Shown here piece after piece: positions 1-64,000 of a stretch of DNA of 64,000 nucleotides (positions within the stretch are counted from its first letter, which is position 1; every line of letters begins with the position of its first letter). The stretch is from assembly GCA_021780535.1 (NCBI GenBank), contig JAJXYN010000009.1:303923-367922 (forward strand), read 5' to 3'. The position numbers were made by a program, and so were the translations under genes. The notes beneath the pieces are model-generated. The model did no database searches and was not told the origin of the DNA. It saw nothing but the letters and a program-made list of their open reading frames with translations. Source of the stretch: a bacterium. GTDB lineage: Bacteria; Patescibacteriota; Patescibacteriia; JAGPKW01.

Positions 1-264
1 GTTGAACAGCTTCACCACAAAGAAGAAGCTTCCTATGACAAGAAAGAGATTGAGGGTTTGGGATATTTCAATATTGACAGTGTGTACGACCTGCGTGATT
101 TCGGTATAGAGATCTATCCTGCACAAAAGATCATTATTTCTGCCTGGATTCTGATAGCTCTCGGGGTATTCACTACTCCCATTGATGATTACCAAAGCAA
201 TCCAGATAAAAAAGAATTGCTCGCTTGGATGGAAGAAAAACCAGAAAACACTGGTTGCTCGTAA
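1..264 (+). CDS. 3' end of a CDS that begins upstream of the window (frame continues from nt 1); hypothetical protein; GC content (~42%) is higher than the window average
   Basis: Open frame from position 1 (VEQLHHKEEASYDKK...) running into the 58..264 ORF; no recognisable domain. Confidence 0.3.
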   Translation, partial: VEQLHHKEEASYDKKEIEGLGYFNIDSVYDLRDFGIEIYPAQKIIISAWILIALGVFTTPIDDYQSNPDKKELLAWMEEKPENTGCS

Positions 265-322
265 AGCTTTTTTGCTTTACAATGAGATATTGAAAGATAT
301 CTCATTTTTATTTTTATTAAAT

Positions 323-1021
323 ATGAAAGCTATAATACTTGCAGCTGGCAAAGGAACTAGATTTTTGCCTATAACAAACAAGATGCCAAAATGCCTTATT
401 GAAATAAATAATAAGCCAATATTAGAATATATACTTGAACAATTACCAGATGAAATAGATGAAATAATATTAGTTACCGCACACTTAGAAGATAAAATTA
501 AAGAATATTTTGGAAATAGTTTTAAAAATACAAAAATTATTTATAAATCTATGAGTGATGAAACTAAATATGGTACGGCTATTGCTGTTTTTACCATTAA
601 AGACATTATAAAAAATGATGAAAAATTTTTGGTATTAAATAGTGATGACTTGGTGTTAAAATCTGATCTAGAAAATATTATTAACATTAAAAATAATTTT
701 GTTTTTGCAATACACAAAGACATCCCAAAAAATACAAAATTTTTGGACATTAAAACTGAAAATGATAGAATTATTGGATTTGAAAAAATAGAAGAATTGA
801 AACCTATAAATATAGCTACTGGCGTTTATAAATTGGATTCTAATATTTTTAATTACGAGCCATACCTATTAAAAAATGGAGAATATAGTCTTCCTCATAC
901 TATATTAAATCTATCAAAAAATTATTTTATTAATTCTTATGAAATGAAAAATTGGTTACCAATAAATGATTTAAATGAACTTGATATTGCTAATAAAAAA
1001 ATAATTAATTTTTTTAATTAA
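323..1021 (+). CDS. Sugar-phosphate nucleotidyltransferase (glucose-1-P thymidylyl/uridylyl-transferase-like)
   Basis: N-terminal MKAIILAAGKGTRFLPIT...PKCLIEINNKPILEY is the classic G-x-G-T-R nucleotidyltransferase signature; start moved to ATG 323 (the ORF track's 182 start includes upstream leader). Confidence 0.75.
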   Translation: MKAIILAAGKGTRFLPITNKMPKCLIEINNKPILEYILEQLPDEIDEIILVTAHLEDKIKEYFGNSFKNTKIIYKSMSDETKYGTAIAVFTIKDIIKNDEKFLVLNSDDLVLKSDLENIINIKNNFVFAIHKDIPKNTKFLDIKTENDRIIGFEKIEELKPINIATGVYKLDSNIFNYEPYLLKNGEYSLPHTILNLSKNYFINSYEMKNWLPINDLNELDIANKKIINFFN

Positions 1022-1024
1022 AAA

Positions 1025-1045
1025 AGAGGGCTTAAAAAACCCTCT
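1025..1045. terminator. Bidirectional hairpin terminator between convergent genes
   Basis: agaggg-cttaaaaaa-ccctct inverted repeat flanked by A/T runs, between 182..1021(+) and 1063..1317(-). Confidence 0.5.
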
Positions 1046-1062
1046 GTGTTGAAATGGTAGTG

Positions 1063-1317
1063 TTATATATTGAATTCCTTGGGAACCAAGGAATCATTTA
1101 CATAACACCCTGGACACCTACCATCTTTCAAAGTGGTACCGCTACCAATCCAACCACAATTCCGACACACAAACATGTCGCGAGTCGTGACACCCATTGG
1201 TGAGAAAATACCACATGGGTCAAGATACTCTGGCAACCGCCTTCTTGGGAACGGTATAAACCGTTTCCTAAAAAAGAAAGATAAACTTTTTTTGTGATAT
1301 GCATTAGACATACTCAT
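1063..1317 (-). CDS. Small zinc-ribbon protein (CxxC...CxxC), compositionally atypical (~45% GC), preceded by a G-run SD-like sequence
   Basis: CRNCG and CPGC motifs; GGGGGGG 10-16 nt upstream of ATG, unlike host genes; local GC clearly above background. Confidence 0.4.
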   Translation of the reverse strand: MSMSNAYHKKSLSFFFRKRFIPFPRRRLPEYLDPCGIFSPMGVTTRDMFVCRNCGWIGSGTTLKDGRCPGCYVNDSLVPKEFNI

Positions 1318-1482
1318 AACTTAATTCCCCCCCTTAACAATATATGAGTACTTAGTATATTACCATTTTTTCATAAATTAGTCAATGTTTTGTATCTTAA
1401 AAATATACTTATCTTAATAAAAATTGGTTTTATATGAATTTCATATTATAATTAATATTAACTTTAAATAATTAATTATAAT

Positions 1483-2616
1483 ATGAAAAATAGATTCATT
1501 TTTGTTGTTTTGGTATTTATATTACTTTTTTCTAAAAATGTTTTTGCTGAAACAATTAATAAAGTAACTCCTGTACCTCAAAAAAAAGTATTTGTTCCAA
1601 AACAAAATTATCAAGCTAGTATTATATCTCAAAAAATTATTTACAAAGATGAATTTGATAGTTTTTATAAAGTTGGTTATGAAATAAATATAAAAAATAT
1701 TGGGAAAAATGATTGGGATAAAGAAGGTTTAAATCAAGTTGCCCTAGAATCTAAATATAGTTCTGATAATACTTATCCTATTTTTTTAAACAATATTGTG
1801 AGATCTGGGGATTCTATTACTTTTAAAATAATACTTGTTATAAATAAACCAAAAAATATATATAAAGATTATTTGTATTTATCAAAAAATAAAAAAGAAT
1901 TATTTGGATCTGGTATTAATATTGATATTAATTTAACAAATATTAAAAACACTCTACCATCAGATAAGCTATTAGATATAGCTCCTGTAGAACAAAAATA
2001 TTCTTTAAATTGTGAATCTGCTAGCTTACAAATGGGCTTATCTTATTATGGGATAACTAAAACTCAGGACGAAATATTAAATGAAGTTGGTTTTTCTACT
2101 AAATTACCTGCTCAAAAAATTGGTAATAGAATAATTTGGGGGGATCCAGATGATGGATTTGTTGGTGATTATAATGGTTTATATAGCTCATATTGTCCAA
2201 ATCAAACTGGCGATCAAAGCGTGAGAACTTTAAAATGCGCCACTGGTTGGGGTGTTAATAATGGACCTATAACAAAAGTTGCTAAAAAATATATCAAAAA
2301 TAGTTATGAATTAGACAATGCTTCTATTGTTGATCTAAAAAATGAATTAGCAAATGGTAATCCTATAATTTTTTGGGAAGTGCAGGATTCAAAAATGCCA
2401 GAGGAAAATATAGATATATATACAAAAGATACTTGGAAAAAAATAAATTATACAAGAACACATGTTGTATTACTTATTGGATATACAAATATTGGTGATG
2501 AAACTATTTACACTTTTAATGACCCTGCAACTGGTAATAGAATTAACCTTGCCGAACCTGATATGCGAAGAATATGGGATAGATATAATGATAACATAAC
2601 TGTTCTCAAGAAATAA
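1483..2616 (+). CDS. Secreted protein with C39-like (papain-fold) peptidase domain
   Basis: Signal peptide MKNRFIFVVLVFILLFSKNVFA; LNCESASLQMGLSYYG matches the Peptidase_C39_2 catalytic Cys region. Confidence 0.55.
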   Translation: MKNRFIFVVLVFILLFSKNVFAETINKVTPVPQKKVFVPKQNYQASIISQKIIYKDEFDSFYKVGYEINIKNIGKNDWDKEGLNQVALESKYSSDNTYPIFLNNIVRSGDSITFKIILVINKPKNIYKDYLYLSKNKKELFGSGINIDINLTNIKNTLPSDKLLDIAPVEQKYSLNCESASLQMGLSYYGITKTQDEILNEVGFSTKLPAQKIGNRIIWGDPDDGFVGDYNGLYSSYCPNQTGDQSVRTLKCATGWGVNNGPITKVAKKYIKNSYELDNASIVDLKNELANGNPIIFWEVQDSKMPEENIDIYTKDTWKKINYTRTHVVLLIGYTNIGDETIYTFNDPATGNRINLAEPDMRRIWDRYNDNITVLKK

Positions 2617-2660
2617 AAAAATCTGGCATATATTTTATTATATGTCAGATTTTTTAAATA

Positions 2661-3257
2661 TTAATATTTCATTCCCAAATAATCCATTACTTTTTTTATA
2701 TCTTCCCAAACAACTTTTTTGAGTGGAGAATTTTCTCCTCCGTTTCTTAATATATACGATGGATGATATATAGGCATAACTTTTATATTTTTATAATCAT
2801 ATAAATTACCATGTGTTTTTGTAATTCCATCTTTTGTGTTCAATAAAAATCTTGCTGATGTATTACCTACTGCTAATATTATTTTTGGCTTTATAATGTT
2901 AATTTGTTCTTCAATTATCCATCTTGCTGATTCTATTTCTTCTTTTTCTGGTGGCCTATCTTGCTCGCCTAAATTACCTTTAGTTGGTCTGCATTTAACA
3001 ATATTTGATATATAAATATCAAATCTTTTAATTTTCATTCCATTTTCAATAATTCTCGTCAATAATTGTCCACTTCTACCAACAAAAGGCCTTCCTTGTT
3101 CGTCTTCATCTTTGCCAGGAGCTTCTCCTATTATCATTATTTCTGCTTCTGCATTTCCTTCTCCAAAAACAAAATGTTTTCTATGTTTACATAGCTTACA
3201 TTCGTGTAATAAAATTGCTTTCTTTTCTAAATTATCCAATTCTTCTTTTTTTGACAT
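2661..3257 (-). CDS. Uracil-DNA glycosylase, family 4 (4Fe-4S type)
   Basis: GEGNAEAEIMIIGEAPG and FVGRSGQLL motifs plus N-terminal Cys cluster (CKLCKHRKHF) and HPSYIL C-terminal motif. Confidence 0.9.
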   Translation of the reverse strand: MSKKEELDNLEKKAILLHECKLCKHRKHFVFGEGNAEAEIMIIGEAPGKDEDEQGRPFVGRSGQLLTRIIENGMKIKRFDIYISNIVKCRPTKGNLGEQDRPPEKEEIESARWIIEEQINIIKPKIILAVGNTSARFLLNTKDGITKTHGNLYDYKNIKVMPIYHPSYILRNGGENSPLKKVVWEDIKKVMDYLGMKY

Positions 3258-3372
3258 TTATATTTTTTAAATATATTGCTTATAATTTATTACAAATAAA
3301 CAATTGTGTAAATATCATTTATATATTTTATTGAACATATTTATAACTAATTTTTTAATTTAAAATAAAAAA

Positions 3373-3400
3373 TACGGATCTGGAAAGATCCGCTTTTAAA
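3373..3400 (-). terminator. Rho-independent terminator for 3402..3704
   Basis: gcggatc-tttcca-gatccg hairpin followed by T-run when read on minus strand. Confidence 0.5.
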
Positions 3401-3401
3401 A

Positions 3402-3704
3402 TTATAGCCCAATACCTAATATACCACTTCCTTTATTTTCTTTGCAAAACTCAACTATCTTTTTAATTTCATCTATATAATAAATACTTTCTATTATTTC
3501 ACCATTTTTTTTATTTTTAAGTTTTGTCATTAGATTTCTGTATGTTTGAAGCTTTTTTGCTGCATTAAGATATTCTTTTCCCATATTCTCTTTTTCCAAA
3601 AGTTCGGCTAGCAATTCTTCTGCCGATTCTACTGGACTTGCTATAGCCCAATCTTGCTCTGAAATTTTTTTACCTTTTGTAACCTTAGGTTTATCTTGGA
3701 ACAT
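3402..3704 (-). CDS. Hypothetical protein
   Basis: 100-aa ORF, no recognisable motif. Confidence 0.35.
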   Translation of the reverse strand: MFQDKPKVTKGKKISEQDWAIASPVESAEELLAELLEKENMGKEYLNAAKKLQTYRNLMTKLKNKKNGEIIESIYYIDEIKKIVEFCKENKGSGILGIGL

Positions 3705-3857
3705 GATTTAAGCCTCCTTGTATTAAGCTAGTTTTCATCTTAATTTTTAACATAAAATAAATTATTTGTAAAATAAAACTTCAAACTAAAATAGCTTAAA
3801 GTTTTATCTAGTACCACAAATGGTATAATATAATTTATATTCGCTTATATTTATTAA

Positions 3858-5360
3858 CTATCTGAATCTTTTCTGAGCATTACTTGTTCCTCTTTTGCCA
3901 TGGAATTTACTTTTTCCAATATCTTTTCCTCCTTTTGCGCTTCTTCCCTCATATCTGTCTTTTTTGCCTTCAAATTTATTTTCAAATTGTTTATTGTCTT
4001 TCTTTTTTGGGCTAGTAAAAGTTTTTTTGATACTATATGGTTTTCTATTACTGAATTGTTTTTTAGTATTTGAATCAAATTTTCCAAAATTTCTTGAAGT
4101 TTCTATATAATCATTTTCTACTTGTGAAAAATTTCTATCATTTCTATCATTTCTATAATCTCTATTGCTTCTATCATTATTTTTACCATAAAATCTTGAT
4201 TCTACTGGAGTTGTTGATTTTCTTCTTTCTGGTAAAATACCTGCTTCCAATATTTTTATTTCTTTTTTTATCATTCTTTCTATTCTTCTAATATCAAACT
4301 TTTCTTGGTTTGTAACAAAAGATATTGCCCTACCAGTACTTCCATTTCTACCAGTTCTACCTATTCTATGAACATAATCATTTAAATCATCTGGCAAATC
4401 ATAATTTATCACAATAGATATTTCTTTTACATCAATTCCACGAGCTGCTATGTCTGTTGCTATTAAAACCCTATATTTACCAGATTTGAATCCTGATAAA
4501 GCTTCCTTTCTTTGAAATAATGATCTATCTGAATGTATTTCAGCGGCTTTATGCCCCATTGCATTTACATCACTTGCTAATCTTTTTGCTCCATATCTTG
4601 TTCTAACAAAAACAAGAACTGAACCCTTATTTTCATCTAATACCTTATCAAGCAATTGAACCTTTGCCTCTTTGCTCACTATATACATTTCTTGTTCAAC
4701 AAACTCTGCCGTTGTTCCTGCTGGAGCAATCTCTATTCTAAGAGGAGCTTCCATGTAGGTATTTGCTATCTCAATTATTTCTTGAGGCATTGTGGCTGAA
4801 AATAATAATGTTTGTCTTTCTTCTGGTACCTGCTTCATTATTGCTTTAATTTGTGGAGCAAAACCAACATCAAACATTCTATCTGCTTCATCAAGCACAA
4901 CCATAGAAATATTTTTTAATGTTGTTGTTTTGTGTTCTAAATGGTCTGCCAATCTTCCTGGTGTTGCTATTATTATATTTGGGTTTCTTTTTAACGCTAC
5001 TATTTGATTATTTATAGAGGCTCCACCAATCAAAACAGCTGTTTTTATTTTAAAATTACTTCCTATTTTAGAAATCATTTCATCTACCTGAATAGCAAGT
5101 TCTCTTGTTGGTAATAAAATTAACCCTTGACCACCTACTGTAATCAATTTTTGTAACATTGGTATCCCGAATGCTAATGTTTTACCAGTTCCAGTTTGAG
5201 CAATACCAACAACATCTTTTCCGCTTAAAGCTATTGGAATAACTTGATGTTGTATTGGTGTTGGTTTTACAAATTTATTTTTATTCAAAACAAAAAGTAA
5301 CTCTTTTGAGATATTTAACTCATCGAAACTTAATTCGATTTCTTTCTTTTCAATTTTCAT
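3858..5360 (-). CDS. DEAD-box ATP-dependent RNA helicase with long basic low-complexity C-terminal tail
   Basis: AQTGTGKT (Walker A), PTRELA, DEAD, SAT, HRIGRTGR motifs; ~120-aa R/K/N/D-rich tail. Confidence 0.9.
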   Translation of the reverse strand: MKIEKKEIELSFDELNISKELLFVLNKNKFVKPTPIQHQVIPIALSGKDVVGIAQTGTGKTLAFGIPMLQKLITVGGQGLILLPTRELAIQVDEMISKIGSNFKIKTAVLIGGASINNQIVALKRNPNIIIATPGRLADHLEHKTTTLKNISMVVLDEADRMFDVGFAPQIKAIMKQVPEERQTLLFSATMPQEIIEIANTYMEAPLRIEIAPAGTTAEFVEQEMYIVSKEAKVQLLDKVLDENKGSVLVFVRTRYGAKRLASDVNAMGHKAAEIHSDRSLFQRKEALSGFKSGKYRVLIATDIAARGIDVKEISIVINYDLPDDLNDYVHRIGRTGRNGSTGRAISFVTNQEKFDIRRIERMIKKEIKILEAGILPERRKSTTPVESRFYGKNNDRSNRDYRNDRNDRNFSQVENDYIETSRNFGKFDSNTKKQFSNRKPYSIKKTFTSPKKKDNKQFENKFEGKKDRYEGRSAKGGKDIGKSKFHGKRGTSNAQKRFR

Positions 5361-5671
5361 TTTTATTATTAAAAAAATTAGTGACCCGATTTCCTAATCA
5401 CGCCACTAATTTAGAGTATATGACACAATTTATAAAGAGACCAAGTCGAATATTTCTTATATGAAATATTTAATAATGTAAGGATAGCATGAAAAATTGC
5501 TAAAGTCAAATGAAATTTAATTATATTTATTACCTATAAAATAAATATAACAATTTTTTCTCGGTATTTCACACCAATTAAGATATTAAAGGAGCTTCAT
5601 AACGTTCAAAAATTGTTGTATTTATTTTATTGTTTTATATATAACTTACCAAATGTAAATTCAGAGTGTTT

Positions 5672-5986
5672 TTATTTCAATATTTCTAATACTTTATTCA
5701 CTAACATTCTCAACTCTTCTTTATCTTCTATTATATTTTCTGGCACTGTATAATATTTCATTTTATATGTTTTAAATGGTGAAAATGCTTTTGATTCAAA
5801 CTCTATATAATCATTTATTGTTTTATCATCTACTTTAAAATATAATTCATCGCCTGATATTAATGCGATGGCTTTGTTATTGTAGAAAATACAAACTCCA
5901 CCAAACATATTTTTGCTTGTGCATTCTAAACCTACTAACTCTAATTGCTCTAATATATATTCCTTATAGCTTTGCGTAAAAGACAT
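5672..5986 (-). CDS. TfoX N-terminal-domain-like protein
   Basis: KNMFGGVCIFYNNKAIALISGDELYFKVDD resembles TfoX_N fold consensus; weak. Confidence 0.4.
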   Translation of the reverse strand: MSFTQSYKEYILEQLELVGLECTSKNMFGGVCIFYNNKAIALISGDELYFKVDDKTINDYIEFESKAFSPFKTYKMKYYTVPENIIEDKEELRMLVNKVLEILK

Positions 5987-6013
5987 AATTTTGAATGTAT
6001 ATTATTTTTTAAT

Positions 6014-6733
6014 TTAATTACTAAATACTGTTACAAAATATGTTTTATCTCCATTTGTTTTACATATTCCGCTCCCAATATATTTGAATGCTGTTTTTAA
6101 AATATTTGCTTTATGATATTTTGGTTCATCCATCCACCAATTTATAGCATCATTATAAGACGAAGACGAACTGCCCCAATATAATATTTCAGTTGCTAAT
6201 GTCGCATTCCCGCTATTTGATTTTATACTAGACATAATCTTACTACTACTTCTATCAGCAGTGCTATTACTATTTATCATATCAACACATCTATCTTCTG
6301 CGGTCTTTGTTAAAACGCTACTTACAATTAAATTATTAACATTATTTTTATTTCTTTGTTCATTTAATAAATCATTCATTTTACTTGCATCTAATAATTT
6401 GTTATTACTACTTAAAGCTGATTGTTTTGATGTTTGTATTTCATCTGAAAATGGAGCAACATCAATTATTGTCGTGGTTGCTTCACTATTTGTTGTTATG
6501 TTTGTACTATTTGTTGACTGTGTTTGAGTACTATCTGTCAAAAGTTTTCTTAAATCATCAATTGTATTTATGGCGTGTTTATCAAGATTTTCTGGATTTA
6601 TATATATAATAGTTCCGTTTTTATCAATAAACATTATATCTTTTATTGCATCTGCCTTAACAATATTAGAAAAGGAAAATGTTGATATTATAAGTAAAAA
6701 TGAAATTAATAATAGATTTTTTTTATTATTCAT
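6014..6733 (-). CDS. Secreted CAP/SCP (PR-1-like) domain protein
   Basis: Signal peptide; LLNEQRNKNN...; AINWWMDEPKYH...AFKYIGSGICKTNGDKTYFVTVFS matches CAP domain C-terminal motifs. Confidence 0.6.
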   Translation of the reverse strand: MNNKKNLLLISFLLIISTFSFSNIVKADAIKDIMFIDKNGTIIYINPENLDKHAINTIDDLRKLLTDSTQTQSTNSTNITTNSEATTTIIDVAPFSDEIQTSKQSALSSNNKLLDASKMNDLLNEQRNKNNVNNLIVSSVLTKTAEDRCVDMINSNSTADRSSSKIMSSIKSNSGNATLATEILYWGSSSSSYNDAINWWMDEPKYHKANILKTAFKYIGSGICKTNGDKTYFVTVFSN

Positions 6734-6747
6734 ATATTTTGAATTAT

Positions 6748-7551
6748 TTATTTTAATATAGAATCTTTTTTATTCATGGTATCTTGATAACCTCTTTCTA
6801 CTAATTTTTTATAATTCTTTTTTCTAAAATCTAGAAAATGGGTTTCTTCGTTTGCTAATCTTAATACAATAGTTTTTTTATTTTTTATACTTTTAAGATT
6901 AAGTATATTTTCTATGGTATTATTTTTTTGCGCTACCATTACTAAAGCTCTTAATACATCTATGCTTTTTGTTTCTTTATCTACTATTATTTCTGATGAT
7001 ATATCTGAAATTATTATTTTATCACAATATTCTTCTACATATTTTACTGGAACATTATTTAAAACCCCCCCATCAACTAAATACATATTATTGTATTTAA
7101 GTGGTGGAAATATCCCTGGTATAGACATTGATGAAAATATTTCTGGAAATATTCTTCCCTTACTAAAAGAAACTTCTTTTGCATTATTTATATCAACCGC
7201 ATTAAAAGTTAGCGGAATAATAAAATCTTTAAAATCTCTTGCAGTTATATATTGTTTTAACATATCTTCTAATTTTGATTTTGGTGTTTTGTCTAAATGA
7301 GAAATTACCATTTGTGCTATCTTAAAAAAATCTAATTTTTCAACTAGCTTATCAAAATCTATATCTGGATCAGAAGCATACATTGCTCCTATTATCGCAC
7401 CTATTGACGTTCCTGATATTCTATCAATTTTTACATTTAATTCTTGTAATGCTTTTATGACCCCTATATGATAAAAACCTTTTGAACCTCCGCCTCCTAA
7501 AACTAATCCTATTTTGTTATTTCTTTTTTTGAATAAATTAAATAAAAACAT
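6748..7551 (-). CDS. Patatin-like phospholipase
   Basis: GLVLGGGGSKG (oxyanion G-G-G-x-K/R-G), GTSIG (G-x-S-x-G nucleophile), DGG (catalytic Asp motif). Confidence 0.85.
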   Translation of the reverse strand: MFLFNLFKKRNNKIGLVLGGGGSKGFYHIGVIKALQELNVKIDRISGTSIGAIIGAMYASDPDIDFDKLVEKLDFFKIAQMVISHLDKTPKSKLEDMLKQYITARDFKDFIIPLTFNAVDINNAKEVSFSKGRIFPEIFSSMSIPGIFPPLKYNNMYLVDGGVLNNVPVKYVEEYCDKIIISDISSEIIVDKETKSIDVLRALVMVAQKNNTIENILNLKSIKNKKTIVLRLANEETHFLDFRKKNYKKLVERGYQDTMNKKDSILK

Positions 7552-7656
7552 ATAATTTTATATTTATAAAATATTTTTATATTATTATTCTAGTCTATGC
7601 AAGAATTAAAGACAAATTAAAAAAGCGCCAAATCGTCTGGCGCTCACTAATTGTTT

Positions 7657-8460
7657 TTATATATCAGGAAAAAGTCTTGATGTTGATTCGCATATTTCTT
7701 TTAATTCTTTTGGCGAATATAGCTTTGATCGCCTTATTAATTCCCATGTATTTCTTGATTTTGTTGTATCCCATGGGCATACAGATCTCATCCATTCTAA
7801 CTTATCGCACTCTACTTTTGTAGATGGATCTTCTCTTGTGTAATGAATAACTTGGCAATTATGCATTCTATCTAATTTATCTTTTGACTGATCTAAGACT
7901 TTATATTCTATTGGATTTATTCTCTCAAGTAAAATTCTCAAAGCCCACATAAATTCACCATGGCAAACCATAATTACATTTTCTTTAGAATGTTGTCTAT
8001 TAAGAGTATCTATAATTATTCTTGATCTATTGCAAGTATCTGCCATCCTCTCTCCGCCTTGCGGTCTCCAATAAAAAGGATTTTCTTCTTTTTGTTTTTT
8101 CCACCCTGGAAATTCTTCCTCTCTTTCGTCTGGAGAAATGGTTCCAAGATACCCCCAATCTCTTTCTGTAATATCTGATCTAATCTGCCAATTAATATCT
8201 ATGTATGACGCTGTTTCTAGTGCTCTTTTATAACTAGAAACGAAGCCTACATCAAAAAAACCTTGTCCAAATCTTTCGTTTATATATGACCCTGTGATTT
8301 TTGCTTGTTCTATGCCTTTTAGACTTAGCCTATAATCAGAGTCATGTCTTTCTTTAAATTCTTTTGTATAAAGAGTTTTGTCTCCTCTTTTTAGTGCTTC
8401 CATTACAACATTACCTTCTGATTGGCCGTGTCTTATCAGGACCAAATTCTTTGGCATCAT
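7657..8460 (-). CDS. Histidine phosphatase superfamily (phosphoglycerate-mutase-like) protein
   Basis: LVLIRHGQSEGN (RHG catalytic motif) and downstream CHGEF His. Confidence 0.8.
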   Translation of the reverse strand: MMPKNLVLIRHGQSEGNVVMEALKRGDKTLYTKEFKERHDSDYRLSLKGIEQAKITGSYINERFGQGFFDVGFVSSYKRALETASYIDINWQIRSDITERDWGYLGTISPDEREEEFPGWKKQKEENPFYWRPQGGERMADTCNRSRIIIDTLNRQHSKENVIMVCHGEFMWALRILLERINPIEYKVLDQSKDKLDRMHNCQVIHYTREDPSTKVECDKLEWMRSVCPWDTTKSRNTWELIRRSKLYSPKELKEICESTSRLFPDI

Positions 8461-8587
8461 ATCATTAATCCCCCTCTTATTGTTTGTCTTTTATTTTATA
8501 TCATTTCATATTAATTATTGCAATTGTTTTTACTAGTCATGCAAAGTCTTGTTTTTTTTATATTTTTAAATTATAATGACTTGCATT

Positions 8588-8677
8588 GGAGAGGTGGCTG
8601 AGCGGTTGAAAGCACCACACTGCTAACGTGGCAGGGCCTAAAAACCCTCGCAGGTTCAAATCCTGTCCTCTCCGCCA
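8588..8677 (+). tRNA. tRNA-Ser (anticodon GCU)
   Basis: GGAGAGG acceptor stem pairing CCTCTCC, anticodon loop CUGCUAA, long variable arm, T-loop TTCAAAT, 3' GCCA encoded. Confidence 0.85.
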
Positions 8678-9062
8678 TACAGGGCTACCGAGATGCCTAG
8701 TTTTACTATGATGGCATTGATGAAACCCCATTAAATCACCAGAGTTTGGTGATTTTTTGTTTTTTTATTTCTCTAAGATTGGTCAATAAATTTTTGATAA
8801 ATTTCTCAATTTTCGAATATCTTGAAATGCAGACTAGAAATTAACTAAAAACTCCCATTAAAAAATAATTAAACTTGGTTCGAAACCTGTTTGCTCTGTT
8901 GGTAACTAGAGCTTCGCAAGGTTTTTGGTTATGTTAATATACTAATACCAACGCGATATTTGGTCTTATTTGGTAAATTAACAAAAATAAAATAGATACT
9001 TCTCTATAATCGAAAGGTATCTAAATTTATAAAATCTTAATTTTTAATAATAGAGATTAAGA
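8672..9062 (+). repeat. Flank repeat copy A: last 6 nt of tRNA-Ser plus ~385 bp of downstream sequence, repeated at 31021..31412 (and partially at 36283..36410)
   Basis: Direct comparison: ccgccatacagggctaccgagatgcctagttttactatgatggcatt...ttggttcgaaacct...taatagagattaag present in both places with ~90% identity. Confidence 0.8.
8733..8768 (+). terminator. Rho-independent terminator downstream of tRNA-Ser
   Basis: atcacca-gagtt-tggtgat hairpin followed by ttttttgttttttt; same element recurs in the two other flank copies. Confidence 0.6.
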
Positions 9063-9769
9063 ATATATTTAACTAAGAACTGGAGGTAATAAACTCCAGT
9101 TAAAATAAAGATAGAAGCTGTTACATATCTTAATATTTTTTCTACTTTAGATACTATATTTAAAGCTTTACTTAACTTATTAAAACTATAAGCTATTATA
9201 AAAGAAAATAATATTACAGGTAGACCGGTTCCTATCCCAAAGAAAGGAGCTAATAAAAATCCAAAATTAGTTTTAAGTATTAAAGGAATTAATATTCCAA
9301 AAAATAAAGCACCACTATAGGGACAAAAAGCTAAAGAAAATAAAATACCCATAAAAAATGAACCAATATAACCCTTAGTAGATAAATGATTTTTTAGTTG
9401 TTCTATCCTCTTATTTCTTATATTAATGTTTATTTTAATAACACCAAACATTAATAACCCTAATAGTATTAGAACTGGCCCTAAAACTTTATCGCCCCAT
9501 CCTTGAAATAGGCTGGATATTTTGAAAGATGATAAACCAAAATAAATTAGAAGAGCTATTAAAGTATAACTTAAAGATCTTCCTAAAGTATAAAATAAGC
9601 CACTTAAAATAGTTTTCTTTTGAGATTTTAAATCTTTTGAAATATATGCAACTGCAGTTATGTTTGTAGCAAGAGGACAAGGGCTAATTGATACTATAAC
9701 ACCCAAAAGAAAAGCTGTTATCAGTGGAATATTTGATGATTCTATTATTGTATTTATAAAATTTAACAT
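9044..9769 (-). CDS. CcdA/DsbD-family transmembrane thiol-disulfide electron transfer protein
   Basis: VSISPCPLATN first-Cys motif in TM1 as in CcdA (SPCVLP), multiple TM helices. Confidence 0.6.
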   Translation of the reverse strand: MLNFINTIIESSNIPLITAFLLGVIVSISPCPLATNITAVAYISKDLKSQKKTILSGLFYTLGRSLSYTLIALLIYFGLSSFKISSLFQGWGDKVLGPVLILLGLLMFGVIKININIRNKRIEQLKNHLSTKGYIGSFFMGILFSLAFCPYSGALFFGILIPLILKTNFGFLLAPFFGIGTGLPVILFSFIIAYSFNKLSKALNIVSKVEKILRYVTASIFILTGVYYLQFLVKYILNLYY

Positions 9770-9773
9770 ATTT

Positions 9774-10238
9774 CTATAATAAAGACCTTATTCTTGTTTC
9801 TAAATAATCCATAAACTTTTGCTTATCAGTAACAAGCATCCATAATTTACTCTCGTAACTAATATTATCTTTATTATCTTTAATCCCATTTATATATAAA
9901 GAAGATCCACTAGCTTGGAATTTTTCACCCAATGCTTTATTTTCTGGTAAATCTAAATTTATTTCTTTAAATATTATTTTTCCATTATTAAATTCAGTTA
10001 GAAATTTTGTTTCTATGGTTTCTTTTGCATACTTACCTAAATTAATACAAGAGATACATCTTTGTGTGTTATGAAATACAAAAACTTCTATTTTATCAGA
10101 TTGTATATTAGATATATGAACTTCTTGGTTTTTGGCTATATTATTTGAATTATTTCTATCTTTAGAGAAAGTTAATACTGAAATAAATATTGAAACTATA
10201 ATTAAACTAGCAGATAAAATTATTATCTTTTTATTCAT
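9774..10238 (-). CDS. Thioredoxin-like CxxC (CISC) membrane-anchored protein, likely CcdA partner
   Basis: N-terminal TM/signal, single RCISC motif; genomic context between permease and CcdA. Confidence 0.35.
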   Translation of the reverse strand: MNKKIIILSASLIIVSIFISVLTFSKDRNNSNNIAKNQEVHISNIQSDKIEVFVFHNTQRCISCINLGKYAKETIETKFLTEFNNGKIIFKEINLDLPENKALGEKFQASGSSLYINGIKDNKDNISYESKLWMLVTDKQKFMDYLETRIRSLL

Positions 10239-10246
10239 AATTGTTA

Positions 10247-11221
10247 TTATAAGATTATATTAAATAAATATCCTAAAATTATTATAAACAAACTAATTAA
10301 ACCAAAGAATATTAATAACAATTTCATCTTCATAACTTTCTTAAGAAGAATAGCTTCTGGTAACGATAAGCCAACTATAGCCATCATAAAAGCTAATGCT
10401 GTACCAATTGGAACTCCTTTTTGTATTAAAGCTTGAATTATAGGAAGAACCCCAGCTGCATTTGAATACATTGGTACACCTATTAGAACAGCAACGGGAA
10501 CGGCAAATGGATTATCTTTGCTTATATAATGCTCAAAAAATCCAGTAGGAACAAATCCATGTATTGCAGCTCCTATAGAAATACCTATTAAAATATATAA
10601 CAAAACCTTTTTTACAATAGATAGGGATTCTCTCAATATACTTGGTATATTTTTAAAAATAGTTCCTTTTTTTATTATTACTTGAGCTGCATTATTTTCT
10701 CTAATATTTTTTACAAAATCAGTAAGCTCATTTTCTAATTTTAATTTCCCAAGTACAAATCCACCAATAATTCCTAATAATATTGCAGATATTACATAAA
10801 TAGAGGTTATCCTTAATCCAAACATTCCAATGAACATTGCGACTGCGACTTCGTTTACTAGCGGAGATGTAATAAGGAATGAAAAAGTAACACCAAGAGG
10901 AATTCCGCCCTTAACAAACCCTATGAATAAAGGAATGGATGAGCAAGAACAAAACGGAGTTACTGCTCCAAATAGTGAAGCAATAATATATTCTAATCCA
11001 TATAACTTATTTTTAGATAAAAAATTCCTTACTTTTTCTACTGGAAAATAGAAATTAATAATACCCATTATAAAACTAATTATAAATAGAAGTATTATGA
11101 TTTTTATTGAATCATAAATAAAAAAATTTACAGAATTAGCTAGATTAGAATTCTTTATTAAATGAAATAGATTGTATGTTACTAAATCTGAAAAACTTTG
11201 TATTGGTTGAAATATATCCAT
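10247..11221 (-). CDS. ArsP-like permease (DUF318/YraQ family)
   Basis: VTPFCSCSSIP matches the conserved TPFCSCS motif of ArsP organoarsenical efflux permeases; 8+ TM helices. Confidence 0.7.
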   Translation of the reverse strand: MDIFQPIQSFSDLVTYNLFHLIKNSNLANSVNFFIYDSIKIIILLFIISFIMGIINFYFPVEKVRNFLSKNKLYGLEYIIASLFGAVTPFCSCSSIPLFIGFVKGGIPLGVTFSFLITSPLVNEVAVAMFIGMFGLRITSIYVISAILLGIIGGFVLGKLKLENELTDFVKNIRENNAAQVIIKKGTIFKNIPSILRESLSIVKKVLLYILIGISIGAAIHGFVPTGFFEHYISKDNPFAVPVAVLIGVPMYSNAAGVLPIIQALIQKGVPIGTALAFMMAIVGLSLPEAILLKKVMKMKLLLIFFGLISLFIIILGYLFNIIL

Positions 11222-11238
11222 AATATACTAATTATTTA

Positions 11239-11610
11239 TTAAGCAGCACCACCAGTGCCAGAGCATTTTCCTCCACAATCACATTGAGCAGTTTTATTAC
11301 AATCACAATCCTCACCACAATCAGATTTATCATCACAGCCACAACCCTTAAACTCAAAGTTATCTTTTACCGATTTTTCAACCATTTCTTTTAATTCTTC
11401 TTTTGATGGCAATACACCTACTAAAATTGGTTTATTATTTATGGCAAGCACTGGACTACTCATAACACCCATAGCTATTATTTCTGAAATATCTGTAACA
11501 TATTCAACATTTAACTCAAATCCTAATTCTTTTACCACTTCTTGTGTTAATTCATGTAATTTTTTACATTTTGCACAACCTGAACCTAAAACTTTTATTT
11601 TGATTTCCAT
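11239..11610 (-). CDS. Redox-active disulfide protein 2 (thioredoxin-fold, GCxKC) with Cys/Asp-rich C-terminal tail
   Basis: IKIKVLGSGCAKCKKL...VTDISEIIAMGVMSSPVLAINNK matches the small Trx-fold family found beside DUF318 permeases; C-terminal 40 aa carries nine Cys, eight of them in Cys-Asp/Asp-Cys pairs. Confidence 0.8.
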   Translation of the reverse strand: MEIKIKVLGSGCAKCKKLHELTQEVVKELGFELNVEYVTDISEIIAMGVMSSPVLAINNKPILVGVLPSKEELKEMVEKSVKDNFEFKGCGCDDKSDCGEDCDCNKTAQCDCGGKCSGTGGAA

Positions 11611-11617
11611 ATTTATT

Positions 11618-11929
11618 TTATTTAATACTTAAAAAACTATTTAATAATGATGAATACTTTTTAATAATATCTTTATTTAAAGAATAAAAAACTTTTAAAC
11701 CAACTTTATTTGATTTTAATAAATTAAAATATTTCATCACTCTTAAATGATGAGATATAAGGTTTTGGGGAATATCTAAAAACTCTTGTATTTCACATAC
11801 ACATCTTTCTTTGTTTTTAAGAAAGCATACTGTTTTTAATCTATTTTCTTCTGATATTATTTTTAGAAAATCTATCATTTCCGACATCTCTAAACTAATG
11901 TCTTTACAATTGAAACATTCTTTTTGCAT
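11618..11929 (-). CDS. arsR: ArsR/SmtB-family metalloregulator
   Basis: ERCVCEIQEFL (ELCVCD-type metal site) followed by HTH ...QNLISHHLRVMK. Confidence 0.85.
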   Translation of the reverse strand: MQKECFNCKDISLEMSEMIDFLKIISEENRLKTVCFLKNKERCVCEIQEFLDIPQNLISHHLRVMKYFNLLKSNKVGLKVFYSLNKDIIKKYSSLLNSFLSIK

Positions 11930-11943
11930 ATTATTAAGATAAG

Positions 11944-11965
11944 TATATCAATTTATATTGATATA
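11944..11965. promoter_or_regulatory. Putative ArsR operator (8-bp arms inverted repeat tatatcaa-N6-ttgatata) immediately upstream of arsR
   Basis: Perfect inverted repeat; identical element upstream of the second arsR paralog at 39038..39059. Confidence 0.55.
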
Positions 11966-12002
11966 GTATAACTTATTTTATAAATGGTCAAATGTTTATA
12001 AA

Positions 12003-13304
12003 TTAATTTTTAATTAAATTAATTTTCTTGTTTTTCATTATAAATTTATTCTTAAACATACCCATAAACTGTCTTTTTTCTTCTATAGAACCGTGGTTTA
12101 GTATAAACTTGGCATAATCTACTAAGTCTACCTTTCTATCGTTCATACCTCGTTCTACGTTGTTTATTTTAAGTACTTGTTTTTGTAGATGAGCAAATCT
12201 TTCCACTTCTATTCTTAACTTTTCTTTAATGTCTTCTTCTGGAATATCAATATCTTTTAGAAGTTTTATTATTTGCTCTATAAATTGTTCTTCTCTAATA
12301 TATCTATTACTACACTTAAGATCTTTTGTTCTATTACATCCATAGTAAATATATTTATTTACTCCACCATTTTTTAATTTCTTGTGTTTTTCCACCGCAC
12401 ATAAATTAGAGCTGCAATGACCACAAATCATAGAACCTAGAAAAGCAAACTCTTTTTCTCCATATTTGTAACTAGCTTTTCCTAATTTTATTTTTCTTTG
12501 AACGATTTCAAATAATTCTTTTGTAATTATTGGTTGATGATTTCCTTGGCACCAATTACCACTTCCTGCTGGATATTCAAACCATCCATAGTAAAATGGT
12601 CTACCAAGTAATATGTAGATATTTGCTAAAGACAGATTCTTACCACTTTTTGTTGTGAAATTTTGTTTTACAAACCAACTATGCAAAGCCCTACCAGAAT
12701 AGTTTTCATAAGCTACTTTCTCAAACGCTTGTTTGATTATTGGAGCTCTTTCAGGATCTGGAATTACTACTCCTGTTTTATTTTTTCTTTCATCATTAAG
12801 ATAGCCGATAGGAGCAACTCCTATCCAAAATCCTTTTGATGTTTTAATTTTCAAACCTCTTTTTACATTGATACTTTTATTATCATTCTCAAGTTTAGCC
12901 TGACCACCAAGTACTGCTAATAGAAATTTATCATTTGGTGTATTTTTAAAGTTTTGATTATACGTTCTTATTTCTTTAAGATAACTACCGTCTATTAAAT
13001 CTATAATACTTCCTAAATCTCCAGCATTTCTTGAAAGTCTATCAGTATTCCATGTTAGAATACCTTCGAATTTACCTTGTCTTAATTCTTTTATCATTTC
13101 ATTAAATATCGGCCTCTGACTTGAAGCTTTTGCAGAATGAGCCTCTTTTTTTATGCAAACCACATTAAGATTATCTCTTTCTGCTATTAAACTCATTTCA
13201 TTTTCTTGAGCTTCTATTGAAAGAGCCTGTTTTTCATCTTCTTCACTAGATTTTCTAGCATAAAGACAGTATCTAATTTCTGACGAAAACCCTTTGTTTT
13301 CCAT
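12003..13304 (-). CDS. Large serine recombinase (resolvase N-domain + recombinase domain + zinc ribbon)
   Basis: YARKSS (catalytic Ser region), RLSRN, recombinase-domain body and C-terminal CGHCSS...YYGC zinc ribbon. Confidence 0.85.
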   Translation of the reverse strand: MENKGFSSEIRYCLYARKSSEEDEKQALSIEAQENEMSLIAERDNLNVVCIKKEAHSAKASSQRPIFNEMIKELRQGKFEGILTWNTDRLSRNAGDLGSIIDLIDGSYLKEIRTYNQNFKNTPNDKFLLAVLGGQAKLENDNKSINVKRGLKIKTSKGFWIGVAPIGYLNDERKNKTGVVIPDPERAPIIKQAFEKVAYENYSGRALHSWFVKQNFTTKSGKNLSLANIYILLGRPFYYGWFEYPAGSGNWCQGNHQPIITKELFEIVQRKIKLGKASYKYGEKEFAFLGSMICGHCSSNLCAVEKHKKLKNGGVNKYIYYGCNRTKDLKCSNRYIREEQFIEQIIKLLKDIDIPEEDIKEKLRIEVERFAHLQKQVLKINNVERGMNDRKVDLVDYAKFILNHGSIEEKRQFMGMFKNKFIMKNKKINLIKN

Positions 13305-13398
13305 ATATTTATCATTAATTTGTTATCTATACACATTAATGACGCAACCCATCTAGTGCGTCTAGGATGAGCTGTTGGTAAGTAGTTGGTAAATAAAA
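13305..13398. repeat. Conserved right-end sequence of recombinase modules (near-identical to 34199..34291), containing candidate recombination site gttatctatacacattaatgacgcaa with internal inverted repeat gacgca-N10-tgcgtc
   Basis: Only 3 mismatches to the module-B copy across the ~94-bp block, three over ~25 bp near its 3' end, then identity ends abruptly; a variant of the core (tttgttatctatatacattaatgacgcaa) at 30770..30800. Confidence 0.6.
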
Positions 13399-13424
13399 AA
13401 AGATACAATTAATGTACCTTCTTT

Positions 13425-15797
13425 TTATTTATAAAGTTTTACTTTTGGATTATTTCTATACTTATTATAATCAAACCATTTTCTCATTATTATATATTGT
13501 ATTAGTCCAAAAAACATTATTATACCTATCGTTTCAATTGCTTTTATTGGTTCTAATGGTTTTATGTCGAAGAAATGTGATAATGGAGCATTATACATTA
13601 CAAATAATAAAAATATTATAATTATAAATGCAAATAAATATAATGCTTTCTTTTCTTTTTTATCACTTGAGGCGCCATAAGCTTTTGGCGCTAACATAAA
13701 AAACCAATATCCCAAAGCTATAATCACAATAACTACATAACTATTTGAACCATCTAGTTTATAATTAACAGGGCTTAATGCAAATGTAATTATTGATGCA
13801 ATTGCTATTATTACACTGTTTATTGCACAGAATGGTAATATTTTTTTAAAAAATAATTGTTGTGGATTTGCTCCTTCTTTATGTGCTGGAAATAACCCCC
13901 AATAAAGAAATGGGATAAATACAGTACAAACATTTATAATTGTTATATTTCTTGGAGACATTGGGTATGTAAAACCTAAAAGAGATACCCCGACAAACAA
14001 TAAAAACCCTATCATTACTTTATTTAGAAAAATACTTGTAACTAGTTCTATGTTTGTAATAATTGTTTCAGCCATATTAACCCCAATAGGCAATGCGGCA
14101 AAGCTATTGTTCATTAATACTATCTGCGCTATTTGTCTTGTAGCCCCAGCGCCATTAAACATTGCTATACCTAAGTCTGATTTTTTTATAGCTAGGGCGT
14201 CGTTTGCTCCATCTCCAACCATTGCTGTGAATCCTTTTGTTTTTAATATTTCTACTATTTTTTCTTTTTGATCTGGAGTTATTCTTGCAAATATATTACA
14301 GTTTTCTATTTTTTTCTCTAATTTTTCATTACTCCATTTTTTTATTTCCGGCCCAGTTATTATTAATTCTGTATTTTTAATTCCAGCTTCACAAGCTATT
14401 GCTCTTACTGTTTCTGGATTATCACCAGATATTACTCTTATATTAACACCTCTTTTTTGAAAGAAATTTATGATATTTTTTGTCCCGTGTCTTAATGGAT
14501 TATCTAAAACAAACAATCCTAATGGTTCTATTGATTCTTTAGAAAGTTTTTTAGAATGCAAGATTGGCTTTTGTGTTCTTGCTATAAGAACTAAACGCTT
14601 TGCTTTTGGTGTATAAAAATTAATTTTATCTTGAAGCCAATCACGTTTTTCTTTTGTATTTATGTAAGATAATAAAATATCTGGAGCACCAACCACTAAC
14701 GATACATTGCTTTTATTTATTTTTATTGTTGCGTGACCATATTTATATTGTGAAGAAAATGGTAAAAGACTAATTAACTCTGCTGTTACTTTTTTTGTTA
14801 TAACTTTTTTTACTATAGCCCTCATAGTTTCGGTGCCATCTTCTGTTAATCTTACATATTCTTTTATAAGTGTTGATATATAAGATATTTTTTCTTTTCC
14901 GAATACCTCTATCTTTTCTAAGTGTGGTGTATTTTCTGTTAATGTACCTGTTTTATCAACGCAAAGATTTTTTATTCTTCCCAACTTTTCTGTTGCGTTA
15001 ATCTCTTGTAATAATACTTGCTCTTTAAACATTTTAAGTGCTCCATATGCAAAGAATATAGTTATAGAAAGAATAAGGCCTTGTGGTACTAATGTACTTG
15101 TTAGTGTTGCTATATCTTTAACTATAGAAACAAAAAGATCATTTATTGAAAGTCCATATATTACTATATACGCAACTGTTACAAGTAATAAATATGTCAT
15201 GTACTTAATAAAAGTACTAAGAGTTTTTTGTATTGGACTTAAGTTTAAAGAATACTTTTTAATTTCTTCTGTCATTCCTGAGATATAACTTTCTTTTGGT
15301 GTTGCTATAACTTTTATAATACCAAATCCAGCAGTGACTATACTTCCTGCTAATATTTCATTGTTTTTGTGTTTTAATATACTTCTAGATTCTCCGGTGA
15401 TTAAAGCTTCATTGGTTGCTAAACCATAATTTTCTATTAATACACCATCTGCTGGTACTTGATCACCAAGCTTAATTTTTAATTTATCCCCGTTACAAAT
15501 TTTACTTATTGGAATTAAAATTTCATTTCCTTTTTTATCTATTAATGTAGCTTGTGGGGTCATTAGTAATTGTAGTTTTTCAAGTGCTATTTTAGCTCTT
15601 AATTCTTGAAAAATACCTATAACTATATTAAGTATAAAAACTATAGATAAAAACAATGCGTCACGATATTCTTTAAAATAAAACAATAATGAGATTACAA
15701 TAGAGAATAAAAGATTAACCAGAGTAATAAAATTTCTGAATATTACGGGCTTAATATTTTTTATAATCAAATTATATATAGAAGAATCGTTTGACAT
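13425..15797 (-). CDS. Cation-transporting P-type ATPase (P2-type, Ca2+/Mg2+-ATPase-like)
   Basis: TGES, DKTGTLTEN, VGAPD, MVGDGANDALAIKKSDLGIAM; no N-terminal metal-binding domain or CPC. Confidence 0.8.
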   Translation of the reverse strand: MSNDSSIYNLIIKNIKPVIFRNFITLVNLLFSIVISLLFYFKEYRDALFLSIVFILNIVIGIFQELRAKIALEKLQLLMTPQATLIDKKGNEILIPISKICNGDKLKIKLGDQVPADGVLIENYGLATNEALITGESRSILKHKNNEILAGSIVTAGFGIIKVIATPKESYISGMTEEIKKYSLNLSPIQKTLSTFIKYMTYLLLVTVAYIVIYGLSINDLFVSIVKDIATLTSTLVPQGLILSITIFFAYGALKMFKEQVLLQEINATEKLGRIKNLCVDKTGTLTENTPHLEKIEVFGKEKISYISTLIKEYVRLTEDGTETMRAIVKKVITKKVTAELISLLPFSSQYKYGHATIKINKSNVSLVVGAPDILLSYINTKEKRDWLQDKINFYTPKAKRLVLIARTQKPILHSKKLSKESIEPLGLFVLDNPLRHGTKNIINFFQKRGVNIRVISGDNPETVRAIACEAGIKNTELIITGPEIKKWSNEKLEKKIENCNIFARITPDQKEKIVEILKTKGFTAMVGDGANDALAIKKSDLGIAMFNGAGATRQIAQIVLMNNSFAALPIGVNMAETIITNIELVTSIFLNKVMIGFLLFVGVSLLGFTYPMSPRNITIINVCTVFIPFLYWGLFPAHKEGANPQQLFFKKILPFCAINSVIIAIASIITFALSPVNYKLDGSNSYVVIVIIALGYWFFMLAPKAYGASSDKKEKKALYLFAFIIIIFLLFVMYNAPLSHFFDIKPLEPIKAIETIGIIMFFGLIQYIIMRKWFDYNKYRNNPKVKLYK

Positions 15798-15923
15798 TAT
15801 TTATTTAAAACCTTTTATTTTATAGATATATTCTATAAGTAAAAAGACTTACTGTCTATTTGTTATTGGAATATTTTATATCTATGATATTATATAAAAA
15901 TTATTTTAATATATTATTATATT

Positions 15924-16664
15924 ATGAAAAAATTAAATTTACTTTTTAAAACATTAATAATTGTAAGCATCGTAGTTATTATAAAACTAGTTTTTCATTA
16001 TTTTAAAATAGAATTAATTTCTATAAACCCTTTATTTTCAGGGATAATAACAGCTAATGTATTTCTTTTAGGATTTCTTTTAACTGGTGTTCTTAGTGAT
16101 TATAAAGAATCTGAAAAATTACCAGGAGAGCTAGCTTCTTCTATTGAAGCAATTAAGGATGAAGTATCTATAATTTATAAAGCAAAAAATTCTGAAAATG
16201 CTAAAAAATGTTTAGAAGATTTAAAAATATTAACTATTTCTATAAAAGACTGGTTTCATAAAAAAGAGAAGATTTCTGAAATTCAAATAGAGTTATCAAA
16301 TTTTAATAATTATTTTCTTGAGTTTGAAAAAGAAACTCAAGCAAATTTTATAACTAGAATGAAGCAAGAACAAAATAATATTAGAAAATCTCTTACCAGA
16401 ATACACACCATAAGAGATACTAATTTTATATCATCTGGTTATTTAATAGCTAAAACAACAACATTTGCTTTGGTGTTTGGTTTAATTTTATCAAAAATAG
16501 AACCATTTTATGAATCATTGTTTTTTATGGGTGTTATAGTTTTTATGCTTGTATTTATGTTAAATTTAATAAAAGACTTGGATAATCCTTTTTCTTATTA
16601 TGAGAAAGATGCTGTAGAAGAAGTATCTCTTTATCCATTAAACAATTTAATAGATAGATGGTAG
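15924..16664 (+). CDS. Hypothetical membrane protein
   Basis: Several predicted TM helices; no motif. Confidence 0.35.
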   Translation: MKKLNLLFKTLIIVSIVVIIKLVFHYFKIELISINPLFSGIITANVFLLGFLLTGVLSDYKESEKLPGELASSIEAIKDEVSIIYKAKNSENAKKCLEDLKILTISIKDWFHKKEKISEIQIELSNFNNYFLEFEKETQANFITRMKQEQNNIRKSLTRIHTIRDTNFISSGYLIAKTTTFALVFGLILSKIEPFYESLFFMGVIVFMLVFMLNLIKDLDNPFSYYEKDAVEEVSLYPLNNLIDRW

Positions 16665-16721
16665 ATTAAAACACATAATTAACCACAAACAAAAACAGAC
16701 CAAATAAGGTCTGTTTTTAAA

Positions 16722-17009
16722 TTAAATTTTATCCCCACATCCTGGACAAAATTTAGACCCAGAAGTGATCTCTATGCCACAATTTTGGCAAAGCACTTTT
16801 TGATTTAATTGATTTCCGCAATTTTGACAAAATTTTGCATTAGAATTATTTATATATTCATTACATTTATTACAATTAAATCCATTATTATGATTATTAT
16901 TTTCATAATAGTCATCATCTTCGTCTTCTTCATTATGATTTCCTCTGTTGTTGCCGTTTCTATTATTTTTTCCTTCAAAAGCATCAAAAATATTTTCTAA
17001 AAAATCCAT
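16722..17009 (-). CDS. Double zinc-ribbon protein
   Basis: CNKCNEY..CQNCG and CQNCG..CPGCG paired CxxC motifs. Confidence 0.5.
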   Translation of the reverse strand: MDFLENIFDAFEGKNNRNGNNRGNHNEEDEDDDYYENNNHNNGFNCNKCNEYINNSNAKFCQNCGNQLNQKVLCQNCGIEITSGSKFCPGCGDKI

Positions 17010-17051
17010 GTTTATAAATTAATGATTAAAGATAGTTTGTTCTAATAATTG

Positions 17052-18155
17052 CTAATCATTATTAGATTCTGCATTATTTTTATCTAATTCTGTATTAACA
17101 GGTTTTTCTTCCTGTTTTTGTTCTTCTTTTTTATTATCTTCAATTTTTATTTCTGGTGGTTGTATATCTGGTTTATCTTGCTCTTTTGTTGGAATTATAT
17201 CCTGATTATTTGTGTTAATGGTATTACTATCTATATTCTGATTTTCATTTATTTTTTCGTTATTATTTTCTTTGATGTCTATTTTTTCCTGTTCTGCATT
17301 GTCTATAGTATCTGCATGATTATTTTCTTTTTCGTTTTTAGAATTATCGGATTTTTTTACATCTTCTACTTTATTATCTTCTGAATTTATATCTTTTGCT
17401 TCTTTATTATTATCATCATTATTTTCAATATTTAATTTGTTTGTATCATCTTTTTGGCTTTCTTCATTCATATCTTCTTGTTCTATTGTTGGAGTTATTT
17501 CATCTATAGCTTTTATTGTTTCTTGCAATATCTCTTTGTCTATTTTTGGATTACTTTCTAATTTTTCTCTATCCTGTTTAATTTCATTAAAGATTTTATT
17601 TTGTTTTATTTTCTTTTCTATAAATATCTTTACTGCCACTTTTTTTTGTTTTTCATCTTTTATATTTGATATTTCTGTATTTATTTTGTTATTTAGTTTT
17701 GATATTTCAAGTATTGTGTTTGCTATTGCTGAATTATATGAATTGTTATCTTCTGCATAAGCTATGTTAATTAAAGAAATTTGTTTGTTTAATTTGTTAA
17801 AATTTTTATTTTTTAAATATTCAACTTCAGCAACTCTTTTATCTATCAATACTGAATAATATTTTACTTTTGATAAACCTGTTTTTGTTTGAGATATTAC
17901 ATTTTCAATTCCTGTTTTTACGCCATAAAAAGGAGTGCCAAATGTTATAGAATTTGAATTGTATGAATAAATTGTAGATGTTGTTAAAACGATCAATAAT
18001 AGACCAACTATTGCTGGTTTTAATACGTAATTAAATTTAAATATATTTAAGTGCTTAAAATATAATTTAAAAAACATTCTAAAGTCTCTTAATGGACTTA
18101 AGTTTCTCTTAGAAATTTTATTCAATTTTTCAATTAACTCAATTTCTTTTTTCAT
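17052..18155 (-). CDS. Membrane protein co-transcribed with ECF sigma (putative anti-sigma factor) with acidic low-complexity C-terminus
   Basis: 4-nt overlap with upstream sigma gene; single TM (IVGLLLIVLTTSTIY); long D/E/N/K-rich tail. Confidence 0.4.
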   Translation of the reverse strand: MKKEIELIEKLNKISKRNLSPLRDFRMFFKLYFKHLNIFKFNYVLKPAIVGLLLIVLTTSTIYSYNSNSITFGTPFYGVKTGIENVISQTKTGLSKVKYYSVLIDKRVAEVEYLKNKNFNKLNKQISLINIAYAEDNNSYNSAIANTILEISKLNNKINTEISNIKDEKQKKVAVKIFIEKKIKQNKIFNEIKQDREKLESNPKIDKEILQETIKAIDEITPTIEQEDMNEESQKDDTNKLNIENNDDNNKEAKDINSEDNKVEDVKKSDNSKNEKENNHADTIDNAEQEKIDIKENNNEKINENQNIDSNTINTNNQDIIPTKEQDKPDIQPPEIKIEDNKKEEQKQEEKPVNTELDKNNAESNND

Positions 18156-18670
18156 GTCTTTTGGTTTATTATATCTTTCAAGTTTTTAAGAGCTCTTGAA
18201 ACTCCTGTTCTTATTGCAATTTTATTCTTCTTTAATACTTGCTCCATTTCTTCATATTCTAAATCATCAAAAAACTTGAGAGCTATTAAATATTGATCTG
18301 TTTTGTTTAATTGTTTTATTGCTTCTTTTAAACTTTCTATTGATGTTTTTGTGTCTATTAAATTATTTAAAAAATCTTTATCATCTACATGCACTTTACT
18401 ATCAATATTTTCATCAATATCATCAATTATTAACAATTCTTTACTTTTTCTAAAATAATCTACTAGATGATTGTGTGCCACCTTATATATCCAAACTTTA
18501 ATATTGTTTTCATTTTGTATTGAATCTATTTTGTCTATTACTTTTTCAAATACATCTTCTGTTAAATCTTCTGATAATTCTTTATCAAAATTTGTTCTAA
18601 ATAAAAAATAATTAAAGATATTACCTTTGAATTCGTTGTATATTGATGTGAATTTTATAAAATCAGACAT
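18152..18670 (-). CDS. ECF-type sigma-70 family sigma factor
   Basis: Region 2 (DLTEDVFEKV...WIYKVAHNHLVDYFRK) and region 4 HTH (EMEQVLKKNKIAIRTGVSRALKNLK). Confidence 0.7.
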   Translation of the reverse strand: MSDFIKFTSIYNEFKGNIFNYFLFRTNFDKELSEDLTEDVFEKVIDKIDSIQNENNIKVWIYKVAHNHLVDYFRKSKELLIIDDIDENIDSKVHVDDKDFLNNLIDTKTSIESLKEAIKQLNKTDQYLIALKFFDDLEYEEMEQVLKKNKIAIRTGVSRALKNLKDIINQKT

Positions 18671-18738
18671 ATTTTATTTATTCTCAAATTAAGAGACGTA
18701 TTACTTAATAATTTATTACATTTTTTAATAAAAAGCTA

Positions 18739-18781
18739 TATGTAATATTTTTTTATGATATTCGTATCTTTATACGTAAGA
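18739..18781 (+). promoter_or_regulatory. 42-bp promoter-like repeat, copy 1 (atgtaatattttt...attCGTAtc)
   Basis: Direct repeat of copy at 18858..18899; contains GTAAT...N16...CGTA resembling ECF (SigW-type) -35/-10. Confidence 0.35.
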
Positions 18782-18857
18782 CAAAAAATTTGTTAGCTTA
18801 ATAATAGACTAGCATAATGGCCCGTAATGGGCTTATTTATTATATAAATAATAAATA

Positions 18858-18899
18858 TGTAATGTTTTTAAAAGATATTCGTCTCTTTATGTGTAAGAA
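18858..18899 (+). promoter_or_regulatory. 42-bp promoter-like repeat, copy 2
   Basis: ~80% identical to copy 1, ~57 nt upstream of 18956 start. Confidence 0.35.
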
Positions 18900-18955
18900 T
18901 TTTAAATAACTAAAGGTCGGAAATAAATTTTAAATAATAATTAACTAAAATCAAT

Positions 18956-19759
18956 ATGAAAACAAACAAAATATTAGTTCCAGCTTTAATGCTTTCACTT
19001 TTTGTAACTCCTTATGTTTTTGCTGAAGATAATAACAATATTCAAAATAACGATAATCAAAATAATATTGGAGTAAGTGAAAATCAAGACAAACAAGATA
19101 ATAATGAATCATTAAAACAACAACGAGAAAGAAATAGAGAACAAAATAAACAAGAGCAGGAAAGAATCAGAGAACAAAATAAACAAGATTTAGAACAACA
19201 AGATGAGCAAGATGATAATGAGCAAGATCAAGAAGATAACGAAGATCAAAACATTGTAAAACAATTAGATAATTCAAATGATTTTAATTATGTTGATTCT
19301 TTAAAAATTGATAAAAATAATATAAATAAATATAGTGATGTAGTTTTGATGCTTAATAATTTTAAAGATGTGTTAGTAAAAATAAAGGATGCTACAAACA
19401 TTCAATCATCTATAGACTCTAGCTTAACAGATGCTGAAAAGGCATTATTAGGTCAATTGGTTTCTCAAAATAAGAATATATTTAGCGAGACAACAAAAAA
19501 CATTGATGAATTAAACTCATATATAGATCAATATGTTAAATTACTAACTCCACTTGGTGATGCCAATATTTCTAAGTATATAAAAGGATATTTACTATCA
19601 GAATTAAATAATATGAAAGATTTGATAAGTAACGAGCAAGACTTAGCAAAAGAAGCTATTAATTCTGTAATGTACGCTCCAGTGCCTGTAAGTACAACAA
19701 CATCTACTATACCAGCAACATCTAGCTCATCAACTTCTACAACTACAACAACTAACTAA
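18956..19759 (+). CDS. Secreted low-complexity protein (Q/N/E-rich repeats, S/T-rich C-terminus)
   Basis: Signal peptide MKTNKILVPALMLSLFVTPYVFA; REQNKQEQERIREQNKQ repeats. Confidence 0.5.
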   Translation: MKTNKILVPALMLSLFVTPYVFAEDNNNIQNNDNQNNIGVSENQDKQDNNESLKQQRERNREQNKQEQERIREQNKQDLEQQDEQDDNEQDQEDNEDQNIVKQLDNSNDFNYVDSLKIDKNNINKYSDVVLMLNNFKDVLVKIKDATNIQSSIDSSLTDAEKALLGQLVSQNKNIFSETTKNIDELNSYIDQYVKLLTPLGDANISKYIKGYLLSELNNMKDLISNEQDLAKEAINSVMYAPVPVSTTTSTIPATSSSSTSTTTTTN

Positions 19760-19773
19760 TAAATTATAAATAT

Positions 19774-20115
19774 ATGAAAAAATTATTATCAATATTAGTT
19801 ATTCCAGCATTTTTACTTTCATCATCTGCATTTGCTCTTGATGCTACAACTCCAATTAGTACTACTCCATCAACTACTGTAACATCAACACAAACAACCC
19901 CTGCTATAAATGAAAAAACTTTAAAAACAGATTTGCTAAAGCTAAAGAAAGCTGGAGTATTAATTAAAAAGGATGTTAAAAAGGATTTGTCTAAAACAAA
20001 GAAACAAAACATAAAAAGCAAGCAAAAGAAAGAAACCGTAGCTAAACAAAAAGCATTAGCTGCAAAAAAAACTTCAAAAAAGATAAATACGCCCACTATA
20101 AAAATAACTAAATAA
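19774..20115 (+). CDS. Secreted T-rich/K-rich small protein
   Basis: Signal peptide; TTPISTTPSTTVTSTQTTP then lysine-rich tail. Confidence 0.45.
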   Translation: MKKLLSILVIPAFLLSSSAFALDATTPISTTPSTTVTSTQTTPAINEKTLKTDLLKLKKAGVLIKKDVKKDLSKTKKQNIKSKQKKETVAKQKALAAKKTSKKINTPTIKITK

Positions 20116-20122
20116 TATAAAA

Positions 20123-20146
20123 ACACCGAAATGGTGTTTTTATATT
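20123..20146 (+). terminator. Rho-independent terminator
   Basis: acacc-gaaat-ggtgt hairpin + ttttta. Confidence 0.55.
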
Positions 20147-20249
20147 ACCTTACTAATTTACAAGAAGTAGACAAACAGTAGATAAATATGCTTTACTTTT
20201 GCCTTTTTTCAAGTTAATATAATAATACAATTTAATTTGCCTAAACTAA

Positions 20250-20400
20250 TACCAACAGGTGTTGGCATGGCATAAAATCCATAACGAACAAGCTAGGTCT
20301 TCTGACTAGTATTTTTCGTTATGGTCTACATTCGAAAGGATGTAGGGCTAAACCTCGAAAGAGGCATGCCAAAATACTTTGTCGGGAGGCCTTTTTGTTT
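20250..20400 (+). ncRNA. Candidate structured RNA (unclassified): closing helix ggcatg/catgcc enclosing a 10-bp helix with nested hairpin, a ctacat/atgtag hairpin with tcGAAAgg loop and a cctc-GAAA-gagg hairpin
   Basis: Multi-helix arrangement with two GAAA tetraloops, local GC ~42% in a 25% background, no ORF, ~40 nt upstream of a small gene. Confidence 0.35.
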
Positions 20401-20438
20401 CCTGATATTGAAAATCCATAACTAACTAATACAATAAA

Positions 20439-20672
20439 ATGTCTCTAAAATATTGTGCTTTATGCAAAAGAAATGTAGAGCCAAAAAGAGCAATAGGAAT
20501 TGGTACTTTGTTACTTGTTCTATGTACTTTTGGTTTCTGGTTGTTACTTATACCACTTTATCGCAAAAAGTGTCCTATATGTAAAACAACTTTGTTAAGT
20601 GGTATTGAAAATAGTATTGAAGATAAAAAAGTCGATGAAATTCAGATAGTTGAAACTTCTATTGATAAATAA
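20439..20672 (+). CDS. Small membrane protein with split zinc ribbon
   Basis: CALCK...TM hairpin...CPICK. Confidence 0.4.
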   Translation: MSLKYCALCKRNVEPKRAIGIGTLLLVLCTFGFWLLLIPLYRKKCPICKTTLLSGIENSIEDKKVDEIQIVETSIDK

Positions 20673-20691
20673 TTTTTAATACTAAATAAAA

Positions 20692-21783
20692 ATGGAAAAG
20701 AAAATATTACAAACAAATCAATGCCCGTTTTGCTTTAATAAAATAGATATTAGAGCAATTAAATGTGATAAATGTCGCTCTGATTTAACTACAAATGAAG
20801 CACAAAATAAGATTAGAAAAATATTAGATGAACAAACAGACAAAAAGAATAAAGAGACTGATAAAAATAATCAACAAAAAAGTCATACAATAAAAATATT
20901 TTTTTATGTAGCATCTTTCTTGTTATTTTTAGCACTAGTTTCGTTACACGCTTTAGGGTATTCTATATTTTTTGCATTAGCTATAGCTTTTGTTGTTTAT
21001 CAAGACAAAGTATTTAATATTATTGATAAGAATTATAAGATTGAAGAAAAAAATAAATTTCAAAAAACCATTAGAAAAGTTATTATAGGTTTTCTTGCTT
21101 TAATATTTTTAGGATGTTTTATAGCTTTCATGCAACAAGCAACAGAAAGCCCAGAACATAAATTAGCAAGGCAAAAAGTTGAACAAGAACAAATTCAAAA
21201 AACAAATGAAGCTAAGCAAAAGGCTGACGCAGAAGCAAAAAGAATAGCAGATGAAAAAATCAAACAAGAAAAAGCACAAAGAGAGCAAGAGGCTCCAGCT
21301 AAAATAACTAGCTTTATACAACAAGTTAAAGATATAAAAACTGATAAGAAATATGAAGATGTAAAAAGTATAGAACTTGAAGCAATATCAATTAATGCTT
21401 TTGGACAAATAATAAAAGAATATAGAGCCGATTTCCCAGATAATAAAGAAATACAAAATCTTACAAATCAATTGGAAACGTCTGTTAAAAATAAACAATT
21501 ATCTTTATTCCCAAATTTAAGAAAAAATTATGGAACTATTTCTAAAAATCTTCTTTGGGAAAATGATGTAGAAGCTAGTGTTTTTGGGACTGGAAATAGC
21601 ACAATAGAATTTGTTGGTGGAGTATTTGCATCAAATAAAAACATAAAAGAATTCTATTCTAAAATAGCAGATATGTTAAAAGAATTAAGATTTGATAGAG
21701 CTAATTTCAAATGGTATTCATATGATAATGGGTCTTATTATGAAATAGAAAGCTTAAAGGATGGAGAATTCTTGATTAAATAG
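20692..21783 (+). CDS. Membrane protein with N-terminal zinc ribbon and coiled-coil region
   Basis: CPFC...CDKC, 3 TM helices, KQEKAQREQE coiled coil. Confidence 0.4.
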   Translation: MEKKILQTNQCPFCFNKIDIRAIKCDKCRSDLTTNEAQNKIRKILDEQTDKKNKETDKNNQQKSHTIKIFFYVASFLLFLALVSLHALGYSIFFALAIAFVVYQDKVFNIIDKNYKIEEKNKFQKTIRKVIIGFLALIFLGCFIAFMQQATESPEHKLARQKVEQEQIQKTNEAKQKADAEAKRIADEKIKQEKAQREQEAPAKITSFIQQVKDIKTDKKYEDVKSIELEAISINAFGQIIKEYRADFPDNKEIQNLTNQLETSVKNKQLSLFPNLRKNYGTISKNLLWENDVEASVFGTGNSTIEFVGGVFASNKNIKEFYSKIADMLKELRFDRANFKWYSYDNGSYYEIESLKDGEFLIK

Positions 21784-21816
21784 AAAAAAATCTAGAGATT
21801 AATTTCTCTAGATTTT

Positions 21817-23247
21817 TTAGTCTATTATGTAAATACGAGGCGGTCCTTTGTATTCAGTAATAAAGTATATACAAGCTATTGTTAAAGCATCGACTAAATC
21901 ATCATGTTTAGTGCTTCCAAAATCTAATATTTGATTTATTAATTCTTTATTACAACCCTTAGGAAATCTTATAATACCTTCTTTTATATGATTAGAAATC
22001 ATATTCAATCTAGTTCTTTTATCCTTACCACCAAGACTATAAGATACAACACCATCTACACCATCCTTTTTCAATTGTTGTTCTATTGCTTGTTGATAGC
22101 CATTATTTTCTATAATTATTTTAGTTCTTCTTTCGTTATTTTCTTTAATATCTTTTAGTGTTTGTATTGTCTCAGGAAACTTCATTTTCTTATTTATAAT
22201 CTCAGGCATTACATAAATAATATTTTTATGACCATATTCTCCAACATCTTCTTGATAACATTTTATTGTAACTATTCCAGTATAATCAGCTGTATCTCTT
22301 TGAGATATAGCAGGATCTACTCCTGTTATATAAGTTAGGAATTGTCCGTCTCTATGAGTTATTTCATCATAATAATGTATCCATTCAGGCTCTATAATTG
22401 CATCATCATCAGGAACTATTTTTAACATATACTCTCTTTCAAATATTCTGTCATTAAAAACTTTCCTTCTCTCAAATTCTATTGCATCAGTATTAGGATA
22501 TTTTGATAACCAGTTTATAGTTCCATCATCTTCCATTAATTTTATTTCTTTATAAATGCCATCAATTTCATTAAGTTCTAATTTATCTTTCATTCTCATT
22601 AAAAGTGAATCTCTGTGGAGTAAATTACCAACAAAAATCATTCTAGTATTAATATCTCCAGTTGGAATAATTTCACCAGTAATCCAATCAAACATCTTAT
22701 TTCTACTTTCCATAGTTCTAACAGATTCTGTATCTTCAATATCATCACAAATAATAATTTGAGGCCTATTACTTTTATGTCTAATACCACGAATAGATTG
22801 TTCCATGGAAACTGCCATTATTTTTGCATCATATTCTGGAATTAAAATACATCTATTATTCCATTCTTTGTCTGAAATTGAATAACTATAATCTTCTTTT
22901 AACAACCTATTTTCTTCAAGTTCACGACGAATATTTATTAAATGTTGTCGCGCTTGTTTTTCTGTTTTTCCAAGAACAAGAATAAATTTAATATTATTAT
23001 TCAATATAGACCATATAGGGAATGAGGTAGTGATAATAGTTGATTTAGCAGAACCACGAAAAGCTACTATTACTAAATTTCTTATACTATCATCCTTAAT
23101 TAAACCAAATAATTCTTTATGAAAAGGTGCTGATTTTAACTTTAGATAATGTCTAAAATAAATTCCAAAAAATACCCTATTATCAAGTTTAGAGGCATAA
23201 ATTCTGGAAACTTTATTTTTAATTATATTGTCAAAATCAACACTCAT
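21817..23247 (-). CDS. Phage terminase large subunit
   Basis: VIVAFRGSAKST Walker-A-like ATPase motif; C-terminal RNaseH-like nuclease motif DDLVDALTIA. Confidence 0.8.
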   Translation of the reverse strand: MSVDFDNIIKNKVSRIYASKLDNRVFFGIYFRHYLKLKSAPFHKELFGLIKDDSIRNLVIVAFRGSAKSTIITTSFPIWSILNNNIKFILVLGKTEKQARQHLINIRRELEENRLLKEDYSYSISDKEWNNRCILIPEYDAKIMAVSMEQSIRGIRHKSNRPQIIICDDIEDTESVRTMESRNKMFDWITGEIIPTGDINTRMIFVGNLLHRDSLLMRMKDKLELNEIDGIYKEIKLMEDDGTINWLSKYPNTDAIEFERRKVFNDRIFEREYMLKIVPDDDAIIEPEWIHYYDEITHRDGQFLTYITGVDPAISQRDTADYTGIVTIKCYQEDVGEYGHKNIIYVMPEIINKKMKFPETIQTLKDIKENNERRTKIIIENNGYQQAIEQQLKKDGVDGVVSYSLGGKDKRTRLNMISNHIKEGIIRFPKGCNKELINQILDFGSTKHDDLVDALTIACIYFITEYKGPPRIYIID

Positions 23248-23249
23248 TT

Positions 23250-23618
23250 TTATAAATTATTTAATGATTCTTTTAATTCTTCTTTTTCTTCATCAGATAG
23301 TTCAATTTCATTCTTAATCTTTCCTGATAACTGAACTTTAGTTCTGAATTTCTCATGTCTATTCTTTAACCAGAATATTACAGCTGTAAGTTCATTATCT
23401 TTAATGTTTTGTATTAAAGTACTTTCTGCCATATCATTTATCAATTCAGAACCTCTTTGGATTGCATCATCAACTTTAGATTTCAATTCAAAATCTTTCT
23501 CTATCCAACGATAAAAAGTTTGTCTTGTTATTCCTATCTTCTTACAAGCAATTTCTATAATAGGAGCTTTCTCTAATTCTGAAATTAATCTATCTGTGAT
23601 AGCCTTAGTTTTTTTCAT
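23250..23618 (-). CDS. Phage terminase small subunit-like HTH protein
   Basis: IGITRQTFYRWIEKD HTH and AVIFWLKNRHEKFR motif typical of TerS; immediately upstream of TerL. Confidence 0.55.
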   Translation of the reverse strand: MKKTKAITDRLISELEKAPIIEIACKKIGITRQTFYRWIEKDFELKSKVDDAIQRGSELINDMAESTLIQNIKDNELTAVIFWLKNRHEKFRTKVQLSGKIKNEIELSDEEKEELKESLNNL

Positions 23619-24388
23619 AATTTTTCAGCTTTTAAATTAGTTAACTTTTCCCAACGTTTAATAATAACTTCACAATAATGTGGGTCTTTTTCTATTGATA
23701 TACACCTTCTTTTTGTATGCTCTGAGGCAATAATAGTAGAACCGCTGCCACCAAAACAATCATAAACAATGTCATTTATCCTTGTGCTGTTTAAAATAAT
23801 CTTCCTAAGTAATCCTATCGGTTTCATTGTTGGATGAAGACTACTACTATTTGGTTTTGGATAATATAAAACTGTTTTATCTTTTGAACCTATAAATTCA
23901 TGTTTTCCAAACCATCCATAAAGTATTAATTCATGCATGGGAAGCCAATCATTTCTTGTTATGGTGCTGTGATTCTTAACCCAAATTAATAATTGAGCTG
24001 TTTTAATTTTTAACTCATCAAATGCTTGTTTTAAGGCAAACAACATTTTGTCTGAATTAAAAACATAAATTAAGTTTTTATCTTCTAATTTTGATAAAAC
24101 TGGTTCAATATATTTCTTTGTAAATTCTACATATTCTTTATCTGTAGATATGTTATCGTTCTCAATAATTCTATCTACTTTTACATCAGCAAATCCTTTC
24201 TTATTTTCTACATAAGAAATACCATATGGAGGATCTGTAATTATTGCTTTTATCTTATTTTCTCCAATGACTTTATTTACAAAGTCATTATCTAAACTAC
24301 TTCCACATCCTAGAATATGAGAACCTAATCTAAAGATTTCTCCATTTTTAATTAAGTTTTTTTGCTTTTTGTCCTGTATATTTTTCAT
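23615..24388 (-). CDS. DNA methyltransferase (N6-adenine/N4-cytosine, beta class)
   Basis: IITDPPYGI (motif IV) followed by C-terminal DCFGGSGST (motif I). Confidence 0.85.
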   Translation of the reverse strand: MKNIQDKKQKNLIKNGEIFRLGSHILGCGSSLDNDFVNKVIGENKIKAIITDPPYGISYVENKKGFADVKVDRIIENDNISTDKEYVEFTKKYIEPVLSKLEDKNLIYVFNSDKMLFALKQAFDELKIKTAQLLIWVKNHSTITRNDWLPMHELILYGWFGKHEFIGSKDKTVLYYPKPNSSSLHPTMKPIGLLRKIILNSTRINDIVYDCFGGSGSTIIASEHTKRRCISIEKDPHYCEVIIKRWEKLTNLKAEKL

Positions 24389-25634
24389 ATCTTTTTATTA
24401 TTAATTTTATAAATTTAGGTTGTTTTTCAACTAGAAAACACCTTCTTTTTAATTGAATAGCACTTAGTAAAGATGAGCCCGATCCTCCGAATAAATCCAA
24501 TATTATGTCATTAACTTTTGTGCATCTTCTAAATGGTTTTTCATTTAAATCTAGTGGCTTGCTAGTTGGATGTTCATAATCACTAGCTGGTAATCTTTTT
24601 GAAAGCCAAATATTAAATAGATCTAATATGTCATCAGTTAATCCATTTCCAGTTCCTATTTCTTTATTTAATATTTCATTAAAATTTTTTATATCTTTAT
24701 TTATAAATGGTCTACCTCTAGTTCCGTATACACAAGATTCCATAACCTTGTTAAAAGCACATGAGACAACGGGATTTGCATTGTTTTTAATCCATAAACA
24801 AACTCTTTTATTTTCAATTCCATTTTGTTTAAAAGTGTCTTGCATTAATCCTATATATTTTTCATCACACCAATAAAAAACGTGGCAATCTTTCTCGCAA
24901 ACAGATAATCCATTTTTTATTGTTTTATCTATAAATTCAGAATATTCTTTATCACTTAAATTATCATCTATTTTGTCTCCATATTTTTTCTTTCCCCCTA
25001 CGCCTTTTTCATAATCAAGATTAATATTATATGGGGGATCACAGTATAAAATTCCAACCTTATTTTCACCAAGAAGTTTTTTCACAATATTTATATCAGT
25101 AGAGTCTCCATATATGAGACGATTATTACCAAGCTCAAAAATGTCACCGTATTCTATATCCAATAACTCCATTTCTTCATCTATATTTTCTAGTTCTTTT
25201 TCTTCATCAAAATTATCATCCTCTATTTCAAGAACATCGTCCCATATAGAGCTTAAATCTTTATCATCAAAACCAGATTCAATAAGCAAATCCATATCTA
25301 AGTCTTTTAATAAATCCCAATCCCATGATCCTGTATTTCTATTAAGTCTTAAGCAAAGTTCTTTTTCCTTACTTAAATCTTGGATATTCAAATACACAAC
25401 AGGAATTGTTTTATATCCAAGACTTTTAGCAATACTCCATCTAAAATGACCACCTAGAATTATATTTTTTCTATCTTTATACCCATTACAAATTACTGGA
25501 TCTATAAGACCGAACTTTTTTATACTATCTGTTAAATCAGAAGTTTCTTTTTTCGACCATTTACGAGGGTTAACCTCAATTGATTTTAAATCATTGACAT
25601 TAACCTCAACGATTTTTATGTTTTCTTTATCCAT
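24348..25634 (-). CDS. ParB-like nuclease domain fused to DNA methyltransferase
   Basis: N-terminal ParB-N motif (IEVNPRKWSKKE...GLIDPV), LYCDPPYNI, DLFGGSGSS. Confidence 0.85.
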   Translation of the reverse strand: MDKENIKIVEVNVNDLKSIEVNPRKWSKKETSDLTDSIKKFGLIDPVICNGYKDRKNIILGGHFRWSIAKSLGYKTIPVVYLNIQDLSKEKELCLRLNRNTGSWDWDLLKDLDMDLLIESGFDDKDLSSIWDDVLEIEDDNFDEEKELENIDEEMELLDIEYGDIFELGNNRLIYGDSTDINIVKKLLGENKVGILYCDPPYNINLDYEKGVGGKKKYGDKIDDNLSDKEYSEFIDKTIKNGLSVCEKDCHVFYWCDEKYIGLMQDTFKQNGIENKRVCLWIKNNANPVVSCAFNKVMESCVYGTRGRPFINKDIKNFNEILNKEIGTGNGLTDDILDLFNIWLSKRLPASDYEHPTSKPLDLNEKPFRRCTKVNDIILDLFGGSGSSLLSAIQLKRRCFLVEKQPKFIKLIIKRYEKYTGQKAKKLN

Positions 25635-25839
25635 ATTTTCGGATTAGATTAATTAGTTAAAATAGTGTTTTTAAAAACAAAAATGGACTATTTTGTAAGA
25701 ACTACAAAAGAGGGTTACTCTTTCATAATTTTTACAAAATAGTCCATGTTGAGGCGCAATGCCTCTCTAGTGTTTTAACACCTTCTATCAAACATTTCTG
25801 TTTGAAATATACAATTACTATTTAAGTAAAGTTTATATT

Positions 25840-26400
25840 TTATTTTGTTGTATCCTTATAATCAAAAACTATTCTCATATTCATCTTTTTGAAAACATCT
25901 TCATCTATAACTATTGGTAGCTTATCAGAAGACACAAACGTTCTTTTTTTGTTACTAGGCTTATCCATACTGCTAAACATAGCCTTGCCATCATTAAATA
26001 TAACTAGCTCATCTTTTTTCATAAAGAATCTTCCTTGTTTACCGTTTTTCTTACTTTTACTAATACCTCTTATTAAGTCATTTGTATTAGAATGAGTAAA
26101 ATTATGAGCCCCTATATCTGTTAAGCAAACACCTTCTACTTTATTAACTACCATTTTAATATCAAATCCGGGTTTATACATCTGTTTAATATTATCAGCT
26201 TGTTCGCTAATAATACTAGAAGTTCTTTTTATTATTTCCTCATCACTAGAAGCATTATCTAAACCAAGTTTATCAATGGCGAATAAATCAAATATAAAAT
26301 TCATTTGAATACCATCTACAAGATATTGTATCTTTAAAGAATCCATATTTGAATTTCTGTAATCTGTTATAGTTTTTGAGAAGGTAATGTTTTCATCCAT
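25840..26400 (-). CDS. Hypothetical protein (prophage region)
   Basis: ORF only. Confidence 0.3.
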   Translation of the reverse strand: MDENITFSKTITDYRNSNMDSLKIQYLVDGIQMNFIFDLFAIDKLGLDNASSDEEIIKRTSSIISEQADNIKQMYKPGFDIKMVVNKVEGVCLTDIGAHNFTHSNTNDLIRGISKSKKNGKQGRFFMKKDELVIFNDGKAMFSSMDKPSNKKRTFVSSDKLPIVIDEDVFKKMNMRIVFDYKDTTK

Positions 26401-26409
26401 TTTGTTTTA

Positions 26410-26652
26410 TTAAAATTTAGTATCTATTATCTTAGACTCATTACCATAAGAATCAGAATCTCTGAATTTATTATTTCTACCTTGTATTTTCAGTTCTGAT
26501 TTTTGATGTATTGCTATAGACCTTGCTTTTTCTATTGCTTCTTTTTGAGTATTGAATAAAAATGTCATTTTGCTATTATTTTCTCCCTTTACACCCCAAT
26601 CTTTTTTGCTTTTATTGTTTTTTAGTTTTACAACATATTGATTTTTTCCCAT
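26410..26652 (-). CDS. DUF2188-family small protein
   Basis: WGVKGENNSKMTFLFNTQKEAIEKARSIA...RDSDSYGNE fits the DUF2188 pattern. Confidence 0.5.
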   Translation of the reverse strand: MGKNQYVVKLKNNKSKKDWGVKGENNSKMTFLFNTQKEAIEKARSIAIHQKSELKIQGRNNKFRDSDSYGNESKIIDTKF

Positions 26653-26822
26653 TTTATTTTTTGTTAATATTTAGATTATTATTTGAACTTAAGCCTTTAT
26701 TGTCTGTATACCCACAATCTGGACAAGTTCCTTGTGGTTTTGGTTTTTCTTGGTTACAATTTGGACAAGGATTTACGTCCTTTTGATTTATTTCTTTATC
26801 AAACATAAATTTAGATTAATGG

Positions 26823-27134
26823 TTAGTACTTATTTTGAATATTATATTTTGGCTTGAACTTGAAAATTTCACTCTTTTCTAAATCCTCAGCTTCTTTTAT
26901 TGTTGAGCAGGTGCAATAATTAAAATGTGTAATTCCATACCACTCATTAGCTTGAATATGTTGTAAAAGCCTTCCTCTTACACCTTGCTCGCTTGTAGCT
27001 TTTCCTACATAGTCTACATTTATTGTACCCTGTTGATTTGCTTGTCCTAGGTAATAAATTCCTATAACATTTGAATTCCAATTAGAGATAGTATTCTTAT
27101 CATAACTAAATGGTCCTTTGTAAAATTGAATCAT
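26823..27134 (-). CDS. Small stand-alone GIY-YIG nuclease-domain protein
   Basis: GIYYLG...(10 aa)...DYVGKA, then R (VRGRLLQH) and downstream E/N residues. Confidence 0.55.
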   Translation of the reverse strand: MIQFYKGPFSYDKNTISNWNSNVIGIYYLGQANQQGTINVDYVGKATSEQGVRGRLLQHIQANEWYGITHFNYCTCSTIKEAEDLEKSEIFKFKPKYNIQNKY

Positions 27135-27338
27135 ATTTCTAAAATTACTTAATTAATTTATAAATTCTGACCTTTGAAGGAGAGATTTTTAACGCTTATA
27201 GGTAGTATACAATAAAAAAATATTTTTGTAAACAAGTGAAAGTGTTTTTTAAAAATATTAACTTATTTAAATTAAAACTTTACATATGTAAACTTTTAGT
27301 ATAAAATACTAGTAGATAACAAAGAAATCACACAAAAT

Positions 27339-27986
27339 ATGACAAAAAATGAGGAATTTTTACTTAAGAAAATAAAGGATAACAAATTAGACGGATTATC
27401 TCTTAGAGAAATATCTGATTTAATACCAAATAGTGCTGGAAATGCAGGAACAGCACAATATTATTTAGAAAAACTTCAAAAAAATGGTTATATAATTTGG
27501 AATAGAACAAGAAAGAAAATTGTTTTACTTGGTGAAGTTGTTAAACAAAACATAAAATCAAATGTTCTTAGGCTCCCTTTTTATGGATATGCTAATTGTG
27601 GAGAAGCTTTATCTTTTGCAGATAATACCATTGAAAGATTTATAGAAGTATCATCTCCAATTTTAAAAAACAAAACTCAAGATGATCTTTTTATAGTTCA
27701 AGCAGATGGAGATTCTATGAATTTGCAGGAAATTAATGGTAAAAAAATAGAAAGTGGTGACTTTATTATTATTGATAAAAGTGAAATCAATGATTTGAAA
27801 AATGGTGATTGTGTTCTATCAATAATAAATGGAATGGCTAATATAAAAATATATAATAAAAGTGTTAAAGATGATTATATAAAATTGGAACCAAATTCCT
27901 CAAACAAGAATCATTTTCCGATATTTATTCATGAAGATGGAAATTTCACTATAGCAGGAAAGATTTTAGAAATAATAAAAAAATAA
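27339..27986 (+). CDS. LexA/CI-like repressor (HTH + S24 peptidase domain)
   Basis: N-terminal winged HTH (LSLREISDLIP...YYLEKLQKNGYI); GDSM serine motif and downstream Lys in C-terminal S24 domain. Confidence 0.75.
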   Translation: MTKNEEFLLKKIKDNKLDGLSLREISDLIPNSAGNAGTAQYYLEKLQKNGYIIWNRTRKKIVLLGEVVKQNIKSNVLRLPFYGYANCGEALSFADNTIERFIEVSSPILKNKTQDDLFIVQADGDSMNLQEINGKKIESGDFIIIDKSEINDLKNGDCVLSIINGMANIKIYNKSVKDDYIKLEPNSSNKNHFPIFIHEDGNFTIAGKILEIIKK

Positions 27987-28035
27987 AGGGTTAAAACCCT
28001 TTATTTTTGTTAGAGTTCATTATTAATTCATTAAA

Positions 28036-29217
28036 ATGTCTAAAAATCTAAAAGAAAAACAATATTATGAAGACCTATATGATTCTGAAACAATAGAAGA
28101 TTGTAAGAGAATGTTTTGTAATTCTACTGATAGAAAGTTTTTAGACAAAGAAATTAATAAATATAAAGACAAGAAATCGGCATCAGAAATGTTAAATAAA
28201 TGGGCTGATACAGTTGATAAAATAGGTCTATATTTCTTTAAAGGAGATAGATATAGAAAAAGAGAAGAAACAATAAGAGAATGGATGGCAAAAGATAGAA
28301 ATAGAGACCAAAAACTGGAAAATACAAATTTGGAAAATATTAAATGTAAATATTGTAATACCCTAATGGATTTAATAGATAAAGATTATTTTCCAAAGAA
28401 TATTGAACCATTAGAAGAATCTATATTATTTATCTACAGTTGTCCTAAGTGTAAAAAATCTAGAGCAATATTTGAAAATAATGAGGAATATATTCCAAAA
28501 AAAGTATTATGTCCTAAATGTAATAATGAACTAGATGTAAAAGGAAATGCAACCGAAGACAAGCTTATAACAACTTATAAATGCAATAATTGTGATTATA
28601 TAAATATTGATGAGATAGAAAGATTTAAACCAGAAAATAAAGAAATAGATTATGAACAATTTCTAAAAAATAAAAAAGAATATTGTTTAGATGATAAAGA
28701 AGGAATGGAATATGTTTCTCAATCTATAAGACTAGAAAGTCTCACAAAAGAATTCGAGAAAGATAAAGAAAAAGAAAAACAGAAAGCAACATACGATAAA
28801 ATAAAAGAACTTAATAAACCCAAAATATTTGACTTACAAGAACTTTTATCAAAAGGATTAGAAAAATATAAGTTTGTTAAATTAAATTTTAAAGAACCAC
28901 AAATTGAGAAGTTTATCACTATAGAATTTACAATTTATGACTCAGAAAGCTCTAGAAGTGAATATGATGCTAAAAATATATTACAAAAGCAAATAGAAGC
29001 AATATTAAAAGAAACTAATTGGATTTTGATGAGTGATGGAATTAGCTATAGATTAGGAATGTTGTCTGGAAGATTAAAAGCTTATGAAAGAGAAGAAGAT
29101 TTAGTTGAATTAGTTAATAAAAGATTTAAAGATCTAAAACCTAAAGAAGAAAAAATAGACTCAAACAGAAAAGACTGGGTTGTGAAAGGTGCAAACGGAG
29201 AGGATATAACTTTATGA
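28036..29217 (+). CDS. Multi-zinc-ribbon protein, unknown function
   Basis: CKYCN..CPKCK and CPKCN..CNNCD; its 3' ~95 bp is duplicated at 36112..36207. Confidence 0.4.
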   Translation: MSKNLKEKQYYEDLYDSETIEDCKRMFCNSTDRKFLDKEINKYKDKKSASEMLNKWADTVDKIGLYFFKGDRYRKREETIREWMAKDRNRDQKLENTNLENIKCKYCNTLMDLIDKDYFPKNIEPLEESILFIYSCPKCKKSRAIFENNEEYIPKKVLCPKCNNELDVKGNATEDKLITTYKCNNCDYINIDEIERFKPENKEIDYEQFLKNKKEYCLDDKEGMEYVSQSIRLESLTKEFEKDKEKEKQKATYDKIKELNKPKIFDLQELLSKGLEKYKFVKLNFKEPQIEKFITIEFTIYDSESSRSEYDAKNILQKQIEAILKETNWILMSDGISYRLGMLSGRLKAYEREEDLVELVNKRFKDLKPKEEKIDSNRKDWVVKGANGEDITL

Positions 29218-29498
29218 TAGAAGAAGATTATATAACAACGGTTGGAAAAATAATCCCGCCTAAAGGCAAAAATAGAATGCCAATAAGATATTTAGTTTCA
29301 TACCCCAAGGAATTTAATGAAAGATTATATGAGGAATCAATGGAGGCTATTTATAAAATAATTTTTTATTATGATAAAACAAAAACTACCACCAATGAAA
29401 GTTGTGATTCCGCCCCAAGGAAAAAGAAGATTCTCAATAATAATGGAGGCATGCTTTCCAGAAAATCCAGGCCAAAGAGAACAAGAGGAATTATTTAA
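29214..29498 (+). CDS. Small protein carrying repeat unit 1 (IIPPKGKNRMPIRYL...); possibly the 5' part of a frameshifted gene
   Basis: Paralogous ~45-aa unit recurs in the overlapping +1-frame ORF 29371..29595. Confidence 0.35.
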   Translation: MIEEDYITTVGKIIPPKGKNRMPIRYLVSYPKEFNERLYEESMEAIYKIIFYYDKTKTTTNESCDSAPRKKKILNNNGGMLSRKSRPKRTRGII

Positions 29499-29595
29499 AG
29501 CAGTTGATAAAATAATAATCTCTGAAATTATGAAGGATATGAATAAAAATGACCCATATTATAAAGAATATGAAAAAATACTTAACATATTATAA
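29371..29595 (+). CDS. Small protein carrying repeat unit 2 (VIPPQGKRRFSIIME...)
   Basis: See previous; alternative start ATG at 29395. Confidence 0.35.
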   Translation: MIKQKLPPMKVVIPPQGKRRFSIIMEACFPENPGQREQEELFKAVDKIIISEIMKDMNKNDPYYKEYEKILNIL

Positions 29596-29637
29596 GTTAA
29601 GTTGTAGGATAAAAATAAGATTTTTAAAAAAACCAAA

Positions 29638-30102
29638 ATGAATGACGAAAATAAAAGAAAACACTTAGAAATGATACAAAATATAGTTACTAGAATGGGA
29701 AATAATTTATTTTTCCTAAAAGGTTGGTCTATTACAATAATAGCAGCTATATATGCTATTCTTGCAAAAGATATAAGTTTAAAATACATGATTTTCGCAG
29801 CAATTCTTCTTATAATACTATGGATTCTTGACGGTTATTTCTTACATCAAGAAAGATGTTTTAGAGATTTATATGATGCTGTAAGAATTAAAAAAGAAGA
29901 AGATATAGACTATTCTATGAATATAAAAGAATATATAAAAGGAAAAAATACTTGGTTAAAATCAATGTTTTCAAAAACATTAAATATATTTTATGGATCA
30001 ATGTTATTTTTAATAATTATTATGATTGTGTTATCAAATATTAAAATAAATATATCTATTACTTGGAACAATCAAAACAATAATCAAATAATACAAAAAT
30101 AG
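29638..30102 (+). CDS. Small 3-TM membrane protein, translationally coupled to downstream TIR-like gene
   Basis: Predicted TM helices WSITIIAAIYAIL, MIFAAILLIILWIL, SMLFLIIIMIVL; stop at 30102, next start at 30104. Confidence 0.45.
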   Translation: MNDENKRKHLEMIQNIVTRMGNNLFFLKGWSITIIAAIYAILAKDISLKYMIFAAILLIILWILDGYFLHQERCFRDLYDAVRIKKEEDIDYSMNIKEYIKGKNTWLKSMFSKTLNIFYGSMLFLIIIMIVLSNIKINISITWNNQNNNQIIQK

Positions 30103-30103
30103 A

Positions 30104-30763
30104 ATGGGCAGAAAAATATTTGTTAGCTATAAATATGCTGATTCATCTGTTCCGGATTTAAATCTTGGTGAACAGACAACTGTTAGGCATTATGTTGATA
30201 TAATACAAGGACTTTTATCAGAAGAAGATCATATAAACAAGGGTGAAAACGATGGAGAAGATTTAAGTTCTTTTAAAGAAAGTACGATAGAATCAAAATT
30301 AAGAGATAAAATATTTGATAGCACTATAACAATAGTTTTAATATCAAAAAACATGAAAGATCCTAGCAAGAATGAATCAGACCAGTGGATACCTTGGGAG
30401 GTTTCATATTCATTAAAAGAGATTACAAGAGGAGATAAAACAAGTGGCACAAATGCCATGTTAGCAGTTGTTTTACCAGATGAAAAAAATGATTATTCCT
30501 ATTTCGTAAATCACTTTGCTTGTACTACAAGTTGGAATACAGATATACTTTTTAAAATTCTTGGAAATAATATGTTTAATAGGAATAATAAAAATTTAAT
30601 CTCATGCCAAACTTGTGGAGGAACGCATCATATAGACGATGATCACTCATATATTCACCCAGTAAAATGGTGCGATTTCATAAAAGATATAAATAAATAT
30701 ATAGATATAGCTTTAAAAATGAATAATAATCTCAATGAATATAAAATTCAAAAGGAATTATAA
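30104..30763 (+). CDS. TIR-like domain protein (ThsB/DUF1863-like) with Cys/His-rich C-terminus
   Basis: KIFVSYKYADS N-terminal strand motif and SDQWIPWEVSYSL (W-x-x-E) motif as in ThsB (RVFFSFHYQD ... RRWVRYEIMKS); recalled alignment, not computed. Confidence 0.6.
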   Translation: MGRKIFVSYKYADSSVPDLNLGEQTTVRHYVDIIQGLLSEEDHINKGENDGEDLSSFKESTIESKLRDKIFDSTITIVLISKNMKDPSKNESDQWIPWEVSYSLKEITRGDKTSGTNAMLAVVLPDEKNDYSYFVNHFACTTSWNTDILFKILGNNMFNRNNKNLISCQTCGGTHHIDDDHSYIHPVKWCDFIKDINKYIDIALKMNNNLNEYKIQKEL

Positions 30764-30906
30764 TTTTGTTTTTGTTATCTATATACATTAATGACGCAAT
30801 AAAAATCACATATCTAGCAGTTGATAACTTATAATATTTTAGGCTAATATTAGCTATATTATGCTGATATTTATCTATAAAGTCAAGTTAAAAACCTTCT
30901 ATTTTT

Positions 30907-31020
30907 TATGTGTAACATTTGTAACATTTTTTTGCGACCGAGATGCCTCATTTTTCTCCAAAATCCTACCCCCAAAACCCCTTATGGTGCTTGTATGTGT
31001 GGGTACCAGACCGAGGCTTC
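30907..31020 (+). repeat. ~115-bp repeat unit (tgtgtaacatttgtaacattt...gcgACCGAGATGCCtcatttttctcc...cttcccgcc), second copy at 35475..35629
   Basis: ~85% identity between copies; contains a second instance of the accgagatgcc motif also present just downstream of tRNA-Ser. Confidence 0.7.
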
Positions 31021-31412
31021 CCGCCATACAGGGCTACCGAGATGCCTAGTTTTACTATGATGGCATTGAGTTATCCCAGAAAAATCATCAGAAATGGTGA
31101 TTTTTTGTTTTTTTATTTCTCTAAGGTTGGTCAATAAATTTTTTATAAATTTCTCAATTTTCGAATACCTTGAAATGCAGATTATAAATTAATGAAAATC
31201 CCTCATTAATAAACAATTAAATTTGGTTCGAAACCTAGATGCTCTGTTGGTAACTAGAGCTTCGCAAGGTTTTTGGTTATGTTAACATACTAATACCAAC
31301 GCGACATTTCGGTCTTATTTGGTAAATTAACAAAAATAAAAAAAGATACTTCTCTATAATCGAAAGGCGTCTAAATTATAAAATCTTAATTTTTAATAAT
31401 AGAGATTAAGAA
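31021..31412 (+). repeat. Flank repeat copy B (partial tRNA-Ser 3' end ccgcca + downstream flank)
   Basis: See copy A; terminator hairpin variant atcatca-gaaa-tggtgat. Confidence 0.8.
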
Positions 31413-31541
31413 AAATATTTAATAAATTAACTAATAATATATGATTTAAAATCTTCATCATTTCTTCATTTTGATTTGATATGATTTGTAGTTATTGGTT
31501 TATGGAGTTAGAATTATTTAATAAATATATAATTATAATTT

Positions 31542-32882
31542 ATGTCAGATAACATAAAACAAGAAGAAGCTAATCAACAAAATGACAATAAAATATTAAG
31601 TAAAGAAAAGGAAAAAGAACTAGATTTTTTCATTACAACTCCATTAAGATCAGCTAACAATTTAATGAACAAATTATATAGCGATGATAGTTTTTATGAA
31701 ACAACTACTTATGCATTTGTTTCACCAGGAGATGCTAAAAAACTTTTTTTCTATGGAGCGTGTAAGGAGGTATTAAAAACCTGTATATATTTAATGAACA
31801 ATAAAGAATTTCTAGGAGGATCTATAAATGATAAAGATTTTGGTATTGTAGAAAAAGTAATAATGGGGTCAACAATAGATACTCAAACATATCATAGAAG
31901 AAAGATGGTGGAGCTATTAAGTATTGTTATATTATTTGATAGAAACACTAAACATGATGAAGAATACAGAATATATAAATCAGCTGAGAATTTAGATTTA
32001 TTCCTAAGCAGACAATCTGATTTTAAAGAACTTTTTAATGGAAAAATAATATTAAATACTCAACATTCAATAGATGATTTTATAGGAAGGATTGATAGTG
32101 ATAAAAAAGCCATCGAACTTACAGATGTTTGGTTTTTAAATGAAAAAAAACTAAAAAATCAAACTCCAGGTATATTTAAGAGCAAAAAAGGAATATATGA
32201 TTCAGCAATGCTTGTTGCTACTCCTGATGAAAAAATAGCTCTTGGTATATCCTATGGCCGTGGCTATTCTCGTGCTAGTCAATCAATTCATCCAATGTTA
32301 GGAAGTAGTAATTATGGTAAAGAAGATAATGATATCGAACATGTACTTATGAATTCAATTTATATGTCAATTATATGTATGCAAATAATGCATATAGCCT
32401 ATAAGTTAACTGGTTTTGAGGATGAATTTGGATTATCAAAAATCATGGGAACTAATTTTGAAAAATCAGAAGCATCTAAATCAATTGGAGTTTTACAGAA
32501 AGATTTTGATAAAGGAGATCTTATACTTACTTCATGGACAGATATTGCAGAAATAATTGATGAAGAAACAAGTAAATACGGATATAAGGCTTATAAAATA
32601 AAATATCTTTTAACACCACCGCTACCAGAATATCCAGAAGATTGGATAGAAGCACAAAACATATTAGCGCGTATATTATCAAAAAAAACTGTAAGAAAAA
32701 TGTTTAACAATATGGTTATAGAAAAAATGTCTAAAGATGTTATTGAATTATGGCCCGATGTATTAAAACAACCAGATGAAGAACTTATGAAATCAGCAAA
32801 ACATGTGTTTATTGATTTACATAAAGCCAATGTCTTGATACCAATGTTACTAAAAAGTGGTTTCTTAAAGAAAACTAGTTAA
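31542..32882 (+). CDS. Hypothetical 446-aa protein (sole cargo of module B)
   Basis: Intact ORF, host-like composition, no recognisable motif. Confidence 0.45.
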   Translation: MSDNIKQEEANQQNDNKILSKEKEKELDFFITTPLRSANNLMNKLYSDDSFYETTTYAFVSPGDAKKLFFYGACKEVLKTCIYLMNNKEFLGGSINDKDFGIVEKVIMGSTIDTQTYHRRKMVELLSIVILFDRNTKHDEEYRIYKSAENLDLFLSRQSDFKELFNGKIILNTQHSIDDFIGRIDSDKKAIELTDVWFLNEKKLKNQTPGIFKSKKGIYDSAMLVATPDEKIALGISYGRGYSRASQSIHPMLGSSNYGKEDNDIEHVLMNSIYMSIICMQIMHIAYKLTGFEDEFGLSKIMGTNFEKSEASKSIGVLQKDFDKGDLILTSWTDIAEIIDEETSKYGYKAYKIKYLLTPPLPEYPEDWIEAQNILARILSKKTVRKMFNNMVIEKMSKDVIELWPDVLKQPDEELMKSAKHVFIDLHKANVLIPMLLKSGFLKKTS

Positions 32883-32896
32883 TATTAGTAAGAATA

Positions 32897-34198
32897 TTAA
32901 TTTTTTATTAAACTAATCTTCTTATTTTTCATTACAAACTTATTCTTAAACATACCCATAAACTGTCTTTTTTCTTCTATAGAACCGTGATTTAATATAA
33001 ACTTGGCATAATCTACCAAGTCTACTTTTCTATCGTTCATACCTCTTTCTACATTGTTTATTTTTAGTACTTGTTTTTGTAGATGAGCAAATCTTTCTAC
33101 TTCTATTCTTAACTTTTCTTTAATGTCTTCTTCGGGAATATCAATATCTTTTAGAAGCTTTACTATTTGCTCTATAAATTGTTCTTCTCTAATATATCTA
33201 TTACTACATTTAAGATCTTTTGTTCTATTACATCCATAGTAAATATATTTATTTACTCCACCATTTTTTAATTTCTTATGTTTTTCTACTGCACATAAAT
33301 TAGAACTACAATGGCCACAAATCATAGACCCTAAGAATGCAAATTCTTTTTCTCCATATCTATAACTAGCTTTTCCTAATTTTATTTTTCTTTGAACTAT
33401 TTCAAAGAGTTCTTTTGTAATTATTGGTTGATGATTTCCTTGGCACCAATTACCACTTCCTGCTGGATATTCAAACCATCCATAATAAAAAGGCCTTCCA
33501 AGTAGTATATAGATATTTGCTAAGGATAAATTCTTACCACTTTTTGTCGTGAAATTTTGCTTTACAAACCAACTATGTAAAGCTCTACCAGAATAGTTTT
33601 CATAAGCCACCTTCTCAAATGCTTGTTTAATTATTGGGGCTCTTTCAGTATCTGGAATTACTACTCCTGTTTTATTTTTTCTTTCATCATTAAGATATCC
33701 AATAGGCGCAACTCCTATCCAAAATCCTTTTGATGTTTTAATTTTAAGACCTCTTTTTACATTGATACTTTTATTATCATTCTCAAGTTTAGCCTGACCG
33801 CCAAGTACAGCTAATAGAAATTTATCATTCGGAGTATTTTTAAAGTTTTGATTATATGTTCTTATTTCTTTCAGGTAACTACTATCTATCAGGTCTATTA
33901 TACTTCCTAAATCCCCGGCATTTCTTGAAAGTCTATCAGTATTCCATGTTAGAATACCTTCAAATTTTCCTTGTCTTAATTCTTTTATCATTTCATTAAA
34001 TACTGGTCTTTGACTTGAAGCTTTTGCAGAATGGGCTTCTTTTTTTATACAAACTACATTTAAACTATCTCTTTCTGCTATTAAACTCATTTCATTCTCT
34101 TGAGCTTCTATCGAAAGAGCTTGTTTTTCGTCTTCTTCACTAGATTTTCTAGCATAAAGACAATATCTAATTTCTGATGAAAACCCTTTGTTTTCCAT
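32897..34198 (-). CDS. Large serine recombinase (second copy)
   Basis: 8 aa differences from 12003..13304 over 433 aa. Confidence 0.85.
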   Translation of the reverse strand: MENKGFSSEIRYCLYARKSSEEDEKQALSIEAQENEMSLIAERDSLNVVCIKKEAHSAKASSQRPVFNEMIKELRQGKFEGILTWNTDRLSRNAGDLGSIIDLIDSSYLKEIRTYNQNFKNTPNDKFLLAVLGGQAKLENDNKSINVKRGLKIKTSKGFWIGVAPIGYLNDERKNKTGVVIPDTERAPIIKQAFEKVAYENYSGRALHSWFVKQNFTTKSGKNLSLANIYILLGRPFYYGWFEYPAGSGNWCQGNHQPIITKELFEIVQRKIKLGKASYRYGEKEFAFLGSMICGHCSSNLCAVEKHKKLKNGGVNKYIYYGCNRTKDLKCSNRYIREEQFIEQIVKLLKDIDIPEEDIKEKLRIEVERFAHLQKQVLKINNVERGMNDRKVDLVDYAKFILNHGSIEEKRQFMGMFKNKFVMKNKKISLIKN

Positions 34199-34339
34199 AT
34201 ATTTATCATTAATTTGTTATCTATACACATTAATGACGCAACCCATCTAGTGCGTCTAGGATGAGTTGTTGGTAAGTTGTAGGTAAATAAAAAAGAGCCC
34301 TGTTGTCAGGGCTCTACTCAAGAAAGATTGACTTGTGTG

Positions 34340-34864
34340 TTACTTGTCTTTCTTCACTATGAGTTTTGGCGCATCGATGTTGAGAGGCGCCCCGGAGTAA
34401 ATGTAGGTAGCGTTGGCACCTGCAAATTCAACCGGATTTCCGTCGGGAAGGAAGAAGTGGATACCTGGGTTGTTTTTACCATAGGTACCGTCCAGATCAG
34501 GAGCATCAACAATTTGGTACGAATAATTACCACTAAAGTTGAATTTCTGCATCATTTGTTCAGGGTAAATGTACGACTGAGTTGAGGCAGGCTTTCCTTC
34601 GGTTACGAAATAGCCAATGCAGTAGTTACCCACAAAGATGTAGGTATATGCCGGTACGCTTGGCTTGTTCCAATACTCGTACCAACGCTTCTGCGTCATG
34701 GCTTCCTGGAAGTAGTCGAGCTTAGGCGGACCACCAATTGCCTCAATGACCGCTTTAGCATTTTCTTCCTGGGACTTTTCCAGTTGTTGCCTGGCGGTTG
34801 GTTCCCAACTACAACCCGAGAGAACGGCTCCAACAAGGAGCAACAAAAAAACGAGTTTTCTCAT
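34340..34864 (-). CDS. Lipoprotein, compositionally foreign (~48% GC)
   Basis: LSGC lipobox after signal peptide; 4-nt overlap with upstream gene. Confidence 0.5.
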   Translation of the reverse strand: MRKLVFLLLLVGAVLSGCSWEPTARQQLEKSQEENAKAVIEAIGGPPKLDYFQEAMTQKRWYEYWNKPSVPAYTYIFVGNYCIGYFVTEGKPASTQSYIYPEQMMQKFNFSGNYSYQIVDAPDLDGTYGKNNPGIHFFLPDGNPVEFAGANATYIYSGAPLNIDAPKLIVKKDK

Positions 34865-35307
34865 TTTTCACCTCCGATAGTATCGTTGACCATTTGGATC
34901 TCATAAGGCAGATCCTCAGCCTTCCACAAATTTCTGGTCTTCTGCTTTGACCGACTGTTGTACTGCTGGATCTGATTGTTGAGAATCATTTTCAGACCAG
35001 TGTAATCAGTCAGGCGAAGACTGTTGGTATCAGTGCCCCTGGAAAGCTCGAAAGCTTCCTTGGCGGCGGCCAGGTTTGCTTTTGATGCATCAATCTGAGC
35101 CTTCTGGTCGTAAAACCATTGGTAATCAGAGATGATCTTGTGCGGATCAGTGACCTCGGAAACGATACCGGTTGCGATGCTGAACGGCCAAATGTGAGCG
35201 ATGGCGCTCACACCAAGATAGATACCAACAACAATAATGATGCCGATAATCCACTTGACAGTTTTCTTCGAGGTAGCTTCTTCAAGCTCGTCCCTCAGAT
35301 ATCCCAT
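34861..35307 (-). CDS. N-terminally TM-anchored protein, compositionally foreign, canonical GGAGG SD
   Basis: GGAGG 7 nt upstream of ATG (absent from host genes); single N-terminal TM. Confidence 0.5.
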   Translation of the reverse strand: MGYLRDELEEATSKKTVKWIIGIIIVVGIYLGVSAIAHIWPFSIATGIVSEVTDPHKIISDYQWFYDQKAQIDASKANLAAAKEAFELSRGTDTNSLRLTDYTGLKMILNNQIQQYNSRSKQKTRNLWKAEDLPYEIQMVNDTIGGEK

Positions 35308-35703
35308 ACGTACCTCCTTGTCCTATTTTGGACTCTATTACTATAACATAAATAGTACATTTTGTCAATTATTTTTGCCATCTTTACTTATTATTTTTAT
35401 TTAATACTATTCAATAAAATATAAACATTTTTGAATATGTAGTGTCGCATATGTCGCATTAAATTTGTCTTTTTTTGTGTAACATTTGTAACATTTTACA
35501 TCCTATGTACTGTCTAATTTGTCCAATTTTTACCTCTGCGACCGAGATGCATCATTTTTCTCCAAAACCCTACTCTTAAAACCCCTTATGGTACTTGTAT
35601 GTATGAGTACCAAACCGAGACTTCCCGCCTTCGCTCGCTATAGCGAGCTTCAGCGGATAAATCCGCAAGGATATTATTCAAAGAAAATACTCCATTAAAA
35701 AAT

Positions 35704-35726
35704 CTCGCGAAAGCGGGCTTTTTTAA
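35704..35726 (+). terminator. Hairpin + T-run (ctcgc-GAAA-gcggg-ctttttt), preceded by two short perfect palindromes
   Basis: gctcgctatagcgagc and gcggataaatccgc palindromes at 35631..35668 then terminator-like hairpin. Confidence 0.35.
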
Positions 35727-35755
35727 TATTTGAATTAATTTTTAATTAACTTTTT

Positions 35756-35992
35756 ATGTATTTTGTTTATATATTAAGATGTTCAAATAAATCTACATAT
35801 ACTGGCTGTACAAATAATATAAAAGAAAGGATTAAAAGACATAAAAATGGAAAAGTTTTTTCTACCAAAAACAAATTGCCAATAAGATTAATATATTTAT
35901 CTGTTTTTAGAAACAAATATCTTGCTTATAATTTTGAAAAGTATTTAAAATCTGGTTCTGGTAGAGTTTTTATTAGAAAACATTTAATATAA
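35756..35992 (+). CDS. GIY-YIG nuclease superfamily protein (UPF0213/YhbQ-like)
   Basis: YFVYILRCSNKSTYTGCTNNIKERIKRHKNG is a near-textbook GIY-YIG signature. Confidence 0.85.
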   Translation: MYFVYILRCSNKSTYTGCTNNIKERIKRHKNGKVFSTKNKLPIRLIYLSVFRNKYLAYNFEKYLKSGSGRVFIRKHLI

Positions 35993-36111
35993 ATTAATCT
36001 ATAAATTCATTATAAATATACTACTTGTGTGATTTAATCTTATTAACATTTTAGTAACTTTAAAAAAATTTAATAGCTATGTAGAATGATTATAAATATT
36101 GATAAATCAAA

Positions 36112-36207
36112 CAATATTAAAAGAAACTAATTGGATTTTAATGAGTGATGGGATTAGTTATAGATTAGGAATGTTGTCTAGGAGATTAAAAGCTTATGAA
36201 AGAGAGG
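36112..36207 (+). pseudogene. Orphan duplicated fragment of the 3' end of gene 28036..29217
   Basis: ~90% nucleotide identity to 29000..29095, no upstream reading frame. Confidence 0.6.
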
Positions 36208-36282
36208 AATAGGATGCCTAATTTAGACAATAAATGAGCGATAGCGAATATTATTGTCTTATCCTCGTAGTGGGTTTACTAT

Positions 36283-36410
36283 GATGGCATTAATGAAACC
36301 CATTAAATCACCAGAGTTTGGTGATTTTTTAGTTAATAAAAGAACGAAGTGAATATTATTAACTTATCCCAGAATGAGATTGTTTTTTTATTTCTCTAAG
36401 GTTATTGGAA
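36283..36410 (+). repeat. Flank repeat copy C (partial), carrying both terminator-hairpin variants
   Basis: ttactatgatggcattaatgaaacccattaaatcaccagagtttggtgatttttt ... gtttttttatttctctaagg. Confidence 0.65.
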
Positions 36411-36419
36411 ATTTTAAAA

Positions 36420-36560
36420 CTGAAAAACTGAAAAATTCAAAACAATTTTAAAACATATAAATTTTAAATTTAAAAACAAAATACAAATATTTCTTGTTTT
36501 TAATTTTAGATTTTAAAATTTTGACTTTAAAATTGTTTTGAAATTTGTCCATATATAAAT
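36420..36560. repeat. AT-rich region with ~17-bp inverted repeats (ttcaaaacaattttaaa / tttaaaattgttttgaa) ~70 bp apart and tandem ctgaaaaa units
   Basis: Read directly from sequence. Confidence 0.5.
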
Positions 36561-36676
36561 TCAGATACATTTAAGAAACATTTTTAATAATCTAAATGAA
36601 TTAAACTGATACATATTATTTACTTTGTTTAGTATTAATAATAAAATATTATTTATAATCAATCAATCTAAATTAT

Positions 36677-37270
36677 ATGGAAAAATTTAAAACAAATCAT
36701 AAGGTTGATCTATTTTTAAGTAAGACAAAAATATGGAAGGAAGAATTCAAAGAATCTAGAAGAATTATTTTAGAATGTGGACTAACAGAAGAACTAAAAT
36801 GGGGGCAACCTTGTTATACTTTCAATGGAGCAAATATAATTATACTTGGCGGATTTAAGGCTTATTTCGGTATTTTGTTTGTTAAGGGGGCTTTATTAAA
36901 AGATCCTAAAAAAATATTAATCCAACAAACAGAAAATGTGCAATCTGGTCGCCAAATCAGATTTACAAATGTTGACGAAATAATAAACCAAGAATTAATA
37001 TTAAAATCATATATCAAAGAAGCTATTGAAGTTGAAAAAATGGGATTAAAAGTTGAGATGAAAAAAGTAACAGATTTTAAAATCCCCGAAGAATTGGAAA
37101 AAGAATTTAATAAAAATTCTAAATTAAAAACAGCATTCACTTCCCTAACTCCAGGGCGCCAAAGAGCTTATATACTTTATTTTACTGGAGCCAAACAATC
37201 CAAAACTAGAGAAGTAAGAATTGATAAATATATTCCACAAATTTTAAATGGAAAAGGTTTAAACGATTAA
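36677..37270 (+). CDS. YdeI/OmpD-associated (DUF1801) family protein
   Basis: C-terminal TPGRQRAYILYFTGAKQSKTREVRIDK motif. Confidence 0.6.
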   Translation: MEKFKTNHKVDLFLSKTKIWKEEFKESRRIILECGLTEELKWGQPCYTFNGANIIILGGFKAYFGILFVKGALLKDPKKILIQQTENVQSGRQIRFTNVDEIINQELILKSYIKEAIEVEKMGLKVEMKKVTDFKIPEELEKEFNKNSKLKTAFTSLTPGRQRAYILYFTGAKQSKTREVRIDKYIPQILNGKGLND

Positions 37271-37274
37271 TAAT

Positions 37275-37844
37275 ATGAAAACCAAACAAAGATGTGCATG
37301 GGCCGGCAATGACCCTATATATATAAAATACCACGACGAAGAATGGGGCGTACCAGTTCATGATGATAAAATTCATTTTGAATTTTTAATTTTAGAAGGA
37401 GCACAAGCTGGTTTAAGTTGGAAAACTATATTAAATAGAAGAATTGGTTATAAAAAAGCTTTTAAAAATTTTGATGTAATAAAAGTCGCAAAGATGACTG
37501 ACCAAGAATTAGAATCGCTTATGTTTGATCCTGGCATTATCCGTAATCGTTTAAAAATTTTTGCTGCAAGAAAAAATGCTAAAGTTTTTTTGGATATTCA
37601 AAAAGAATTTGGTAGTTTTGACTCATACATTTGGGGCTTTGTAGAAAATAAAACTATATTTGGAAATAGAAAAACAACAAAAGACCTCCCCGCAACTTCA
37701 AAAGAAAGTGATGAATTATCTAAAGATTTGAAAAAAAGAGGAATGTCTTTTGTTGGTTCAACAATTATGTATGCACACATGCAAGCAACCGGGCTTGTAA
37801 ATGATCATACTATTGATTGTTGCTGTTTTAAATTAAAATCTTAA
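37275..37844 (+). CDS. tag: DNA-3-methyladenine glycosylase I
   Basis: QRCAWAGNDPIYIKYHDEEWGVPVHDDKIHFEFLILEGAQAGLSW closely matches Tag. Confidence 0.9.
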   Translation: MKTKQRCAWAGNDPIYIKYHDEEWGVPVHDDKIHFEFLILEGAQAGLSWKTILNRRIGYKKAFKNFDVIKVAKMTDQELESLMFDPGIIRNRLKIFAARKNAKVFLDIQKEFGSFDSYIWGFVENKTIFGNRKTTKDLPATSKESDELSKDLKKRGMSFVGSTIMYAHMQATGLVNDHTIDCCCFKLKS

Positions 37845-37905
37845 TAAGTCACAAGATTATTTAATATCATGGAAAATTCTACATCATTATGATGATTTAT
37901 ATTTC

Positions 37906-38703
37906 TTAAATGACTGAACTAATTAATTTGAAAAATACAATAATTAAGATAATTCCAATTATTATTTGAAATATTTTTCTCCATTCGTTTTTAAAAAATT
38001 TTTCAGTTATTTTAAATACAATATGTATCCCAAACCATAAAGAAATTCCTAACAAAAAATCGTTTATAGTCATAGATATATTTTTGACTACATATAAGCT
38101 ATGGATAATTATTGCAAATAAAGAAGAATATAGTGCCGTGATAGTATTACCAATATACACTTGACTCATGTTCATGTGTCCAATTTTTATAGCAAATGGT
38201 AATTTTAATGGCTTTAAACTTGTACCTGAAAGTCCAGTAAAAAAGCCGCTAACAACTGGCCCAAATAAACCACATATTTTTTGATATGTTAATTTTGCTG
38301 AATCATGATTCAATTCTTCTGGTTTAAAATGAATAAAAATTAAACGTAATCCATACAATAAAGCTATAATACTAATTGTTATTAATAAAAATTTAGAAGA
38401 AATATTAAAGAACACAAACGATCCTAAAGATGCTCCAATTAAAGCTAGTAATGGAACTACTGTTAAAAATTTATTTTTATTTTTAGGTGGTATATTTTTT
38501 ATTTTTTCCCTATTTTGCCATAATACATATATCGCACCAAAGAATATAATCCAAAGAAAAATATTAATAGCTTGGAATACAGGAAAACTCATTAATGATA
38601 TTAGTAAAATAATTGCAAAAAATCTATCAAATTGAATTTTTAATCCCGCTGTAACAAAACCAACAATAATAATAATTATAAAAAATGAAACTAATGGAGT
38701 CAT
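37906..38703 (-). CDS. TauE/SafE-like membrane permease
   Basis: 8 TM helices, glycine-rich repeat LFGPVVSGFFTGLSGTS; downstream of ArsR paralog. Confidence 0.5.
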   Translation of the reverse strand: MTPLVSFFIIIIIVGFVTAGLKIQFDRFFAIILLISLMSFPVFQAINIFLWIIFFGAIYVLWQNREKIKNIPPKNKNKFLTVVPLLALIGASLGSFVFFNISSKFLLITISIIALLYGLRLIFIHFKPEELNHDSAKLTYQKICGLFGPVVSGFFTGLSGTSLKPLKLPFAIKIGHMNMSQVYIGNTITALYSSLFAIIIHSLYVVKNISMTINDFLLGISLWFGIHIVFKITEKFFKNEWRKIFQIIIGIILIIVFFKLISSVI

Positions 38704-38708
38704 ATTTT

Positions 38709-39026
38709 TTATTTTAATTTAATATTTAAAAAATTATTTAATAATGATGAATACTTTTTAATAATATTTTTATTTAAAGAATAAAAAACTTTTAAACCAA
38801 TTTTATTTGATTTTAATAAATTAAAATCTTTCATTACTTTTAAATGGTGTGATACTAAGTTTTGTGGAATATTTAAAAATTCTTTTATTTCACATACACA
38901 TTTTTCATCATCTATGAGAAAACATATTATTTTTAATCTACTTTCCTCTGATATTATTTTTAGAAAATCTATCATCTCTGACATTTCTAAACTTGTGTTT
39001 TTACAATTGAAATATTCTTTTTTCAT
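38709..39026 (-). CDS. arsR: ArsR/SmtB-family metalloregulator (paralog, ~80% identical to 11618..11929)
   Basis: EKCVCEIKEFL and HTH QNLVSHHLKVMK. Confidence 0.85.
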   Translation of the reverse strand: MKKEYFNCKNTSLEMSEMIDFLKIISEESRLKIICFLIDDEKCVCEIKEFLNIPQNLVSHHLKVMKDFNLLKSNKIGLKVFYSLNKNIIKKYSSLLNNFLNIKLK

Positions 39027-39037
39027 ATTATTAAAAC

Positions 39038-39059
39038 TATATCAATTTATATTGATATA
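39038..39059. promoter_or_regulatory. Putative ArsR operator (tatatcaa-N6-ttgatata), identical to 11944..11965
   Basis: Perfect inverted repeat immediately upstream of arsR start. Confidence 0.55.
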
Positions 39060-39174
39060 GTACTACTTATTTTTTTCTGAGTCAAATATTAATTAACTTA
39101 TAAGTAAATATAATACTTTTAAATAAATACTTTATGAGTTAATATATGAATATGACTTATAATATACTAATAAC

Positions 39175-39645
39175 ATGAATAACATAATGATTTTTATAGC
39201 AAAATACTTGTATTTATTTGAAATAATAGCATTTGCTATATATTTTATACTACAATCAAAAGAGATACGAAAACATATTTTGATTCTATCTTCTATTTAT
39301 CTACCAACAACTTATATTGTTGCAAAAATTTCTTCTTTTATTTATTTTGATCCAAGACCATTTATTATAAACCATTTTGTTCCACTTATTTCTCACACTA
39401 ATGACAATGGCTTTCCGTCAGATCATATGTTACTTACAAGCGCTATTGCCTCTATCTTATTTATATATAATAAAAAATTAGGAATAATATTTTGGATAGT
39501 GGCTATTATGATTGGCTTATCTAGAGTATTTGTTGGAGTACATCATTTTATTGATATAATTGGAAGCGCTATTATTTCTATAATAACAATAATTATAATT
39601 AGCAAGTATGTTACACCAAAAATTATGATAAAATATAAAAAATAA
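39175..39645 (+). CDS. PAP2-family membrane phosphatase
   Basis: KISSFIYFDPRP, PSDH, SRVFVGVHHFID motifs. Confidence 0.8.
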   Translation: MNNIMIFIAKYLYLFEIIAFAIYFILQSKEIRKHILILSSIYLPTTYIVAKISSFIYFDPRPFIINHFVPLISHTNDNGFPSDHMLLTSAIASILFIYNKKLGIIFWIVAIMIGLSRVFVGVHHFIDIIGSAIISIITIIIISKYVTPKIMIKYKK

Positions 39646-39649
39646 ACTT

Positions 39650-40315
39650 ATGAAAATACTTATTGTTGAAGACAATCAAAAATTAGCAGGATATATTAAA
39701 AAAGCTCTGGAACAAAAAAGCTATACAGTTGATTGTGTTTATGATGGTGAGAATGGAGAAAATCGTGCAGAGTTTAATGAATATGATTTAATAATTTTAG
39801 ATTGGATGTTACCAAAAAAAGATGGTATTACTGTATGTAATAATTTAAGAAATAAAAATATTAATGTCCCAATAATAATACTTACCGCTAAAGATGAGTT
39901 AGATGATAAAATTATGGGTCTTGATAATGGTGCTGATGATTATTTGGTTAAACCGTTTGAACTTGAAGAATTACTAGCTAGAATAAGAGCACTACTTCGA
40001 AGACCTAAAGAAAAAGTTGGAGAAATTTTAATGGTAAAAGATATTTTAGTTGATAATGCTAAACATATTATAACAAAAAATAATATTGAAATATCTTTGA
40101 CACTAAAGGAGTATGCTATACTTGAATATTTAATTCAAAACAAAGGTCAAGTTATAACAAGAGATCAAATATTAGAACATTGTTGGGATTTTTCTTTTGA
40201 TTCTTTTAGTAATATCGTTGATGGGTTTATTAAACAACTTCGTAAAAAATTAAATGATAAAGATGAAAAATATATTAAAACAATTAGAGGAATTGGCTAT
40301 AAATTTCAAGAATAA
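39650..40315 (+). CDS. OmpR-family response regulator
   Basis: Receiver domain (IVEDNQKL...DLIILDWMLPKKDG) and winged-helix output domain. Confidence 0.9.
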   Translation: MKILIVEDNQKLAGYIKKALEQKSYTVDCVYDGENGENRAEFNEYDLIILDWMLPKKDGITVCNNLRNKNINVPIIILTAKDELDDKIMGLDNGADDYLVKPFELEELLARIRALLRRPKEKVGEILMVKDILVDNAKHIITKNNIEISLTLKEYAILEYLIQNKGQVITRDQILEHCWDFSFDSFSNIVDGFIKQLRKKLNDKDEKYIKTIRGIGYKFQE

Positions 40316-41288
40316 TTATTTTTTTAATACAAAAATAAAACTCTCTATTTATTATGCTTTTATAATGCTTATTGTACTAACTATTTTTAGTATTGTTATT
40401 TATGGTATTTCTATAAAAAATTTATCTGATAGTTTTGATGATCAATCTAAAATGAATGACCCAAAAATAAAAAATGAAATAAATGCATTCCAAGATAGAT
40501 TACAAATTACGATAATAAGTACTGATTTATTTGTATTTATTCTAACTTTAATATTATCATATTATTTATCTAGCAAAACTTTAAAACCTATTAAAACAGC
40601 CTACTTAAAACAAAAAAAGTTTGTAGCTGATTCCGCACATGAATTTCGTACTCCCCTTGCAATTATGAAAACTGGATCAGAAATGATTTTAAATAGTAAT
40701 GCAAATAATGCAGAATATAAAAAATTAATACATGAACAAATAGAAGAAATAGATTATCTAACCGAAATGATAAATGAGCTTTTATTTTTAGCAAAAAACG
40801 ATGATATAAAAAATATAACTTTTGAAGAATTTAATCTTAGTAATTTAATAAAAAAACAAATTGAATCAATAATGCCTTATGCAAAAATAAAAAACATTAA
40901 TTTAGATTTTAAAATTACAGATGAAATATATTTTAACGGAAATAGTATTTATTTAAAAAAACTTATAAATAATTTAATTAAAAATGCTATTGATTATAAT
41001 AAATTAAATGGAAGTGTTATTGTTTCTTTAGAAAAAATAAAACAAAATATTGTGTTAAGTATTAAAGATACTGGAATAGGAATAAGTAAAGAAGATTTAA
41101 GATATATTTTTGATAGATTTTATAAAGTTGATAAATCAAGAGCTAGAGAATCTAACGGATCTGGATTGGGTCTTTCTATTGTTTCTGAAATTATTAAAAT
41201 ACACAATGGGAAAATATCTGTTGTGAGTAAAGAAGGTTTAGGCTCAGAATTTACTGTTTTATTTTCCTCATACAATTCTCATATTTAA
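40254..41288 (+). CDS. Sensor histidine kinase (start uncertain: 40254/40263 with 62-nt overlap, or 40365)
   Basis: H-box SAHEFRTPLAIMK, N-box, G-boxes GSGLGLSIV; two TM helices. Confidence 0.85.
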   Translation: MIKMKNILKQLEELAINFKNNYFFNTKIKLSIYYAFIMLIVLTIFSIVIYGISIKNLSDSFDDQSKMNDPKIKNEINAFQDRLQITIISTDLFVFILTLILSYYLSSKTLKPIKTAYLKQKKFVADSAHEFRTPLAIMKTGSEMILNSNANNAEYKKLIHEQIEEIDYLTEMINELLFLAKNDDIKNITFEEFNLSNLIKKQIESIMPYAKIKNINLDFKITDEIYFNGNSIYLKKLINNLIKNAIDYNKLNGSVIVSLEKIKQNIVLSIKDTGIGISKEDLRYIFDRFYKVDKSRARESNGSGLGLSIVSEIIKIHNGKISVVSKEGLGSEFTVLFSSYNSHI

Positions 41289-41428
41289 TATATATAATTA
41301 TACTAATTAATAAGAAAGTGTATTAGTATATTAAAAAAGAACATTTTAAAAAATTTAAATTACTCTTTAACCAACAAATAATAAAAACAAATTGGGGGTA
41401 TATTTTAATAATATTTTTTATATCTATT

Positions 41429-41992
41429 TTGGCAAATTTATTTGTGTTGCTTGCTTATTATAAAGAATTACCAAAAAAAGATGACATAAAAAATATATTT
41501 CATATTAAAAAAATAATACCTTTACCAACAGAGATTAATAAAAACTTTATAGATCAAATAAATAGATGTTTTATCCCAATAGCTTCTGTATATAAATACA
41601 CGCTACGAATAGTTTCTGGATTTCGTTCAGTAGAAGAACAAAATAATATATATAATCAAGGAAGAACTATAAATGGGCATTTAATTACAGAAGCCCCTGG
41701 TGGAAAAAGTTTACACAATTTTGGCTTTGCTGTAGATGTGGTTGATAAATATAGAGGTTATAATATTAATTGGAATAAACTTGGAAATATTGCAAAATTT
41801 TGTGGACTTGAAGAAGGTATAGAAGGAGATCAGGCGCATTTTCAATATCGTGACAATCTCACTAAAGAAGATTTTATAGCTGGCAAAAGACCAAAACTAC
41901 TTACATTGCCATGCGATATAATGAATAAAAAAATAGAACCAATAAAATTAACATGGAAAGAGTTAAAAAATTGTGGTGCCCCAAACTTTTAA
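41429..41992 (+). CDS. Peptidase M15 family (D-Ala-D-Ala carboxypeptidase/ L-Ala-D-Glu peptidase-like)
   Basis: VSGFRSVEEQNNIY and SLHNFGFAVDVV zinc-binding motifs. Confidence 0.7.
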   Translation: MANLFVLLAYYKELPKKDDIKNIFHIKKIIPLPTEINKNFIDQINRCFIPIASVYKYTLRIVSGFRSVEEQNNIYNQGRTINGHLITEAPGGKSLHNFGFAVDVVDKYRGYNINWNKLGNIAKFCGLEEGIEGDQAHFQYRDNLTKEDFIAGKRPKLLTLPCDIMNKKIEPIKLTWKELKNCGAPNF

Positions 41993-42068
41993 AAATTACT
42001 TTCTTCATATAATCCTCATAATAGAAGTATATAATTACAATAATTAATAATTTAACTATTTATTTTTT

Positions 42069-42800
42069 ATGAATAAAACTCAAAATATAATTTCAATAAG
42101 CAATTTAACTCACATCTATAAAAATAAAAAGGCCTTAGATGATTTAAATTTGGAAATATCTAAAAATGAAATATTTGGTTTTTTGGGTCATAATGGAGCT
42201 GGAAAAACAACCACTATAAGTATTTTAACAACATTATTAAAGCCAACTTCTGGTAATGCTAAAATTTGTGGCTTTGACGTTGTGAAAGATAGTATGGAAG
42301 TAAAAAAACTTATTGGATATTTACCAGAAAATGTAAAATTTTATGATAATTTAACAGCATATGAAAATTTAGAATATTTTGCAAAAATTTCTGGAATTAA
42401 AAATCCTAAGGAAAAAATATTTGATATTTTAAAATTTATAGATTTTGAAGGTATTGAGAATAAAAAAATTGGCGAATTTTCTAAAGGTATGCACCAAAGA
42501 ATAGGTATAGCCCAAGCCATTATCCACGAACCTCAAGTTCTTTTTCTTGATGAACCAACATCTGGACTTGATCCTATGGGGATAAAGAAACTAAGAGAAA
42601 TAATAATAAAACTTAATAAAGAAAAACAGATGACTATTTTTATGAATACTCATCTATTATCTGAAGTTGCAAAAGTTTGCACTACTATAGGAGTTTTAAA
42701 TAGTGGCAAACTTATTTATAAAAACTCTCTTAAAGAAACTCTTAAGCGTTTTAATAATGAGAACTCTCTTGAAGAAATATATTTTAACATAGAACAATAA
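42069..42800 (+). CDS. ABC transporter ATP-binding protein
   Basis: GHNGAGKTT Walker A, signature variant FSKGMHQR, LFLDEPTSGLD Walker B. Confidence 0.85.
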   Translation: MNKTQNIISISNLTHIYKNKKALDDLNLEISKNEIFGFLGHNGAGKTTTISILTTLLKPTSGNAKICGFDVVKDSMEVKKLIGYLPENVKFYDNLTAYENLEYFAKISGIKNPKEKIFDILKFIDFEGIENKKIGEFSKGMHQRIGIAQAIIHEPQVLFLDEPTSGLDPMGIKKLREIIIKLNKEKQMTIFMNTHLLSEVAKVCTTIGVLNSGKLIYKNSLKETLKRFNNENSLEEIYFNIEQ

Positions 42801-42801
42801 T

Positions 42802-43749
42802 ATGAATAAAATTTTTTATATAGCAAAAGAAGAAATTAAAATTCTTTTTAGAGAAAAAATATTTTTTACTCTTCTTGGTGTATTTGTTGTAATGTCTTTA
42901 ATATCTTCATTTCTTGGTTTTATGGCAACAAACACTACAACATCTATTTATAATTCATCTGTTAAATTTCTTATACAAAAAGGTATTAATAATATACCGC
43001 CAAACCCAATGTTGTCTTTTGGTGCTCTTACTGATTTTAGAAACATAATAATATATATGTTTTTAATTGGAGCATTACTTGCAGTTGTTATAGGTCATAG
43101 AAGTTTTATAAGAGAAAGAAAATCTGGGGTTTTACCTATTTTATTTTCTCGCCCAATATCTTCAAATACATTATTTTTTGGAAAAGCATTAGGAATTGGT
43201 ATAACTATTTTTTCTATTATACTTTCTGCATTTTTAATAGGTATTCTATCATCATTACTTTTACCATATAGACATCTTCTTTTTGATGACATTCTTAGAT
43301 TAATTATATTTTATATATTTTCTTTTTTCTATTTATTATTTTTTGGATTTGTTGGATTATTATTTGCAATAAAAACAAAAAGTGAATCTTTAGCTTTGTT
43401 TATTCCTATTTGTATTTGGGTTGGTATAAGTTTTGTTTTGCCAGAAATTATTTCCGGACAAAATCCAACAGCACTTCTTAATCCAATAGCAATGGGTCAA
43501 GTACAAGTTCAAAATAGTGTATTTTTTTCCTTAATGCAAACATATTTACAACCTTTTTCTATTGGCGGACAATACACATCTTTCGCATTGCAATTAATCA
43601 ATAACACATCACAAACATCATTAATTAATGTTATTTTAAATAATTTATCAAATATAACAACATTATTTATTTCTATTATTGGAACTTCTACTTTATGTAT
43701 TTATTCTATAAATAAAAATAATATTGGAAAGGATGAAATTTATGAATAA
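42802..43749 (+). CDS. ABC-2-type transporter permease
   Basis: 6 TM helices, genomic coupling to ATPase. Confidence 0.55.
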   Translation: MNKIFYIAKEEIKILFREKIFFTLLGVFVVMSLISSFLGFMATNTTTSIYNSSVKFLIQKGINNIPPNPMLSFGALTDFRNIIIYMFLIGALLAVVIGHRSFIRERKSGVLPILFSRPISSNTLFFGKALGIGITIFSIILSAFLIGILSSLLLPYRHLLFDDILRLIIFYIFSFFYLLFFGFVGLLFAIKTKSESLALFIPICIWVGISFVLPEIISGQNPTALLNPIAMGQVQVQNSVFFSLMQTYLQPFSIGGQYTSFALQLINNTSQTSLINVILNNLSNITTLFISIIGTSTLCIYSINKNNIGKDEIYE

Positions 43750-44722
43750 TGTTTATCAAGTTATCACTGTAGCCAAAAAAGAATATATAGATGCTTTAAA
43801 AAATAGAGTGTTTATTATATTTGTTTCATTTTTACTCATTCTTACTTTTGTATCTATAATTGTATCCTCTTTTGATTTTCAAGCTAAAGTAATTTCTTAT
43901 CAAACAGCATTAGCTGAATTACAAGCTAGCCACCAAATAATACAAAACTTAACAGCCCCAGAATTTTATCCATTACAATTATTAAGAGGAACTATAGAGT
44001 ATATTGAAATAATAGGAGCGATACTTGCAATAGTTTTAGGATATTTGTCCATAGCCAAAGAAAAAGGAAACAATACTTTACAATTATTATTTACTAGACC
44101 AATAAGTAAAATAAAATTATTTTTTGGTAAATTTCTTGGAAACGTATTACTACTTACCTCTGTTTCTGGATTTATGTTTTTTGGAATTTATTTAATTATA
44201 TCTTTAATTGGAAAAACAGTAATTACCAACATTGAAATAGAAAAAATATTTTTGTCATTTATTTTCTCTATAATATATTTATCAACATTTTTTTCTATTT
44301 CAGCATTACTTGCTTTAATTTTTAAATCATTATCAAATTCATTAATTTTATCTTTTGTGATCTGGATAGTTTTCGTATTGGTTATTCCCCAAATTGGAGA
44401 TACATTAGATCCAGACAATCAAGTTCCTGGTGGATTATTTAATAAAATCGGAATAACACAAAAATCGGATCAATTAACGATTTTAAAAGATTTTTCAAGT
44501 TATGAGAAAGCTAGAGATAGCCTAGAACAATCTTCATTTACAAAACACTATGAAAGATTAATATTTGCTTTATTAGGTATTAAAGATATGTATAATGGTA
44601 AAACTATTAATTTTATTATAAACGATAAAAATAGTGATATATTATGGCTTGTTTCTGCAATGATTTTATCTAGTACATTAACCTCAATAATTTTTACAAA
44701 AAAGAAATTAATTAATAAATAA
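43724..44722 (+). CDS. ABC-2-type transporter permease (second)
   Basis: 6 TM helices; overlaps previous gene. Confidence 0.55.
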   Translation: MERMKFMNNVYQVITVAKKEYIDALKNRVFIIFVSFLLILTFVSIIVSSFDFQAKVISYQTALAELQASHQIIQNLTAPEFYPLQLLRGTIEYIEIIGAILAIVLGYLSIAKEKGNNTLQLLFTRPISKIKLFFGKFLGNVLLLTSVSGFMFFGIYLIISLIGKTVITNIEIEKIFLSFIFSIIYLSTFFSISALLALIFKSLSNSLILSFVIWIVFVLVIPQIGDTLDPDNQVPGGLFNKIGITQKSDQLTILKDFSSYEKARDSLEQSSFTKHYERLIFALLGIKDMYNGKTINFIINDKNSDILWLVSAMILSSTLTSIIFTKKKLINK

Positions 44723-44728
44723 TACAAT

Positions 44729-45382
44729 ATGACTAAAAAGAATATAACTATAATAATTGGTGTTGGTATTTTAATGATAGGACTTACTATTTTTAATTCT
44801 AATAACAACAAAAAAAATCAAACAAATACAATAACAAACAATATAAATCAAAATAAAAACAATATAAATCAAAATAAAAACAATAATACAAACATTAATA
44901 ATAATATAGATAATTCTATAAAAATACCAACTAACCCTACTGATATAGTTCCTGGCTTATACCAAAATCCTATAATAAATACTGCTACTATTGATGGTTT
45001 TAAAATAATTAATAGTAAAGTAGAAAACAATGAAGATATTAATAAAAAAATAGTTGATGATCATTTAGAATTAACATTGAAAAATATTTCTGGAAAAGAT
45101 ATTTCTGATTTTGAGGTTTATTATACAATTACAGATACCGTAACAAATCAAAAAGAAGGATACTATAAAAAACTAGATGGTTTTGTATTAAAAAATAATG
45201 AAATTAAATCTATACATTTTGATAATAAAACTGGAGATGGTCATTTTACATCTAACATTAATAGTCTTTATTACAAATCATCAAATAAAATGATTTTTGA
45301 TGTTATGGTAAGTACTCCTGGATATAAAATAGAGACAGTAAGCATTAATAAAGATGCTGGTGGAGCAGAATTAAAAGATTAA
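44729..45382 (+). CDS. Secreted/anchored Asn-rich protein with tandem NINQNKN repeats
   Basis: N-terminal TM/signal; coding tandem repeat at 44840..44890. Confidence 0.4.
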   Translation: MTKKNITIIIGVGILMIGLTIFNSNNNKKNQTNTITNNINQNKNNINQNKNNNTNINNNIDNSIKIPTNPTDIVPGLYQNPIINTATIDGFKIINSKVENNEDINKKIVDDHLELTLKNISGKDISDFEVYYTITDTVTNQKEGYYKKLDGFVLKNNEIKSIHFDNKTGDGHFTSNINSLYYKSSNKMIFDVMVSTPGYKIETVSINKDAGGAELKD

Positions 45383-45565
45383 TTATAATTAAAAAACCAC
45401 TCACATTATTGAGTGGTTGTGTTTTTCTTACCTTTCATACACCAAAGGTACTCCCCTATGCGCTCTTCTGTTTCCCTGTGTTAAATTTTATAAAAAATAT
45501 TATATTTTTAACGTAATACTTAGGGTAGTATATTTATAATTTATTTAAAAATTAATAATAATTAT

Positions 45566-45808
45566 ATGATGTGGGGGTTTGGTAATAATTTAATGGGTTG
45601 GGGTTTTGGGTTTTATGGCTGGATTTTTATGGTTCTTATTTGGGCCATGATTATTATTGGTATTGTTTTTTTTATTAAATGGTTTATGACAAAATCTAGT
45701 GATTTACATAATCAAGACAAGTCTCCTATTGAAATTTTAAAAGAGCGCTATGCAAAAGGCGAAATTGATAAAAAAGAATTTGAAAATATAAAAAAAGACT
45801 TAAATTAA
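45566..45808 (+). CDS. Small membrane protein with SHOCT domain
   Basis: C-terminal ILKERYAKGEIDKKEFENIKKDL. Confidence 0.55.
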   Translation: MMWGFGNNLMGWGFGFYGWIFMVLIWAMIIIGIVFFIKWFMTKSSDLHNQDKSPIEILKERYAKGEIDKKEFENIKKDLN

Positions 45809-45900
45809 TAATTTGTTAGGTAAGTTTTATAAACCTTACCTATTTTAAATAATTATTTTATGAGTTAAAATGTAACTATATAATAAAATAAAAATAAAAT

Positions 45901-46104
45901 ATGCAAAAAAACATGGGAACGTTAGATAAAATAATTAGATTAATTCTAGCTATAATATTTATAGTACTTTATTTTACTAATATAGCTACTGGAGTACTAG
46001 GAATTATATTATTAGTATTAGCAGCTGTGTTTGTATTAACAAGTATTGTTGGATTTTGCCCACTATATATAATATTTAAAATAAATACTAACTCAAAAAA
46101 ATAA
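45901..46104 (+). CDS. DUF2892 (YgaP-like) small membrane protein
   Basis: LDKIIRLILAI...GFCPLY. Confidence 0.55.
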   Translation: MQKNMGTLDKIIRLILAIIFIVLYFTNIATGVLGIILLVLAAVFVLTSIVGFCPLYIIFKINTNSKK

Positions 46105-46148
46105 GCATAAACTAAAAATCTCATGGAATTAACCATGAGATTTTTAGT

Positions 46149-47438
46149 TTATTTTTTTTGACTTATATATTTTTTCGCTGAAGTTGCAGATACCGCGCCC
46201 ATAGCTTCTGCTACTACTATTTGTTTTAAATCTGAAAATCCGGTCGTAATATCTCCTGCCGCATAAACACCTTCTAGATTTGTTTTACAATTTTGATCTA
46301 TTTTAATAAATCCAGAATCATTTTTTTCTATTCCTAATTTTTCAAGTAAAGCATCATTTGGGATCGTTCCTATTTCTATAAATAAACCATCTATTTTTAA
46401 TTTATTGCTTCCATTATATTCTTTGTCTAATATTATTTCTTCTACGATATTGCTTCCTTGTATTTCCAAAACATTAGATGAAGATATTAGATGGATATTG
46501 TGTCTCTTTTTTACTTCTTCTTTTAAAGCTTCATCTTTTGCTGAAAATTCTTCTTTTCTATAAATTAAATAAACATCAGTGGAAACATCACTCAAATGCA
46601 AAGCTCCTGTTAACGCTGCATCACCAGCACCAAGAACTGCTACTACTTTATCTTGATAAAACATCCCATCACATATAGTGCAATATGATATCCCTTTTCC
46701 TGAAAATTCTGATTCGCCTTTAATCCCAGCTTTTCTTTTTTCTGTGCCCAAAGCTATTATTAAACTTTTACCTTTATAATGCCTATTGCCGTCTGTTATT
46801 ATTTTAAAAATACCATTATCATCTTTTTCTATTTGTTTAACCACATCCATAACGTGCTCACATTGATCATATTTTTTGAAATGCTGTAATAATTTTTGAG
46901 ATAATTCCGACCCTTCTATATTTGGCAAGGCTGGATAATTATCTACTAAATGCGTCTTTGCAACCATTCCTCCTATTTCTCCACCTATAACAACATTGCT
47001 CATATTATATCTACTTGCATATATAGATGCTGTTGCACCTGCCGGACCAGATCCTATTATAATTGTATCAAATATTTTTTCATTACTAACTATGTCTTCT
47101 TTAATTTCTACACCCATTAAAGCTATATTTTTCAATATATCCTCTTTATTTATATAGCCTAATAATCTTTGACCAATTTCAACTCCATTTTTATAGAATA
47201 ATAAAGTTGGTGAACTCATTACATTTAGACTCATTGCTAGATCTTTATTTTCTTGTCTAAATATTTTTGTAAATAATATTTTACTTCCATAACGCTTTGA
47301 TAATTCTATATATTTTTCAGCCAATGCCTCACAAGGTGGGCATTCTGTTGAATAAAAATCAATTATTACGTTTTCATTATTTTTAATAATATCGTAAAAT
47401 TCATCTTTATTTATATGTATTATTTCTTCTTTATTCAT
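46149..47438 (-). CDS. Thioredoxin–thioredoxin reductase fusion protein
   Basis: N-terminal Trx (STECPPCE), then TrxB FAD site IIIGSGPAGATAS and redox-active CTICDG, NADPH site AVLGAGDAA. Confidence 0.85.
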   Translation of the reverse strand: MNKEEIIHINKDEFYDIIKNNENVIIDFYSTECPPCEALAEKYIELSKRYGSKILFTKIFRQENKDLAMSLNVMSSPTLLFYKNGVEIGQRLLGYINKEDILKNIALMGVEIKEDIVSNEKIFDTIIIGSGPAGATASIYASRYNMSNVVIGGEIGGMVAKTHLVDNYPALPNIEGSELSQKLLQHFKKYDQCEHVMDVVKQIEKDDNGIFKIITDGNRHYKGKSLIIALGTEKRKAGIKGESEFSGKGISYCTICDGMFYQDKVVAVLGAGDAALTGALHLSDVSTDVYLIYRKEEFSAKDEALKEEVKKRHNIHLISSSNVLEIQGSNIVEEIILDKEYNGSNKLKIDGLFIEIGTIPNDALLEKLGIEKNDSGFIKIDQNCKTNLEGVYAAGDITTGFSDLKQIVVAEAMGAVSATSAKKYISQKK

Positions 47439-48540
47439 TTGTTTTATTAATACTTAATTTATTTGGTAACCAAAAAGATATTGGTATTTGAACTAGATAT
47501 GACAAGACTATTACTATTATTATTTGAGAATAAACCTGATTTTGATAAATTAATGATGTTGAGAAACCTAAGGCTAGCGTTATATATCTTAAATAATTTC
47601 CCCATATTAAAGCTTTTGTTTCTGCAGTTTTATTCTTTTTAAATATAAATAAATTTATTGATAAGATTGTTGCGTAAAATATAATTACTGGAATTATTGA
47701 TTTTAATAACAAATCTGGCTTTTCAAAAATTATTATATTTTGTTTCATCCCCATTAAAAAGAATAGTGTAAAAAACATACCTATATTACTTATTCCCGAA
47801 AAAATTATTTTTGATTTTTCAAATTTATTTTCTTGTAATATTTTCTTTAAAATTTTTTGAGTTGTAAAAGCTAGACCAAGTGGTATTAAAACTATTATTA
47901 ATATTGGGATAGCTATTTGCACAGCACGTATTGAATGACTATTACCAAAAGAGCAAGATAATGTATTGTTTGTAGCCTTAGATATTAAACAACCACCTGT
48001 ATGATTTGTTGCTTGTATCCCTTGATAAAAATTATCAAATTTTGGTTGTCCGATCTGAGTATTTATGTTTCCAACAAATGTATTTATAAAAAATGATAGG
48101 AATATTGGAACTAACACAACGGCAGTTAATAAATTTGCGACTATTATTCCAACAGTTACTACTAAATCTGACTTTGTTTTTTGTGCCCAAGAAACAACCA
48201 TTCCACCGCCTGGTAATATAGATAATAAGAATAATCCTAAAAATAATACTGGATAATCTCTTAAGAATAGATACCCAACTAAAAATCCTATTAATGGTAT
48301 CATTACGAAATTTAATAATATTGATATTATTATTATATTTTTATGTTTGTAAATATCTTTTAATTTACTAAAATCTAAAGACACGAGAGATGGATATATC
48401 ATTGTTAAAGCTGCAAAAATACACACTAAAACACTAAACTCAAAACCACCTAAAAATCTAGCAAATAATATCCCTGAAAAAATACTTAGCAAAATTAAAA
48501 AAAATAAATTTTTTTGTATAAATTTAAAAATCTTTTCCAT
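47431..48540 (-). CDS. BASS/ACR3-like (SBF family) transporter with Cys-rich central insert
   Basis: MIYPSLVSLDFSKLKD and LFLLSILPGGGMVVSW resemble ACR3/BASS motifs (no APCTAM Cys); 8-nt overlap with trx-trxB. Confidence 0.45.
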   Translation of the reverse strand: MEKIFKFIQKNLFFLILLSIFSGILFARFLGGFEFSVLVCIFAALTMIYPSLVSLDFSKLKDIYKHKNIIIISILLNFVMIPLIGFLVGYLFLRDYPVLFLGLFLLSILPGGGMVVSWAQKTKSDLVVTVGIIVANLLTAVVLVPIFLSFFINTFVGNINTQIGQPKFDNFYQGIQATNHTGGCLISKATNNTLSCSFGNSHSIRAVQIAIPILIIVLIPLGLAFTTQKILKKILQENKFEKSKIIFSGISNIGMFFTLFFLMGMKQNIIIFEKPDLLLKSIIPVIIFYATILSINLFIFKKNKTAETKALIWGNYLRYITLALGFSTSLIYQNQVYSQIIIVIVLSYLVQIPISFWLPNKLSINKTNE

Positions 48541-48585
48541 TTTTTGTATTATTTAACCTTACTAATTTAATAAAAATGTTTATAC

Positions 48586-48613
48586 ATTATATCACAGGGG
48601 TGGGGGGTGTCAA
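48586..48613 (-). promoter_or_regulatory. Consensus sigma-70 promoter (TTGACA-N16-TATAAT on minus strand) with poly-C spacer CCCCCCACCCCTGTGA
   Basis: Exact hexamers; same architecture at 53743..53770. Confidence 0.6.
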
Positions 48614-48648
48614 GAGTGTTATAAAAACTGCAAAAAATAATATTAAAA

Positions 48649-49869
48649 TTATTTTTTTACTATGTCTTTTATAAGAAAACCTATTAATGAAGATGCTATC
48701 GCTGCTAATATTAATATATATTTAAAATCGTAAGGAATAAATATTATAAATATAGTTGATAAAACTAAAATAAAACTCCTACCTAAAAAATTAGACATTA
48801 TTCTCATAACAACATACTCATCTATTAGATCTCCTTTGTTTCTTGCTCCCTCATAAAAACGAGAGTCTCTTGGTATTCTTAATATTGGCTCTACAATGTT
48901 TTGATATGTTGAAGCTACAAATAATTGTAAATTTGTTAGTGATAAAATTTTCCATATCCAACCTAATCCATAAAGAATTCCTCCAAGTTTTGCAATTTTT
49001 GATTTGCTTTTTATATCTGTTAACTTACCAACTAAAGAATTTACTATCAATGAAGCTAATAAAACCAATGATACTAATATACCAATAGAATTTATATCGT
49101 TTTTCATAAGAATGAATATAATTATTGGCCATATTGTTATTTTTATACCCATTTCTGCTCCTTCAGAAAATCCTATAAAAAAATTTCTTATATATCTTTT
49201 TGAAAATATGTTTTTGAATGTTTCTATAAAACCAAATGAATATTGTTGCTTTGTATCATTCATTTTTAATAATGGGAATATAGATATAATATAAATCAAA
49301 ACTGCTAATATAAAAAGAATATTAAATCCTATTTTATCTATAATCAATGATGCTATAAATGGTAATGCAACTCCTACTATTGATAATATATTTCTAATTC
49401 TACCAATTTGTGAACCTCTTTTGCTTTGATCTGTAAACAATGATATGTCCACATGATACCCTATCCAATAAAAAGATCTTGCTACTACCATTGTAATTAA
49501 ATACAAAACAATTGCTATGGTTGTATTAAAATCAAAAATTAAAAATGTGCCATAATTAAGCATAAAAAATATACTACCTATTATTATGGAATTTTTTATA
49601 CCTATTTTACCTAATGCTTTTGCCCCAAAAATAAGTCCAAATATAGATAATATGCTATCTATAGAAAAAAGTATAAAAATATATAATAATGATAGATCTA
49701 ATTTTTGATAAATAAATATTACAGAAAACATAACTAACATTGAATCTGCTATAGCTTGTATAGCTGTGGACAAGGACAATGATAGTAAATCTTTACTGAA
49801 TAAATTTATTTTATTTATATTTTTAACTTTTTCCATTTGTGTAGTTTTATTAGTTAATAAGTATATCAT
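48649..49869 (-). CDS. MFS-type transporter
   Basis: 12 predicted TM helices, 406 aa. Confidence 0.5.
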   Translation of the reverse strand: MIYLLTNKTTQMEKVKNINKINLFSKDLLSLSLSTAIQAIADSMLVMFSVIFIYQKLDLSLLYIFILFSIDSILSIFGLIFGAKALGKIGIKNSIIIGSIFFMLNYGTFLIFDFNTTIAIVLYLITMVVARSFYWIGYHVDISLFTDQSKRGSQIGRIRNILSIVGVALPFIASLIIDKIGFNILFILAVLIYIISIFPLLKMNDTKQQYSFGFIETFKNIFSKRYIRNFFIGFSEGAEMGIKITIWPIIIFILMKNDINSIGILVSLVLLASLIVNSLVGKLTDIKSKSKIAKLGGILYGLGWIWKILSLTNLQLFVASTYQNIVEPILRIPRDSRFYEGARNKGDLIDEYVVMRIMSNFLGRSFILVLSTIFIIFIPYDFKYILILAAIASSLIGFLIKDIVKK

Positions 49870-49936
49870 AAATTTATTTTATTTTTTATACTACAAAAAT
49901 AAAAAACACTTAGTTATATAAGTGTTTTTTTATTAT

Positions 49937-50356
49937 TTAGTAATTTACTTGATTATATCCTCTTCCGAAACCGCCACCCATTCCACATCCACCACCATTA
50001 CCTCTGCCCATAAAACTGTTTGTAGAAGTTCTAAGCCCTAATTCAGCTCTTATTTTATCTGCTTCTGCTGTTTTTCCTTCTAAGCCTAACTTATTAGCTT
50101 CTGCAAATTTTGCAAAATTATCTTTATTTATTACAGATAAAACTCTTCTTCCCATATTTGTTTTTTCCATTTCTGTTTTCCATGCTTCATAATTATTTGT
50201 AGCAAAAGCGTTTTGCATTATTGTATGTCTTTCTGTTGTATAGTTTGGTCCTTGTTTTGTGTAATTGCCTTGATAAGCAAATGCATTAGATGTTGCCATA
50301 AAAACAGAAACTAAACCAATGACTAAAGCTGGTAATACTAAATTTACTTTTTTCAT
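49937..50356 (-). CDS. Secreted protein with Gly-rich C-terminus
   Basis: Signal peptide; GRGNGGGCGMGGGFGRG tail. Confidence 0.4.
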   Translation of the reverse strand: MKKVNLVLPALVIGLVSVFMATSNAFAYQGNYTKQGPNYTTERHTIMQNAFATNNYEAWKTEMEKTNMGRRVLSVINKDNFAKFAEANKLGLEGKTAEADKIRAELGLRTSTNSFMGRGNGGGCGMGGGFGRGYNQVNY

Positions 50357-50532
50357 ATAATTTTATTATTAAATTAATTAAATAAGAAATAGCTATTTTC
50401 TTTCTCACTAGGTAATACATTTAAAAAAATAATTTCTTTCATTTTTAATTTTATAATTAAGATTATGAATATTGAAATAAATTATAATTTTAATTGTATT
50501 ACTTTGTATAATAATTATATTAATAATATAGC

Positions 50533-51252
50533 ATGAAAAAAAATTTTTTGTTTGTATTTTCTCTAGTTTTTATTTTACCTAATATATCCATGGCTGATGT
50601 TAGTTCTAACATAGCAACAAACACCGCTGAGCCAACTGCTATAAATTCTACTGATATTGTTGAATTAACTGGAAAAGAAATTAAAGGTAAGACCGTTGCT
50701 GAAGTTGCCGATTATTATAAAATAAACTCGGATGCTCTTGCTACAAAATTAAGTGATTATTTAAAAGTAAATATAAAACCTTCTGAAAGTTTTCAATTAT
50801 TACATGACAACTATGGTCTTGAGCCTAGTTTTGTTAGTGATTTAGCGAAAGAAATAAAAAATTCTAATAACATTACGACAACTTCTTCTGTTGAAAGTGT
50901 TATAGAAAAACAAAAAATATCAGACGAAATTGCTCCTGAAAAAAATTATTTTGTCTTACAAGTATCTAGTTCTTTAATATTGTTATATATAATTACTTTT
51001 GTATTAGCAAAGAAAAAAATAATTTCAGAAATACTACATAAAAAAATATGGAATAACATTCTTCTTTTTGTTTTTCTAGGAATGGGAATATTAGGATTAT
51101 TGCTAGCTGTCAGAATTCAATACGGGGTTAAAACAATACTACCTTTTAATATGTTATTTTGGCATGTTGAATTTGGAATTACTATGGCTATAATATCTAT
51201 ATTTCATGTATTGTGGCATATAAAATATTATATAAATATTAAAAATAAATAA
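50533..51252 (+). CDS. Secreted/membrane protein (signal peptide, C-terminal TM helices)
   Basis: ORF and hydrophobicity only. Confidence 0.4.
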   Translation: MKKNFLFVFSLVFILPNISMADVSSNIATNTAEPTAINSTDIVELTGKEIKGKTVAEVADYYKINSDALATKLSDYLKVNIKPSESFQLLHDNYGLEPSFVSDLAKEIKNSNNITTTSSVESVIEKQKISDEIAPEKNYFVLQVSSSLILLYIITFVLAKKKIISEILHKKIWNNILLFVFLGMGILGLLLAVRIQYGVKTILPFNMLFWHVEFGITMAIISIFHVLWHIKYYINIKNK

Positions 51253-51280
51253 AAAATTGTCATCAAAAGATGACAATTTT

Positions 51281-51472
51281 TTATTTTACAAATACTTTAG
51301 AAACCCACTCTCCATCACCTATTCTATACCAACCATTATTTTCCTCAAATACTACTACTTCTGCACCTTTTGATAATTTTTTTATGGCCTTATCTTTTAT
51401 TGATGGGTTATCACGAACATTAACATTGTTTGATGTTATCTTTCCTTTTAATAAAATTGTTTTAGCTCCCAT
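51281..51472 (-). CDS. Small SH3b-domain protein (start trimmed to internal Met to avoid overlap with upstream gene)
   Basis: GKITSNNVNVRDNPS...GAEVVVFEENNGWYRIGDGEWVSKVFV is a bacterial SH3 pattern. Confidence 0.4.
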   Translation of the reverse strand: MGAKTILLKGKITSNNVNVRDNPSIKDKAIKKLSKGAEVVVFEENNGWYRIGDGEWVSKVFVK

Positions 51473-51521
51473 TAACAAAGGAAGTGTGCGAACTGGCTCA
51501 ACAAAAAATTGTCCTGGTAGA

Positions 51522-52364
51522 TTATACCCACAAGATGCACTTCCACCACCATCTGCTTGTAATTGATGCTCTACTGGTATGCCGGCTATAATTAATGCAT
51601 GCATTACTTGCCTCTTTTTCCGTAGCTAATTGACTGCAATAAACTACTAATTCTTTCCCATCATTAGATACACCCAAAAATAAACGAGAAGTTGCTGTAC
51701 CATCATCATTTTTTGTTACATTTGGAGAAAATCCTTCTAGTGCCTGATCTCCTGTTTTATTATCTATAAATTCAGATGAATCAAAGTCTTTAACTAATGC
51801 AACACCATCTTTATTGTTAATAATAAGCATGCGTCTAGCCCTTGCCATGTCTGGAACAGAACGACTTCCACTTGTTATTGTTGTTTTTCCATTAATGGAG
51901 TATTTTACTGCCATACTTAAATCTGTAGAATTTGGCTTCATATTAAAAAATGCTGCATCCCAAATAAATTTTATTCCTGCGTCTATTGATTTTGATTGTT
52001 CTGACCCTATTCTTTTAAAAGACAGGTTATGATAATCATTTATATCTAATGACGTTGTATTAATTTTTTCATTAGAAAACGGTTTTGATTCTAATACATT
52101 TAAATCTTGTGGCTCACCTGCCCCAAATATAAAATTAATTTGATTTTGTGGCAGATAAATACGAGTCAAAAAATCAACCGCACCATTTTCTTTTGGTGCT
52201 TTAAAATATGAACTTATTCCAGGAGCATTAACCCATGTTATTATAGAAAAACCTTCCGGTGTGATTGGCGCATAAACTGGTTTTTCTTGAATTTTTGATG
52301 CTAAAACTGGCGTTGCTATTATTAATGTTAAAATTACTAAAAAATTTGTGAAAATTTTTTTCAT
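51522..52364 (-). CDS. Secreted hypothetical protein
   Basis: Signal peptide MKKIFTNFLVILTLIIATPVLA. Confidence 0.4.
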   Translation of the reverse strand: MKKIFTNFLVILTLIIATPVLASKIQEKPVYAPITPEGFSIITWVNAPGISSYFKAPKENGAVDFLTRIYLPQNQINFIFGAGEPQDLNVLESKPFSNEKINTTSLDINDYHNLSFKRIGSEQSKSIDAGIKFIWDAAFFNMKPNSTDLSMAVKYSINGKTTITSGSRSVPDMARARRMLIINNKDGVALVKDFDSSEFIDNKTGDQALEGFSPNVTKNDDGTATSRLFLGVSNDGKELVVYCSQLATEKEASNACINYSRHTSRASITSRWWWKCILWV

Positions 52365-52503
52365 TGAAGTAAATAAATGAACTTACTTATTATATTTTAT
52401 ATTATAGATAAAAAAACATATTAATACTAGATAATTTTTGTTACTATATTTACATTTTAGCGTTATAATATATGTAGAAATATATAAACTTTAATTAAAT
52501 GAT

Positions 52504-53076
52504 ATGAATCATAAAAAATTTATAGGAATTATACTGATTAGTTTTGTTAGTTTAATTATTATAATTACCATTCCTGTTGTTTATTTTTTATCAAGTAGGA
52601 ATAATAATTTAAAATTACCAAATAATACTCCTATTGAAAATAGTAAAAATCAAATAACTGAAACTAAAACATCTGTTGAATATAATAATAAAGAATATGG
52701 TTTTATTTTTTCTTTACCAAATGATTGGAATAATTATTCAATAGTGGAAGGAAAATGGACTGGAAATAGCATTAATTCTAGTGGTTCACAAAATATTGGC
52801 ACAGAAGAAGGCCCAATGATTTCTATCAGAAACCCTAAATGGACAACTAATGAACCAATGCAAGATATTCCAATTATGATTTTTACAAATAAACAATGGG
52901 ATTCACTTAAAAAAGATGAATTTCATATAGGAGCAGCCCCTATTAATCCAAGCGAACTTAATCACAATACAAACTATGTTTTTGCATTGCCGGCTAGATA
53001 TAATTTTGCTTTTCCAAAAGGATTTGAAGAAGTAGAGCAAATTTTGCAAAATAAACCGTTAGGCGTAATTAATTAA
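52504..53076 (+). CDS. Membrane-anchored hypothetical protein
   Basis: N-terminal TM; ORF only. Confidence 0.4.
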   Translation: MNHKKFIGIILISFVSLIIIITIPVVYFLSSRNNNLKLPNNTPIENSKNQITETKTSVEYNNKEYGFIFSLPNDWNNYSIVEGKWTGNSINSSGSQNIGTEEGPMISIRNPKWTTNEPMQDIPIMIFTNKQWDSLKKDEFHIGAAPINPSELNHNTNYVFALPARYNFAFPKGFEEVEQILQNKPLGVIN

Positions 53077-53128
53077 TTTAATCTAATTAAAAAATCACCA
53101 CAAAACAATGTGATGATTTTTTTGTAAA

Positions 53129-53452
53129 TTATAAAGATTTTTTTAATTCTTGACTAAACACGTTTGCTGGTCTAAATCCTATAAAATCTTCTACAACTTT
53201 TCCATTTTTAAACAATTTCATATTTGGGATACTCATAATGTTGTATTCCATTGCAAGCATTCCATTGTCTCCATTTTCAGTATCTATTTTACAAATTTTT
53301 AATTTACCTTCAAATTCTTTTGATAATTCCTCAAGAACTGGAGCCATCATTCTACAAGGACCACACCAAGGTGCCCAAAAATCTACTAAAACTGGCAAAT
53401 CTGATTTTAATACTTCTTGTTCAAAATCTGATTTATTTATATCTTTTGGCAT
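53129..53452 (-). CDS. trxA: Thioredoxin
   Basis: [13 protein letters not shown] active site. Confidence 0.9.
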
Positions 53453-53466
53453 ATTTTGTAATATTA

Positions 53467-53727
53467 TTAATTATTATTTAAATTTTTTAAAAGCTTTTTA
53501 AAAGCTCCTTTATCTAGGTTTTTATTAACAAAACAATTATCTAATTCTTCTTCTATTATTTTATTCATAATAGACAACATTGCTGATCTTACTGATTTCA
53601 TTTGAATCAACAAATCTTCGCAATTGTTTTTGTCATCTAGCATTTTTGAAATGCCGTTTAATTGCCCGATGACATTATTTATTCTTTGTTTGTATGATTT
53701 TTCTGGCATTTTATTTGTTTTTATCAA
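53467..53727 (-). CDS. CsoR/RcnR-family repressor with Cys-x29-Cys and Glu in place of His (CstR-like signature)
   Basis: NNCEDLL...EEELDNC; spacing matches CsoR C36/C65 but position -4 is Glu not His. Confidence 0.65.
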
Positions 53728-53742
53728 TAAAAATCTTTTTTT

Positions 53743-53770
53743 ATTATATCACGGGGGGGTGGGGTGTCAA
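53743..53770 (-). promoter_or_regulatory. Consensus sigma-70 promoter (TTGACA-N16-TATAAT) with poly-C spacer CCCCACCCCCCCGTGA, 15 nt upstream of the CstR-like gene
   Basis: 28-bp block conserved with 48586..48613. Confidence 0.6.
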
Positions 53771-53836
53771 GAGCTTTTAAGAAAATACTTCACTCTATTT
53801 GAAATATTTTCTTTTTCATGGTTGTATTAGTTATAT

Positions 53837-54412
53837 ATGGATATCAATTTGGAAGAAAAATCCGACATAGAACTTGTTAGGTTATCCATCTTAAATCAAG
53901 ATGATTATGTTTTTATTATTAATAAATATGAAAACAAAATAGAAAGATACTTAAAAAGATTGGGAGATCTAAGAAATGAGGATATAGAAGATCTATTGCA
54001 AGATATTTTTTTAAAAGTTTATAAAAATTTAAATAATTTTAACCCTGAATTAAAATTTTCATCTTGGATATATAGAATAGCTCACAATGAAGCTATAAAT
54101 AAATTTAAAAGAAATAGAAATGTTAATTTAAATTTTGATGATATTGATTATTTTATAAATAAAATATCTGATTGTGTTGATTGTAATAAAGAAAATATAA
54201 GTAACAATATAGATAATAGTTTTTTGAAAGATAAAATTCAAACAACTTTGAGTAAAATGAATATTAAATATAGAGAAGTATTGATGTTAAAATTTATTGA
54301 AGATAAAGATTATAACGAAATATCTGATATTATTAAAAAACCTATCGGGACTGTTGGAACATTAATAAATAGAGCAAAAAAACAATTTAAAGAATTATAT
54401 GAATATAAATAA
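53837..54412 (+). CDS. ECF-type sigma factor
   Basis: Region 2 (DIFLKVYKNLNNF...WIYRIAHNEAINKFKR) and region 4 HTH. Confidence 0.7.
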   Translation: MDINLEEKSDIELVRLSILNQDDYVFIINKYENKIERYLKRLGDLRNEDIEDLLQDIFLKVYKNLNNFNPELKFSSWIYRIAHNEAINKFKRNRNVNLNFDDIDYFINKISDCVDCNKENISNNIDNSFLKDKIQTTLSKMNIKYREVLMLKFIEDKDYNEISDIIKKPIGTVGTLINRAKKQFKELYEYK

Positions 54413-55127
54413 TTTTTTACAAAAAATTAAAAAAGAAAAACCTACTCCAAAATGGATATTTATATCTAAAAGTATTTTATTTTGGACAATGTTTGTTTTA
54501 TTTGTATTTATTGGCGTTGTATCTATTTCTCTCATTATATACTCTTTGTTTAATAGTGATTTTAATATAAATAATACTAACCTTGAATTACAAATAAAAT
54601 TTATATTTAATTCTTTACCTTATGTGTGGATTATTATAACTGCATTATTTTTTGTTGTTTCTTATTTAAATATTAGAAAAACTGAAAATGCTTATAAATT
54701 TTTAAGTATGAAAAATATACTATTAGCATTAGTCGTTACATTTGTTTTAGCTATTGTTTTTTATAATATTGGTTTTTCTAAATTTTTAGATAAAAATTTA
54801 CAAGAAAATATTCCTGTATATAAAAATTATATGAGCCAACATATGTTTGATGTTTGGAATAATCCTGACGAAGGATTATTAATTGGAAAAATAAAAGAAA
54901 TTACAACAAATAATCAAATAATATTAGATACTTACGACCAAAAAGAATGGATTATAAATACCAATGAAAACACTACAATCAGAGGAAGAGTTGAGATATC
55001 TATTGGAAGTGGAATAAAAATTATTGGGACAAAAACTGGAAATAACACTTTTGAGGCTCAAGAAATTAGACCAGAAATGGGAATGATGATGCAAAACAAT
55101 CAAATGATGAACATGATGAATAATTAA
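54399..55127 (+). CDS. Membrane protein overlapping ECF sigma gene (putative anti-sigma)
   Basis: 14-nt overlap; 3 TM helices. Confidence 0.4.
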   Translation: MNINNFLQKIKKEKPTPKWIFISKSILFWTMFVLFVFIGVVSISLIIYSLFNSDFNINNTNLELQIKFIFNSLPYVWIIITALFFVVSYLNIRKTENAYKFLSMKNILLALVVTFVLAIVFYNIGFSKFLDKNLQENIPVYKNYMSQHMFDVWNNPDEGLLIGKIKEITTNNQIILDTYDQKEWIINTNENTTIRGRVEISIGSGIKIIGTKTGNNTFEAQEIRPEMGMMMQNNQMMNMMNN

Positions 55128-55130
55128 TAA

Positions 55131-56504
55131 TTATTCTTTAGATTCAACATGTATTACAACTCTTTTTATTTCTGAAACTTTTTCTTTCAATAAATATTCA
55201 AATTTCATAGTTATATCATGAATTTTTTCTAAAGATATATTATGCTGAGCCAGACAATGAAACGATACAAATAATTTTTCTTCTATTCTTCTTATTAATA
55301 TATTATGGGGCTCACAAATTTCTTCAATAGTTTTGTCTATTTCACTTATAGCATCCTTAACCCTTTTTTGTTCTTCTTTTGTTATGTTAGAACTTAAAAT
55401 TGCATGTTTTTTTAATGGCTCAATGTGTGAATTTAATTCCGTATTGTCTTCAACTTCGTTTTTTATTGATTTTTCAAAATTAGTAGCAATATCATGAGCT
55501 TCTTTTATTGTTAAATCATCTGGCAATTCTAAATCGTAACTTATATATTGTTTATTATCTAAATTATCTACAATAACATCATGAACAGAAAAGCCATTTT
55601 TTAAAGCTAGCGCACGTATTGATTCTACTATTGTTTCATCATTTGACTTTACTGGTTTAATATTAATAACAATATCTGCTTCTTTGATTTCTTTTTTTAT
55701 TTCTACTTCTATGTTTTGAGAGATTTCATGAACTTTATCAATTGATAGTTTATGATTTACAACTATAATTAATTCTATAGACAAATTAGACCCAAGATGT
55801 CTCACTCTAATTCTTTCAATATCTATAATATAATCTATTTTTTTTACAATTTCTTTAATCTTTTCTAAAACTCCAGATGGAGTACCGTCAACTAAAACAT
55901 CTATTGTTTTTTTACCTAAACGATAAGCTGCTAAAAAAACAAATATAGAAACACCCATTGCGGCAATAGTATCCGCTCCTCTTATCCCAAATAATATAAA
56001 AACTAAACCAAGCAACACTACTCCTGAACTTAAAATATCAGAACTAAAATGCAATGCATCAGCTTCAAGCGCTTGGCTATTTGTTTCTTTTGCTATTTTT
56101 TTAAGAGCTCTTGATCTTGAAATATCTATAATCATAGACAACACAACAACCACAAAAGCATACCAAGTTGCTTTCACTTCAATATCACCAACTATTAATT
56201 TATGGACTGATTCGTAAATAATCCAAAAACCAGTAATAAACAACAATCCTGTTTCAATAAGTGCAGAAATACTTTCAATTTTACCATGCCCATAATTATG
56301 ATCTTCATCTGCTGGTTTATCTCCTACTTTAACAGCAAAAAATGTCATAACCGCCGCTGCTAAATCAAGTAATGAATGAACAGCTTCTGAAAGAATACCC
56401 ATACTTCCAGTTAATACTCCTACTATAAATTTGGTTGTTGTTAAAATAACACCGGCTACAACAGAACTTATAGCAACTAATTCTTTTTTATTTTTCATAA
56501 ACAA
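55131..56504 (-). CDS. Cation diffusion facilitator (CDF) family metal efflux protein with extended C-terminal domain
   Basis: HSLLDLAAAVMTFFAV...DEDHNYGHGKIESISALIE; six TM helices. Confidence 0.85.
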   Translation of the reverse strand: MFMKNKKELVAISSVVAGVILTTTKFIVGVLTGSMGILSEAVHSLLDLAAAVMTFFAVKVGDKPADEDHNYGHGKIESISALIETGLLFITGFWIIYESVHKLIVGDIEVKATWYAFVVVVLSMIIDISRSRALKKIAKETNSQALEADALHFSSDILSSGVVLLGLVFILFGIRGADTIAAMGVSIFVFLAAYRLGKKTIDVLVDGTPSGVLEKIKEIVKKIDYIIDIERIRVRHLGSNLSIELIIVVNHKLSIDKVHEISQNIEVEIKKEIKEADIVINIKPVKSNDETIVESIRALALKNGFSVHDVIVDNLDNKQYISYDLELPDDLTIKEAHDIATNFEKSIKNEVEDNTELNSHIEPLKKHAILSSNITKEEQKRVKDAISEIDKTIEEICEPHNILIRRIEEKLFVSFHCLAQHNISLEKIHDITMKFEYLLKEKVSEIKRVVIHVESKE

Positions 56505-56594
56505 ACTTTTTTGTTAAACAATAAATCTAATTAGTATAAAGTATAGCTATTTAATGTCAATAAAAACACCACTCATCTAAAGAGTGGCATTTTA

Positions 56595-59500
56595 TTATTT
56601 AATTATATTAACAATGTCAGATTTTATAAAATGTAAATTATCAAGAACTGTATTAGTTTTAGGTAATACTCCTTTTACTATCACATCTACTCCCAAAAAT
56701 TTAACAATATCACCAATATTATTAAATTCTTTTTCTTTTTTCATATTATTACCTTCCGTATAGCCATAATATATAGATTTATAAGTTTTACCATCTATAG
56801 AAATATCTGAAAAATCAATATTAGTTAATTTATTATTATATTCTTTTGGGATATTATTATTTACTAGATATGTCCATTCTCCACCATCATCTGTTTTAAA
56901 ATTTTTTATAATACTATCTGAACTTGTAGATAAATATTTATTAACTTCTTGAGTTATGTCTTGGTTCATAGAAACTTCTTTTTTATTCATTTCTAACGAA
57001 CTAAACTTAGCAAATGAAATAAATAAGAATGTGAATATTATTATCATTAAAAACACAGTCATGTTAGATAATATATTTTTCTTATTAGGTTTGAATGTTT
57101 TTAAAAGTAATGAACTAGATACAACAGAAACTGAACTTAGAGCCATAGATATCCCTGCAAGCTCTGGAGCTAATACCAAACCAAATCCAGCAAATACTCT
57201 AGCAGCAATTGGGATGCCTATTACATTATAAAACAATGCAAAAAACATATTTTGTTTTATCTTCCACATTGTTTGTTTTGAAAGATTAATAGCAGTTATA
57301 ACATCATTTAAATCATTTTTCATTATAACTATACTACCAGCCTCTATAGCTACATCAGTACCAGATCCCATAACTATTCCTAAATCTGATTGAGCAAGTG
57401 CTGGAGCATCATTAATACCATCTCCAACCATAGCGACTTTTTTACCTGTTGCTTGTAATTTTTTAACTTCGCTTGCTTTATCTTCTGGAAGAACTTCTGC
57501 TAAAACGTTTTTTATACCCAATTCTTTTGCTATAGCTATTGCCGTTCTTTGATTATCTCCAGTAATCATATAAACATCAATACCCATTTTATTTAGTTTT
57601 TTTATAGCATCTTTTGATGTTTCTTTTAACGTATCAGCAACAGCAATAACGCCTATAATATCAGTTTCTGAAGATAAAATCATAACAGTTTTACCTTCTT
57701 CTTCTAATTTATTTATTTTTCTATTCAAAGAAGTGGTTAAAAAACTTTCCGTGCCACAAACTTCTAATATTTTTCTATTACCAAAAAAATACTTTATATT
57801 TTGTATAACTCCAGATATTCCATGGCCAGGTATGGCTGTAAACTCTGAAACATTTTCCAAATCAATACCCTCATCTTTTGCATAACTATATATAGCTTCA
57901 GCAAGAGAGTGTTCGGAATTTTTTTCAAGAGAACTTGCTATAAATAATATTTCATCTTCACCAAAGTTTTTAAAATCTAATATATCTGTAACAACAGGTT
58001 TTCCGTTTGTTAATGTTCCTGTTTTGTCAAAAACTATAGCATTAATTTTCTCTGCCATCTCAAGTGGCTCACCACCTTTAATTAAAATACCATTTTCCGC
58101 ACCTTTACCAGTTCCAACCATTATTGCTGTTGGAGTAGCAAGACCAAGTGCACAAGGGCAAGCTATTACTATAACCGATGTAAGCGCCATCAAAGAGAAA
58201 GATAAACTAGCACCTAAAAAGAAAAACCAAACTATAAATGTTATAACAGCAAGACCAATAACAATAGGAACGAATACCGCTGATATTCTATCCGCAAAGG
58301 ATTGTATTTGAGATTTAGAACCTTGAGCATCTTCTATTAATTGTATAATTCTAAACAATACTGTGTCTGACCCAACTTTTGTGGCCTCTAATTCAAATGA
58401 ACCGTGTTTATTAATAGTGGATCCAATAACTTTGTCTCCAATATTTTTTTCAACAGGAATACTTTCTCCTGTTATCATAGATTCATCAACAGAAGAATTG
58501 CCATTAACCAAAACACCGTCAACTGGTATTTTTTCTCCAGGGCGAACTAATATAATATCCCCCACTTGAACTTCTTCTATTGGGACATCTCTAGTTGCTC
58601 CACTAACTCTATCAGTTATTAATCTTGCTGTTTTGGCCTGCAATCCTATTAATTTAGATATGGCGTCCGAAGTTTTATTTTTAGTTTTAGCTTCAAGCCA
58701 TTTACCAAGAATAACAAAAGTAATTAAAAATGAAGATGTTTCAAAATATAATTCTGGAATTTTTCCTCCATTTAAACCAATTATAGAGTTATTTGTCGTA
58801 ATGAAATATATGAAATTAACAATACTATAAATATATGCGACCGATGTTCCTATTGATACCAAGCTATCCATGTTAAAAGTTTTCATACGAAGACCAGAAA
58901 TAAATCCTTTATAGAAACCTCTCCCGATAATAAATTGTATTGGTGTTGCTAATATTAAAGAAATTATTCCAAAATATGGTGGCAAATTATTTGCTCCTGG
59001 TAAAAATTTAAAGAAATCTAAGAACATAAAATATAACATTGGCAAACTCAATATAAAAGCAAATAAAAATTTATTAAACATGCTTTTAATTTCTTTTTCT
59101 TTATTTTTCTTTTCTTCTTCTGAATTACTAGTAGTTAATAATGTTGCACCATAGCCAGCTTTTTTAATAGCACTCAAAACATCATTAACAGAGGTTACAT
59201 TTTCATCAAACATAACAGATGCTTTTTCACTAGCAAAACTAACATTAGATTGTTTAATTCCATTTAACTTTTTTACTGACCTATCTATAATATTAGCACA
59301 AGAAGCACAATGCATACCCTTAACAACAACATCTATTTTTTTATTATTATTTGATATTGCTTGCACCGATGAATGATTGTCGTTCCCTACTGTGTTAATT
59401 ATATTTTGTTTTTCATTATTATTAAAAATATTTTGAAAGTTCAATATTTGAGAAATGTCTTTAATAATATTAATGTTCTTACTATTTTCTGGACCATCAA

Positions 59501-59891
59501 GATTAATTGTTTTATTATTTTTTATCTTGCCATCAAAATATGGGTTACCATTTTTATCTCTCAATATTTTACCCTCACCTTCAATATTATTTTCTAATCT
59601 AAATTTTAAATTATTTTTTTCATTAGAAAATAATTTTGAATTTTCTTGTACTGGTGAGATTAATTGTTCTTTTTCAATAATACTATCAACAATGTAATTT
59701 TCTTTCTCTATCACACTTACTATATCATTTGATAAAATTAGATCATTAAATATTTTAATAGTGGCATCGCCGGTATTACTATTTATTTGTATTTCAGCTG
59801 TATTATCTAACTCTAAAATAACTTCCTTTATAATTTGCTCGCAAGCAGAACAATGCATACCTTTAATTTTTAAGACGAATTCTCTACTCAT
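56595..59891 (-). CDS. copA: Copper-translocating P1B-type ATPase with two N-terminal HMA domains and ~200-aa C-terminal extension
   Basis: MHCSACEQ and [11 protein letters not shown] motifs, [27 protein letters not shown]. Confidence 0.9.
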
Positions 59892-59902
59892 TATTTATTT
59901 AA

Positions 59903-60115
59903 TTAATTTTTAAAATCTAATACTTTATATTCTGTCCCTAATAAGGCTGATTCAATTTGATCTAATTTAATATCTTTATTAGAAATAATATTTCCTGTAC
60001 CGTCAACATTAATACTAATTCCAGAAACACCATCAATTGTAGATAATTTTCTAGAGATTATTTTTGTACAAGATTGACAATGAACATTTGAAAATTTAAT
60101 ATCAATTTTTTTCAT
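59903..60115 (-). CDS. copZ: Copper chaperone (HMA domain)
   Basis: VHCQSCTKII CxxC in a 70-aa ferredoxin-like HMA protein. Confidence 0.75.
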   Translation of the reverse strand: MKKIDIKFSNVHCQSCTKIISRKLSTIDGVSGISINVDGTGNIISNKDIKLDQIESALLGTEYKVLDFKN

Positions 60116-60116
60116 A

Positions 60117-61592
60117 TTAATTAAAGTTAATAGTAAAATTATACATTCCCATACTACATGTTCCTGAAAGTACAGAACCTACTGCTTGATTTCCTAAATC
60201 TGTAAAAATAGAAGAATTAGTTGGAACTCTGCCACTATATCCAATACTTGGGATGTTTACACCATGAGAACAATCATATCCACTACCTCCATCAAATTCT
60301 ATTTGTGTTGGAACGCCAGCTTTGGCATTTGTTGTAGATGGAGAATAACCACTATCAACTTTAATTTTTATAATTTGTTTACCATTTACCTCTGTAACAT
60401 TATCTGTAATATTACTAGAAGTATTATTATTGTTGTTATTGTTATTATTTAAAGTACAAGCAGGAGAAGTAGAATCCACAGAACATGCTGATTGATTATT
60501 TTGAACATTATTTATTTTAAAACCACCAACAAGCATTAAATTATATCCATTATTCAAATCAAACAAAGCAAATGCTACAACAGCTATACCCGCAACTTTA
60601 AAAAATATTCCGGAGAACTTACCTTTTATAAACGAAGTTAATCCACCCACACCTAACAATCCTGGAGCTGTTCCTAAAGCAAATAAAGCCATAATTATTC
60701 CACCAGAAAAAAATCCACCAGAAGAAACAGCATACAATTGCATTGCTTGAGTAAAGCCACAAGGCAAAAAGAACGTTAAAGCACCCAAAAGCATAGTGCC
60801 CCTATGAGAATATTGTTTTTCATCAGTTATGCCAAAAAATCTAGAAATACTTTTTGGTAAAGTAAATTTAAATTTAGAAATGAAAGGAAAAATATTTAAC
60901 AATTGAGCTCCTAGTAATAGCATAAAAATACCAACACCTATAGTTAAAATACCTGTTAATGAAATAGATATTTTAAAAGCAGACCCAACCAATCCCAACA
61001 CACCGCCTAACATAAAAAATCCTAAAATTCTTCCAAGGTTAAAAAATACATGAGGAATAAATTTTTGCTTAGCCGTTAAGTTTGGATGTTTTTCAGAAAA
61101 CTTAGTAGATACCCCCATAATTAATCCTCCGACTAATGCCATACAACTTGAAACTCCGGCAGTTAATCCTACTAATATAGCCGTTGACCAAGAAACTGAG
61201 CTAGATGATACATTAACAGCAAAAAGTTTATCTAACTTTAATAAGCCAAAAAGTATATATAAAGTTAAGAAAATAATTCCAGCGGTTAGTAACTCTGTAT
61301 AATCAGTTTTGTTTTTTGAAAATATTTTATTATCATCATTATCACTATTTTTATTTATTTTTTCAAATTCTTCTTCATTAATTTTTTCTAAAATATCATA
61401 TCCCATTACTTTTAAATCTTTTTTTATTTCCTGCTCATTTGGTTCTTTATCTTTATAGTAAATTTCTGCAATACCTGTTTTACAATTAACATTTATTTTT
61501 TCTACATGATGAGAATTTTTTAATTTATCCTCAATAAGAATCTCACAAGATTTGCAATGCATTCCTGAAATTTTATAAACTACTTTTTGCAT
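60117..61592 (-). CDS. HMA-domain + CcdA/cycZ-like membrane domain protein (copper-tolerance type) with extra C-terminal extracytoplasmic domain
   Basis: N-terminal MHCKSCE HMA; TM domain with SSCMAL and FFLPCGFTQA Cys motifs; Asn-run linker then ~110-aa domain. Confidence 0.6.
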   Translation of the reverse strand: MQKVVYKISGMHCKSCEILIEDKLKNSHHVEKINVNCKTGIAEIYYKDKEPNEQEIKKDLKVMGYDILEKINEEEFEKINKNSDNDDNKIFSKNKTDYTELLTAGIIFLTLYILFGLLKLDKLFAVNVSSSSVSWSTAILVGLTAGVSSCMALVGGLIMGVSTKFSEKHPNLTAKQKFIPHVFFNLGRILGFFMLGGVLGLVGSAFKISISLTGILTIGVGIFMLLLGAQLLNIFPFISKFKFTLPKSISRFFGITDEKQYSHRGTMLLGALTFFLPCGFTQAMQLYAVSSGGFFSGGIIMALFALGTAPGLLGVGGLTSFIKGKFSGIFFKVAGIAVVAFALFDLNNGYNLMLVGGFKINNVQNNQSACSVDSTSPACTLNNNNNNNNNTSSNITDNVTEVNGKQIIKIKVDSGYSPSTTNAKAGVPTQIEFDGGSGYDCSHGVNIPSIGYSGRVPTNSSIFTDLGNQAVGSVLSGTCSMGMYNFTINFN

Positions 61593-61648
61593 ATATGTTT
61601 TTTATTATATATTTTAATTATTAATTTTATTTATTTATTTTATAATAT

Positions 61649-61667
61649 TATACCTGGGGGGTAGGTA
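61649..61667. promoter_or_regulatory. CsoR-type operator candidate 1 (ATACCT-GGGGGGT-AGGTAT)
   Basis: 6-bp inverted arms around G-tract. Confidence 0.5.
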
Positions 61668-61751
61668 TGTAAATAATTATACTCCTATAAAAAAAGAAGT
61701 CAAACATATTGTGAATACTGATTTATAATATATTTTTTTATAGTTATACAC

Positions 61752-61770
61752 ATACCTCCCATATAGGTAT
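61752..61770. promoter_or_regulatory. CsoR-type operator candidate 2 (ATACCT-CCCATAT-AGGTAT)
   Basis: Same arms. Confidence 0.5.
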
Positions 61771-61825
61771 AAAATCATAAAATTTATTTTAAGCTATATT
61801 TTAATTTTTTTATTTTATGTTATAC

Positions 61826-61842
61826 TACCCCCTATATGGGTA
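61826..61842. promoter_or_regulatory. CsoR-type operator candidate 3 (TACCC-CCTATAT-GGGTA)
   Basis: Related inverted repeat 24 nt upstream of csoR. Confidence 0.5.
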
Positions 61843-61865
61843 AATAAAAAATAAAATCATAAAAC

Positions 61866-62144
61866 ATGAGCCAAGCATTAGAAAATAAAAAAAAATCATT
61901 AATAGCATTAAAAAAAGCTAATACAATGATTGGGAAAATTATAAAAATGGTGGATGATAATGAATACTGCATAGACATTATGCAACAAAATCTAGCAACA
62001 ATAGGACTTTTGAAATCTGTTCATGAAAAATTAATGGAAGGACATTTAAACTCTTGTGTTAAAAATGCATTAGCATCAAAAAACGAAAATTTAAAACAAA
62101 AAATGATTGATGAAATTATAAAAGTTAGTAAATATAATAAATAA
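61866..62144 (+). CDS. csoR: Copper-sensing CsoR repressor (canonical Tyr-Cys ... His-x3-Cys)
   Basis: EYCIDI ... MEGHLNSC: C-x24-H-x3-C spacing of Cu(I)-CsoR. Confidence 0.75.
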   Translation: MSQALENKKKSLIALKKANTMIGKIIKMVDDNEYCIDIMQQNLATIGLLKSVHEKLMEGHLNSCVKNALASKNENLKQKMIDEIIKVSKYNK

Positions 62145-62209
62145 TTCTTACAATAAAAACATTCTATATTAAGAATGTTTTTATTTTTTAAATAATAATA
62201 TGTATTTTA

Positions 62210-62953
62210 TTATTTATGTAGTCTTCCTTGACTAAGTTTTCCATCAGTAATCGTTGTTGCATTTATATTTGATCCATTAATTGTACCTTGTATTATTAGT
62301 GTATCTCCGATTTTTATATCTGATATTAATATAAGTGTTGGAGTTGGCTTTAATCCAGTATTTACTGGGGTAAATTTATTTAATATTGCCTTACTAGCAT
62401 CAACTGTATATGTTGTTAATGTAGAATTTGTTTTTACAAATCCATTATTTCTTGTAATTGTTATTGTAGCACCATCAATATTAGATACCGTTCCAATAAT
62501 CCTTGGAATTTTATTTTCTTTATTATGTTCTGATCGAATAATTTTACCGTCTATAATATTTTCTGCTGCGATAGATTCACCATTTACAACCCCTTGGACC
62601 ATTAAAGTATCTCCAACCTTTATATCAGAAACTAAAACTTCTGACGTTAAATTATTTGAACCATCTGTTTGTGTTATAATCTTTTTAATTTTTGCACTAC
62701 TAGCATCTATTGTATATTTAGTGGATTGAGATTTATTACTAATTGTAATAATACTCCCATTTATATCAAGGACTACCCCCATTATTCTTGGTACTTTATT
62801 TTCTGAAATATTGTGTTTATTATTGTTATTTCTAAACATTCTTCCACTGTTTCCTGTTGCAGCAAAAGCTGATGTACTTATTATTATACTTATTGTTATT
62901 ATTGTAACCCCAACAACAATAAAAATCTTTTTATTTTGTTTGTTTTGTTTCAT
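62210..62953 (-). CDS. Secreted protein with two ~100-aa internal tandem repeats
   Basis: Signal peptide; PRIMGVVLDINGS...SDIKVGDTLMVQG repeated as PRIIGTVSNIDGA...SDIKIGDTLIIQG. Confidence 0.45.
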   Translation of the reverse strand: MKQNKQNKKIFIVVGVTIITISIIISTSAFAATGNSGRMFRNNNNKHNISENKVPRIMGVVLDINGSIITISNKSQSTKYTIDASSAKIKKIITQTDGSNNLTSEVLVSDIKVGDTLMVQGVVNGESIAAENIIDGKIIRSEHNKENKIPRIIGTVSNIDGATITITRNNGFVKTNSTLTTYTVDASKAILNKFTPVNTGLKPTPTLILISDIKIGDTLIIQGTINGSNINATTITDGKLSQGRLHK

Positions 62954-63161
62954 GAATTTTTGTATTAATTATTAATAATTAACTCCTTATTTAATATTAC
63001 GAGCAAAAATGATAAAAAGTTGCAAAATAATATTATTATCCTATATTTAGAGCATCTATTGTAATTATTTTTGTTTTATATAAATCTAAAATTAGCTTTT
63101 TTCTGACATATATGGTATTCTTGTTTTATTATCTTATTATATAAAAATTAAATTAAATTAT

Positions 63162-63710
63162 ATGGGCGATTTTAATAGAGGTGGTTCACGAGGTGGATTT
63201 GGTAGAGGTGGGTTTAATAAAGGTGGTTCACGAGGTGGATTTGGTGGTGGATCTAGAGGTGGTTCACGAGGTGGATTTGGTGGTGGAGACAGAGAAATGT
63301 TTGATGCTGTTTGTGATGATTGTGGTAGAGATTGTCAAGTTCCATTTCGTCCAACAAGCGGAAAACCAATTTTTTGCAGTGAATGTTTTGAAAAAAATTC
63401 TGAAGCAAAAGGTGGAAATTCAAGAAGAGATTCTGGAAGAGATTCAAGAGATAGTGATTTTAAAAGAAATGATTTTTCTGATAACAAGAAAACAAACAAC
63501 AATCTTGATGAAAAAATAGGATTATTAAGTATTAAACTTGATAAGATAATAGAATTATTAGACAATACAAAAAAAGAAAAAATAGACGAAATGCCTGCTA
63601 TTATTAAAAAAGTTTTAAAAACAAAGGAAATAAAAGAAGAAAAAACTGAAGAAAAACCAGCTAAAAAAGTTGTAACAAAAAAGACCACTAAAAAAACTAC
63701 AAAAAAATAG
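63162..63710 (+). CDS. RGG-repeat (GGSRGGFG) N-terminus + CxxC...CxxC zinc ribbon + Lys-rich tail protein
   Basis: Five GGSRGGFG-like units, CDDCGRDC...CSECF, KKxxTKK tail. Confidence 0.45.
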   Translation: MGDFNRGGSRGGFGRGGFNKGGSRGGFGGGSRGGSRGGFGGGDREMFDAVCDDCGRDCQVPFRPTSGKPIFCSECFEKNSEAKGGNSRRDSGRDSRDSDFKRNDFSDNKKTNNNLDEKIGLLSIKLDKIIELLDNTKKEKIDEMPAIIKKVLKTKEIKEEKTEEKPAKKVVTKKTTKKTTKK

Positions 63711-63757
63711 ATTTTACAAAAAAATAAGCCAAGAACATTGGTTTATTTTTTTATATC

Positions 63758-64000
63758 TTAACTCTTTCTTTCTTTACTCATTAACATATTTACAGCTTCT
63801 TTCATGTTTCCGGCTAGTGTTATCCCAGAATTCACAAAAAATATTTGATCTGCATTTTCTATCGTGTTTAATCTATGAGCTATTATTACCTTTGTTGTTG
63901 TTTTTGGTAATTTATTTATTATATCTTCTAATAATTTTTCTGTTACTGTATCTATATTTGCTGTCGCCTCATCTAATATTAATATTTCTGGATTTCTCAA
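63758..64000 (-). CDS. C-terminal part of ABC exporter ATP-binding domain (gene continues beyond window end)
   Basis: ILILDEATANID (Walker B/D-loop) and IIAHRLNTI (H-loop). Confidence 0.7.
   Translation of the reverse strand: MRNPEILILDEATANIDTVTEKLLEDIINKLPKTTTKVIIAHRLNTIENADQIFFVNSGITLAGNMKEAVNMLMSKERKS

What the first reader, a model, noticed from the sequence alone, without database searches (positions are those of the whole stretch)
20250..20400. Candidate structured non-coding RNA in the 20.1–20.4 kb intergenic region
About 145 nt with no ORF and GC far above background, foldable into a closed multi-helix structure.
- A closing helix ggcatg/catgcc encloses the rest.
- Inside is a perfect 10-bp helix ccataacgaa/ttcgttatgg enclosing a ctaggtc/gactag hairpin.
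- There is also a ctacat/atgtag hairpin with a tcGAAAgg loop and a cctc-GAAA-gagg hairpin.
- Two GNRA-type tetraloops and a ctaaacc stretch are reminiscent of riboswitch aptamers (for example GEMM-like receptor/tetraloop pairs), but I cannot assign a class.
- It sits between a terminator (20123..20146) and a small zinc-ribbon membrane gene (20439).
Basis: seen in the sequence. Interest (0 to 1): 0.6.

Follow-up and report, generated by a model that had tools for sequence, protein, structure and literature searches.

The report
LOOT RNA leader with hidden terminator
The intergenic region encodes a member of the catalogued but functionally unexplained LOOT RNA family: a roughly 160-nt structured RNA with its own promoter, inside an integrated mobile element, that can fold either as a hairpin or as a transcription terminator just ahead of a variable cargo gene.

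Summary
The structured RNA is real, but it is a known family. Rfam's LOOT model (RF03000) matches window 20238-20354 (+) at 67.4 bits (threshold 46.4).

The "closing helix" GGCAUG/CAUGCC is not conserved.

About 130 further well-parsed homologues (63 sequences from genomes incl. the window, 70 from metagenomes) add four points not in the Rfam model:
- **Terminator-like helix.** The P3 apical loop (20289-20314) pairs with a 3' tail (20371-20398) followed by a U-tract. This helix covaries strongly and cannot coexist in full with P3.
- **Tetraloop and receptor.** P1 carries CCUAAA/CAUGG, the strongest GAAA-tetraloop receptor variant in a published set of 98. The P5 loop is GAAA in 132 of 133 sequences.
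- **Downstream gene.** The next ORF is co-oriented in 106 of 114 loci and starts about 32 nt after the U-tract. The 59 proteins scanned hit 35 Pfam families.
- **Genomic setting.** Loci lie mostly in Patescibacteria, often near a serine recombinase.

Best reading: a promoter-proximal leader acting as a conditional terminator for mobile-element cargo genes, with an unknown trigger. Identity is near certain; the mechanism is inferred.

The parts
20218..20223 (+). Probable -10 box TATAAT of the LOOT promoter (inferred)
   Evidence: In 81 aligned upstream regions, TATAAT-like hexamers sit about 18-28 nt before UGCC. The promoter scan offered TTGCCT-16-AATAAT at 20199-20226. No transcript data.
20227..20236 (+). 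Conserved ACAATTTAAT motif just 5' of P1. It is either the 5' end of the RNA or an operator; its role is unknown.
   Evidence: ACAATTYAAT recurs directly upstream of UGCC, or 5-6 nt further, in most of the 81 loci.
20238..20272 (+). P1/P2 hairpin. P1 is UGCC/GGCA, with internal loop UAAA (20242-45) / CAU (20266-68), giving the receptor CCUAAA/CAUGG. P2 is 20246-20265.
   Evidence: Rfam LOOT alignment. P2 is 94% paired, with 5 of 6 pairs compensated. Receptor variant data from PMC11381326 Suppl. Table 1.
20273..20278 (+). A-rich linker UAAAAU
   Evidence: AAAA is conserved in the Rfam consensus. It was fixed by my search pattern in the homologues.
20279..20288 (+). P3 5' strand, CCAUAACGAA
   Evidence: Perfect 10 bp with 20315-20324. 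P3 is a perfect 9-12 bp helix in the 63 + 70 well-parsed homologues (selected partly on P3 length), with 61 + 61 distinct sequences.
20289..20314 (+). P3 apical loop. It holds either the P4 hairpin (20293-20309) or the 5' arm of the long-range terminator helix.
   Evidence: duplexfold gives -25.6 kcal/mol with 20371-20398. The homologous columns are 95.8% paired, with 9 of 14 pairs compensated.
20315..20324 (+). P3 3' strand, UUCGUUAUGG
20326..20345 (+). P5 hairpin with GAAA tetraloop (20334-20337)
   Evidence: P5 is 94% paired, with 8 of 8 pairs compensated. The loop is GAAA in 62/63 and 70/70 sequences.
20346..20370 (+). P6 variant: GGC/GCC base, internal loop UAAA/CAU (a second receptor, GCUAAA/CAUGC), then CCUC-GAAA-GAGG
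   Evidence: Folds. The second receptor-like motif is unique to the window among 77 sequences. GCUAAA_CAUGC has a published dG of -11.39 kcal/mol.
20371..20400 (+). 3' arm of the long-range helix (to about 20398) overlapping the U-tract UUUUUGUUU (20392-20400). Together they form a terminator-like end of the RNA.
   Evidence: The similarity block shared with the related contig L001 ends exactly at 20400.
20411..20426 (+). Direct copy (15 of 16 nt) of linker + P3 5' strand (AAAATCCATAACTAAC), 12 nt before the start codon. Unexplained.
   Evidence: one mismatch; the other hits are at chance level. The same feature occurs in about 8 of 63 loci.
20439..20672 (+). Co-oriented downstream gene: a 77-aa protein with CxxC...CxxC and a transmembrane segment. 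It occupies the variable 'cargo' position.
   Evidence: It has a homologue only in L041. The N-terminal part is replaced in the syntenic contig L001.

Best explanation
**Identity (shown).** Window 20238-20400 (+) encodes a LOOT RNA (Rfam RF03000).

**Anatomy (shown by comparison with about 130 homologues).** The parts, in order, are:
- its own promoter;
- a 5' hairpin P1/P2 carrying an 11-nt-type GAAA-tetraloop receptor;
- an A-rich linker;
- a hypervariable but always perfect 9-12 bp helix, P3, capped by P4;
- P5 with an invariant GAAA loop;
- P6;
- a 3' tail complementary to the whole P3 apical loop, running into a U-tract.

**Mechanism (inferred).** The RNA is the leader of the co-oriented gene that starts a few tens of nt downstream, and it works as a conditional intrinsic terminator.
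- While the RNA is being made, it folds as P1/P2 + P3/P4 + P5 + P6.
- Once the tail emerges it can pair with the P3 loop, giving a median 18-bp helix next to the U-tract. It can do so in full only if P3 opens, because the linkers are 0 and 3 nt.
- P3/P4 therefore acts as an anti-terminator and the long-range helix as the terminator.
- The balance decides between a terminated RNA of about 160 nt and read-through into the cargo gene.
- The P5 GAAA loop probably docks into the P1 receptor and clamps the base of P3.
- The signal that shifts the balance is unknown.

**Setting.** The element belongs to integrated mobile elements of Patescibacteria-type genomes, which often carry a large serine recombinase and sometimes terminase genes.
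For: **Identity**
- LOOT scores 67.4 bits against a gathering score of 46.4, with E = 1e-12 over the full model.
- All 18 pattern-found loci that I tested also pass Rfam's threshold, at 47-106 bits.

**Long-range helix**
- It is 95.8% paired in 48 sequences, and 9 of 14 pairs show changes on both sides (for example CG 21 / GC 20 at one pair). Slid controls give 37-48%.
- RNAalifold predicts it independently.
- duplexfold gives -26.2 kcal/mol for cognate loop and tail, -17.2 for non-cognate and -14.0 for shuffled. Independent metagenome sequences give -25.8 against -17.9.
- The U-tract columns are invariant or nearly so.
- Strand-specific G.U pairs (UG in 40/48 and 37/48 sequences) place the structure on the + strand RNA.

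**P3**
- It is perfect in the well-parsed sequences, with 61 distinct versions among 63. Non-cognate strands pair at only 52%.

**Exclusivity of P3 and the long-range helix**
- The long-range helix has a median of 18 bp, with linkers of 0 and 3 nt.
- Predicted energies are close: -52.1 against -55.1 kcal/mol on average. For the window they are -53.4 against -58.9, and the nascent RNA up to 20370 folds into the P3 form.

**Leader role**
- The nearest downstream ORF is co-oriented in 59/63 loci and in 47/51 of the metagenome set.
- The median start is 176 nt from the RNA's 5' end.
- The median gap from U-tract to start codon is 32 nt, which leaves little room for a separate promoter.

**Tetraloop and receptor**
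- CCUAAA_CAUGG has the best dG (-11.77 kcal/mol) and the lowest Mg1/2 (0.21 mM) of 98 receptor variants.
- The P5 loop is GAAA in 62/63 and 70/70 sequences.

**Mobile-element setting**
- A serine recombinase lies within the stored stretch of DNA (8 kb or less) in 33 genome loci, mostly upstream and divergent, and in 26/70 metagenome loci.
- The window copy lies between CCGCC(A) repeats at a tRNA-Ser.
Against: - There is no transcript, end-mapping or termination data, so every functional step is inferred.
- The terminator is atypical. Its arms are about 65-80 nt apart, and the consensus terminator scan did not flag it because that scan allows loops of only 3-8 nt.
- Rfam types LOOT as a stand-alone sRNA.
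- P3 should form first during transcription, so what ever favours termination is unknown.
- The exclusivity of P3 and the long helix rests on a geometric argument, not a 3D model. A partial pseudoknot (shortened P3 plus part of the long helix) is not excluded.
- Downstream ORF starts were called mechanically.
- 8 of 114 loci have a convergent neighbour.
- Homologues were collected with a pattern that fixes the P1 receptor and the AAAA linker, so conservation of those parts is not independently shown here. It is shown only by the upper-case positions of the Rfam consensus.
Confidence: 0.6

Rival explanations
1. A stand-alone, trans-acting small RNA, as Rfam types it. The long-range helix plus U-tract is simply its terminator and final structure, P3 is a folding intermediate or part of a pseudoknot, and the neighbouring gene is unrelated.
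For: - Rfam type is 'Gene; sRNA'.
- It has its own promoter-like motifs and a terminator-like end.
- The long-helix form is the predicted minimum-energy state. It would expose 10-16 nt of the P3 3' strand as a possible seed.
- P3 is hypervariable, like a targeting sequence.
Against: - The downstream ORF is co-oriented in 106 of 114 loci, with only about 32 nt between U-tract and start codon. An independent sRNA gene would not need this.
- No second target site was found in the 64-kb window apart from the adjacent copy.
Confidence: 0.22
2. An RNA-based immunity or autoregulation device of the mobile element, working like the phage P4 CI RNA or P1 c4 RNA (comparison from my own knowledge). The terminated RNA exposes the P3 3' strand. 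That strand pairs with the identical P3 5' sequence in nascent leaders, or with its copy at the cargo gene's start. This enforces termination or blocks translation, with P3 as the specificity determinant.
For: - P3 identity is only 0.42 even between RNAs that are at least 90% identical elsewhere.
- Genome pairs with two copies share the long helix but differ in P3 (L008/L037 and L035/L054; weakly L050/L080).
- A direct copy of linker + P3 5' strand sits just before the start codon in the window and in about 8 of 63 loci. Non-cognate controls give 0.3%.
- The P3 3' strand is specifically complementary to the downstream region in 11/61 loci, where about 3 are expected.
- The location is next to integrase genes.
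Against: - Most loci have no downstream copy.
- Only 7 nt of the window's copy can pair with the P3 3' strand; the rest of the identity lies in the unpaired A-linker.
- Invasion in trans would have to beat very fast P3 formation in cis.
- There are no expression data.
Confidence: 0.1
3. A metabolite- or second-messenger-binding riboswitch aptamer, with the long helix as its expression platform.
For: - A tetraloop/receptor pair and an anti-terminator/terminator layout are typical of riboswitches.
- It sits consistently in the 5' leader position.
Against: - No riboswitch family matched at E <= 1.
- The 59 downstream proteins hit 35 Pfam families, with none in more than 3 loci and no shared pathway.
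- Few nucleotides are conserved outside the receptor, the linker and the GAAA loop.
Confidence: 0.06
4. A DNA-level feature: an attachment or recombination site for the neighbouring serine recombinase, or a decayed repeat, with the helices being inverted repeats in DNA.
For: - There is a frequent association with serine recombinase genes.
- A 16-nt direct repeat lies 137 nt apart in the window.
Against: - Pairing relies on G.U pairs that would be C.A on the other strand.
- GNRA loops and a GAAA receptor are RNA motifs.
- Distance to the recombinase ranges from 100 to 5,000 nt and more, and orientation varies.
- In the window the recombinase genes are 7 and 12.5 kb away, and the element ends are at about 8.68 and 31.02 kb, not at 20.3 kb.
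Confidence: 0.02

Closest known systems
LOOT RNA motif (Rfam RF03000; from Weinberg et al. 2017, PMC5737381)
   Same: - The full-length model matches above threshold.
- P1-P5, the receptor-type internal loop, the AAAA linker and the GAAA loop all align.
   Different: - P6 is replaced by a longer hairpin with a second receptor motif and a GAAA loop, which aligned poorly. This is unique among 77 sequences.
- The Rfam model stops at P6. It lacks the 3' tail and long-range helix, the promoter and the leader context described here.
- The papers I could search say nothing about function.
GAAA tetraloop / 11-nt receptor tertiary contact (canonical CCUAAG/UAUGG)
   Same: - P1 carries CCUAAA/CAUGG and P6 carries GCUAAA/CAUGC.
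- Both are measured high-affinity variants, at -11.77 and -11.39 kcal/mol.
- A GAAA loop is nearly invariant in P5.
   Different: - The closing G.U is replaced by A/C.
- Docking within LOOT has not been tested.
Transcription-attenuating leaders and riboswitch expression platforms (terminator versus anti-terminator)
   Same: - Two covarying, mutually exclusive pairings, one of them abutting a U-tract.
- It sits at the promoter-proximal position ahead of a co-oriented gene.
   Different: - The 5' arm of the terminator sits in the apical loop of the anti-terminator hairpin, with two hairpins inside the terminator loop.
- The regulated genes are unrelated to one another.
- No ligand or leader peptide is evident.
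Phage P4 CI RNA and P1/P7 c4 antisense RNAs (own knowledge, not checked here)
   Same: - A small RNA encoded in the leader of the unit it may control.
- A sequence triplet is present: an upstream copy, a complementary segment and a downstream copy near the start codon.
- It sits near the integration and immunity genes of a mobile element.
   Different: - The downstream copy is present in only about 13% of loci.
- There is no sequence or structure similarity to those RNAs.
- Processing by RNase P is not indicated.
c-di-GMP-I (GEMM) riboswitch
   Same: It uses a tetraloop/receptor contact between neighbouring hairpins (own knowledge).
   Different: - There was no Rfam match at E <= 1.
- The helix layout is different.
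- The downstream genes show no link to c-di-GMP.

Membership tests
LOOT RNA (RF03000) | Covariance-model score at or above the curated gathering score | tested here: met
   67.4 bits against 46.4, E = 1e-12, model positions 1-121 of 121.
LOOT RNA (RF03000) | Helices P1-P5 in order, with the conserved CCUAAAC...GCAUGG internal loop, the AAAA linker and a GAAA loop on P5 | tested here: met
   Alignment to the consensus and folds.
LOOT RNA (RF03000) | Simple terminal hairpin P6 with a GNRA loop | tested here: inconclusive
   The model's P6 aligned with low posterior probability. The window has a longer P6 with an internal loop, though it still carries a GAAA loop.
11-nt-type GAAA tetraloop receptor | Receptor sequence with measured GAAA binding | tested here: met
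   CCUAAA_CAUGG and GCUAAA_CAUGC are listed with dG of -11.77 and -11.39 kcal/mol.
11-nt-type GAAA tetraloop receptor | The GAAA loop actually docks into the receptor within this RNA | not testable with these tools
   This needs chemical probing or a 3D structure. The only support is the near-invariance of GAAA in P5.
Intrinsic (Rho-independent) terminator | G+C-rich stem immediately followed by a U-tract | tested here: met
   GUCGGGAGGCC pairs with GGUCUUCUGAC and is followed by UUUUUGUUU. The stem and U-tract are conserved.
Intrinsic (Rho-independent) terminator | Short hairpin loop, and demonstrated termination | tested here: not met
   The arms are about 65-80 nt apart, and the consensus scan did not report it. 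Termination itself could not be tested.
Riboswitch | Coherent set of regulated genes pointing to a ligand | tested here: not met
   35 Pfam families among 59 downstream proteins, with a maximum of 3 per family.
Riboswitch | Match to a known aptamer class | tested here: not met
   Only LOOT matched credibly at E <= 1 in 20100-20480; the four other hits were far below their gathering scores and none was a riboswitch family.
P4 CI / P1 c4-type antisense immunity RNA | A complementary segment flanked by direct target copies, one of them at the regulated gene's start | tested here: inconclusive
   Present in the window and in about 8 of 63 loci, but absent in most.

The most novel reading that the evidence does not exclude
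LOOT is a programmable RNA switch used by mobile elements of Patescibacteria. The constant scaffold is the receptor hairpin, the GAAA hairpin and the long-range terminator. The hypervariable P3 helix is an address that sets which copy, or which incoming relative, is terminated or silenced. This would be an RNA-only immunity or cargo-gating system for a major, poorly studied bacterial lineage.

A narrower variant applies to the window copy. With two receptors and two GAAA loops, it might assemble into dimers or higher-order RNA-only complexes.
Probability: 0.15. Interest if true: 0.8.

Novelty: new member of a known kind. Interest (0 to 1): 0.5.

Why it matters
LOOT has been an orphan motif with no proposed function in any paper I could search. 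The analysis here makes it testable in four ways.
- **Host range.** It places LOOT in a defined setting. Of the 76 LOOT-bearing genome loci, 56 carry Patescibacteria/CPR names.
- **Genomic context.** The loci lie in integrated elements, often with serine recombinases.
- **Architecture.** It gives a concrete layout: a promoter, an anti-terminator and terminator pair, and a strong tetraloop receptor.
- **Gene association.** It shows a near-universal link to a co-oriented but functionally variable downstream gene.

If the switch model holds, LOOT would be a general gate for accessory genes in mobile elements of a lineage where almost nothing is known about gene regulation.

Tried and rejected
It is specific to the window, is a by-product of two receptor copies, and is not chosen by the fold.
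- **GEMM or any other Rfam riboswitch.** No match.
- **Other LOOT or receptor-hairpin copies in the window.** None.
- **Further copies of the P3 sequence in the window.** Only the adjacent one.
- **The ACAATTTAAT motif elsewhere in the window.** Chance level.
- **P3 3' strand as a general antisense to the downstream start region.** Cognate -7.2 against non-cognate -6.0 kcal/mol, p = 0.10, with only a minority of loci.
- **Shared downstream gene family.** None.
- **Type I toxin-antitoxin reading.** The small membrane protein downstream suggested it, but it does not generalise because the downstream genes are diverse.
- **Attachment-site reading.** Rejected on strand-specific G.U pairs and on the mapped element ends.
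- **MAFFT alignment of P3.** It misaligned the helix, giving 68.7% paired. I used per-sequence parsing instead.
- **Covariance model.** I did not build one.
- **Literature.** The main text of the discovery paper does not discuss LOOT and no supplements are held. The only other mention concerns cross-covariation.
- **IMG/VR scan with the strict pattern.** It gave one contig only, L001, which is syntenic with the window.

Full report
**1. What is at the coordinates**

Rfam release 15 finds one non-tRNA RNA in the 64-kb window. It is LOOT (RF03000) at 20238-20354 on the + strand, at 67.4 bits against a gathering score of 46.4, covering the full model. A permissive rescan of 20100-20480 gives E = 1e-12 for LOOT and nothing else credible.

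The region folds much better than shuffled sequence. On the + strand z = -6.95, with 0 of 200 shuffles as good. On the - strand z = -4.56. GC is 0.41 against 0.19-0.38 (mostly 0.22-0.32) in the other 100-nt windows between 19000 and 21500.

**2.

Four of the five are right.
- P3 is 20279-20288 with 20315-20324, a perfect 10 bp.
- P4 lies inside it at 20293-20309.
- P5 is 20326-20345, with its GAAA loop at 20334-20337.
- The CCUC-GAAA-GAGG hairpin forms the top of P6.

The 'closing helix' is wrong.
- CAUGCC closes P6 with GGC at 20346-20348.
- CAUGCC is absent from all 76 other homologues.

**3. Homologues**

The conserved pattern TGCCTAAAC-N8-30-GCATGGCANAAAA found sequences in three collections.
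- IMG/VR gave one contig, L001.
- GTDB species-representative genomes gave 82 stretches.

My estimate of chance hits in the genome collection is about 6, and four loci clearly lack the rest of the RNA. Of the 76 LOOT-bearing genome loci, 56 carry Patescibacteria/CPR names. Several lie on contigs of 0.7-1.2 Mb, so they are chromosomal.

All 18 loci that I passed to Rfam's own model score above threshold, at 47-106 bits. These are therefore LOOT RNAs and not merely pattern matches.

One caveat applies throughout. The pattern fixes the P1 receptor and the AAAA linker, so I cannot claim their conservation from these sets. The Rfam consensus shows them in upper case.

**4. Structure beyond the Rfam model**

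*The long-range helix.* In every homologue the apical loop of P3 is complementary to a tail that follows P6 and runs into a U-rich tract.
- On a 48-sequence MAFFT alignment this 14-pair helix is 95.8% paired. Nine pairs show changes on both sides (one pair is CG 21, GC 20, AU 2, UA 2). Slid controls give 37-48%.
- RNAalifold predicts the same helix without being told.
- Loop-tail duplex energies are -26.2 kcal/mol for cognate pairs, -17.2 for non-cognate and -14.0 for shuffled loops.
- In 70 independent metagenome sequences the values are -25.8 against -17.9.
- Frequent U.G pairs at fixed positions (40/48 and 37/48) would be mismatches on the other strand. The structure is therefore RNA, on the + strand.
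- In the window the helix joins 20289-20314 to 20371-20398 (-25.6 kcal/mol). The U-tract is 20392-20400.

*P3.* It is a perfect 9-12 bp helix in the well-parsed sequences, which were selected partly on P3 length (63 from the genome scan, 70 from metagenomes).
- There are 61 distinct sequences in each set, and all four Watson-Crick pair types occur at most positions.
- Non-cognate strands pair at 52%.

*P2 and P5.* Both are 94% paired, with compensatory changes in 5 of 6 and 8 of 8 pairs.

**5. Two folds that exclude each other**

The long helix uses nearly the whole P3 loop. Its median is 18 bp, and the unpaired linkers to the P3 strands are 0 and 3 nt. An 18-bp A-form helix is about 50 Å long, whereas the ends of a hairpin loop are held about 20 Å apart. 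I therefore infer that complete P3 and the complete long helix cannot coexist. This is a geometric argument, and a partial pseudoknot is not excluded.

Predicted energies of the two states are close.
- On average they are -52.1 kcal/mol (P3 form, tail free) against -55.1 (P3 open).
- For the window they are -53.4 against -58.9, with a minimum free energy of -62.8 that is of the long-helix type.
- The transcript up to 20370 folds into the P3 form at -52.0.

Both pairings are maintained by covariation, and one of them abuts a U-tract. This is the layout of an anti-terminator and terminator pair.

**6. Tetraloop and receptor**

The P1 internal loop reads CCUAAA/CAUGG. In the supplementary table of PMC11381326 this exact variant has the most favourable dG (-11.77 kcal/mol) and the lowest Mg1/2 (0.21 mM) of 98 variants of the canonical CCUAAG/UAUGG receptor.

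The P5 loop was not part of my search pattern. It is GAAA in 62/63 and 70/70 sequences. P6 loops are mostly GNRA: GCAA 24, GAAA 13. A P5-to-P1 docking that brackets the base of P3 is the obvious inference, but it is untested.

The window copy is unusual. Its P6 carries a second receptor, GCUAAA/CAUGC (published dG -11.39), directly below a GAAA loop. No other sequence among 77 has this.

**7. Context**

*Upstream.* TATAAT-like hexamers sit about 18-28 nt before UGCC, followed by a conserved ACAATTYAAT motif. In the window, a terminator-like hairpin at 20110-20150 separates the unit from the upstream gene.

*Downstream.*
- The nearest ORF of at least 60 aa is co-oriented in 59 of 63 genome loci and 47 of 51 metagenome loci.
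- The median start is 176 nt from the RNA's 5' end in both sets.
- The median gap between U-tract and first possible start codon is 32 nt, which is too short for a separate promoter in most loci.
- The 59 downstream proteins hit 35 Pfam families, none in more than three loci. They include DNA methylases, DUF805, staphylococcal-type nucleases, zinc-ribbon membrane proteins and a DnaB-like helicase.

*Recurrent neighbours.*
- A large serine recombinase occurs in 33 genome loci within the stored stretch of DNA (8 kb or less). It is upstream in 28 of 33 and mostly divergent. It also occurs in 26/70 metagenome loci.
- A DUF5659 protein occurs in 12 loci.
- DNA methylases and terminase subunits occur in 5-9 loci each.

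**8. The window's element**

- tRNA-Ser ends at 8677 with CCGCCA.
- The same CCGCC(A), followed by homologous sequence, recurs at 31021 and 35624.
- The 370 nt after 8672 and after 31021 are 79-87% identical.

This indicates two elements integrated in tandem. The first spans about 8678-31026 and contains:
- the recombinase (12003-13304);
- a P-type ATPase;
- an ECF sigma factor;
- LOOT;
- TerL and TerS (21817-23618);
- two methylases;
- an S24/LexA-type repressor (27339-27986).

The IMG/VR contig L001 is syntenic with it. Its similarity block around LOOT runs over 20164-20400 and stops exactly at the end of the U-tract. It resumes at 20634, inside the 3' end of the next gene, so the first gene after LOOT has been partly swapped.

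**9. Mechanism**

*Shown.* The evidence establishes family membership, both covarying pairings, the U-tract, the receptor motif and GAAA loop, the leader position, the diversity of downstream genes, and the mobile-element setting.

*Inferred.* The RNA is transcribed from its own promoter. P3/P4 forms first and delays or prevents the long helix. The long helix terminates transcription at the U-tract. The ratio of the two folds sets expression of the cargo gene. The tetraloop docks into the receptor and stabilises the P3 form.

*Unknown.* The trigger has not been identified. A specific metabolite is unlikely, given the unrelated downstream genes.

*Unexplained observations that point to an RNA-addressed mechanism.*
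- P3 is hypervariable even between close relatives. Identity is 0.42 for pairs at least 90% identical elsewhere, and it stays nearly flat across all levels of relatedness.
- In about 13% of loci a direct copy of linker + P3 5' strand lies just before the start codon. In the window it is 20411-20426, matching 15 of 16 nt.

**10. Verdict**

The finding is real and well explained as a member of a known family, so its novelty as an object is low. The added value is a testable architecture and context for an orphan RNA. No expression or biochemical evidence was available, and the mechanistic part should be read as a hypothesis.

Noticed in passing
window 8588-8677, 8672-9044, 30933-31394, 35537-35629: tRNA-Ser is followed by two tandem integrated elements. 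CCGCC(A) recurs at 8672, 31021 and 35624. The left ends after 8672 and 31021 are homologous over 370 nt (79-87% identical), and the right ends before 31025 and 35629 are homologous over 93 nt (89% identical).
   Followed up: partly
window 12003-13304 (-) and 32897-34198 (-): Two copies of a 433-aa large serine recombinase (Resolvase + Recombinase + Zn_ribbon_recom domains). They are 94% identical over the first 300 nt, and each is about 83% identical to the one on IMG/VR contig L001.
   Followed up: partly
window 11616-12026 and 38713-39120: A second repeated module: an ArsR-type HTH gene plus an upstream region containing the palindrome TATATCAATTTATATTGATATA. The two copies are 75-88% identical. 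The second copy is not next to a recombinase.
   Followed up: no
window 20411-20426: A 16-nt direct copy (one mismatch) of the LOOT linker + P3 5' strand lies 12 nt before the start codon of the next gene. About 8 of 63 other loci have the same arrangement, usually 0-3 nt before ATG. No explanation fits all loci.
   Followed up: partly
window 20346-20370: P6 of this copy contains a second GAAA-receptor motif (GCUAAA/CAUGC) under a GAAA loop. This is unique among 77 LOOT sequences, and it could allow contacts between molecules.
   Followed up: partly
window 20227-20236 and 81 homologous loci: A conserved ACAATTYAAT motif lies between the probable -10 box and P1. In the window it forms the near-palindrome CAATT-T-AATTG. 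It could be an operator or the 5' end of the RNA.
   Followed up: partly
L051 888-927 and 1786-1825: Two identical truncated copies consist of promoter, P1/P2 receptor hairpin, A-linker and a P3-like 5' strand, and run straight into an ORF. The rest of LOOT is missing, as if the part between the direct repeats were absent. A third, complete copy at 3861 has a disrupted P3.
   Followed up: no
window 21817-25634 (-) and 27339-27986 (+): TerL, TerS, two N6/N4 DNA methylases (one fused to ParB_N) and an S24/LexA-type repressor are present, but no portal, capsid or tail gene was recognised in the 22-kb element. It may be a satellite-like or defective prophage.
   Followed up: partly
LOOT loci L003 and 11 others: A DUF5659 protein of about 83 aa lies upstream of LOOT on the opposite strand in 11 of the 12 loci that carry it. 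It is the most frequent neighbour after the recombinase.
   Followed up: partly
L002, L005, L017, L032, L040, L071: tRNA genes, and in L032 a tmRNA gene, lie within a few kb of LOOT. This fits integration of the host elements at such genes.
   Followed up: no
window 20110-20150: A long A+T-rich hairpin (18 pairs) right after the stop codon of ORF 19774-20115 looks like a bidirectional terminator. It would insulate the LOOT unit from the upstream gene.
   Followed up: no

What the first reader, a model, noticed from the sequence alone, without database searches (positions are those of the whole stretch)
29638..30763. Two-gene module inside the prophage remnant: 3-TM 154-aa protein translationally coupled to a ThsB-like TIR-domain protein, a candidate minimal Thoeris-like/SLATT-TIR defence system
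ORF 30104..30763 has a TIR-like N-terminus (KIFVSYKYADS... SDQWIPWEVSYSL). This resembles Thoeris ThsB and the DUF1863 family (conserved F-S-Y strand and W-x-x-E motif). It also has a Cys/His-rich C-terminus.
- It starts 1 nt after the stop of a small protein with three predicted TM helices and a short cytoplasmic N-terminus.
- Known TIR systems pair ThsB with SIR2/SLOG or with 2TM+Macro effectors. Here the partner is a bare TM protein with no sensor domain, the architecture described for SLATT-type pore effectors.
- The pair sits at the extreme end of a cryptic prophage, directly before the att-like repeats. This is a typical position for phage-carried defence cargo.
Basis: partly seen in the sequence, partly recalled or inferred. 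Interest (0 to 1): 0.8.

Follow-up and report, generated by a model that had tools for sequence, protein, structure and literature searches.

The report
Type V Thoeris anti-phage gene pair
The two genes are a real anti-phage defence pair, a TIR sensor enzyme plus a small three-helix membrane effector, but this pairing was described in 2025 as "type V Thoeris", so this is a new example of a known system.

Summary
Both ORFs exist as described: a 154-aa protein with three hydrophobic helices (29638-30102) and, 1 nt later, a 219-aa TIR protein (30104-30763).

- **TIR protein.** It is a full-length ThsB. PADLOC ThsB1 gives E 4e-80, Pfam PF08937 scores above its threshold, and PDB 9vyl "BdThsB1 with NAD" gives E 6e-68 and TM-score 0.87. 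The catalytic Glu (E99) is invariant.
- **Membrane partner.** It is not SLATT. It belongs to a large family (5,733 cluster representatives) that PADLOC lists as candidate PDC-M50A. [quoted passage not shown]
- **Evidence for ThsF.** A TIR listed in that paper's Table S1 as "DUF2270 - Type V" is encoded verbatim next to a 46%-identical homologue of the window protein. Genes next to close relatives of a validated type V ThsB are 49% identical to it.
- **Pairing.** The family sat beside a TIR gene in every other genome and plasmid locus read, and in 23 of 25 distinct viral-contig loci, in either gene order.
- **Context.** The pair lies at the right end of a roughly 22-kb phage-like element at tRNA-Ser, probably in a Patescibacteria genome.

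It is a new member of a known kind, of low interest.

The parts
29638..30102 (+). thsF: 154-aa effector with three TM helices (ThsF / PADLOC PDC-M50A family). The family core is residues 1-134. Residues 135-154 are a tail shared only with the closest homologues.
   Evidence: ORF. PADLOC PDC-M50A E 3.9e-48 over the full profile. Three hydrophobic segments at 24-42, 46-64 and 117-135. AF2 pLDDT 91.7 with helices 3-44, 48-84 and 113-153. 49% identity (E 3e-45) to the gene next to a 71%-identical relative of the validated Bacillus sp. 1NLA3E type V ThsB. 46% to the neighbour of the Table S1 'DUF2270 - Type V' TIR.
30104..30763 (+). thsB: 219-aa TIR-domain protein, the predicted sensor and signal synthase. 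It starts 1 nt after the thsF stop.
   Evidence: PADLOC ThsB1 PDLC00428 E 4.1e-80, positions 1-218 of 219. Pfam PF08937 23.6 bits (gathering score 21.2). PDB 9vyl_A E 5.8e-68 over the full length. Foldseek on the AF2 model: 9vyl 'BdThsB1 with NAD', TM 0.87, 51% identity.
30398..30400 (+). Codon GAG for Glu99 of ThsB, the predicted catalytic glutamate of the TIR domain (motif W95-I-P-W98-E99).
   Evidence: Invariant in 27 close homologues. At least 90% conserved across 23 diverse ThsF-adjacent TIRs. Aligns with the Glu of the WVRYE motif of B. cereus MSX-D12 ThsB. That Glu is residue 83 of the Table S1 fragment and would be E85 if the fragment starts at residue 3, which is my inference. The E85Q mutant is described in Ofir 2021.
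30521..30673 (+). C-terminal Cys/His-rich part of ThsB (residues 140-190; C168-x2-C171, H175, H176, H181, H185, C190). Possibly a metal site in the non-TIR part.
   Evidence: C168 invariant, H176 and H181 at least 90% conserved. The CxxC is absent from BdThsB1 in the alignment. No function was tested.
31021..31425 (.). Copy of the tRNA-Ser 3' end and downstream flank (att-like junction), 258 nt after thsB. It marks the right end of the element that carries the pair.
   Evidence: 81-87% identical to 8672-9076. The motif ACCGAGATGCCT occurs four times against 0.05 expected. Alignment.
8588..8677 (+). tRNA-Ser(GCT), the probable integration site and left boundary of the roughly 22-kb element.
   Evidence: ARAGORN and Rfam. 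Its 3' flank is duplicated at 31021.
27339..27986 (+). S24 (LexA/CI-like) repressor gene upstream on the same strand. This is context, and any role in regulating the pair is untested.
   Evidence: Pfam Peptidase_S24 2.4e-16. PHROG transcriptional repressor. S24/LexA genes also lie next to ThsF-ThsB in loci L004-L007 and L013.

Best explanation
The pair is a type V Thoeris anti-phage system carried as cargo at the end of a phage-like integrated element. The proposed steps are:
1. ThsB (30104-30763) detects phage infection. (Inferred.)
2. Its TIR domain, using catalytic Glu99, converts NAD+ into a cyclic ADP-ribose isomer, most likely 3'cADPR (1''-3' gcADPR). (Inferred.)
3. The signal binds the cytoplasmic face of a ring-shaped homo-oligomer of ThsF (29638-30102). 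That face is formed by the conserved basic N-terminal helix and the helix that follows TM2. (Inferred.)
4. ThsF then breaches or depolarises the membrane, which stops growth of the infected cell and phage replication. (Inferred.)

Shown here are family membership of both proteins, conservation of the catalytic residue, the three-TM architecture, and strong conservation of the gene pairing. The signal identity, ThsF oligomerisation, membrane damage and defence activity are inferred from experiments on homologues in Yirmiya et al. 2025 and Ofir et al. 2021.
For: **ThsB**
- Full-length PADLOC ThsB1 hit, E 4e-80, and Pfam PF08937 above its threshold.
- The solved homologue 9vyl 'BdThsB1 with NAD' matches at E 5.8e-68 and TM-score 0.87.
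- E99 is invariant and aligns with the catalytic Glu motif of BcThsB.

**ThsF**
- PADLOC PDC-M50A, E 3.9e-48.
- The family is large: 5,733 representatives at E <= 1e-3 and 822 at E <= 1e-30.
- TIR IMG 2501732538, labelled 'DUF2270 - Type V' in Table S1, is encoded verbatim in L024. It lies directly after a 133-aa homologue that is 46% identical to the window protein.
- In Exiguobacterium and Thalassobacillus, 71%-identical relatives of the validated Bacillus sp. 1NLA3E type V ThsB are followed after 2 nt by 135-aa proteins. The Exiguobacterium one is 49% identical to the window protein (E 3e-45).
- On plasmids, homologues of the validated B. thuringiensis type V ThsB sit next to ThsF homologues that hit the same PADLOC model.

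**Pairing**
- A TIR gene was adjacent in every other genome and plasmid locus read and in 23 of 25 distinct viral-contig loci.
- The adjacent TIRs come from several unrelated subfamilies and occur in either gene order.

**Signal**
- The tested type V TIRs make 3'cADPR.
- Both B. dafuensis TIRs make the ThsA-activating cADPR isomer. I take 9vyl 'BdThsB1' to be B. dafuensis TIR1; that equivalence is my inference.
- A 54%-identical TIR on a B. cereus plasmid lies next to a SIR2 ThsA-type gene.

**Topology**
- The K/R-rich N-terminus and the loop after TM2 carry the conserved polar residues H9, Q14, R19, K28, D65, E72, R76 and Y79.
- This fits the positively charged inter-protomer pockets reported for ThsF.
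Against: - The window protein and its family do not reach Pfam's threshold for PF10028 (DUF2270), the label the paper uses. Only 13 of 54 members give weak hits, with a best E-value of 0.0018; the two scores printed are 13.9 and 15.6 bits against a cutoff of 25. DUF3278 is hit more often.
- I could not obtain the sequences of the two experimentally validated ThsF proteins. The link runs through neighbours of their ThsB relatives and through Table S1.
[quoted passage not shown] The activating ligand may therefore differ between ThsF clades.
- No multimer model could be made.
- The TIR AF2 model is only of moderate confidence (pLDDT 74).
- No expression or function data exist for this locus, which comes from an uncultured organism.
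Confidence: 0.85

Rival explanations
1. One reading: a SLATT-TIR system, now called type VII Thoeris. The TM protein would be a SLATT-type pore former activated by canonical cADPR.
For: A small TM protein lies next to a ThsB-like TIR. SLATT effectors do pair with TIRs, in type VII.
Against: The window protein matches no SLATT Pfam model at E <= 1, and none is among the 25 families most matched by 54 family members at E <= 10. It has three TM segments rather than two. It hits PADLOC PDC-M50A at 3.9e-48. Its homologues are the neighbours of type V ThsBs, not type VII ones.
Confidence: 0.03
2. A non-signalling module. The TIR protein would itself be the NAD+-depleting toxin or effector. The TM protein would be its sensor, anchor or antitoxin, or an unrelated prophage membrane protein such as a holin-like or superinfection-exclusion protein.
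For: Some bacterial TIRs act as NADase effectors. No signal was measured for this locus.
Against: The same TM family pairs with several unrelated TIR subfamilies in either gene order. It also occurs fused to SLOG and HIT domains, which is the pattern expected of a signal-responsive effector. Homologues in the same TIR family lie beside a SIR2 ThsA-type gene or are ThsB of a type I system. The tested type V ThsBs make 3'cADPR only on infection, and the added molecule triggers effector-dependent toxicity.
Confidence: 0.05
3. A decayed, non-functional remnant. The genes would be intact in reading frame but inactive cargo of a degraded prophage.
For: The element has terminase, methylase, repressor and integrase genes, but no recognisable capsid, portal or tail genes. 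No significant promoter or terminator was found.
Against: Both ORFs are full length against their family profiles. All invariant and nearly invariant residues of both families are present in the window proteins. Identical copies occur on three other assembled contigs.
Confidence: 0.05

Closest known systems
Type V Thoeris (ThsB + ThsF 'DUF2270'), Yirmiya et al. 2025, bioRxiv 10.64898/2025.12.03.692087
   Same: It is a two-gene operon of a TIR ThsB and a roughly 135-aa three-TM effector. The window effector is 46-49% identical to effectors next to Table S1 type V TIRs and next to relatives of a validated ThsB. The window ThsB falls in TIR cluster 2742576382, several members of which are listed as type V.
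   Different: The host is probably Patescibacteria, whereas the validated systems are from Bacillus. The window ThsB belongs to a different TIR subfamily from the two validated ones. ThsF here has a 20-residue C-terminal tail. The family does not pass the current PF10028 threshold.
PADLOC-DB v2.0.0 candidate system PDC-M50 (A + B)
   Same: The window TM protein hits all four PDC-M50A models, the best at 3.9e-48. PDC-M50B is a TIR model, and it hits the TIR next to ThsF in Daviesbacteria at 5.5e-56.
   Different: The window TIR hits ThsB1 model PDLC00428, not PDC-M50B. PDC-M50 was only a bioinformatic candidate, and I found no paper that names it.
Type I Thoeris ThsB, in particular PDB 9vyl 'BdThsB1' (taken to be Bacillus dafuensis TIR1)
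   Same: The window ThsB is a full-length homologue: E 5.8e-68, 51% identity in the structural alignment and TM-score 0.87. A 54%-identical TIR lies next to a SIR2 gene on a B. cereus plasmid.
   Different: The partner effector here is ThsF, not SIR2-SLOG ThsA. The window subclade has a CxxC...HH...H motif that BdThsB1 lacks.
Type VII Thoeris (TIR + SLATT ThsH) and CBASS SLATT effectors
   Same: The logic is the same: a small membrane effector is activated by a nucleotide-derived signal.
   Different: There is no SLATT homology, three TM helices rather than two, and a different predicted signal (canonical cADPR for type VII).

Membership tests
Thoeris (any type) | A TIR-domain ThsB protein | tested here: met
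   Pfam PF08937 23.6 bits, above 21.2. PADLOC ThsB1 4.1e-80. PDB 9vyl BdThsB1 5.8e-68 and TM-score 0.87.
Thoeris (any type) | Conserved catalytic glutamate in the TIR domain | tested here: met
   E99 is invariant in 27 homologues. It aligns with the Glu of the BcThsB WVRYE motif.
Thoeris (any type) | An effector gene adjacent to thsB in one operon, with the pairing conserved across genomes | tested here: met
   The gap is 1 nt. The pairing was conserved in every other genome and plasmid locus read and in 23 of 25 distinct viral-contig loci.
Thoeris (any type) | Infection-dependent production of an ADPR-derived signal, and phage defence | not testable with these tools
   This needs cloning, phage challenge and LC-MS.
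Type V Thoeris | Effector homologous to ThsF | tested here: met
   49% identity (E 3e-45) to the neighbour of a 71%-identical relative of the validated 1NLA3E ThsB. 46% to the neighbour of Table S1 'DUF2270 - Type V' TIR 2501732538. These neighbours, and those of B. thuringiensis ThsB homologues on plasmids, hit the same PADLOC model PDLC04686 at 1e-47 to 1e-50. The validated ThsF sequences themselves were not available.
Type V Thoeris | Three membrane-spanning helices in the effector | tested here: met
   Hydrophobic segments at 24-42, 46-64 and 117-135. AF2 gives three long helices with pLDDT 91.7.
Type V Thoeris | Effector annotated as Pfam PF10028 (DUF2270) | tested here: not met
   The window protein has no PF10028 hit at E <= 1. 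Among relatives, 13 of 54 give weak hits, with a best E-value of 0.0018; the two scores printed are 13.9 and 15.6 bits against a cutoff of 25. The neighbours of type V ThsB relatives also fail. The label therefore does not come from the current Pfam model at its threshold. This does not separate the window protein from ThsF.
Type V Thoeris | Ring-shaped homo-oligomer with positively charged inter-protomer pockets; activation by 3'cADPR | not testable with these tools
   Only monomer prediction was available. The conserved basic and polar residues on the predicted cytoplasmic face are consistent with this.
Type VII Thoeris / SLATT effectors | SLATT domain with two TM helices | tested here: not met
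   The window protein matches no SLATT Pfam family at E <= 1, and none is among the 25 families most matched by 54 homologues at E <= 10. There are three TM helices.
Type I / type II Thoeris | SIR2-SLOG ThsA, or a Macro-domain TM effector, next to thsB | tested here: not met
   No SIR2, SLOG or Macro hit in the ten flanking ORFs scanned between 21817 and 34198 or in the partner protein.
PADLOC PDC-M50 | PDC-M50A plus PDC-M50B genes adjacent | tested here: inconclusive
   The A component is met at 3.9e-48. The window TIR hits ThsB1 models and not PDC-M50B. PDC-M50B is itself a ThsB-like TIR model.

The most novel reading that the evidence does not exclude
Two linked ideas remain open. First, the window's ThsB subclade, common in Patescibacteria, may carry a conserved C-terminal CxxC...HH...H metal-binding module that serves as a distinct phage-sensing domain. 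Second, the ThsF clade paired with it may respond to a ligand other than 3'cADPR, as is suspected for the 1NLA3E type V system. Expression might also be tied to the adjacent S24/LexA-like repressor, so that the element's cargo defence is switched on with the SOS response or with induction.
Probability: 0.2. Interest if true: 0.4.

Novelty: new member of a known kind. Interest (0 to 1): 0.2.

Why it matters
It adds one more instance of type V Thoeris. This one is on a phage-like integrative element in what is probably a Patescibacteria (candidate phyla radiation) genome, a group with small genomes. That is modestly useful for surveys of how defence systems spread on mobile elements.

It also shows that the 'DUF2270' label for ThsF does not come from the current Pfam model at its threshold. 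Annotation pipelines that rely on Pfam alone will miss this family, whereas PADLOC's PDC-M50A models find it.

It does not open a new mechanism or a new question.

Tried and rejected
- **afdb50 fold search.** The library was not available for the ThsF model.
- **Literature search for 'PDC-M50'.** No papers were found. A search for 'ThsF', 'type V Thoeris' or 'DUF2270' found only the Yirmiya preprint as relevant.
- **Genome-contig scan with the 1NLA3E ThsB TIR domain.** It did not return the 1NLA3E genome itself, only 71%-identical relatives. The validated ThsF sequence was therefore never compared directly.
- **Plasmid hit closest to the B. thuringiensis type V ThsB.** On the B. cereus plasmid it has no adjacent ThsF. 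It lies in a multi-TIR type I locus instead.
- **Profile comparison with bona fide PF10028 members.** Not possible, because no such sequences were in hand.
- **Promoter and terminator scan of 27000-33000.** It found fewer promoter-like sites than shuffled sequence and no + strand terminator after thsB.
- **GC-rich segment 30933-31025 as a structured RNA.** There is no Rfam hit at E <= 1 and the folding z-score is -0.6. I rejected this as unsupported.
- **SLATT, Macro and SIR2-SLOG partners.** Considered and rejected.

Full report
**Observation.** ORF 29638..30102 (+) encodes 154 aa. ORF 30104..30763 (+) encodes 219 aa. One base separates the TAG stop of the first from the ATG of the second.

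The first protein has three hydrophobic segments, at residues 24-42, 46-64 and 117-135. Its N-terminus is basic, as is the long loop after the second segment. An AlphaFold2 model built on 54 homologues is confident, with mean pLDDT 91.7, and shows three long helices at 3-44, 48-84 and 113-153. The second protein carries the quoted motifs.

**The TIR protein.**
- Pfam PF08937 (ThsB_TIR) scores 23.6 bits, just above its gathering score of 21.2, and covers only residues 40-124.
- PADLOC's ThsB1 model PDLC00428 matches end to end at E 4.1e-80.
- A sequence search of the PDB finds one close full-length homologue, 9vyl_A 'Putative cyclic ADP-D-ribose synthase TIR1', at E 5.8e-68.
- The AlphaFold2 model (pLDDT 74) superposes on 9vyl, 'Crystal structure of BdThsB1 with NAD', with TM-score 0.87. 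The next hit is a ThsB-Tad3 complex.
- More than 4,600 homologues exist, most about 222 aa long.
- Among 27 of them, W95, P97, W98 and E99 are invariant.
- E99 aligns with the Glu of the WVRYE motif of B. cereus MSX-D12 ThsB. That is the residue mutated as E85Q in Ofir et al. 2021. The numbering offset is my inference.
- The Cys/His-rich C-terminus is real and partly conserved: C168 is invariant, and H176 and H181 are at least 90% conserved. The solved homologue lacks the CxxC.

**The membrane partner.**
- Pfam gives nothing significant and no SLATT hit.
- PADLOC gives PDC-M50A at E 3.9e-48 over the whole profile.
- Ninety-four close homologues were found. Most are 130-135 aa with a strongly conserved pattern, KRKHLEFIQ..R...N.F.LKGW ... 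FW.LDGYFL.QE..FR.LYD.VR ... IDFSM ... FSKTL.
- A profile search of 1.84 billion cluster representatives finds 5,733 members at E <= 1e-3 and 822 at E <= 1e-30.
- Some members are fusions: SLOG (LD_cluster2) + this module, 8xMP + this module, and HIT + this module.
- When 54 members were scanned one by one against Pfam, 21 gave weak DUF3278 hits and 13 gave weak PF10028 (DUF2270) hits, with a best E-value of 0.0018; none was shown to reach a gathering score. No SLATT model is among the 25 families matched by most members.

**What the literature says.** Yirmiya et al. (bioRxiv 10.64898/2025.12.03.692087, December 2025) surveyed TIR-containing defence operons and validated Thoeris types V to XI.
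- Type V is ThsB plus a three-TM protein 'annotated as PF10028, DUF2270', which they renamed ThsF. The ThsBs of the two defending type V systems made 3'cADPR on infection.
- Added 3'cADPR was toxic to cells with the B. thuringiensis system but not to cells with the Bacillus sp. 1NLA3E system.
- AlphaFold3 models ThsF as a homo-heptameric channel-like ring with positively charged pockets between protomers.
- TIR + SLATT is their type VII and signals through canonical cADPR.

**Linking the window to type V.**
1. Table S1 of that paper lists TIR IMG 2501732538, in cluster 2742576382, as 'DUF2270 - Type V'. It is an obvious full-length homologue of the window ThsB. Other members of that cluster carry the same label.
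2. That exact sequence is encoded in IMG/VR contig UViG_2876205751_000001 (L024:3374-4114). It lies directly after a 133-aa gene (L024:2998-3399) that is 46% identical to the window TM protein.
3. A scan with the TIR domain of the validated 1NLA3E ThsB returned 71%-identical relatives in Exiguobacterium and Thalassobacillus. Each is followed after 2 nt by a 135-aa protein of the same family. The Exiguobacterium one is 49% identical to the window protein (E 3e-45).
4. On plasmids, homologues of the validated B. thuringiensis ThsB and homologues of the window TM protein occur in the same records at adjacent positions, in Priestia, Terribacillus and Klebsiella. Their taxon distributions are nearly the same.
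5. All these neighbours hit the same PADLOC model as the window protein.

PADLOC's PDC-M50B is itself a TIR model. The pairing was therefore already a catalogued candidate in 2023.

**Neighbourhood conservation.** The family is next to a TIR gene in:
- Daviesbacteria (TM then a 193-aa TIR);
- Aeromonas jandaei (two TIRs then TM);
- an unnamed 1.3-Mb contig (TIR then TM);
- two contigs found through ThsB homologues.

Of 26 viral-contig loci holding a complete ThsF-like gene (25 distinct), all but the two copies on one contig have a tightly adjacent same-strand TIR gene. Of 23 distinct neighbour proteins, 18 hit ThsB_TIR, 11 hit TIR_2 and 4 hit TIR. The partners belong to several unrelated TIR subfamilies, and the gene order varies. 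This is the signature of an effector that reads a shared small-molecule signal.

**Mechanism.** The most likely sequence has four steps.
1. ThsB senses infection.
2. Its TIR domain converts NAD+ into 3'cADPR.
3. ThsF oligomers bind the signal on their cytoplasmic face.
4. ThsF damages the membrane, and the infection aborts.

The assignment of 3'cADPR rests on three points:
- the measurements on type V ThsBs;
- the relationship to BdThsB1, which I take to be B. dafuensis TIR1, and the finding that both B. dafuensis TIRs make the ThsA-activating isomer;
- a 54%-identical TIR that lies next to a SIR2 gene on a B. cereus plasmid.

The 1NLA3E exception keeps this step uncertain. Nothing about this particular locus has been tested experimentally.

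**Context.**
- The window has 26.5% G+C.
- The named nearest relatives of a housekeeping DEAD-box helicase are all Patescibacteria: Magasanikbacteria, Buchananbacteria and Nomurabacteria.
- Upstream of the pair lie terminase small and large subunits, two DNA methylases and an S24 repressor.
- The tRNA-Ser 3' end and flank (8672-9076) recur at 31021-31425.
- Each copy is followed by cargo genes and then by one of two 98%-identical large serine recombinases, at 12003-13304 and 32897-34198.
- The pair therefore sits at the right end of a roughly 22-kb element integrated at tRNA-Ser, just before the junction with a second, smaller element.

**Verdict.** This is a new member of a known kind.

Noticed in passing
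window 8672-9076 and 31021-31425; 12003-13304 and 32897-34198: The 3' end and about 400 nt downstream of tRNA-Ser(GCT) are duplicated at 81-87% identity. Each copy is followed by cargo ORFs and then by one of two 98%-identical 433-aa large serine recombinases. This looks like two related integrative elements accreted in tandem at one tRNA locus.
   Followed up: partly
window 30933-31025 and 35537-35629: A GC-rich 93-nt segment (54% G+C in a 26.5% window) occurs twice at 89% identity. It ends in ...CTTCCCGCCA, like a tRNA 3' end, and copy A abuts the tRNA-flank copy. There is no Rfam or tRNA hit, and folding of copy A is not significant (z -0.6).
   Followed up: partly
window 28997-29097 and 36109-36209: The 3' end of the 393-aa ORF upstream of the Thoeris pair is repeated at 93% identity in the intergenic region beyond the second recombinase. 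This suggests a decayed second copy of the same module without the Thoeris cargo.
   Followed up: no
window 31542-32882 (+): A 446-aa ORF lies between the att-like repeat and the serine recombinase. It has no hit in Pfam, NCBIfam, PADLOC or PHROGs and may be unknown cargo.
   Followed up: partly
window 20238-20354 (+): A LOOT RNA (Rfam RF03000, 67.4 bits, above its gathering score) lies inside the phage-like element, just upstream of ORF 20692-21783.
   Followed up: no
P0237, P0268; L022:1933-2829: The ThsF membrane module also occurs fused to other domains. These are SLOG (LD_cluster2), an 8xMP membrane domain, and a HIT hydrolase domain in a Citricoccus protein next to TIR genes. The module therefore appears to be reusable.
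   Followed up: partly
L004-L007 (978-2377), L013 (1478-3058), window 27339-27986: S24/LexA-like repressor genes, sometimes fused to a DNA methylase, recur beside ThsF-ThsB pairs and restriction-modification genes on these contigs, some of them from Patescibacteria. This may indicate repressor-controlled defence islands.
   Followed up: no
L037:3390-4433: In one viral contig the gene after the ThsF-like gene encodes a protein with a prokaryotic STING domain and a nucleoside 2-deoxyribosyltransferase-like (TIR-like) N-terminus, rather than a plain ThsB.
   Followed up: no
phage records PQ189363.1, PQ189372.1, PQ189378.1 (2222-2452): Three 14.4-kb Vibrio cyclitrophicus 'PE' phage records carry a partial ThsF-like match (38% identity over half the protein). 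These are the only hits among 50,697 deposited phage genomes.
   Followed up: no
L017 (B. cereus plasmid NZ_CP053657.2, 11613-16072): This is a multi-TIR type I Thoeris locus. A SIR2 gene is followed by a TIR that is 54% identical to the window ThsB. A homologue of the B. thuringiensis type V ThsB and a third TIR lie nearby, with no ThsF. The same ThsB lineages therefore serve both type I and type V systems.
   Followed up: partly

What the first reader, a model, noticed from the sequence alone, without database searches (positions are those of the whole stretch)
30907..31044. 115-bp repeat unit carrying a second accgagatgcc motif, present at two element boundaries (30907 and 35475)
Both copies start with tgtgtaacatttgtaacattt and end with cttcccgcc. 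In the first copy this runs straight into the tRNA 3'-end sequence ccgccatacagggctACCGAGATGCCtag.
- The unit is non-coding and GC-enriched.
- It sits at the right edge of the prophage remnant and again right after the GC-rich island.
- The recurring ccgagatgcc motif (with an A or C preceding it) could be the short core recognised at the tRNA-Ser site.
Basis: seen in the sequence. Interest (0 to 1): 0.5.

Follow-up and report, generated by a model that had tools for sequence, protein, structure and literature searches.

The report
Right-end attachment arm of tRNA-Ser integrative elements
The repeated non-coding unit is the conserved right-hand end of two mobile, phage-like elements that sit one behind the other at the 3' end of a serine tRNA gene and were probably inserted by a large serine recombinase; this is an ordinary kind of feature, with an uncommon pairing of enzyme and target.

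Summary
Two copies of the unit exist (30896-31025 and 35466-35629). Their 93-nt cores are 89% identical, and CCGAGATGC occurs 4 times against 0.03 expected.

The window holds a 26,953-bp insert at the last CC of tRNA-Ser(GCU). It consists of two tandem elements, E1 (8677-31025) and E2 (31026-35629). Each is built as left arm S, cargo slot, large serine recombinase (LSR), cargo, unit.
- Copy 1 lies at the internal E1|E2 joint, which looks like attP.
- Copy 2 lies at the true attR. It abuts the tRNA trailer that directly follows tRNA-Ser in a related genome with no insert at that junction.

Four further units in other metagenomes occupy the same position.

The sequence "ccgccatacagggctACCGAGATGCC" is not tRNA sequence beyond ccgcc(a). 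The rest is the element's left arm. The motif is not the crossover core:
- across six units only the final CC is shared with the tRNA;
- the motif is degenerate in three units;
- it is absent from that tRNA trailer, both in the relative and after copy 2.

The invariant part of the unit is TTTTTTATGTGTAACATTTGTAACATT.

Verdict: new member of a known kind, of modest interest. Serine integrases rarely target tRNA genes, and the host is probably a Patescibacterium.

The parts
8588..8677 (+). tRNA-Ser(GCU) gene, the integration target. Its last CC (8675-8676) is the inferred crossover.
   Evidence: ARAGORN; Rfam tRNA match, 55 bits; junction stack.
8677..9072 (+). S1, the left arm (P' side) of element E1. 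It supplies a replacement tRNA trailer and a terminator hairpin. It contains Box-2, GCTACCGAGATGCCTAGTTTTACT, at 8684-8707.
   Evidence: 90.6% identical to 31021-31422. Homologous S modules follow tRNA-Ser in contigV, L021, L184 and L189.
12003..13304 (-). LSR1, the large serine recombinase of E1 (433 aa). It has Resolvase, Recombinase and zinc-ribbon domains and a YARKS catalytic motif.
   Evidence: Pfam; PHROG integrase, 9e-66; PDB best match is SPbeta SprA; translation.
30766..30895 (+). Conserved right-end region upstream of unit 1. It includes a 30-nt copy (30769-30799) of the sequence found upstream of both LSR genes.
   Evidence: sequence. 78% identical to the right end of contigV across 30764-31301.
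30896..31025 (+). Unit copy 1, the right-end (P) arm of E1. The invariant block TTTTTTATGTGTAACATTTGTAACATT is at 30902-30928. Box-1 is at 30934-30957. It ends in CTTCCCGCC.
   Evidence: nhmmer profile match 30896-31025, E = 2.6e-22.
31024..31025 (+). The CC at the internal E1|E2 joint. Unit 1 meets S2 here in an attP-like arrangement.
   Evidence: Junction stack. The same unit|S joint occurs in contigV, L187 and L188.
31026..31537 (+). S2, the left arm of element E2, continuous with the upstream region of ORF446. Box-2 is at 31033-31056.
   Evidence: 79% to contigV S_L through to the ORF404 start; 93% to L187.
32897..34198 (-). LSR2, the large serine recombinase of E2. It is 98% identical to LSR1 in protein but differs at 92 nucleotides.
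35466..35629 (+). Unit copy 2, the right-end (P) arm of E2, at the true attR. The invariant block is at about 35469-35495. An insertion of about 40 nt lies at 35498-35536. Box-1 is at 35538-35561. It ends in CTTCCCGCC.
   Evidence: nhmmer match 35466-35629, E = 2.9e-19.
35630..35727 (+). B', the tRNA-Ser trailer and intrinsic terminator displaced 27 kb from the tRNA by the insert. The GIY-YIG gene follows at 35756-35992.
   Evidence: In L185 the same sequence directly follows tRNA-Ser: 34 of the first 37 nt are identical, and 78% over 380 nt. Terminator at 35704-35717.

Best explanation
**What the unit is.** The unit is the conserved right-terminal arm (the P side of attP) of a family of prophage-like integrative elements. 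These elements encode a large serine recombinase (LSR) and insert at the extreme 3' end of tRNA-Ser genes. The crossover lies in the CC that ends the gene (the CC of CCA).

**What the window contains.** Two such elements lie in tandem:
- tRNA-Ser..CC | S1 ... LSR1 ... unit 1..CC | S2 ... LSR2 ... unit 2..CC | displaced tRNA trailer.
- Unit 2 with the trailer is attR.
- Unit 1 with S2 is an internal joint with the structure of attP.
- The tRNA with S1 is attL.

**What is shown.** The boundaries; the four-way attB/attP/attL/attR logic; the recurrence of the unit at the same end of six elements; and the presence of an intact LSR under purifying selection as the only recognisable recombinase.

**What is inferred.**
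- The LSR catalyses the reaction, cutting at the CC.
- About 25 bp at the 3' end of the unit would form the P half-site.
- The invariant TGTAACATT x2 block and the ACCGAGATGC boxes (one in each arm) would be accessory protein-binding sites rather than the crossover core.
- The tandem arose either by a second integration into attL or by homologous recombination between related elements.
For: **1. Four-way junction logic, all breaking at the same phosphodiester after CCGCC.**
- L185: tRNA|TTCGCTCGC.
- Window: tRNA|ATACAGGG(S1), unit 1|ATACAGGG(S2) and unit 2|TTCGCTCGC.
- In L185, a relative whose His_Phos protein is 55% identical, tRNA-Ser is followed directly by B' and GIY-YIG. The window therefore carries 26,953 extra bp there.

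**2. Independent elements have the same architecture.**
- contigV (IMG/VR 3300010346_002174): tRNA-Ser|S, ORF404, LSR (84% identical), phage-like genes, unit|S.
- L189: a 5,332-bp element, tRNA|S..LSR..unit|S.
- L187: a 12.3-kb contig whose two ends overlap across a unit|S joint.
- L021: a related LSR (81% nucleotide identity to contigV's LSR region; 84% amino-acid identity to LSR1) next to tRNA-Ser(UGA), with S starting right after CTCTCCGCC.
- A profile built from six units finds copies only at these right ends.

**3. Identity at the joint is minimal.** Unit 3' ends read CTTCCCGCC, CTCCCCGCC, TACACACC and CTCACGCC. Only CC is common with the tRNA. That fits the 2-bp crossover of serine recombinases.

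**4. The recombinase is intact and conserved.**
- The LSR has all three domains and the YxRxS motif.
- LSR1 and LSR2 differ at 92 nucleotides but only 8 residues.
- No tyrosine integrase was found among the ORFs of E1, E2 or contigV.

**5. It is not an RNA gene or a coding sequence.**
- No Rfam match.
- Fold z-scores range from +0.4 to -2.1.
- Stop codons interrupt the other copies.
Against: - Neither the reconstructed attB nor attP shows the imperfect dyad symmetry around the CC that is typical of characterised LSR sites: 4-7 of 24 positions match. The best attP dyad (13 of 24) is centred 5-6 nt to the right of the joint.
- Conserved arms of 100-160 nt (unit) and 400-500 nt (S) are much larger than the roughly 50-bp sites LSRs are known to need.
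- Canonical LSRs do not recombine attP with attL, yet unit|S joints were seen in four of five resolved right ends. Tandem arrays would have to be frequent.
- L185 is not a clean empty locus. Remnants of a related element, with their own unit, lie to the right of GIY-YIG. B'-GIY-YIG could therefore itself be mobile.
- Three sizeable ORFs without family assignment (17052-18155, 28036-29217, 31542-32882) cannot be formally excluded as recombinases.
- No junction reads or experiments are available.
Confidence: 0.75

Rival explanations
1. One reading: (A/C)CGAGATGCC is the short core recognised and exchanged at the tRNA-Ser site, and the sequence after ccgcc is the tRNA 3' end.
For: - The motif is strongly over-represented.
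- It lies on both sides of the joint.
- It is conserved in S of the window, contigV and L189, and in three units.
Against: - Homology switches immediately after CCGCC, not at the motif.
- The trailer that follows tRNA-Ser in L185, and that follows unit 2 in the window, lacks the motif.
- Three of six units and the S of L021 have degenerate versions.
- ARAGORN and Rfam end the tRNA at 8677 and 8674 respectively.
Confidence: 0.04
2. The unit is a small non-coding RNA gene (a tRNA-like or regulatory RNA) carried at the element end and transcribed towards the terminator downstream.
For: - Both copies are followed within about 100 nt by a terminator-like hairpin on the + strand.
- The GGTRCTTGTATGTRTGRGTACC hairpin keeps pairing through G-U changes between copies 1 and 2.
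- The unit is GC-rich.
Against: - No Rfam family matches, even at E = 10.
- Fold energies are not different from shuffles for copy 1 (z = 0.33 and -0.14) and only weakly different for copy 2.
- No promoter-like site lies in or before the unit.
- The central 60 nt, including that hairpin, is replaced by unrelated sequence in U185, U187 and U188.
- There is no similarity to tRNA-Ser beyond CCGCCA (19-45% of shuffles score at least as high).
- The terminators belong to the tRNA trailer.
Confidence: 0.05
3. The unit is an att arm as described, but the recombinase is not the LSR. It could be an unrecognised integrase among the unannotated ORFs, or a host or helper enzyme. The TGTAACATT repeats and the boxes would then act as arm-type sites of a heterobivalent system.
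For: - Directly repeated short boxes in long arms, and no dyad symmetry at the crossover, resemble tyrosine-integrase attP architecture more than known LSR sites.
- Tandem accretion at a tRNA gene is typical of tyrosine integrases (PMC7192596).
Against: - No Phage_integrase domain appears in any ORF of E1, E2 or contigV.
- The unannotated ORFs are not shared between family members, whereas the LSR is present in five of the six (window x2, contigV, L187, L188/189; also L021).
- Identity at the joint shrinks to 2 bp, which is too short for a tyrosine-recombinase overlap region.
Confidence: 0.1
4. B'-GIY-YIG (35630-35992) is itself a small mobile cassette, or the left end of a further decayed element, that landed at the same CC. 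Unit 2|B' would then be another internal joint rather than the attR against host DNA.
For: - In L185, GIY-YIG is followed by a copy of the tRNA T-arm/acceptor sequence GGTTCGAATCCTGTCCTCT, which forms a perfect 13-bp hairpin. After that come S-distal sequence, fragments like ORF393 and a unit.
- In the window an ORF393 fragment and a truncated S3 lie right of GIY-YIG.
- GIY-YIG is 78% identical in protein between the two genomes, against 55% for His_Phos.
Against: - B' is a plausible native trailer with its own terminator.
- Its nucleotide identity between genomes (78%) is no higher than that of the tRNA itself (84%).
- This reading needs an extra element that targets exactly the same phosphodiester.
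- It does not change what the unit is.
Confidence: 0.15

Closest known systems
Serine-integrase (large serine recombinase) prophage attachment sites, e.g. SPbeta SprA, Listeria A118, Bxb1, phiC31
   Same: - The recombinase has three domains and the YxRxS catalytic motif, and its best solved relative is SPbeta SprA.
- The element is bounded by hybrid sites.
- attP and attB share almost no sequence beyond a 2-bp core (CC).
   Different: - The target is the 3' end of a tRNA gene. A 2020 survey found this for only 14 of 297 serine-integrase elements and called it previously unreported (PMC7192596).
- No dyad symmetry is detectable around the crossover.
- The conserved arms are far longer than about 50 bp and carry direct repeats.
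- The integrase gene lies 1.7-3.3 kb inside the left end, behind a cargo slot.
- Tandem copies are frequent.
tRNA-targeting genomic islands and prophages with tyrosine integrases, including tandem island arrays (and phage mv4 at tRNA-Ser)
   Same: - Integration is at the 3' end of a tRNA gene, and the element restores the gene's end and trailer.
- Diverse elements accrete in tandem at one tRNA.
- Defence and metal-resistance cargo sits near the ends.
   Different: - There is no tyrosine integrase.
- There is no extended direct repeat of the tRNA 3' part at the far end: the unit is unrelated to the tRNA except for CC(GCC).
- The 49-nt exact repeat in the window is element sequence (S), not tRNA.
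Accessory-site architectures of small serine recombinases (res sites) and arm-type sites of lambda-like attP
   Same: - Short directly repeated boxes lie at a distance from the crossover: TGTAACATT x2, GTCGCAT x2, and one ACCGAGATGC box in each arm.
- One block is invariant across all six units.
   Different: - No binding protein has been identified.
- The distance from the invariant block to the crossover varies from 68 to 135 nt, so there is no fixed phasing.
- This is only a resemblance, not a tested membership.

Membership tests
Large serine recombinase (serine integrase) integration module | Recombinase with an N-terminal resolvase catalytic domain (nucleophilic Ser in YxRxS), a recombinase domain and a zinc-ribbon domain | tested here: met
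   - Pfam PF00239, PF07508 and PF13408.
- YARKS at residues 15-19.
- PDB best match is SPbeta SprA, 8e-12.
- Both copies are intact; 8 amino-acid against 92 nucleotide differences.
Large serine recombinase (serine integrase) integration module | The element is bounded by attL and attR, which are reciprocal hybrids of an attB and an attP | tested here: met
   tRNA|B' (L185), tRNA|S, unit|S and unit|B' all switch at the same position. Caveat: L185 carries related remnants nearby.
Large serine recombinase (serine integrase) integration module | The identity required between attP and attB is limited to a central, non-palindromic dinucleotide | tested here: met
   Across six units the only residues shared with the tRNA at the joint are CC. 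The cleavage position itself was not mapped.
Large serine recombinase (serine integrase) integration module | att sites are imperfect inverted repeats centred on the crossover dinucleotide | tested here: not met
   4-7 of 24 complementary positions around any dinucleotide within CCGCC, in both attB and attP. The best attP dyad, 13 of 24, is centred at +5/+6.
Large serine recombinase (serine integrase) integration module | The recombinase catalyses attP x attB recombination with these sites | not testable with these tools
   Needs an in vitro or in vivo assay, or junction reads.
Tyrosine-integrase tRNA-targeting island | A tyrosine recombinase (Phage_integrase domain) is encoded in the element | tested here: not met
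   No such domain in any ORF of at least 148 aa in 8677-35629, nor among the ten largest contigV ORFs scanned plus its LSR.
Tyrosine-integrase tRNA-targeting island | The far end carries a direct repeat of the tRNA 3' segment (identical core of at least about 7 bp) | tested here: not met
   - The unit against tRNA-Ser is not above shuffles (19-45% of shuffles score at least as high).
- The shared end is 5 bp in the window and 2 bp in L188.
- No second copy of the tRNA T-arm exists in the window.
Described structured RNA family (Rfam) | A match to a covariance model, or stable and conserved secondary structure | tested here: not met
   - No match at gathering thresholds, and none overlapping the unit core even at E up to 10.
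- z-scores from +0.4 to -2.1.
- The central part is not conserved among the six copies.
Dispersed miniature repeat (MITE/REP-like) | Many dispersed copies in either orientation, independent of a particular neighbour | tested here: not met
   - Only two copies in 64 kb, both in the same orientation.
- Each lies at the right end of an LSR element.
- Scans of genome, metagenome and viral collections found only members of this element family.

The most novel reading that the evidence does not exclude
The attP of this recombinase family may be a complex site rather than the simple ~50-bp site known for serine integrases. In that reading an invariant 27-nt block with two TGTAACATT repeats, plus one ACCGAGATGC-type box in each arm, would bind the integrase or a partner protein. 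These sites could govern directionality. They could also let incoming elements use an occupied site (attL), which would explain why unit|S joints and tandem arrays are so common at this tRNA in Patescibacteria.
Probability: 0.15. Interest if true: 0.6.

Novelty: new member of a known kind. Interest (0 to 1): 0.35.

Why it matters
**For annotation.** The result fixes, to the base, the boundaries of a 27-kb tandem insert. It shows that everything from 8677 to 35629 is mobile, including an arsR/permease/DsbD cluster, a P-type ATPase, a ThsB-like defence gene and a GC-rich cassette.

**For biology.**
- It adds a well-resolved case of a serine integrase using a tRNA gene. That pairing is statistically rare and was described in 2020 as unproven (PMC7192596).
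- The host lineage is probably Patescibacteria, where temperate elements are little characterised.
- The recombinase, with its inferred sites (tRNA-Ser end and unit|S joint), is a directly testable candidate pair for integrase tool development.
- The invariant repeat block gives a concrete target for asking whether some serine integrases use accessory sites.

Tried and rejected
**Searches for more copies that led nowhere**
- The genome-contig scan with ACCGAGATGC-N(20-45)-AACCCCTTATGG returned one hit, a chance match inside a hisH-like gene.
- The metagenome scan with ACCGAGATGCNTCATTTTTCTC returned only a duplicate of contigV.
- Four viral scans found nothing new: a gapped motif gave 6 GC-rich chance hits; TGTAACATTTGTAACAT gave at least 120 hits, none with a unit by nhmmer; ACCGAGRCTTCCCGCC gave 40 hits, 39 of them unrelated sequence (most from one gut-phage gene family); the L021 variant gave 0 hits.
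- BLAST against the phage and plasmid collections gave no match.

**Ideas considered and rejected**
- The unit as a degenerate tRNA-Ser copy: the alignment is not above shuffles.
- The unit as a coding sequence: stop codons interrupt the other copies.
- The unit as a promoter: no consensus site.
- TGTAACATT as a general operator: single sites are not enriched, 41 observed against 45 expected.
- The LSR element boundary lying at the LSR stop codon (12002/32896), with the unit as its inverted partner: rejected because S-X-LSR is contiguous in contigV, L187 and L189, and there is no inverted similarity.
- The inverted repeat CGAGGCTTCCCG / CGAGATGCCTAG as the recombinase dyad: it is centred 5-6 nt away from the mapped joint and is not kept in U187.
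- An apparent concerted G-to-A change in Box-1 and Box-2 of L188: the two boxes probably belong to neighbouring elements, so it is not counted as covariation.

**Not obtained**
- The right end of the tRNA-Ser(UGA) element. Contig ERZ20002198 k141_618816, positions 1-8515, could not be fetched. Its terminase was not among the listed homologues.

Full report
**1. The observation**

The two copies are real.
- A self-comparison of the window aligns 30933-31025 with 35537-35629: 93 nt, 89% identity, E = 2e-28.
- Both copies are preceded by TGTGTAACATTTGTAACATTT and end in CTTCCCGCC.
- Copy 2 has an insertion of about 40 nt between the 5' block and the core, so the two copies differ in length.
- Copy 1 runs directly into a 49-nt exact repeat of the sequence that starts 5 nt before the end of the tRNA-Ser gene (8672-8720 = 31021-31069).
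- CCGAGATGC occurs 4 times against 0.03 expected by chance. The four hits are two pairs of homologous copies: S1/S2 and unit 1/unit 2.
- The cores are 54% and 45% GC in a window of 26.5% GC.

**2. The surroundings**

The window is part of a 126-kb metagenome contig, ENA ERZ27236853 k141_1121053. Named homologues of its recombinase and of a flanking housekeeping gene come from Patescibacteria. The host assignment is therefore an inference.

Self-similarity and domain searches give this order:

| Feature | Coordinates |
|---|---|
| His_Phos gene | - |
| tRNA-Ser(GCU) | 8588-8677 |
| Non-coding module S1 | 8677-9072 |
| DsbD / permease / thioredoxin / ArsR cargo | - |
| Large serine recombinase LSR1 | 12003-13304, minus strand |
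| P-type ATPase, sigma factor, LOOT RNA | - |
| Prophage remnant (terminase, methylases, S24 repressor) | - |
| PDC-M50A-like and ThsB-like defence genes | - |
| Unit 1 | - |
| S2 (first 49 nt identical to S1, about 88% identical thereafter) | 31026-31537 |
| ORF446 | - |
| LSR2 | 32897-34198 |
| GC-rich two-gene cassette | - |
| Unit 2 | - |
| Hairpins and a terminator | - |
| GIY-YIG gene | 35756-35992 |
| Fragment of ORF393 | - |
| Truncated S3 | 36275-36400 |
| Further genes | - |

The same layout, S - cargo slot - LSR - cargo - unit, therefore occurs twice in a row.

**3. Related sequences**

- **contigV.** An IMG/VR contig encodes an LSR 84% identical to LSR1. Rebuilt to its full 15,122 nt, it reads: tRNA-Ser(GCU) | S | ORF404 | LSR | LOOT RNA, terminase, methylases | unit ending CTTCCCGCC | S again | IS fragment. 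The right-end region, unit and S align to window 30764-31301 at 78% identity.
- **L189.** Two NCBI assemblies carry a compact 5,332-bp version, tRNA|S..LSR..restriction enzyme..unit|S.
- **L187.** A 12.3-kb Logan contig contains S..helicase..LSR..type I R-M and Abi..unit|S. Its two ends overlap by 10 nt within S. It is therefore either a circle or a copy flanked by S.
- **L021.** A more distant element (LSR 81-82% identical in nucleotides) lies next to tRNA-Ser(UGA). S-like sequence starts right after CTCTCCGCC.
- **L185.** This relative carries a sixth unit at the right end of a defence island that has no LSR.
- A profile built from the six units finds nothing else in the window or in the related loci.
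- Scans of the public collections found no copies outside this family.

**4. The boundaries**

L185 comes from a relative whose His_Phos protein is 55% identical. There tRNA-Ser(GCU) is followed directly by TTCGCTCGCTAGAGCGAGC..., a terminator and the GIY-YIG gene. The window has the same sequence, TTCGCTCGCTATAGCGAGC... (34 of the first 37 nt identical), immediately after unit 2.

Eight junctions stacked in register show all four combinations, and every one switches immediately after CCGCC:
- tRNA|B' (L185)
- tRNA|S (window, L184, contigV, L021)
- unit|S (window, contigV)
- unit|B' (window)

That is the pattern of site-specific recombination between an attB (tRNA|B') and an attP (unit|S). Relative to L185 the window carries 26,953 extra bp, made up of E1 (8677-31025) and E2 (31026-35629).

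It follows that:
- unit 2 is the P arm of attR;
- unit 1|S2 is an internal joint with attP structure;

**5. Which enzyme, and where it cuts**

- The LSR is the only recognisable recombinase, and it is present in every autonomous member. No Phage_integrase domain was found.
- It has the resolvase, recombinase and zinc-ribbon domains and a YARKS catalytic motif. Its closest solved relative is SPbeta SprA.
- LSR1 and LSR2 differ at 92 nucleotides but only 8 residues. They are therefore distinct lineages under purifying selection, not a recent duplication.
- Across the six units the 3' end reads CTTCCCGCC, CTCCCCGCC, TACACACC or CTCACGCC. Only the final CC is shared with the tRNA.
- Two base pairs of identity fit serine-recombinase chemistry. 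They are too few for a tyrosine-recombinase overlap region.
- I therefore infer a crossover at the CC that ends the tRNA gene. The element then supplies the next base (A in most members, which completes CCA), a new trailer and a terminator.

**6. What does not fit neatly**

- Neither site shows dyad symmetry around that CC: 4-7 of 24 positions match. The best attP dyad (13 of 24) pairs the unit's CGAGGCTTCCCG with the S motif CGAGATGCCTAG. It is centred 5-6 nt to the right of the joint and is not kept in U187.
- The conserved arms are far longer than known LSR sites.
This block is invariant in all six copies, yet its distance from the joint varies from 68 to 135 nt.
The box is degenerate in three units and in L021.
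- These boxes are plausibly protein-binding sites. No function can be assigned to them.
- Unit|S joints are frequent, which means tandem arrays or use of occupied sites are common.
- L185 is not pristine. To the right of GIY-YIG it has a hairpin that copies the tRNA T-arm, S-distal sequence, fragments like ORF393 and a unit. The window likewise has an ORF393 fragment and S3 there. B'-GIY-YIG might thus be a small mobile cassette. This would change the label of the last joint, not the nature of the unit.

**7. Other readings tested**

- No Rfam family matches the unit, even at permissive thresholds.
- Folding is not better than shuffles for copy 1 and only marginally better for copy 2.
- The central 60 nt is replaced by other sequence in half the copies.
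- No promoter-like site lies in the unit.
- ORFs across copy 1 are interrupted in the other copies.
- The unit is not a tRNA fragment.

**8. Comparison with what is known, and novelty**

This is an attachment-site arm of an integrative element, which is a known kind of feature. The uncommon aspects are these:
- A serine integrase targets a tRNA gene. A survey found 14 of 297 such cases, against 44.5% for tyrosine integrases, and called the use of a t(m)RNA gene by a serine integrase previously unreported and in need of proof (PMC7192596).
- The crossover sits at the very last CC of the gene.
- The conserved arms are long and contain repeats.
- The host is probably a Patescibacterium.

I file it as a new member of a known kind and give it modest interest.

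Noticed in passing
window 8677-9072, 31026-31537, 36275-36400; also contigV, L021, L187, L189: The S module is a non-coding left arm of 400-500 nt, conserved at 75-93% between elements whose neighbouring genes differ. It contains a strongly conserved block, GGTTCGAAACCTGTTTGCTCTGTTGGTAA..CTTCGCAAGGTTTTTGGTT, with no Rfam match. It could be a regulatory region or an undescribed RNA.
   Followed up: partly
window 13319-13348, 34213-34242 and 30769-30799; L017 1733-1759 and 12767-12796; both ends of L023: A sequence of about 30 nt, TTGTTATCTATA(C/T)ACATTAATGACGCAA, lies just upstream of each LSR gene. It occurs again, in the same orientation, near the right end of the phage-type elements, so it brackets the phage core. 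It may be a shared operator or promoter, or a second recombination site.
   Followed up: no
window 20238-20354: A LOOT RNA (Rfam RF03000, 67 bits, E = 1.7e-10) lies inside element E1. Homologous sequence is present at the equivalent position in contigV, L021 and L187.
   Followed up: partly
window 29638-30763; L023 158-2020; L021 2684-9873; L187 346-8784; L185 212-6654: The slots next to the element ends hold different defence cargo in each relative:
- ThsB-like TIR (PADLOC 4e-80) with PDC-M50A in the window;
- an OLD-family nuclease in L023;
- type I R-M with a reverse transcriptase in L021;
- type I R-M with Abi in L187;
- NACHT and SLFN/AlbA_2 proteins in L185.
   Followed up: partly
window 34295-35307: A cassette of 47% GC sits in a 26.5% GC genome. 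It has two overlapping minus-strand ORFs (174 and 148 aa) with no Pfam or PADLOC family. It appears to have been acquired from a different source, between LSR2 and unit 2.
   Followed up: partly
window 36109-36400: A 101-nt fragment of the 3' end of ORF393 (93% identical to 28997-29097) is followed 65 nt later by an S copy that lacks its first 30 nt. This is a decayed older element joint lying to the right of GIY-YIG.
   Followed up: partly
L185 6762-6800 (minus strand): Immediately after the GIY-YIG stop codon lies GGTTCGAATCCTGTCCTCT, a copy of the tRNA-Ser T-arm and acceptor sequence. It forms a perfect 13-bp hairpin with ACAGGATTCGAAC. It may mark the GIY-YIG cassette as an insertion into the tRNA end, or it may be a secondary attachment site.
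   Followed up: partly
window 11612-12023 versus 38708-39114: Two paralogous arsR genes with their palindromic operator region are 86% identical. One lies inside E1 next to LSR1; the other lies beyond the insert. In L013 (GCA_021833805.1) the arsR-LSR1 joint is 99.5% identical, but a Dam methylase replaces the ATPase on the other side of the LSR.
   Followed up: partly
window 21817-30763; contigV whole: The phage-type members (13-22 kb) encode small and large terminase subunits, several methylases and a repressor. They have no recognisable capsid, portal or tail genes. They may be remnants, satellites, or phages of a lineage with unrecognisable structural genes.
   Followed up: no
window 48569-48616 and 53726-53773: A repeated 48-nt sequence (85% identical) with a G-rich core, TATCACAGGGGTGGGGGGTGTCAAGAG, lies in two intergenic regions 5 kb apart.
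   Followed up: no
window 63171-63286: Tandem repeats of 36-42 nt encode an arginine/glycine-rich (GGSRGGFGG-like) protein segment.
   Followed up: no
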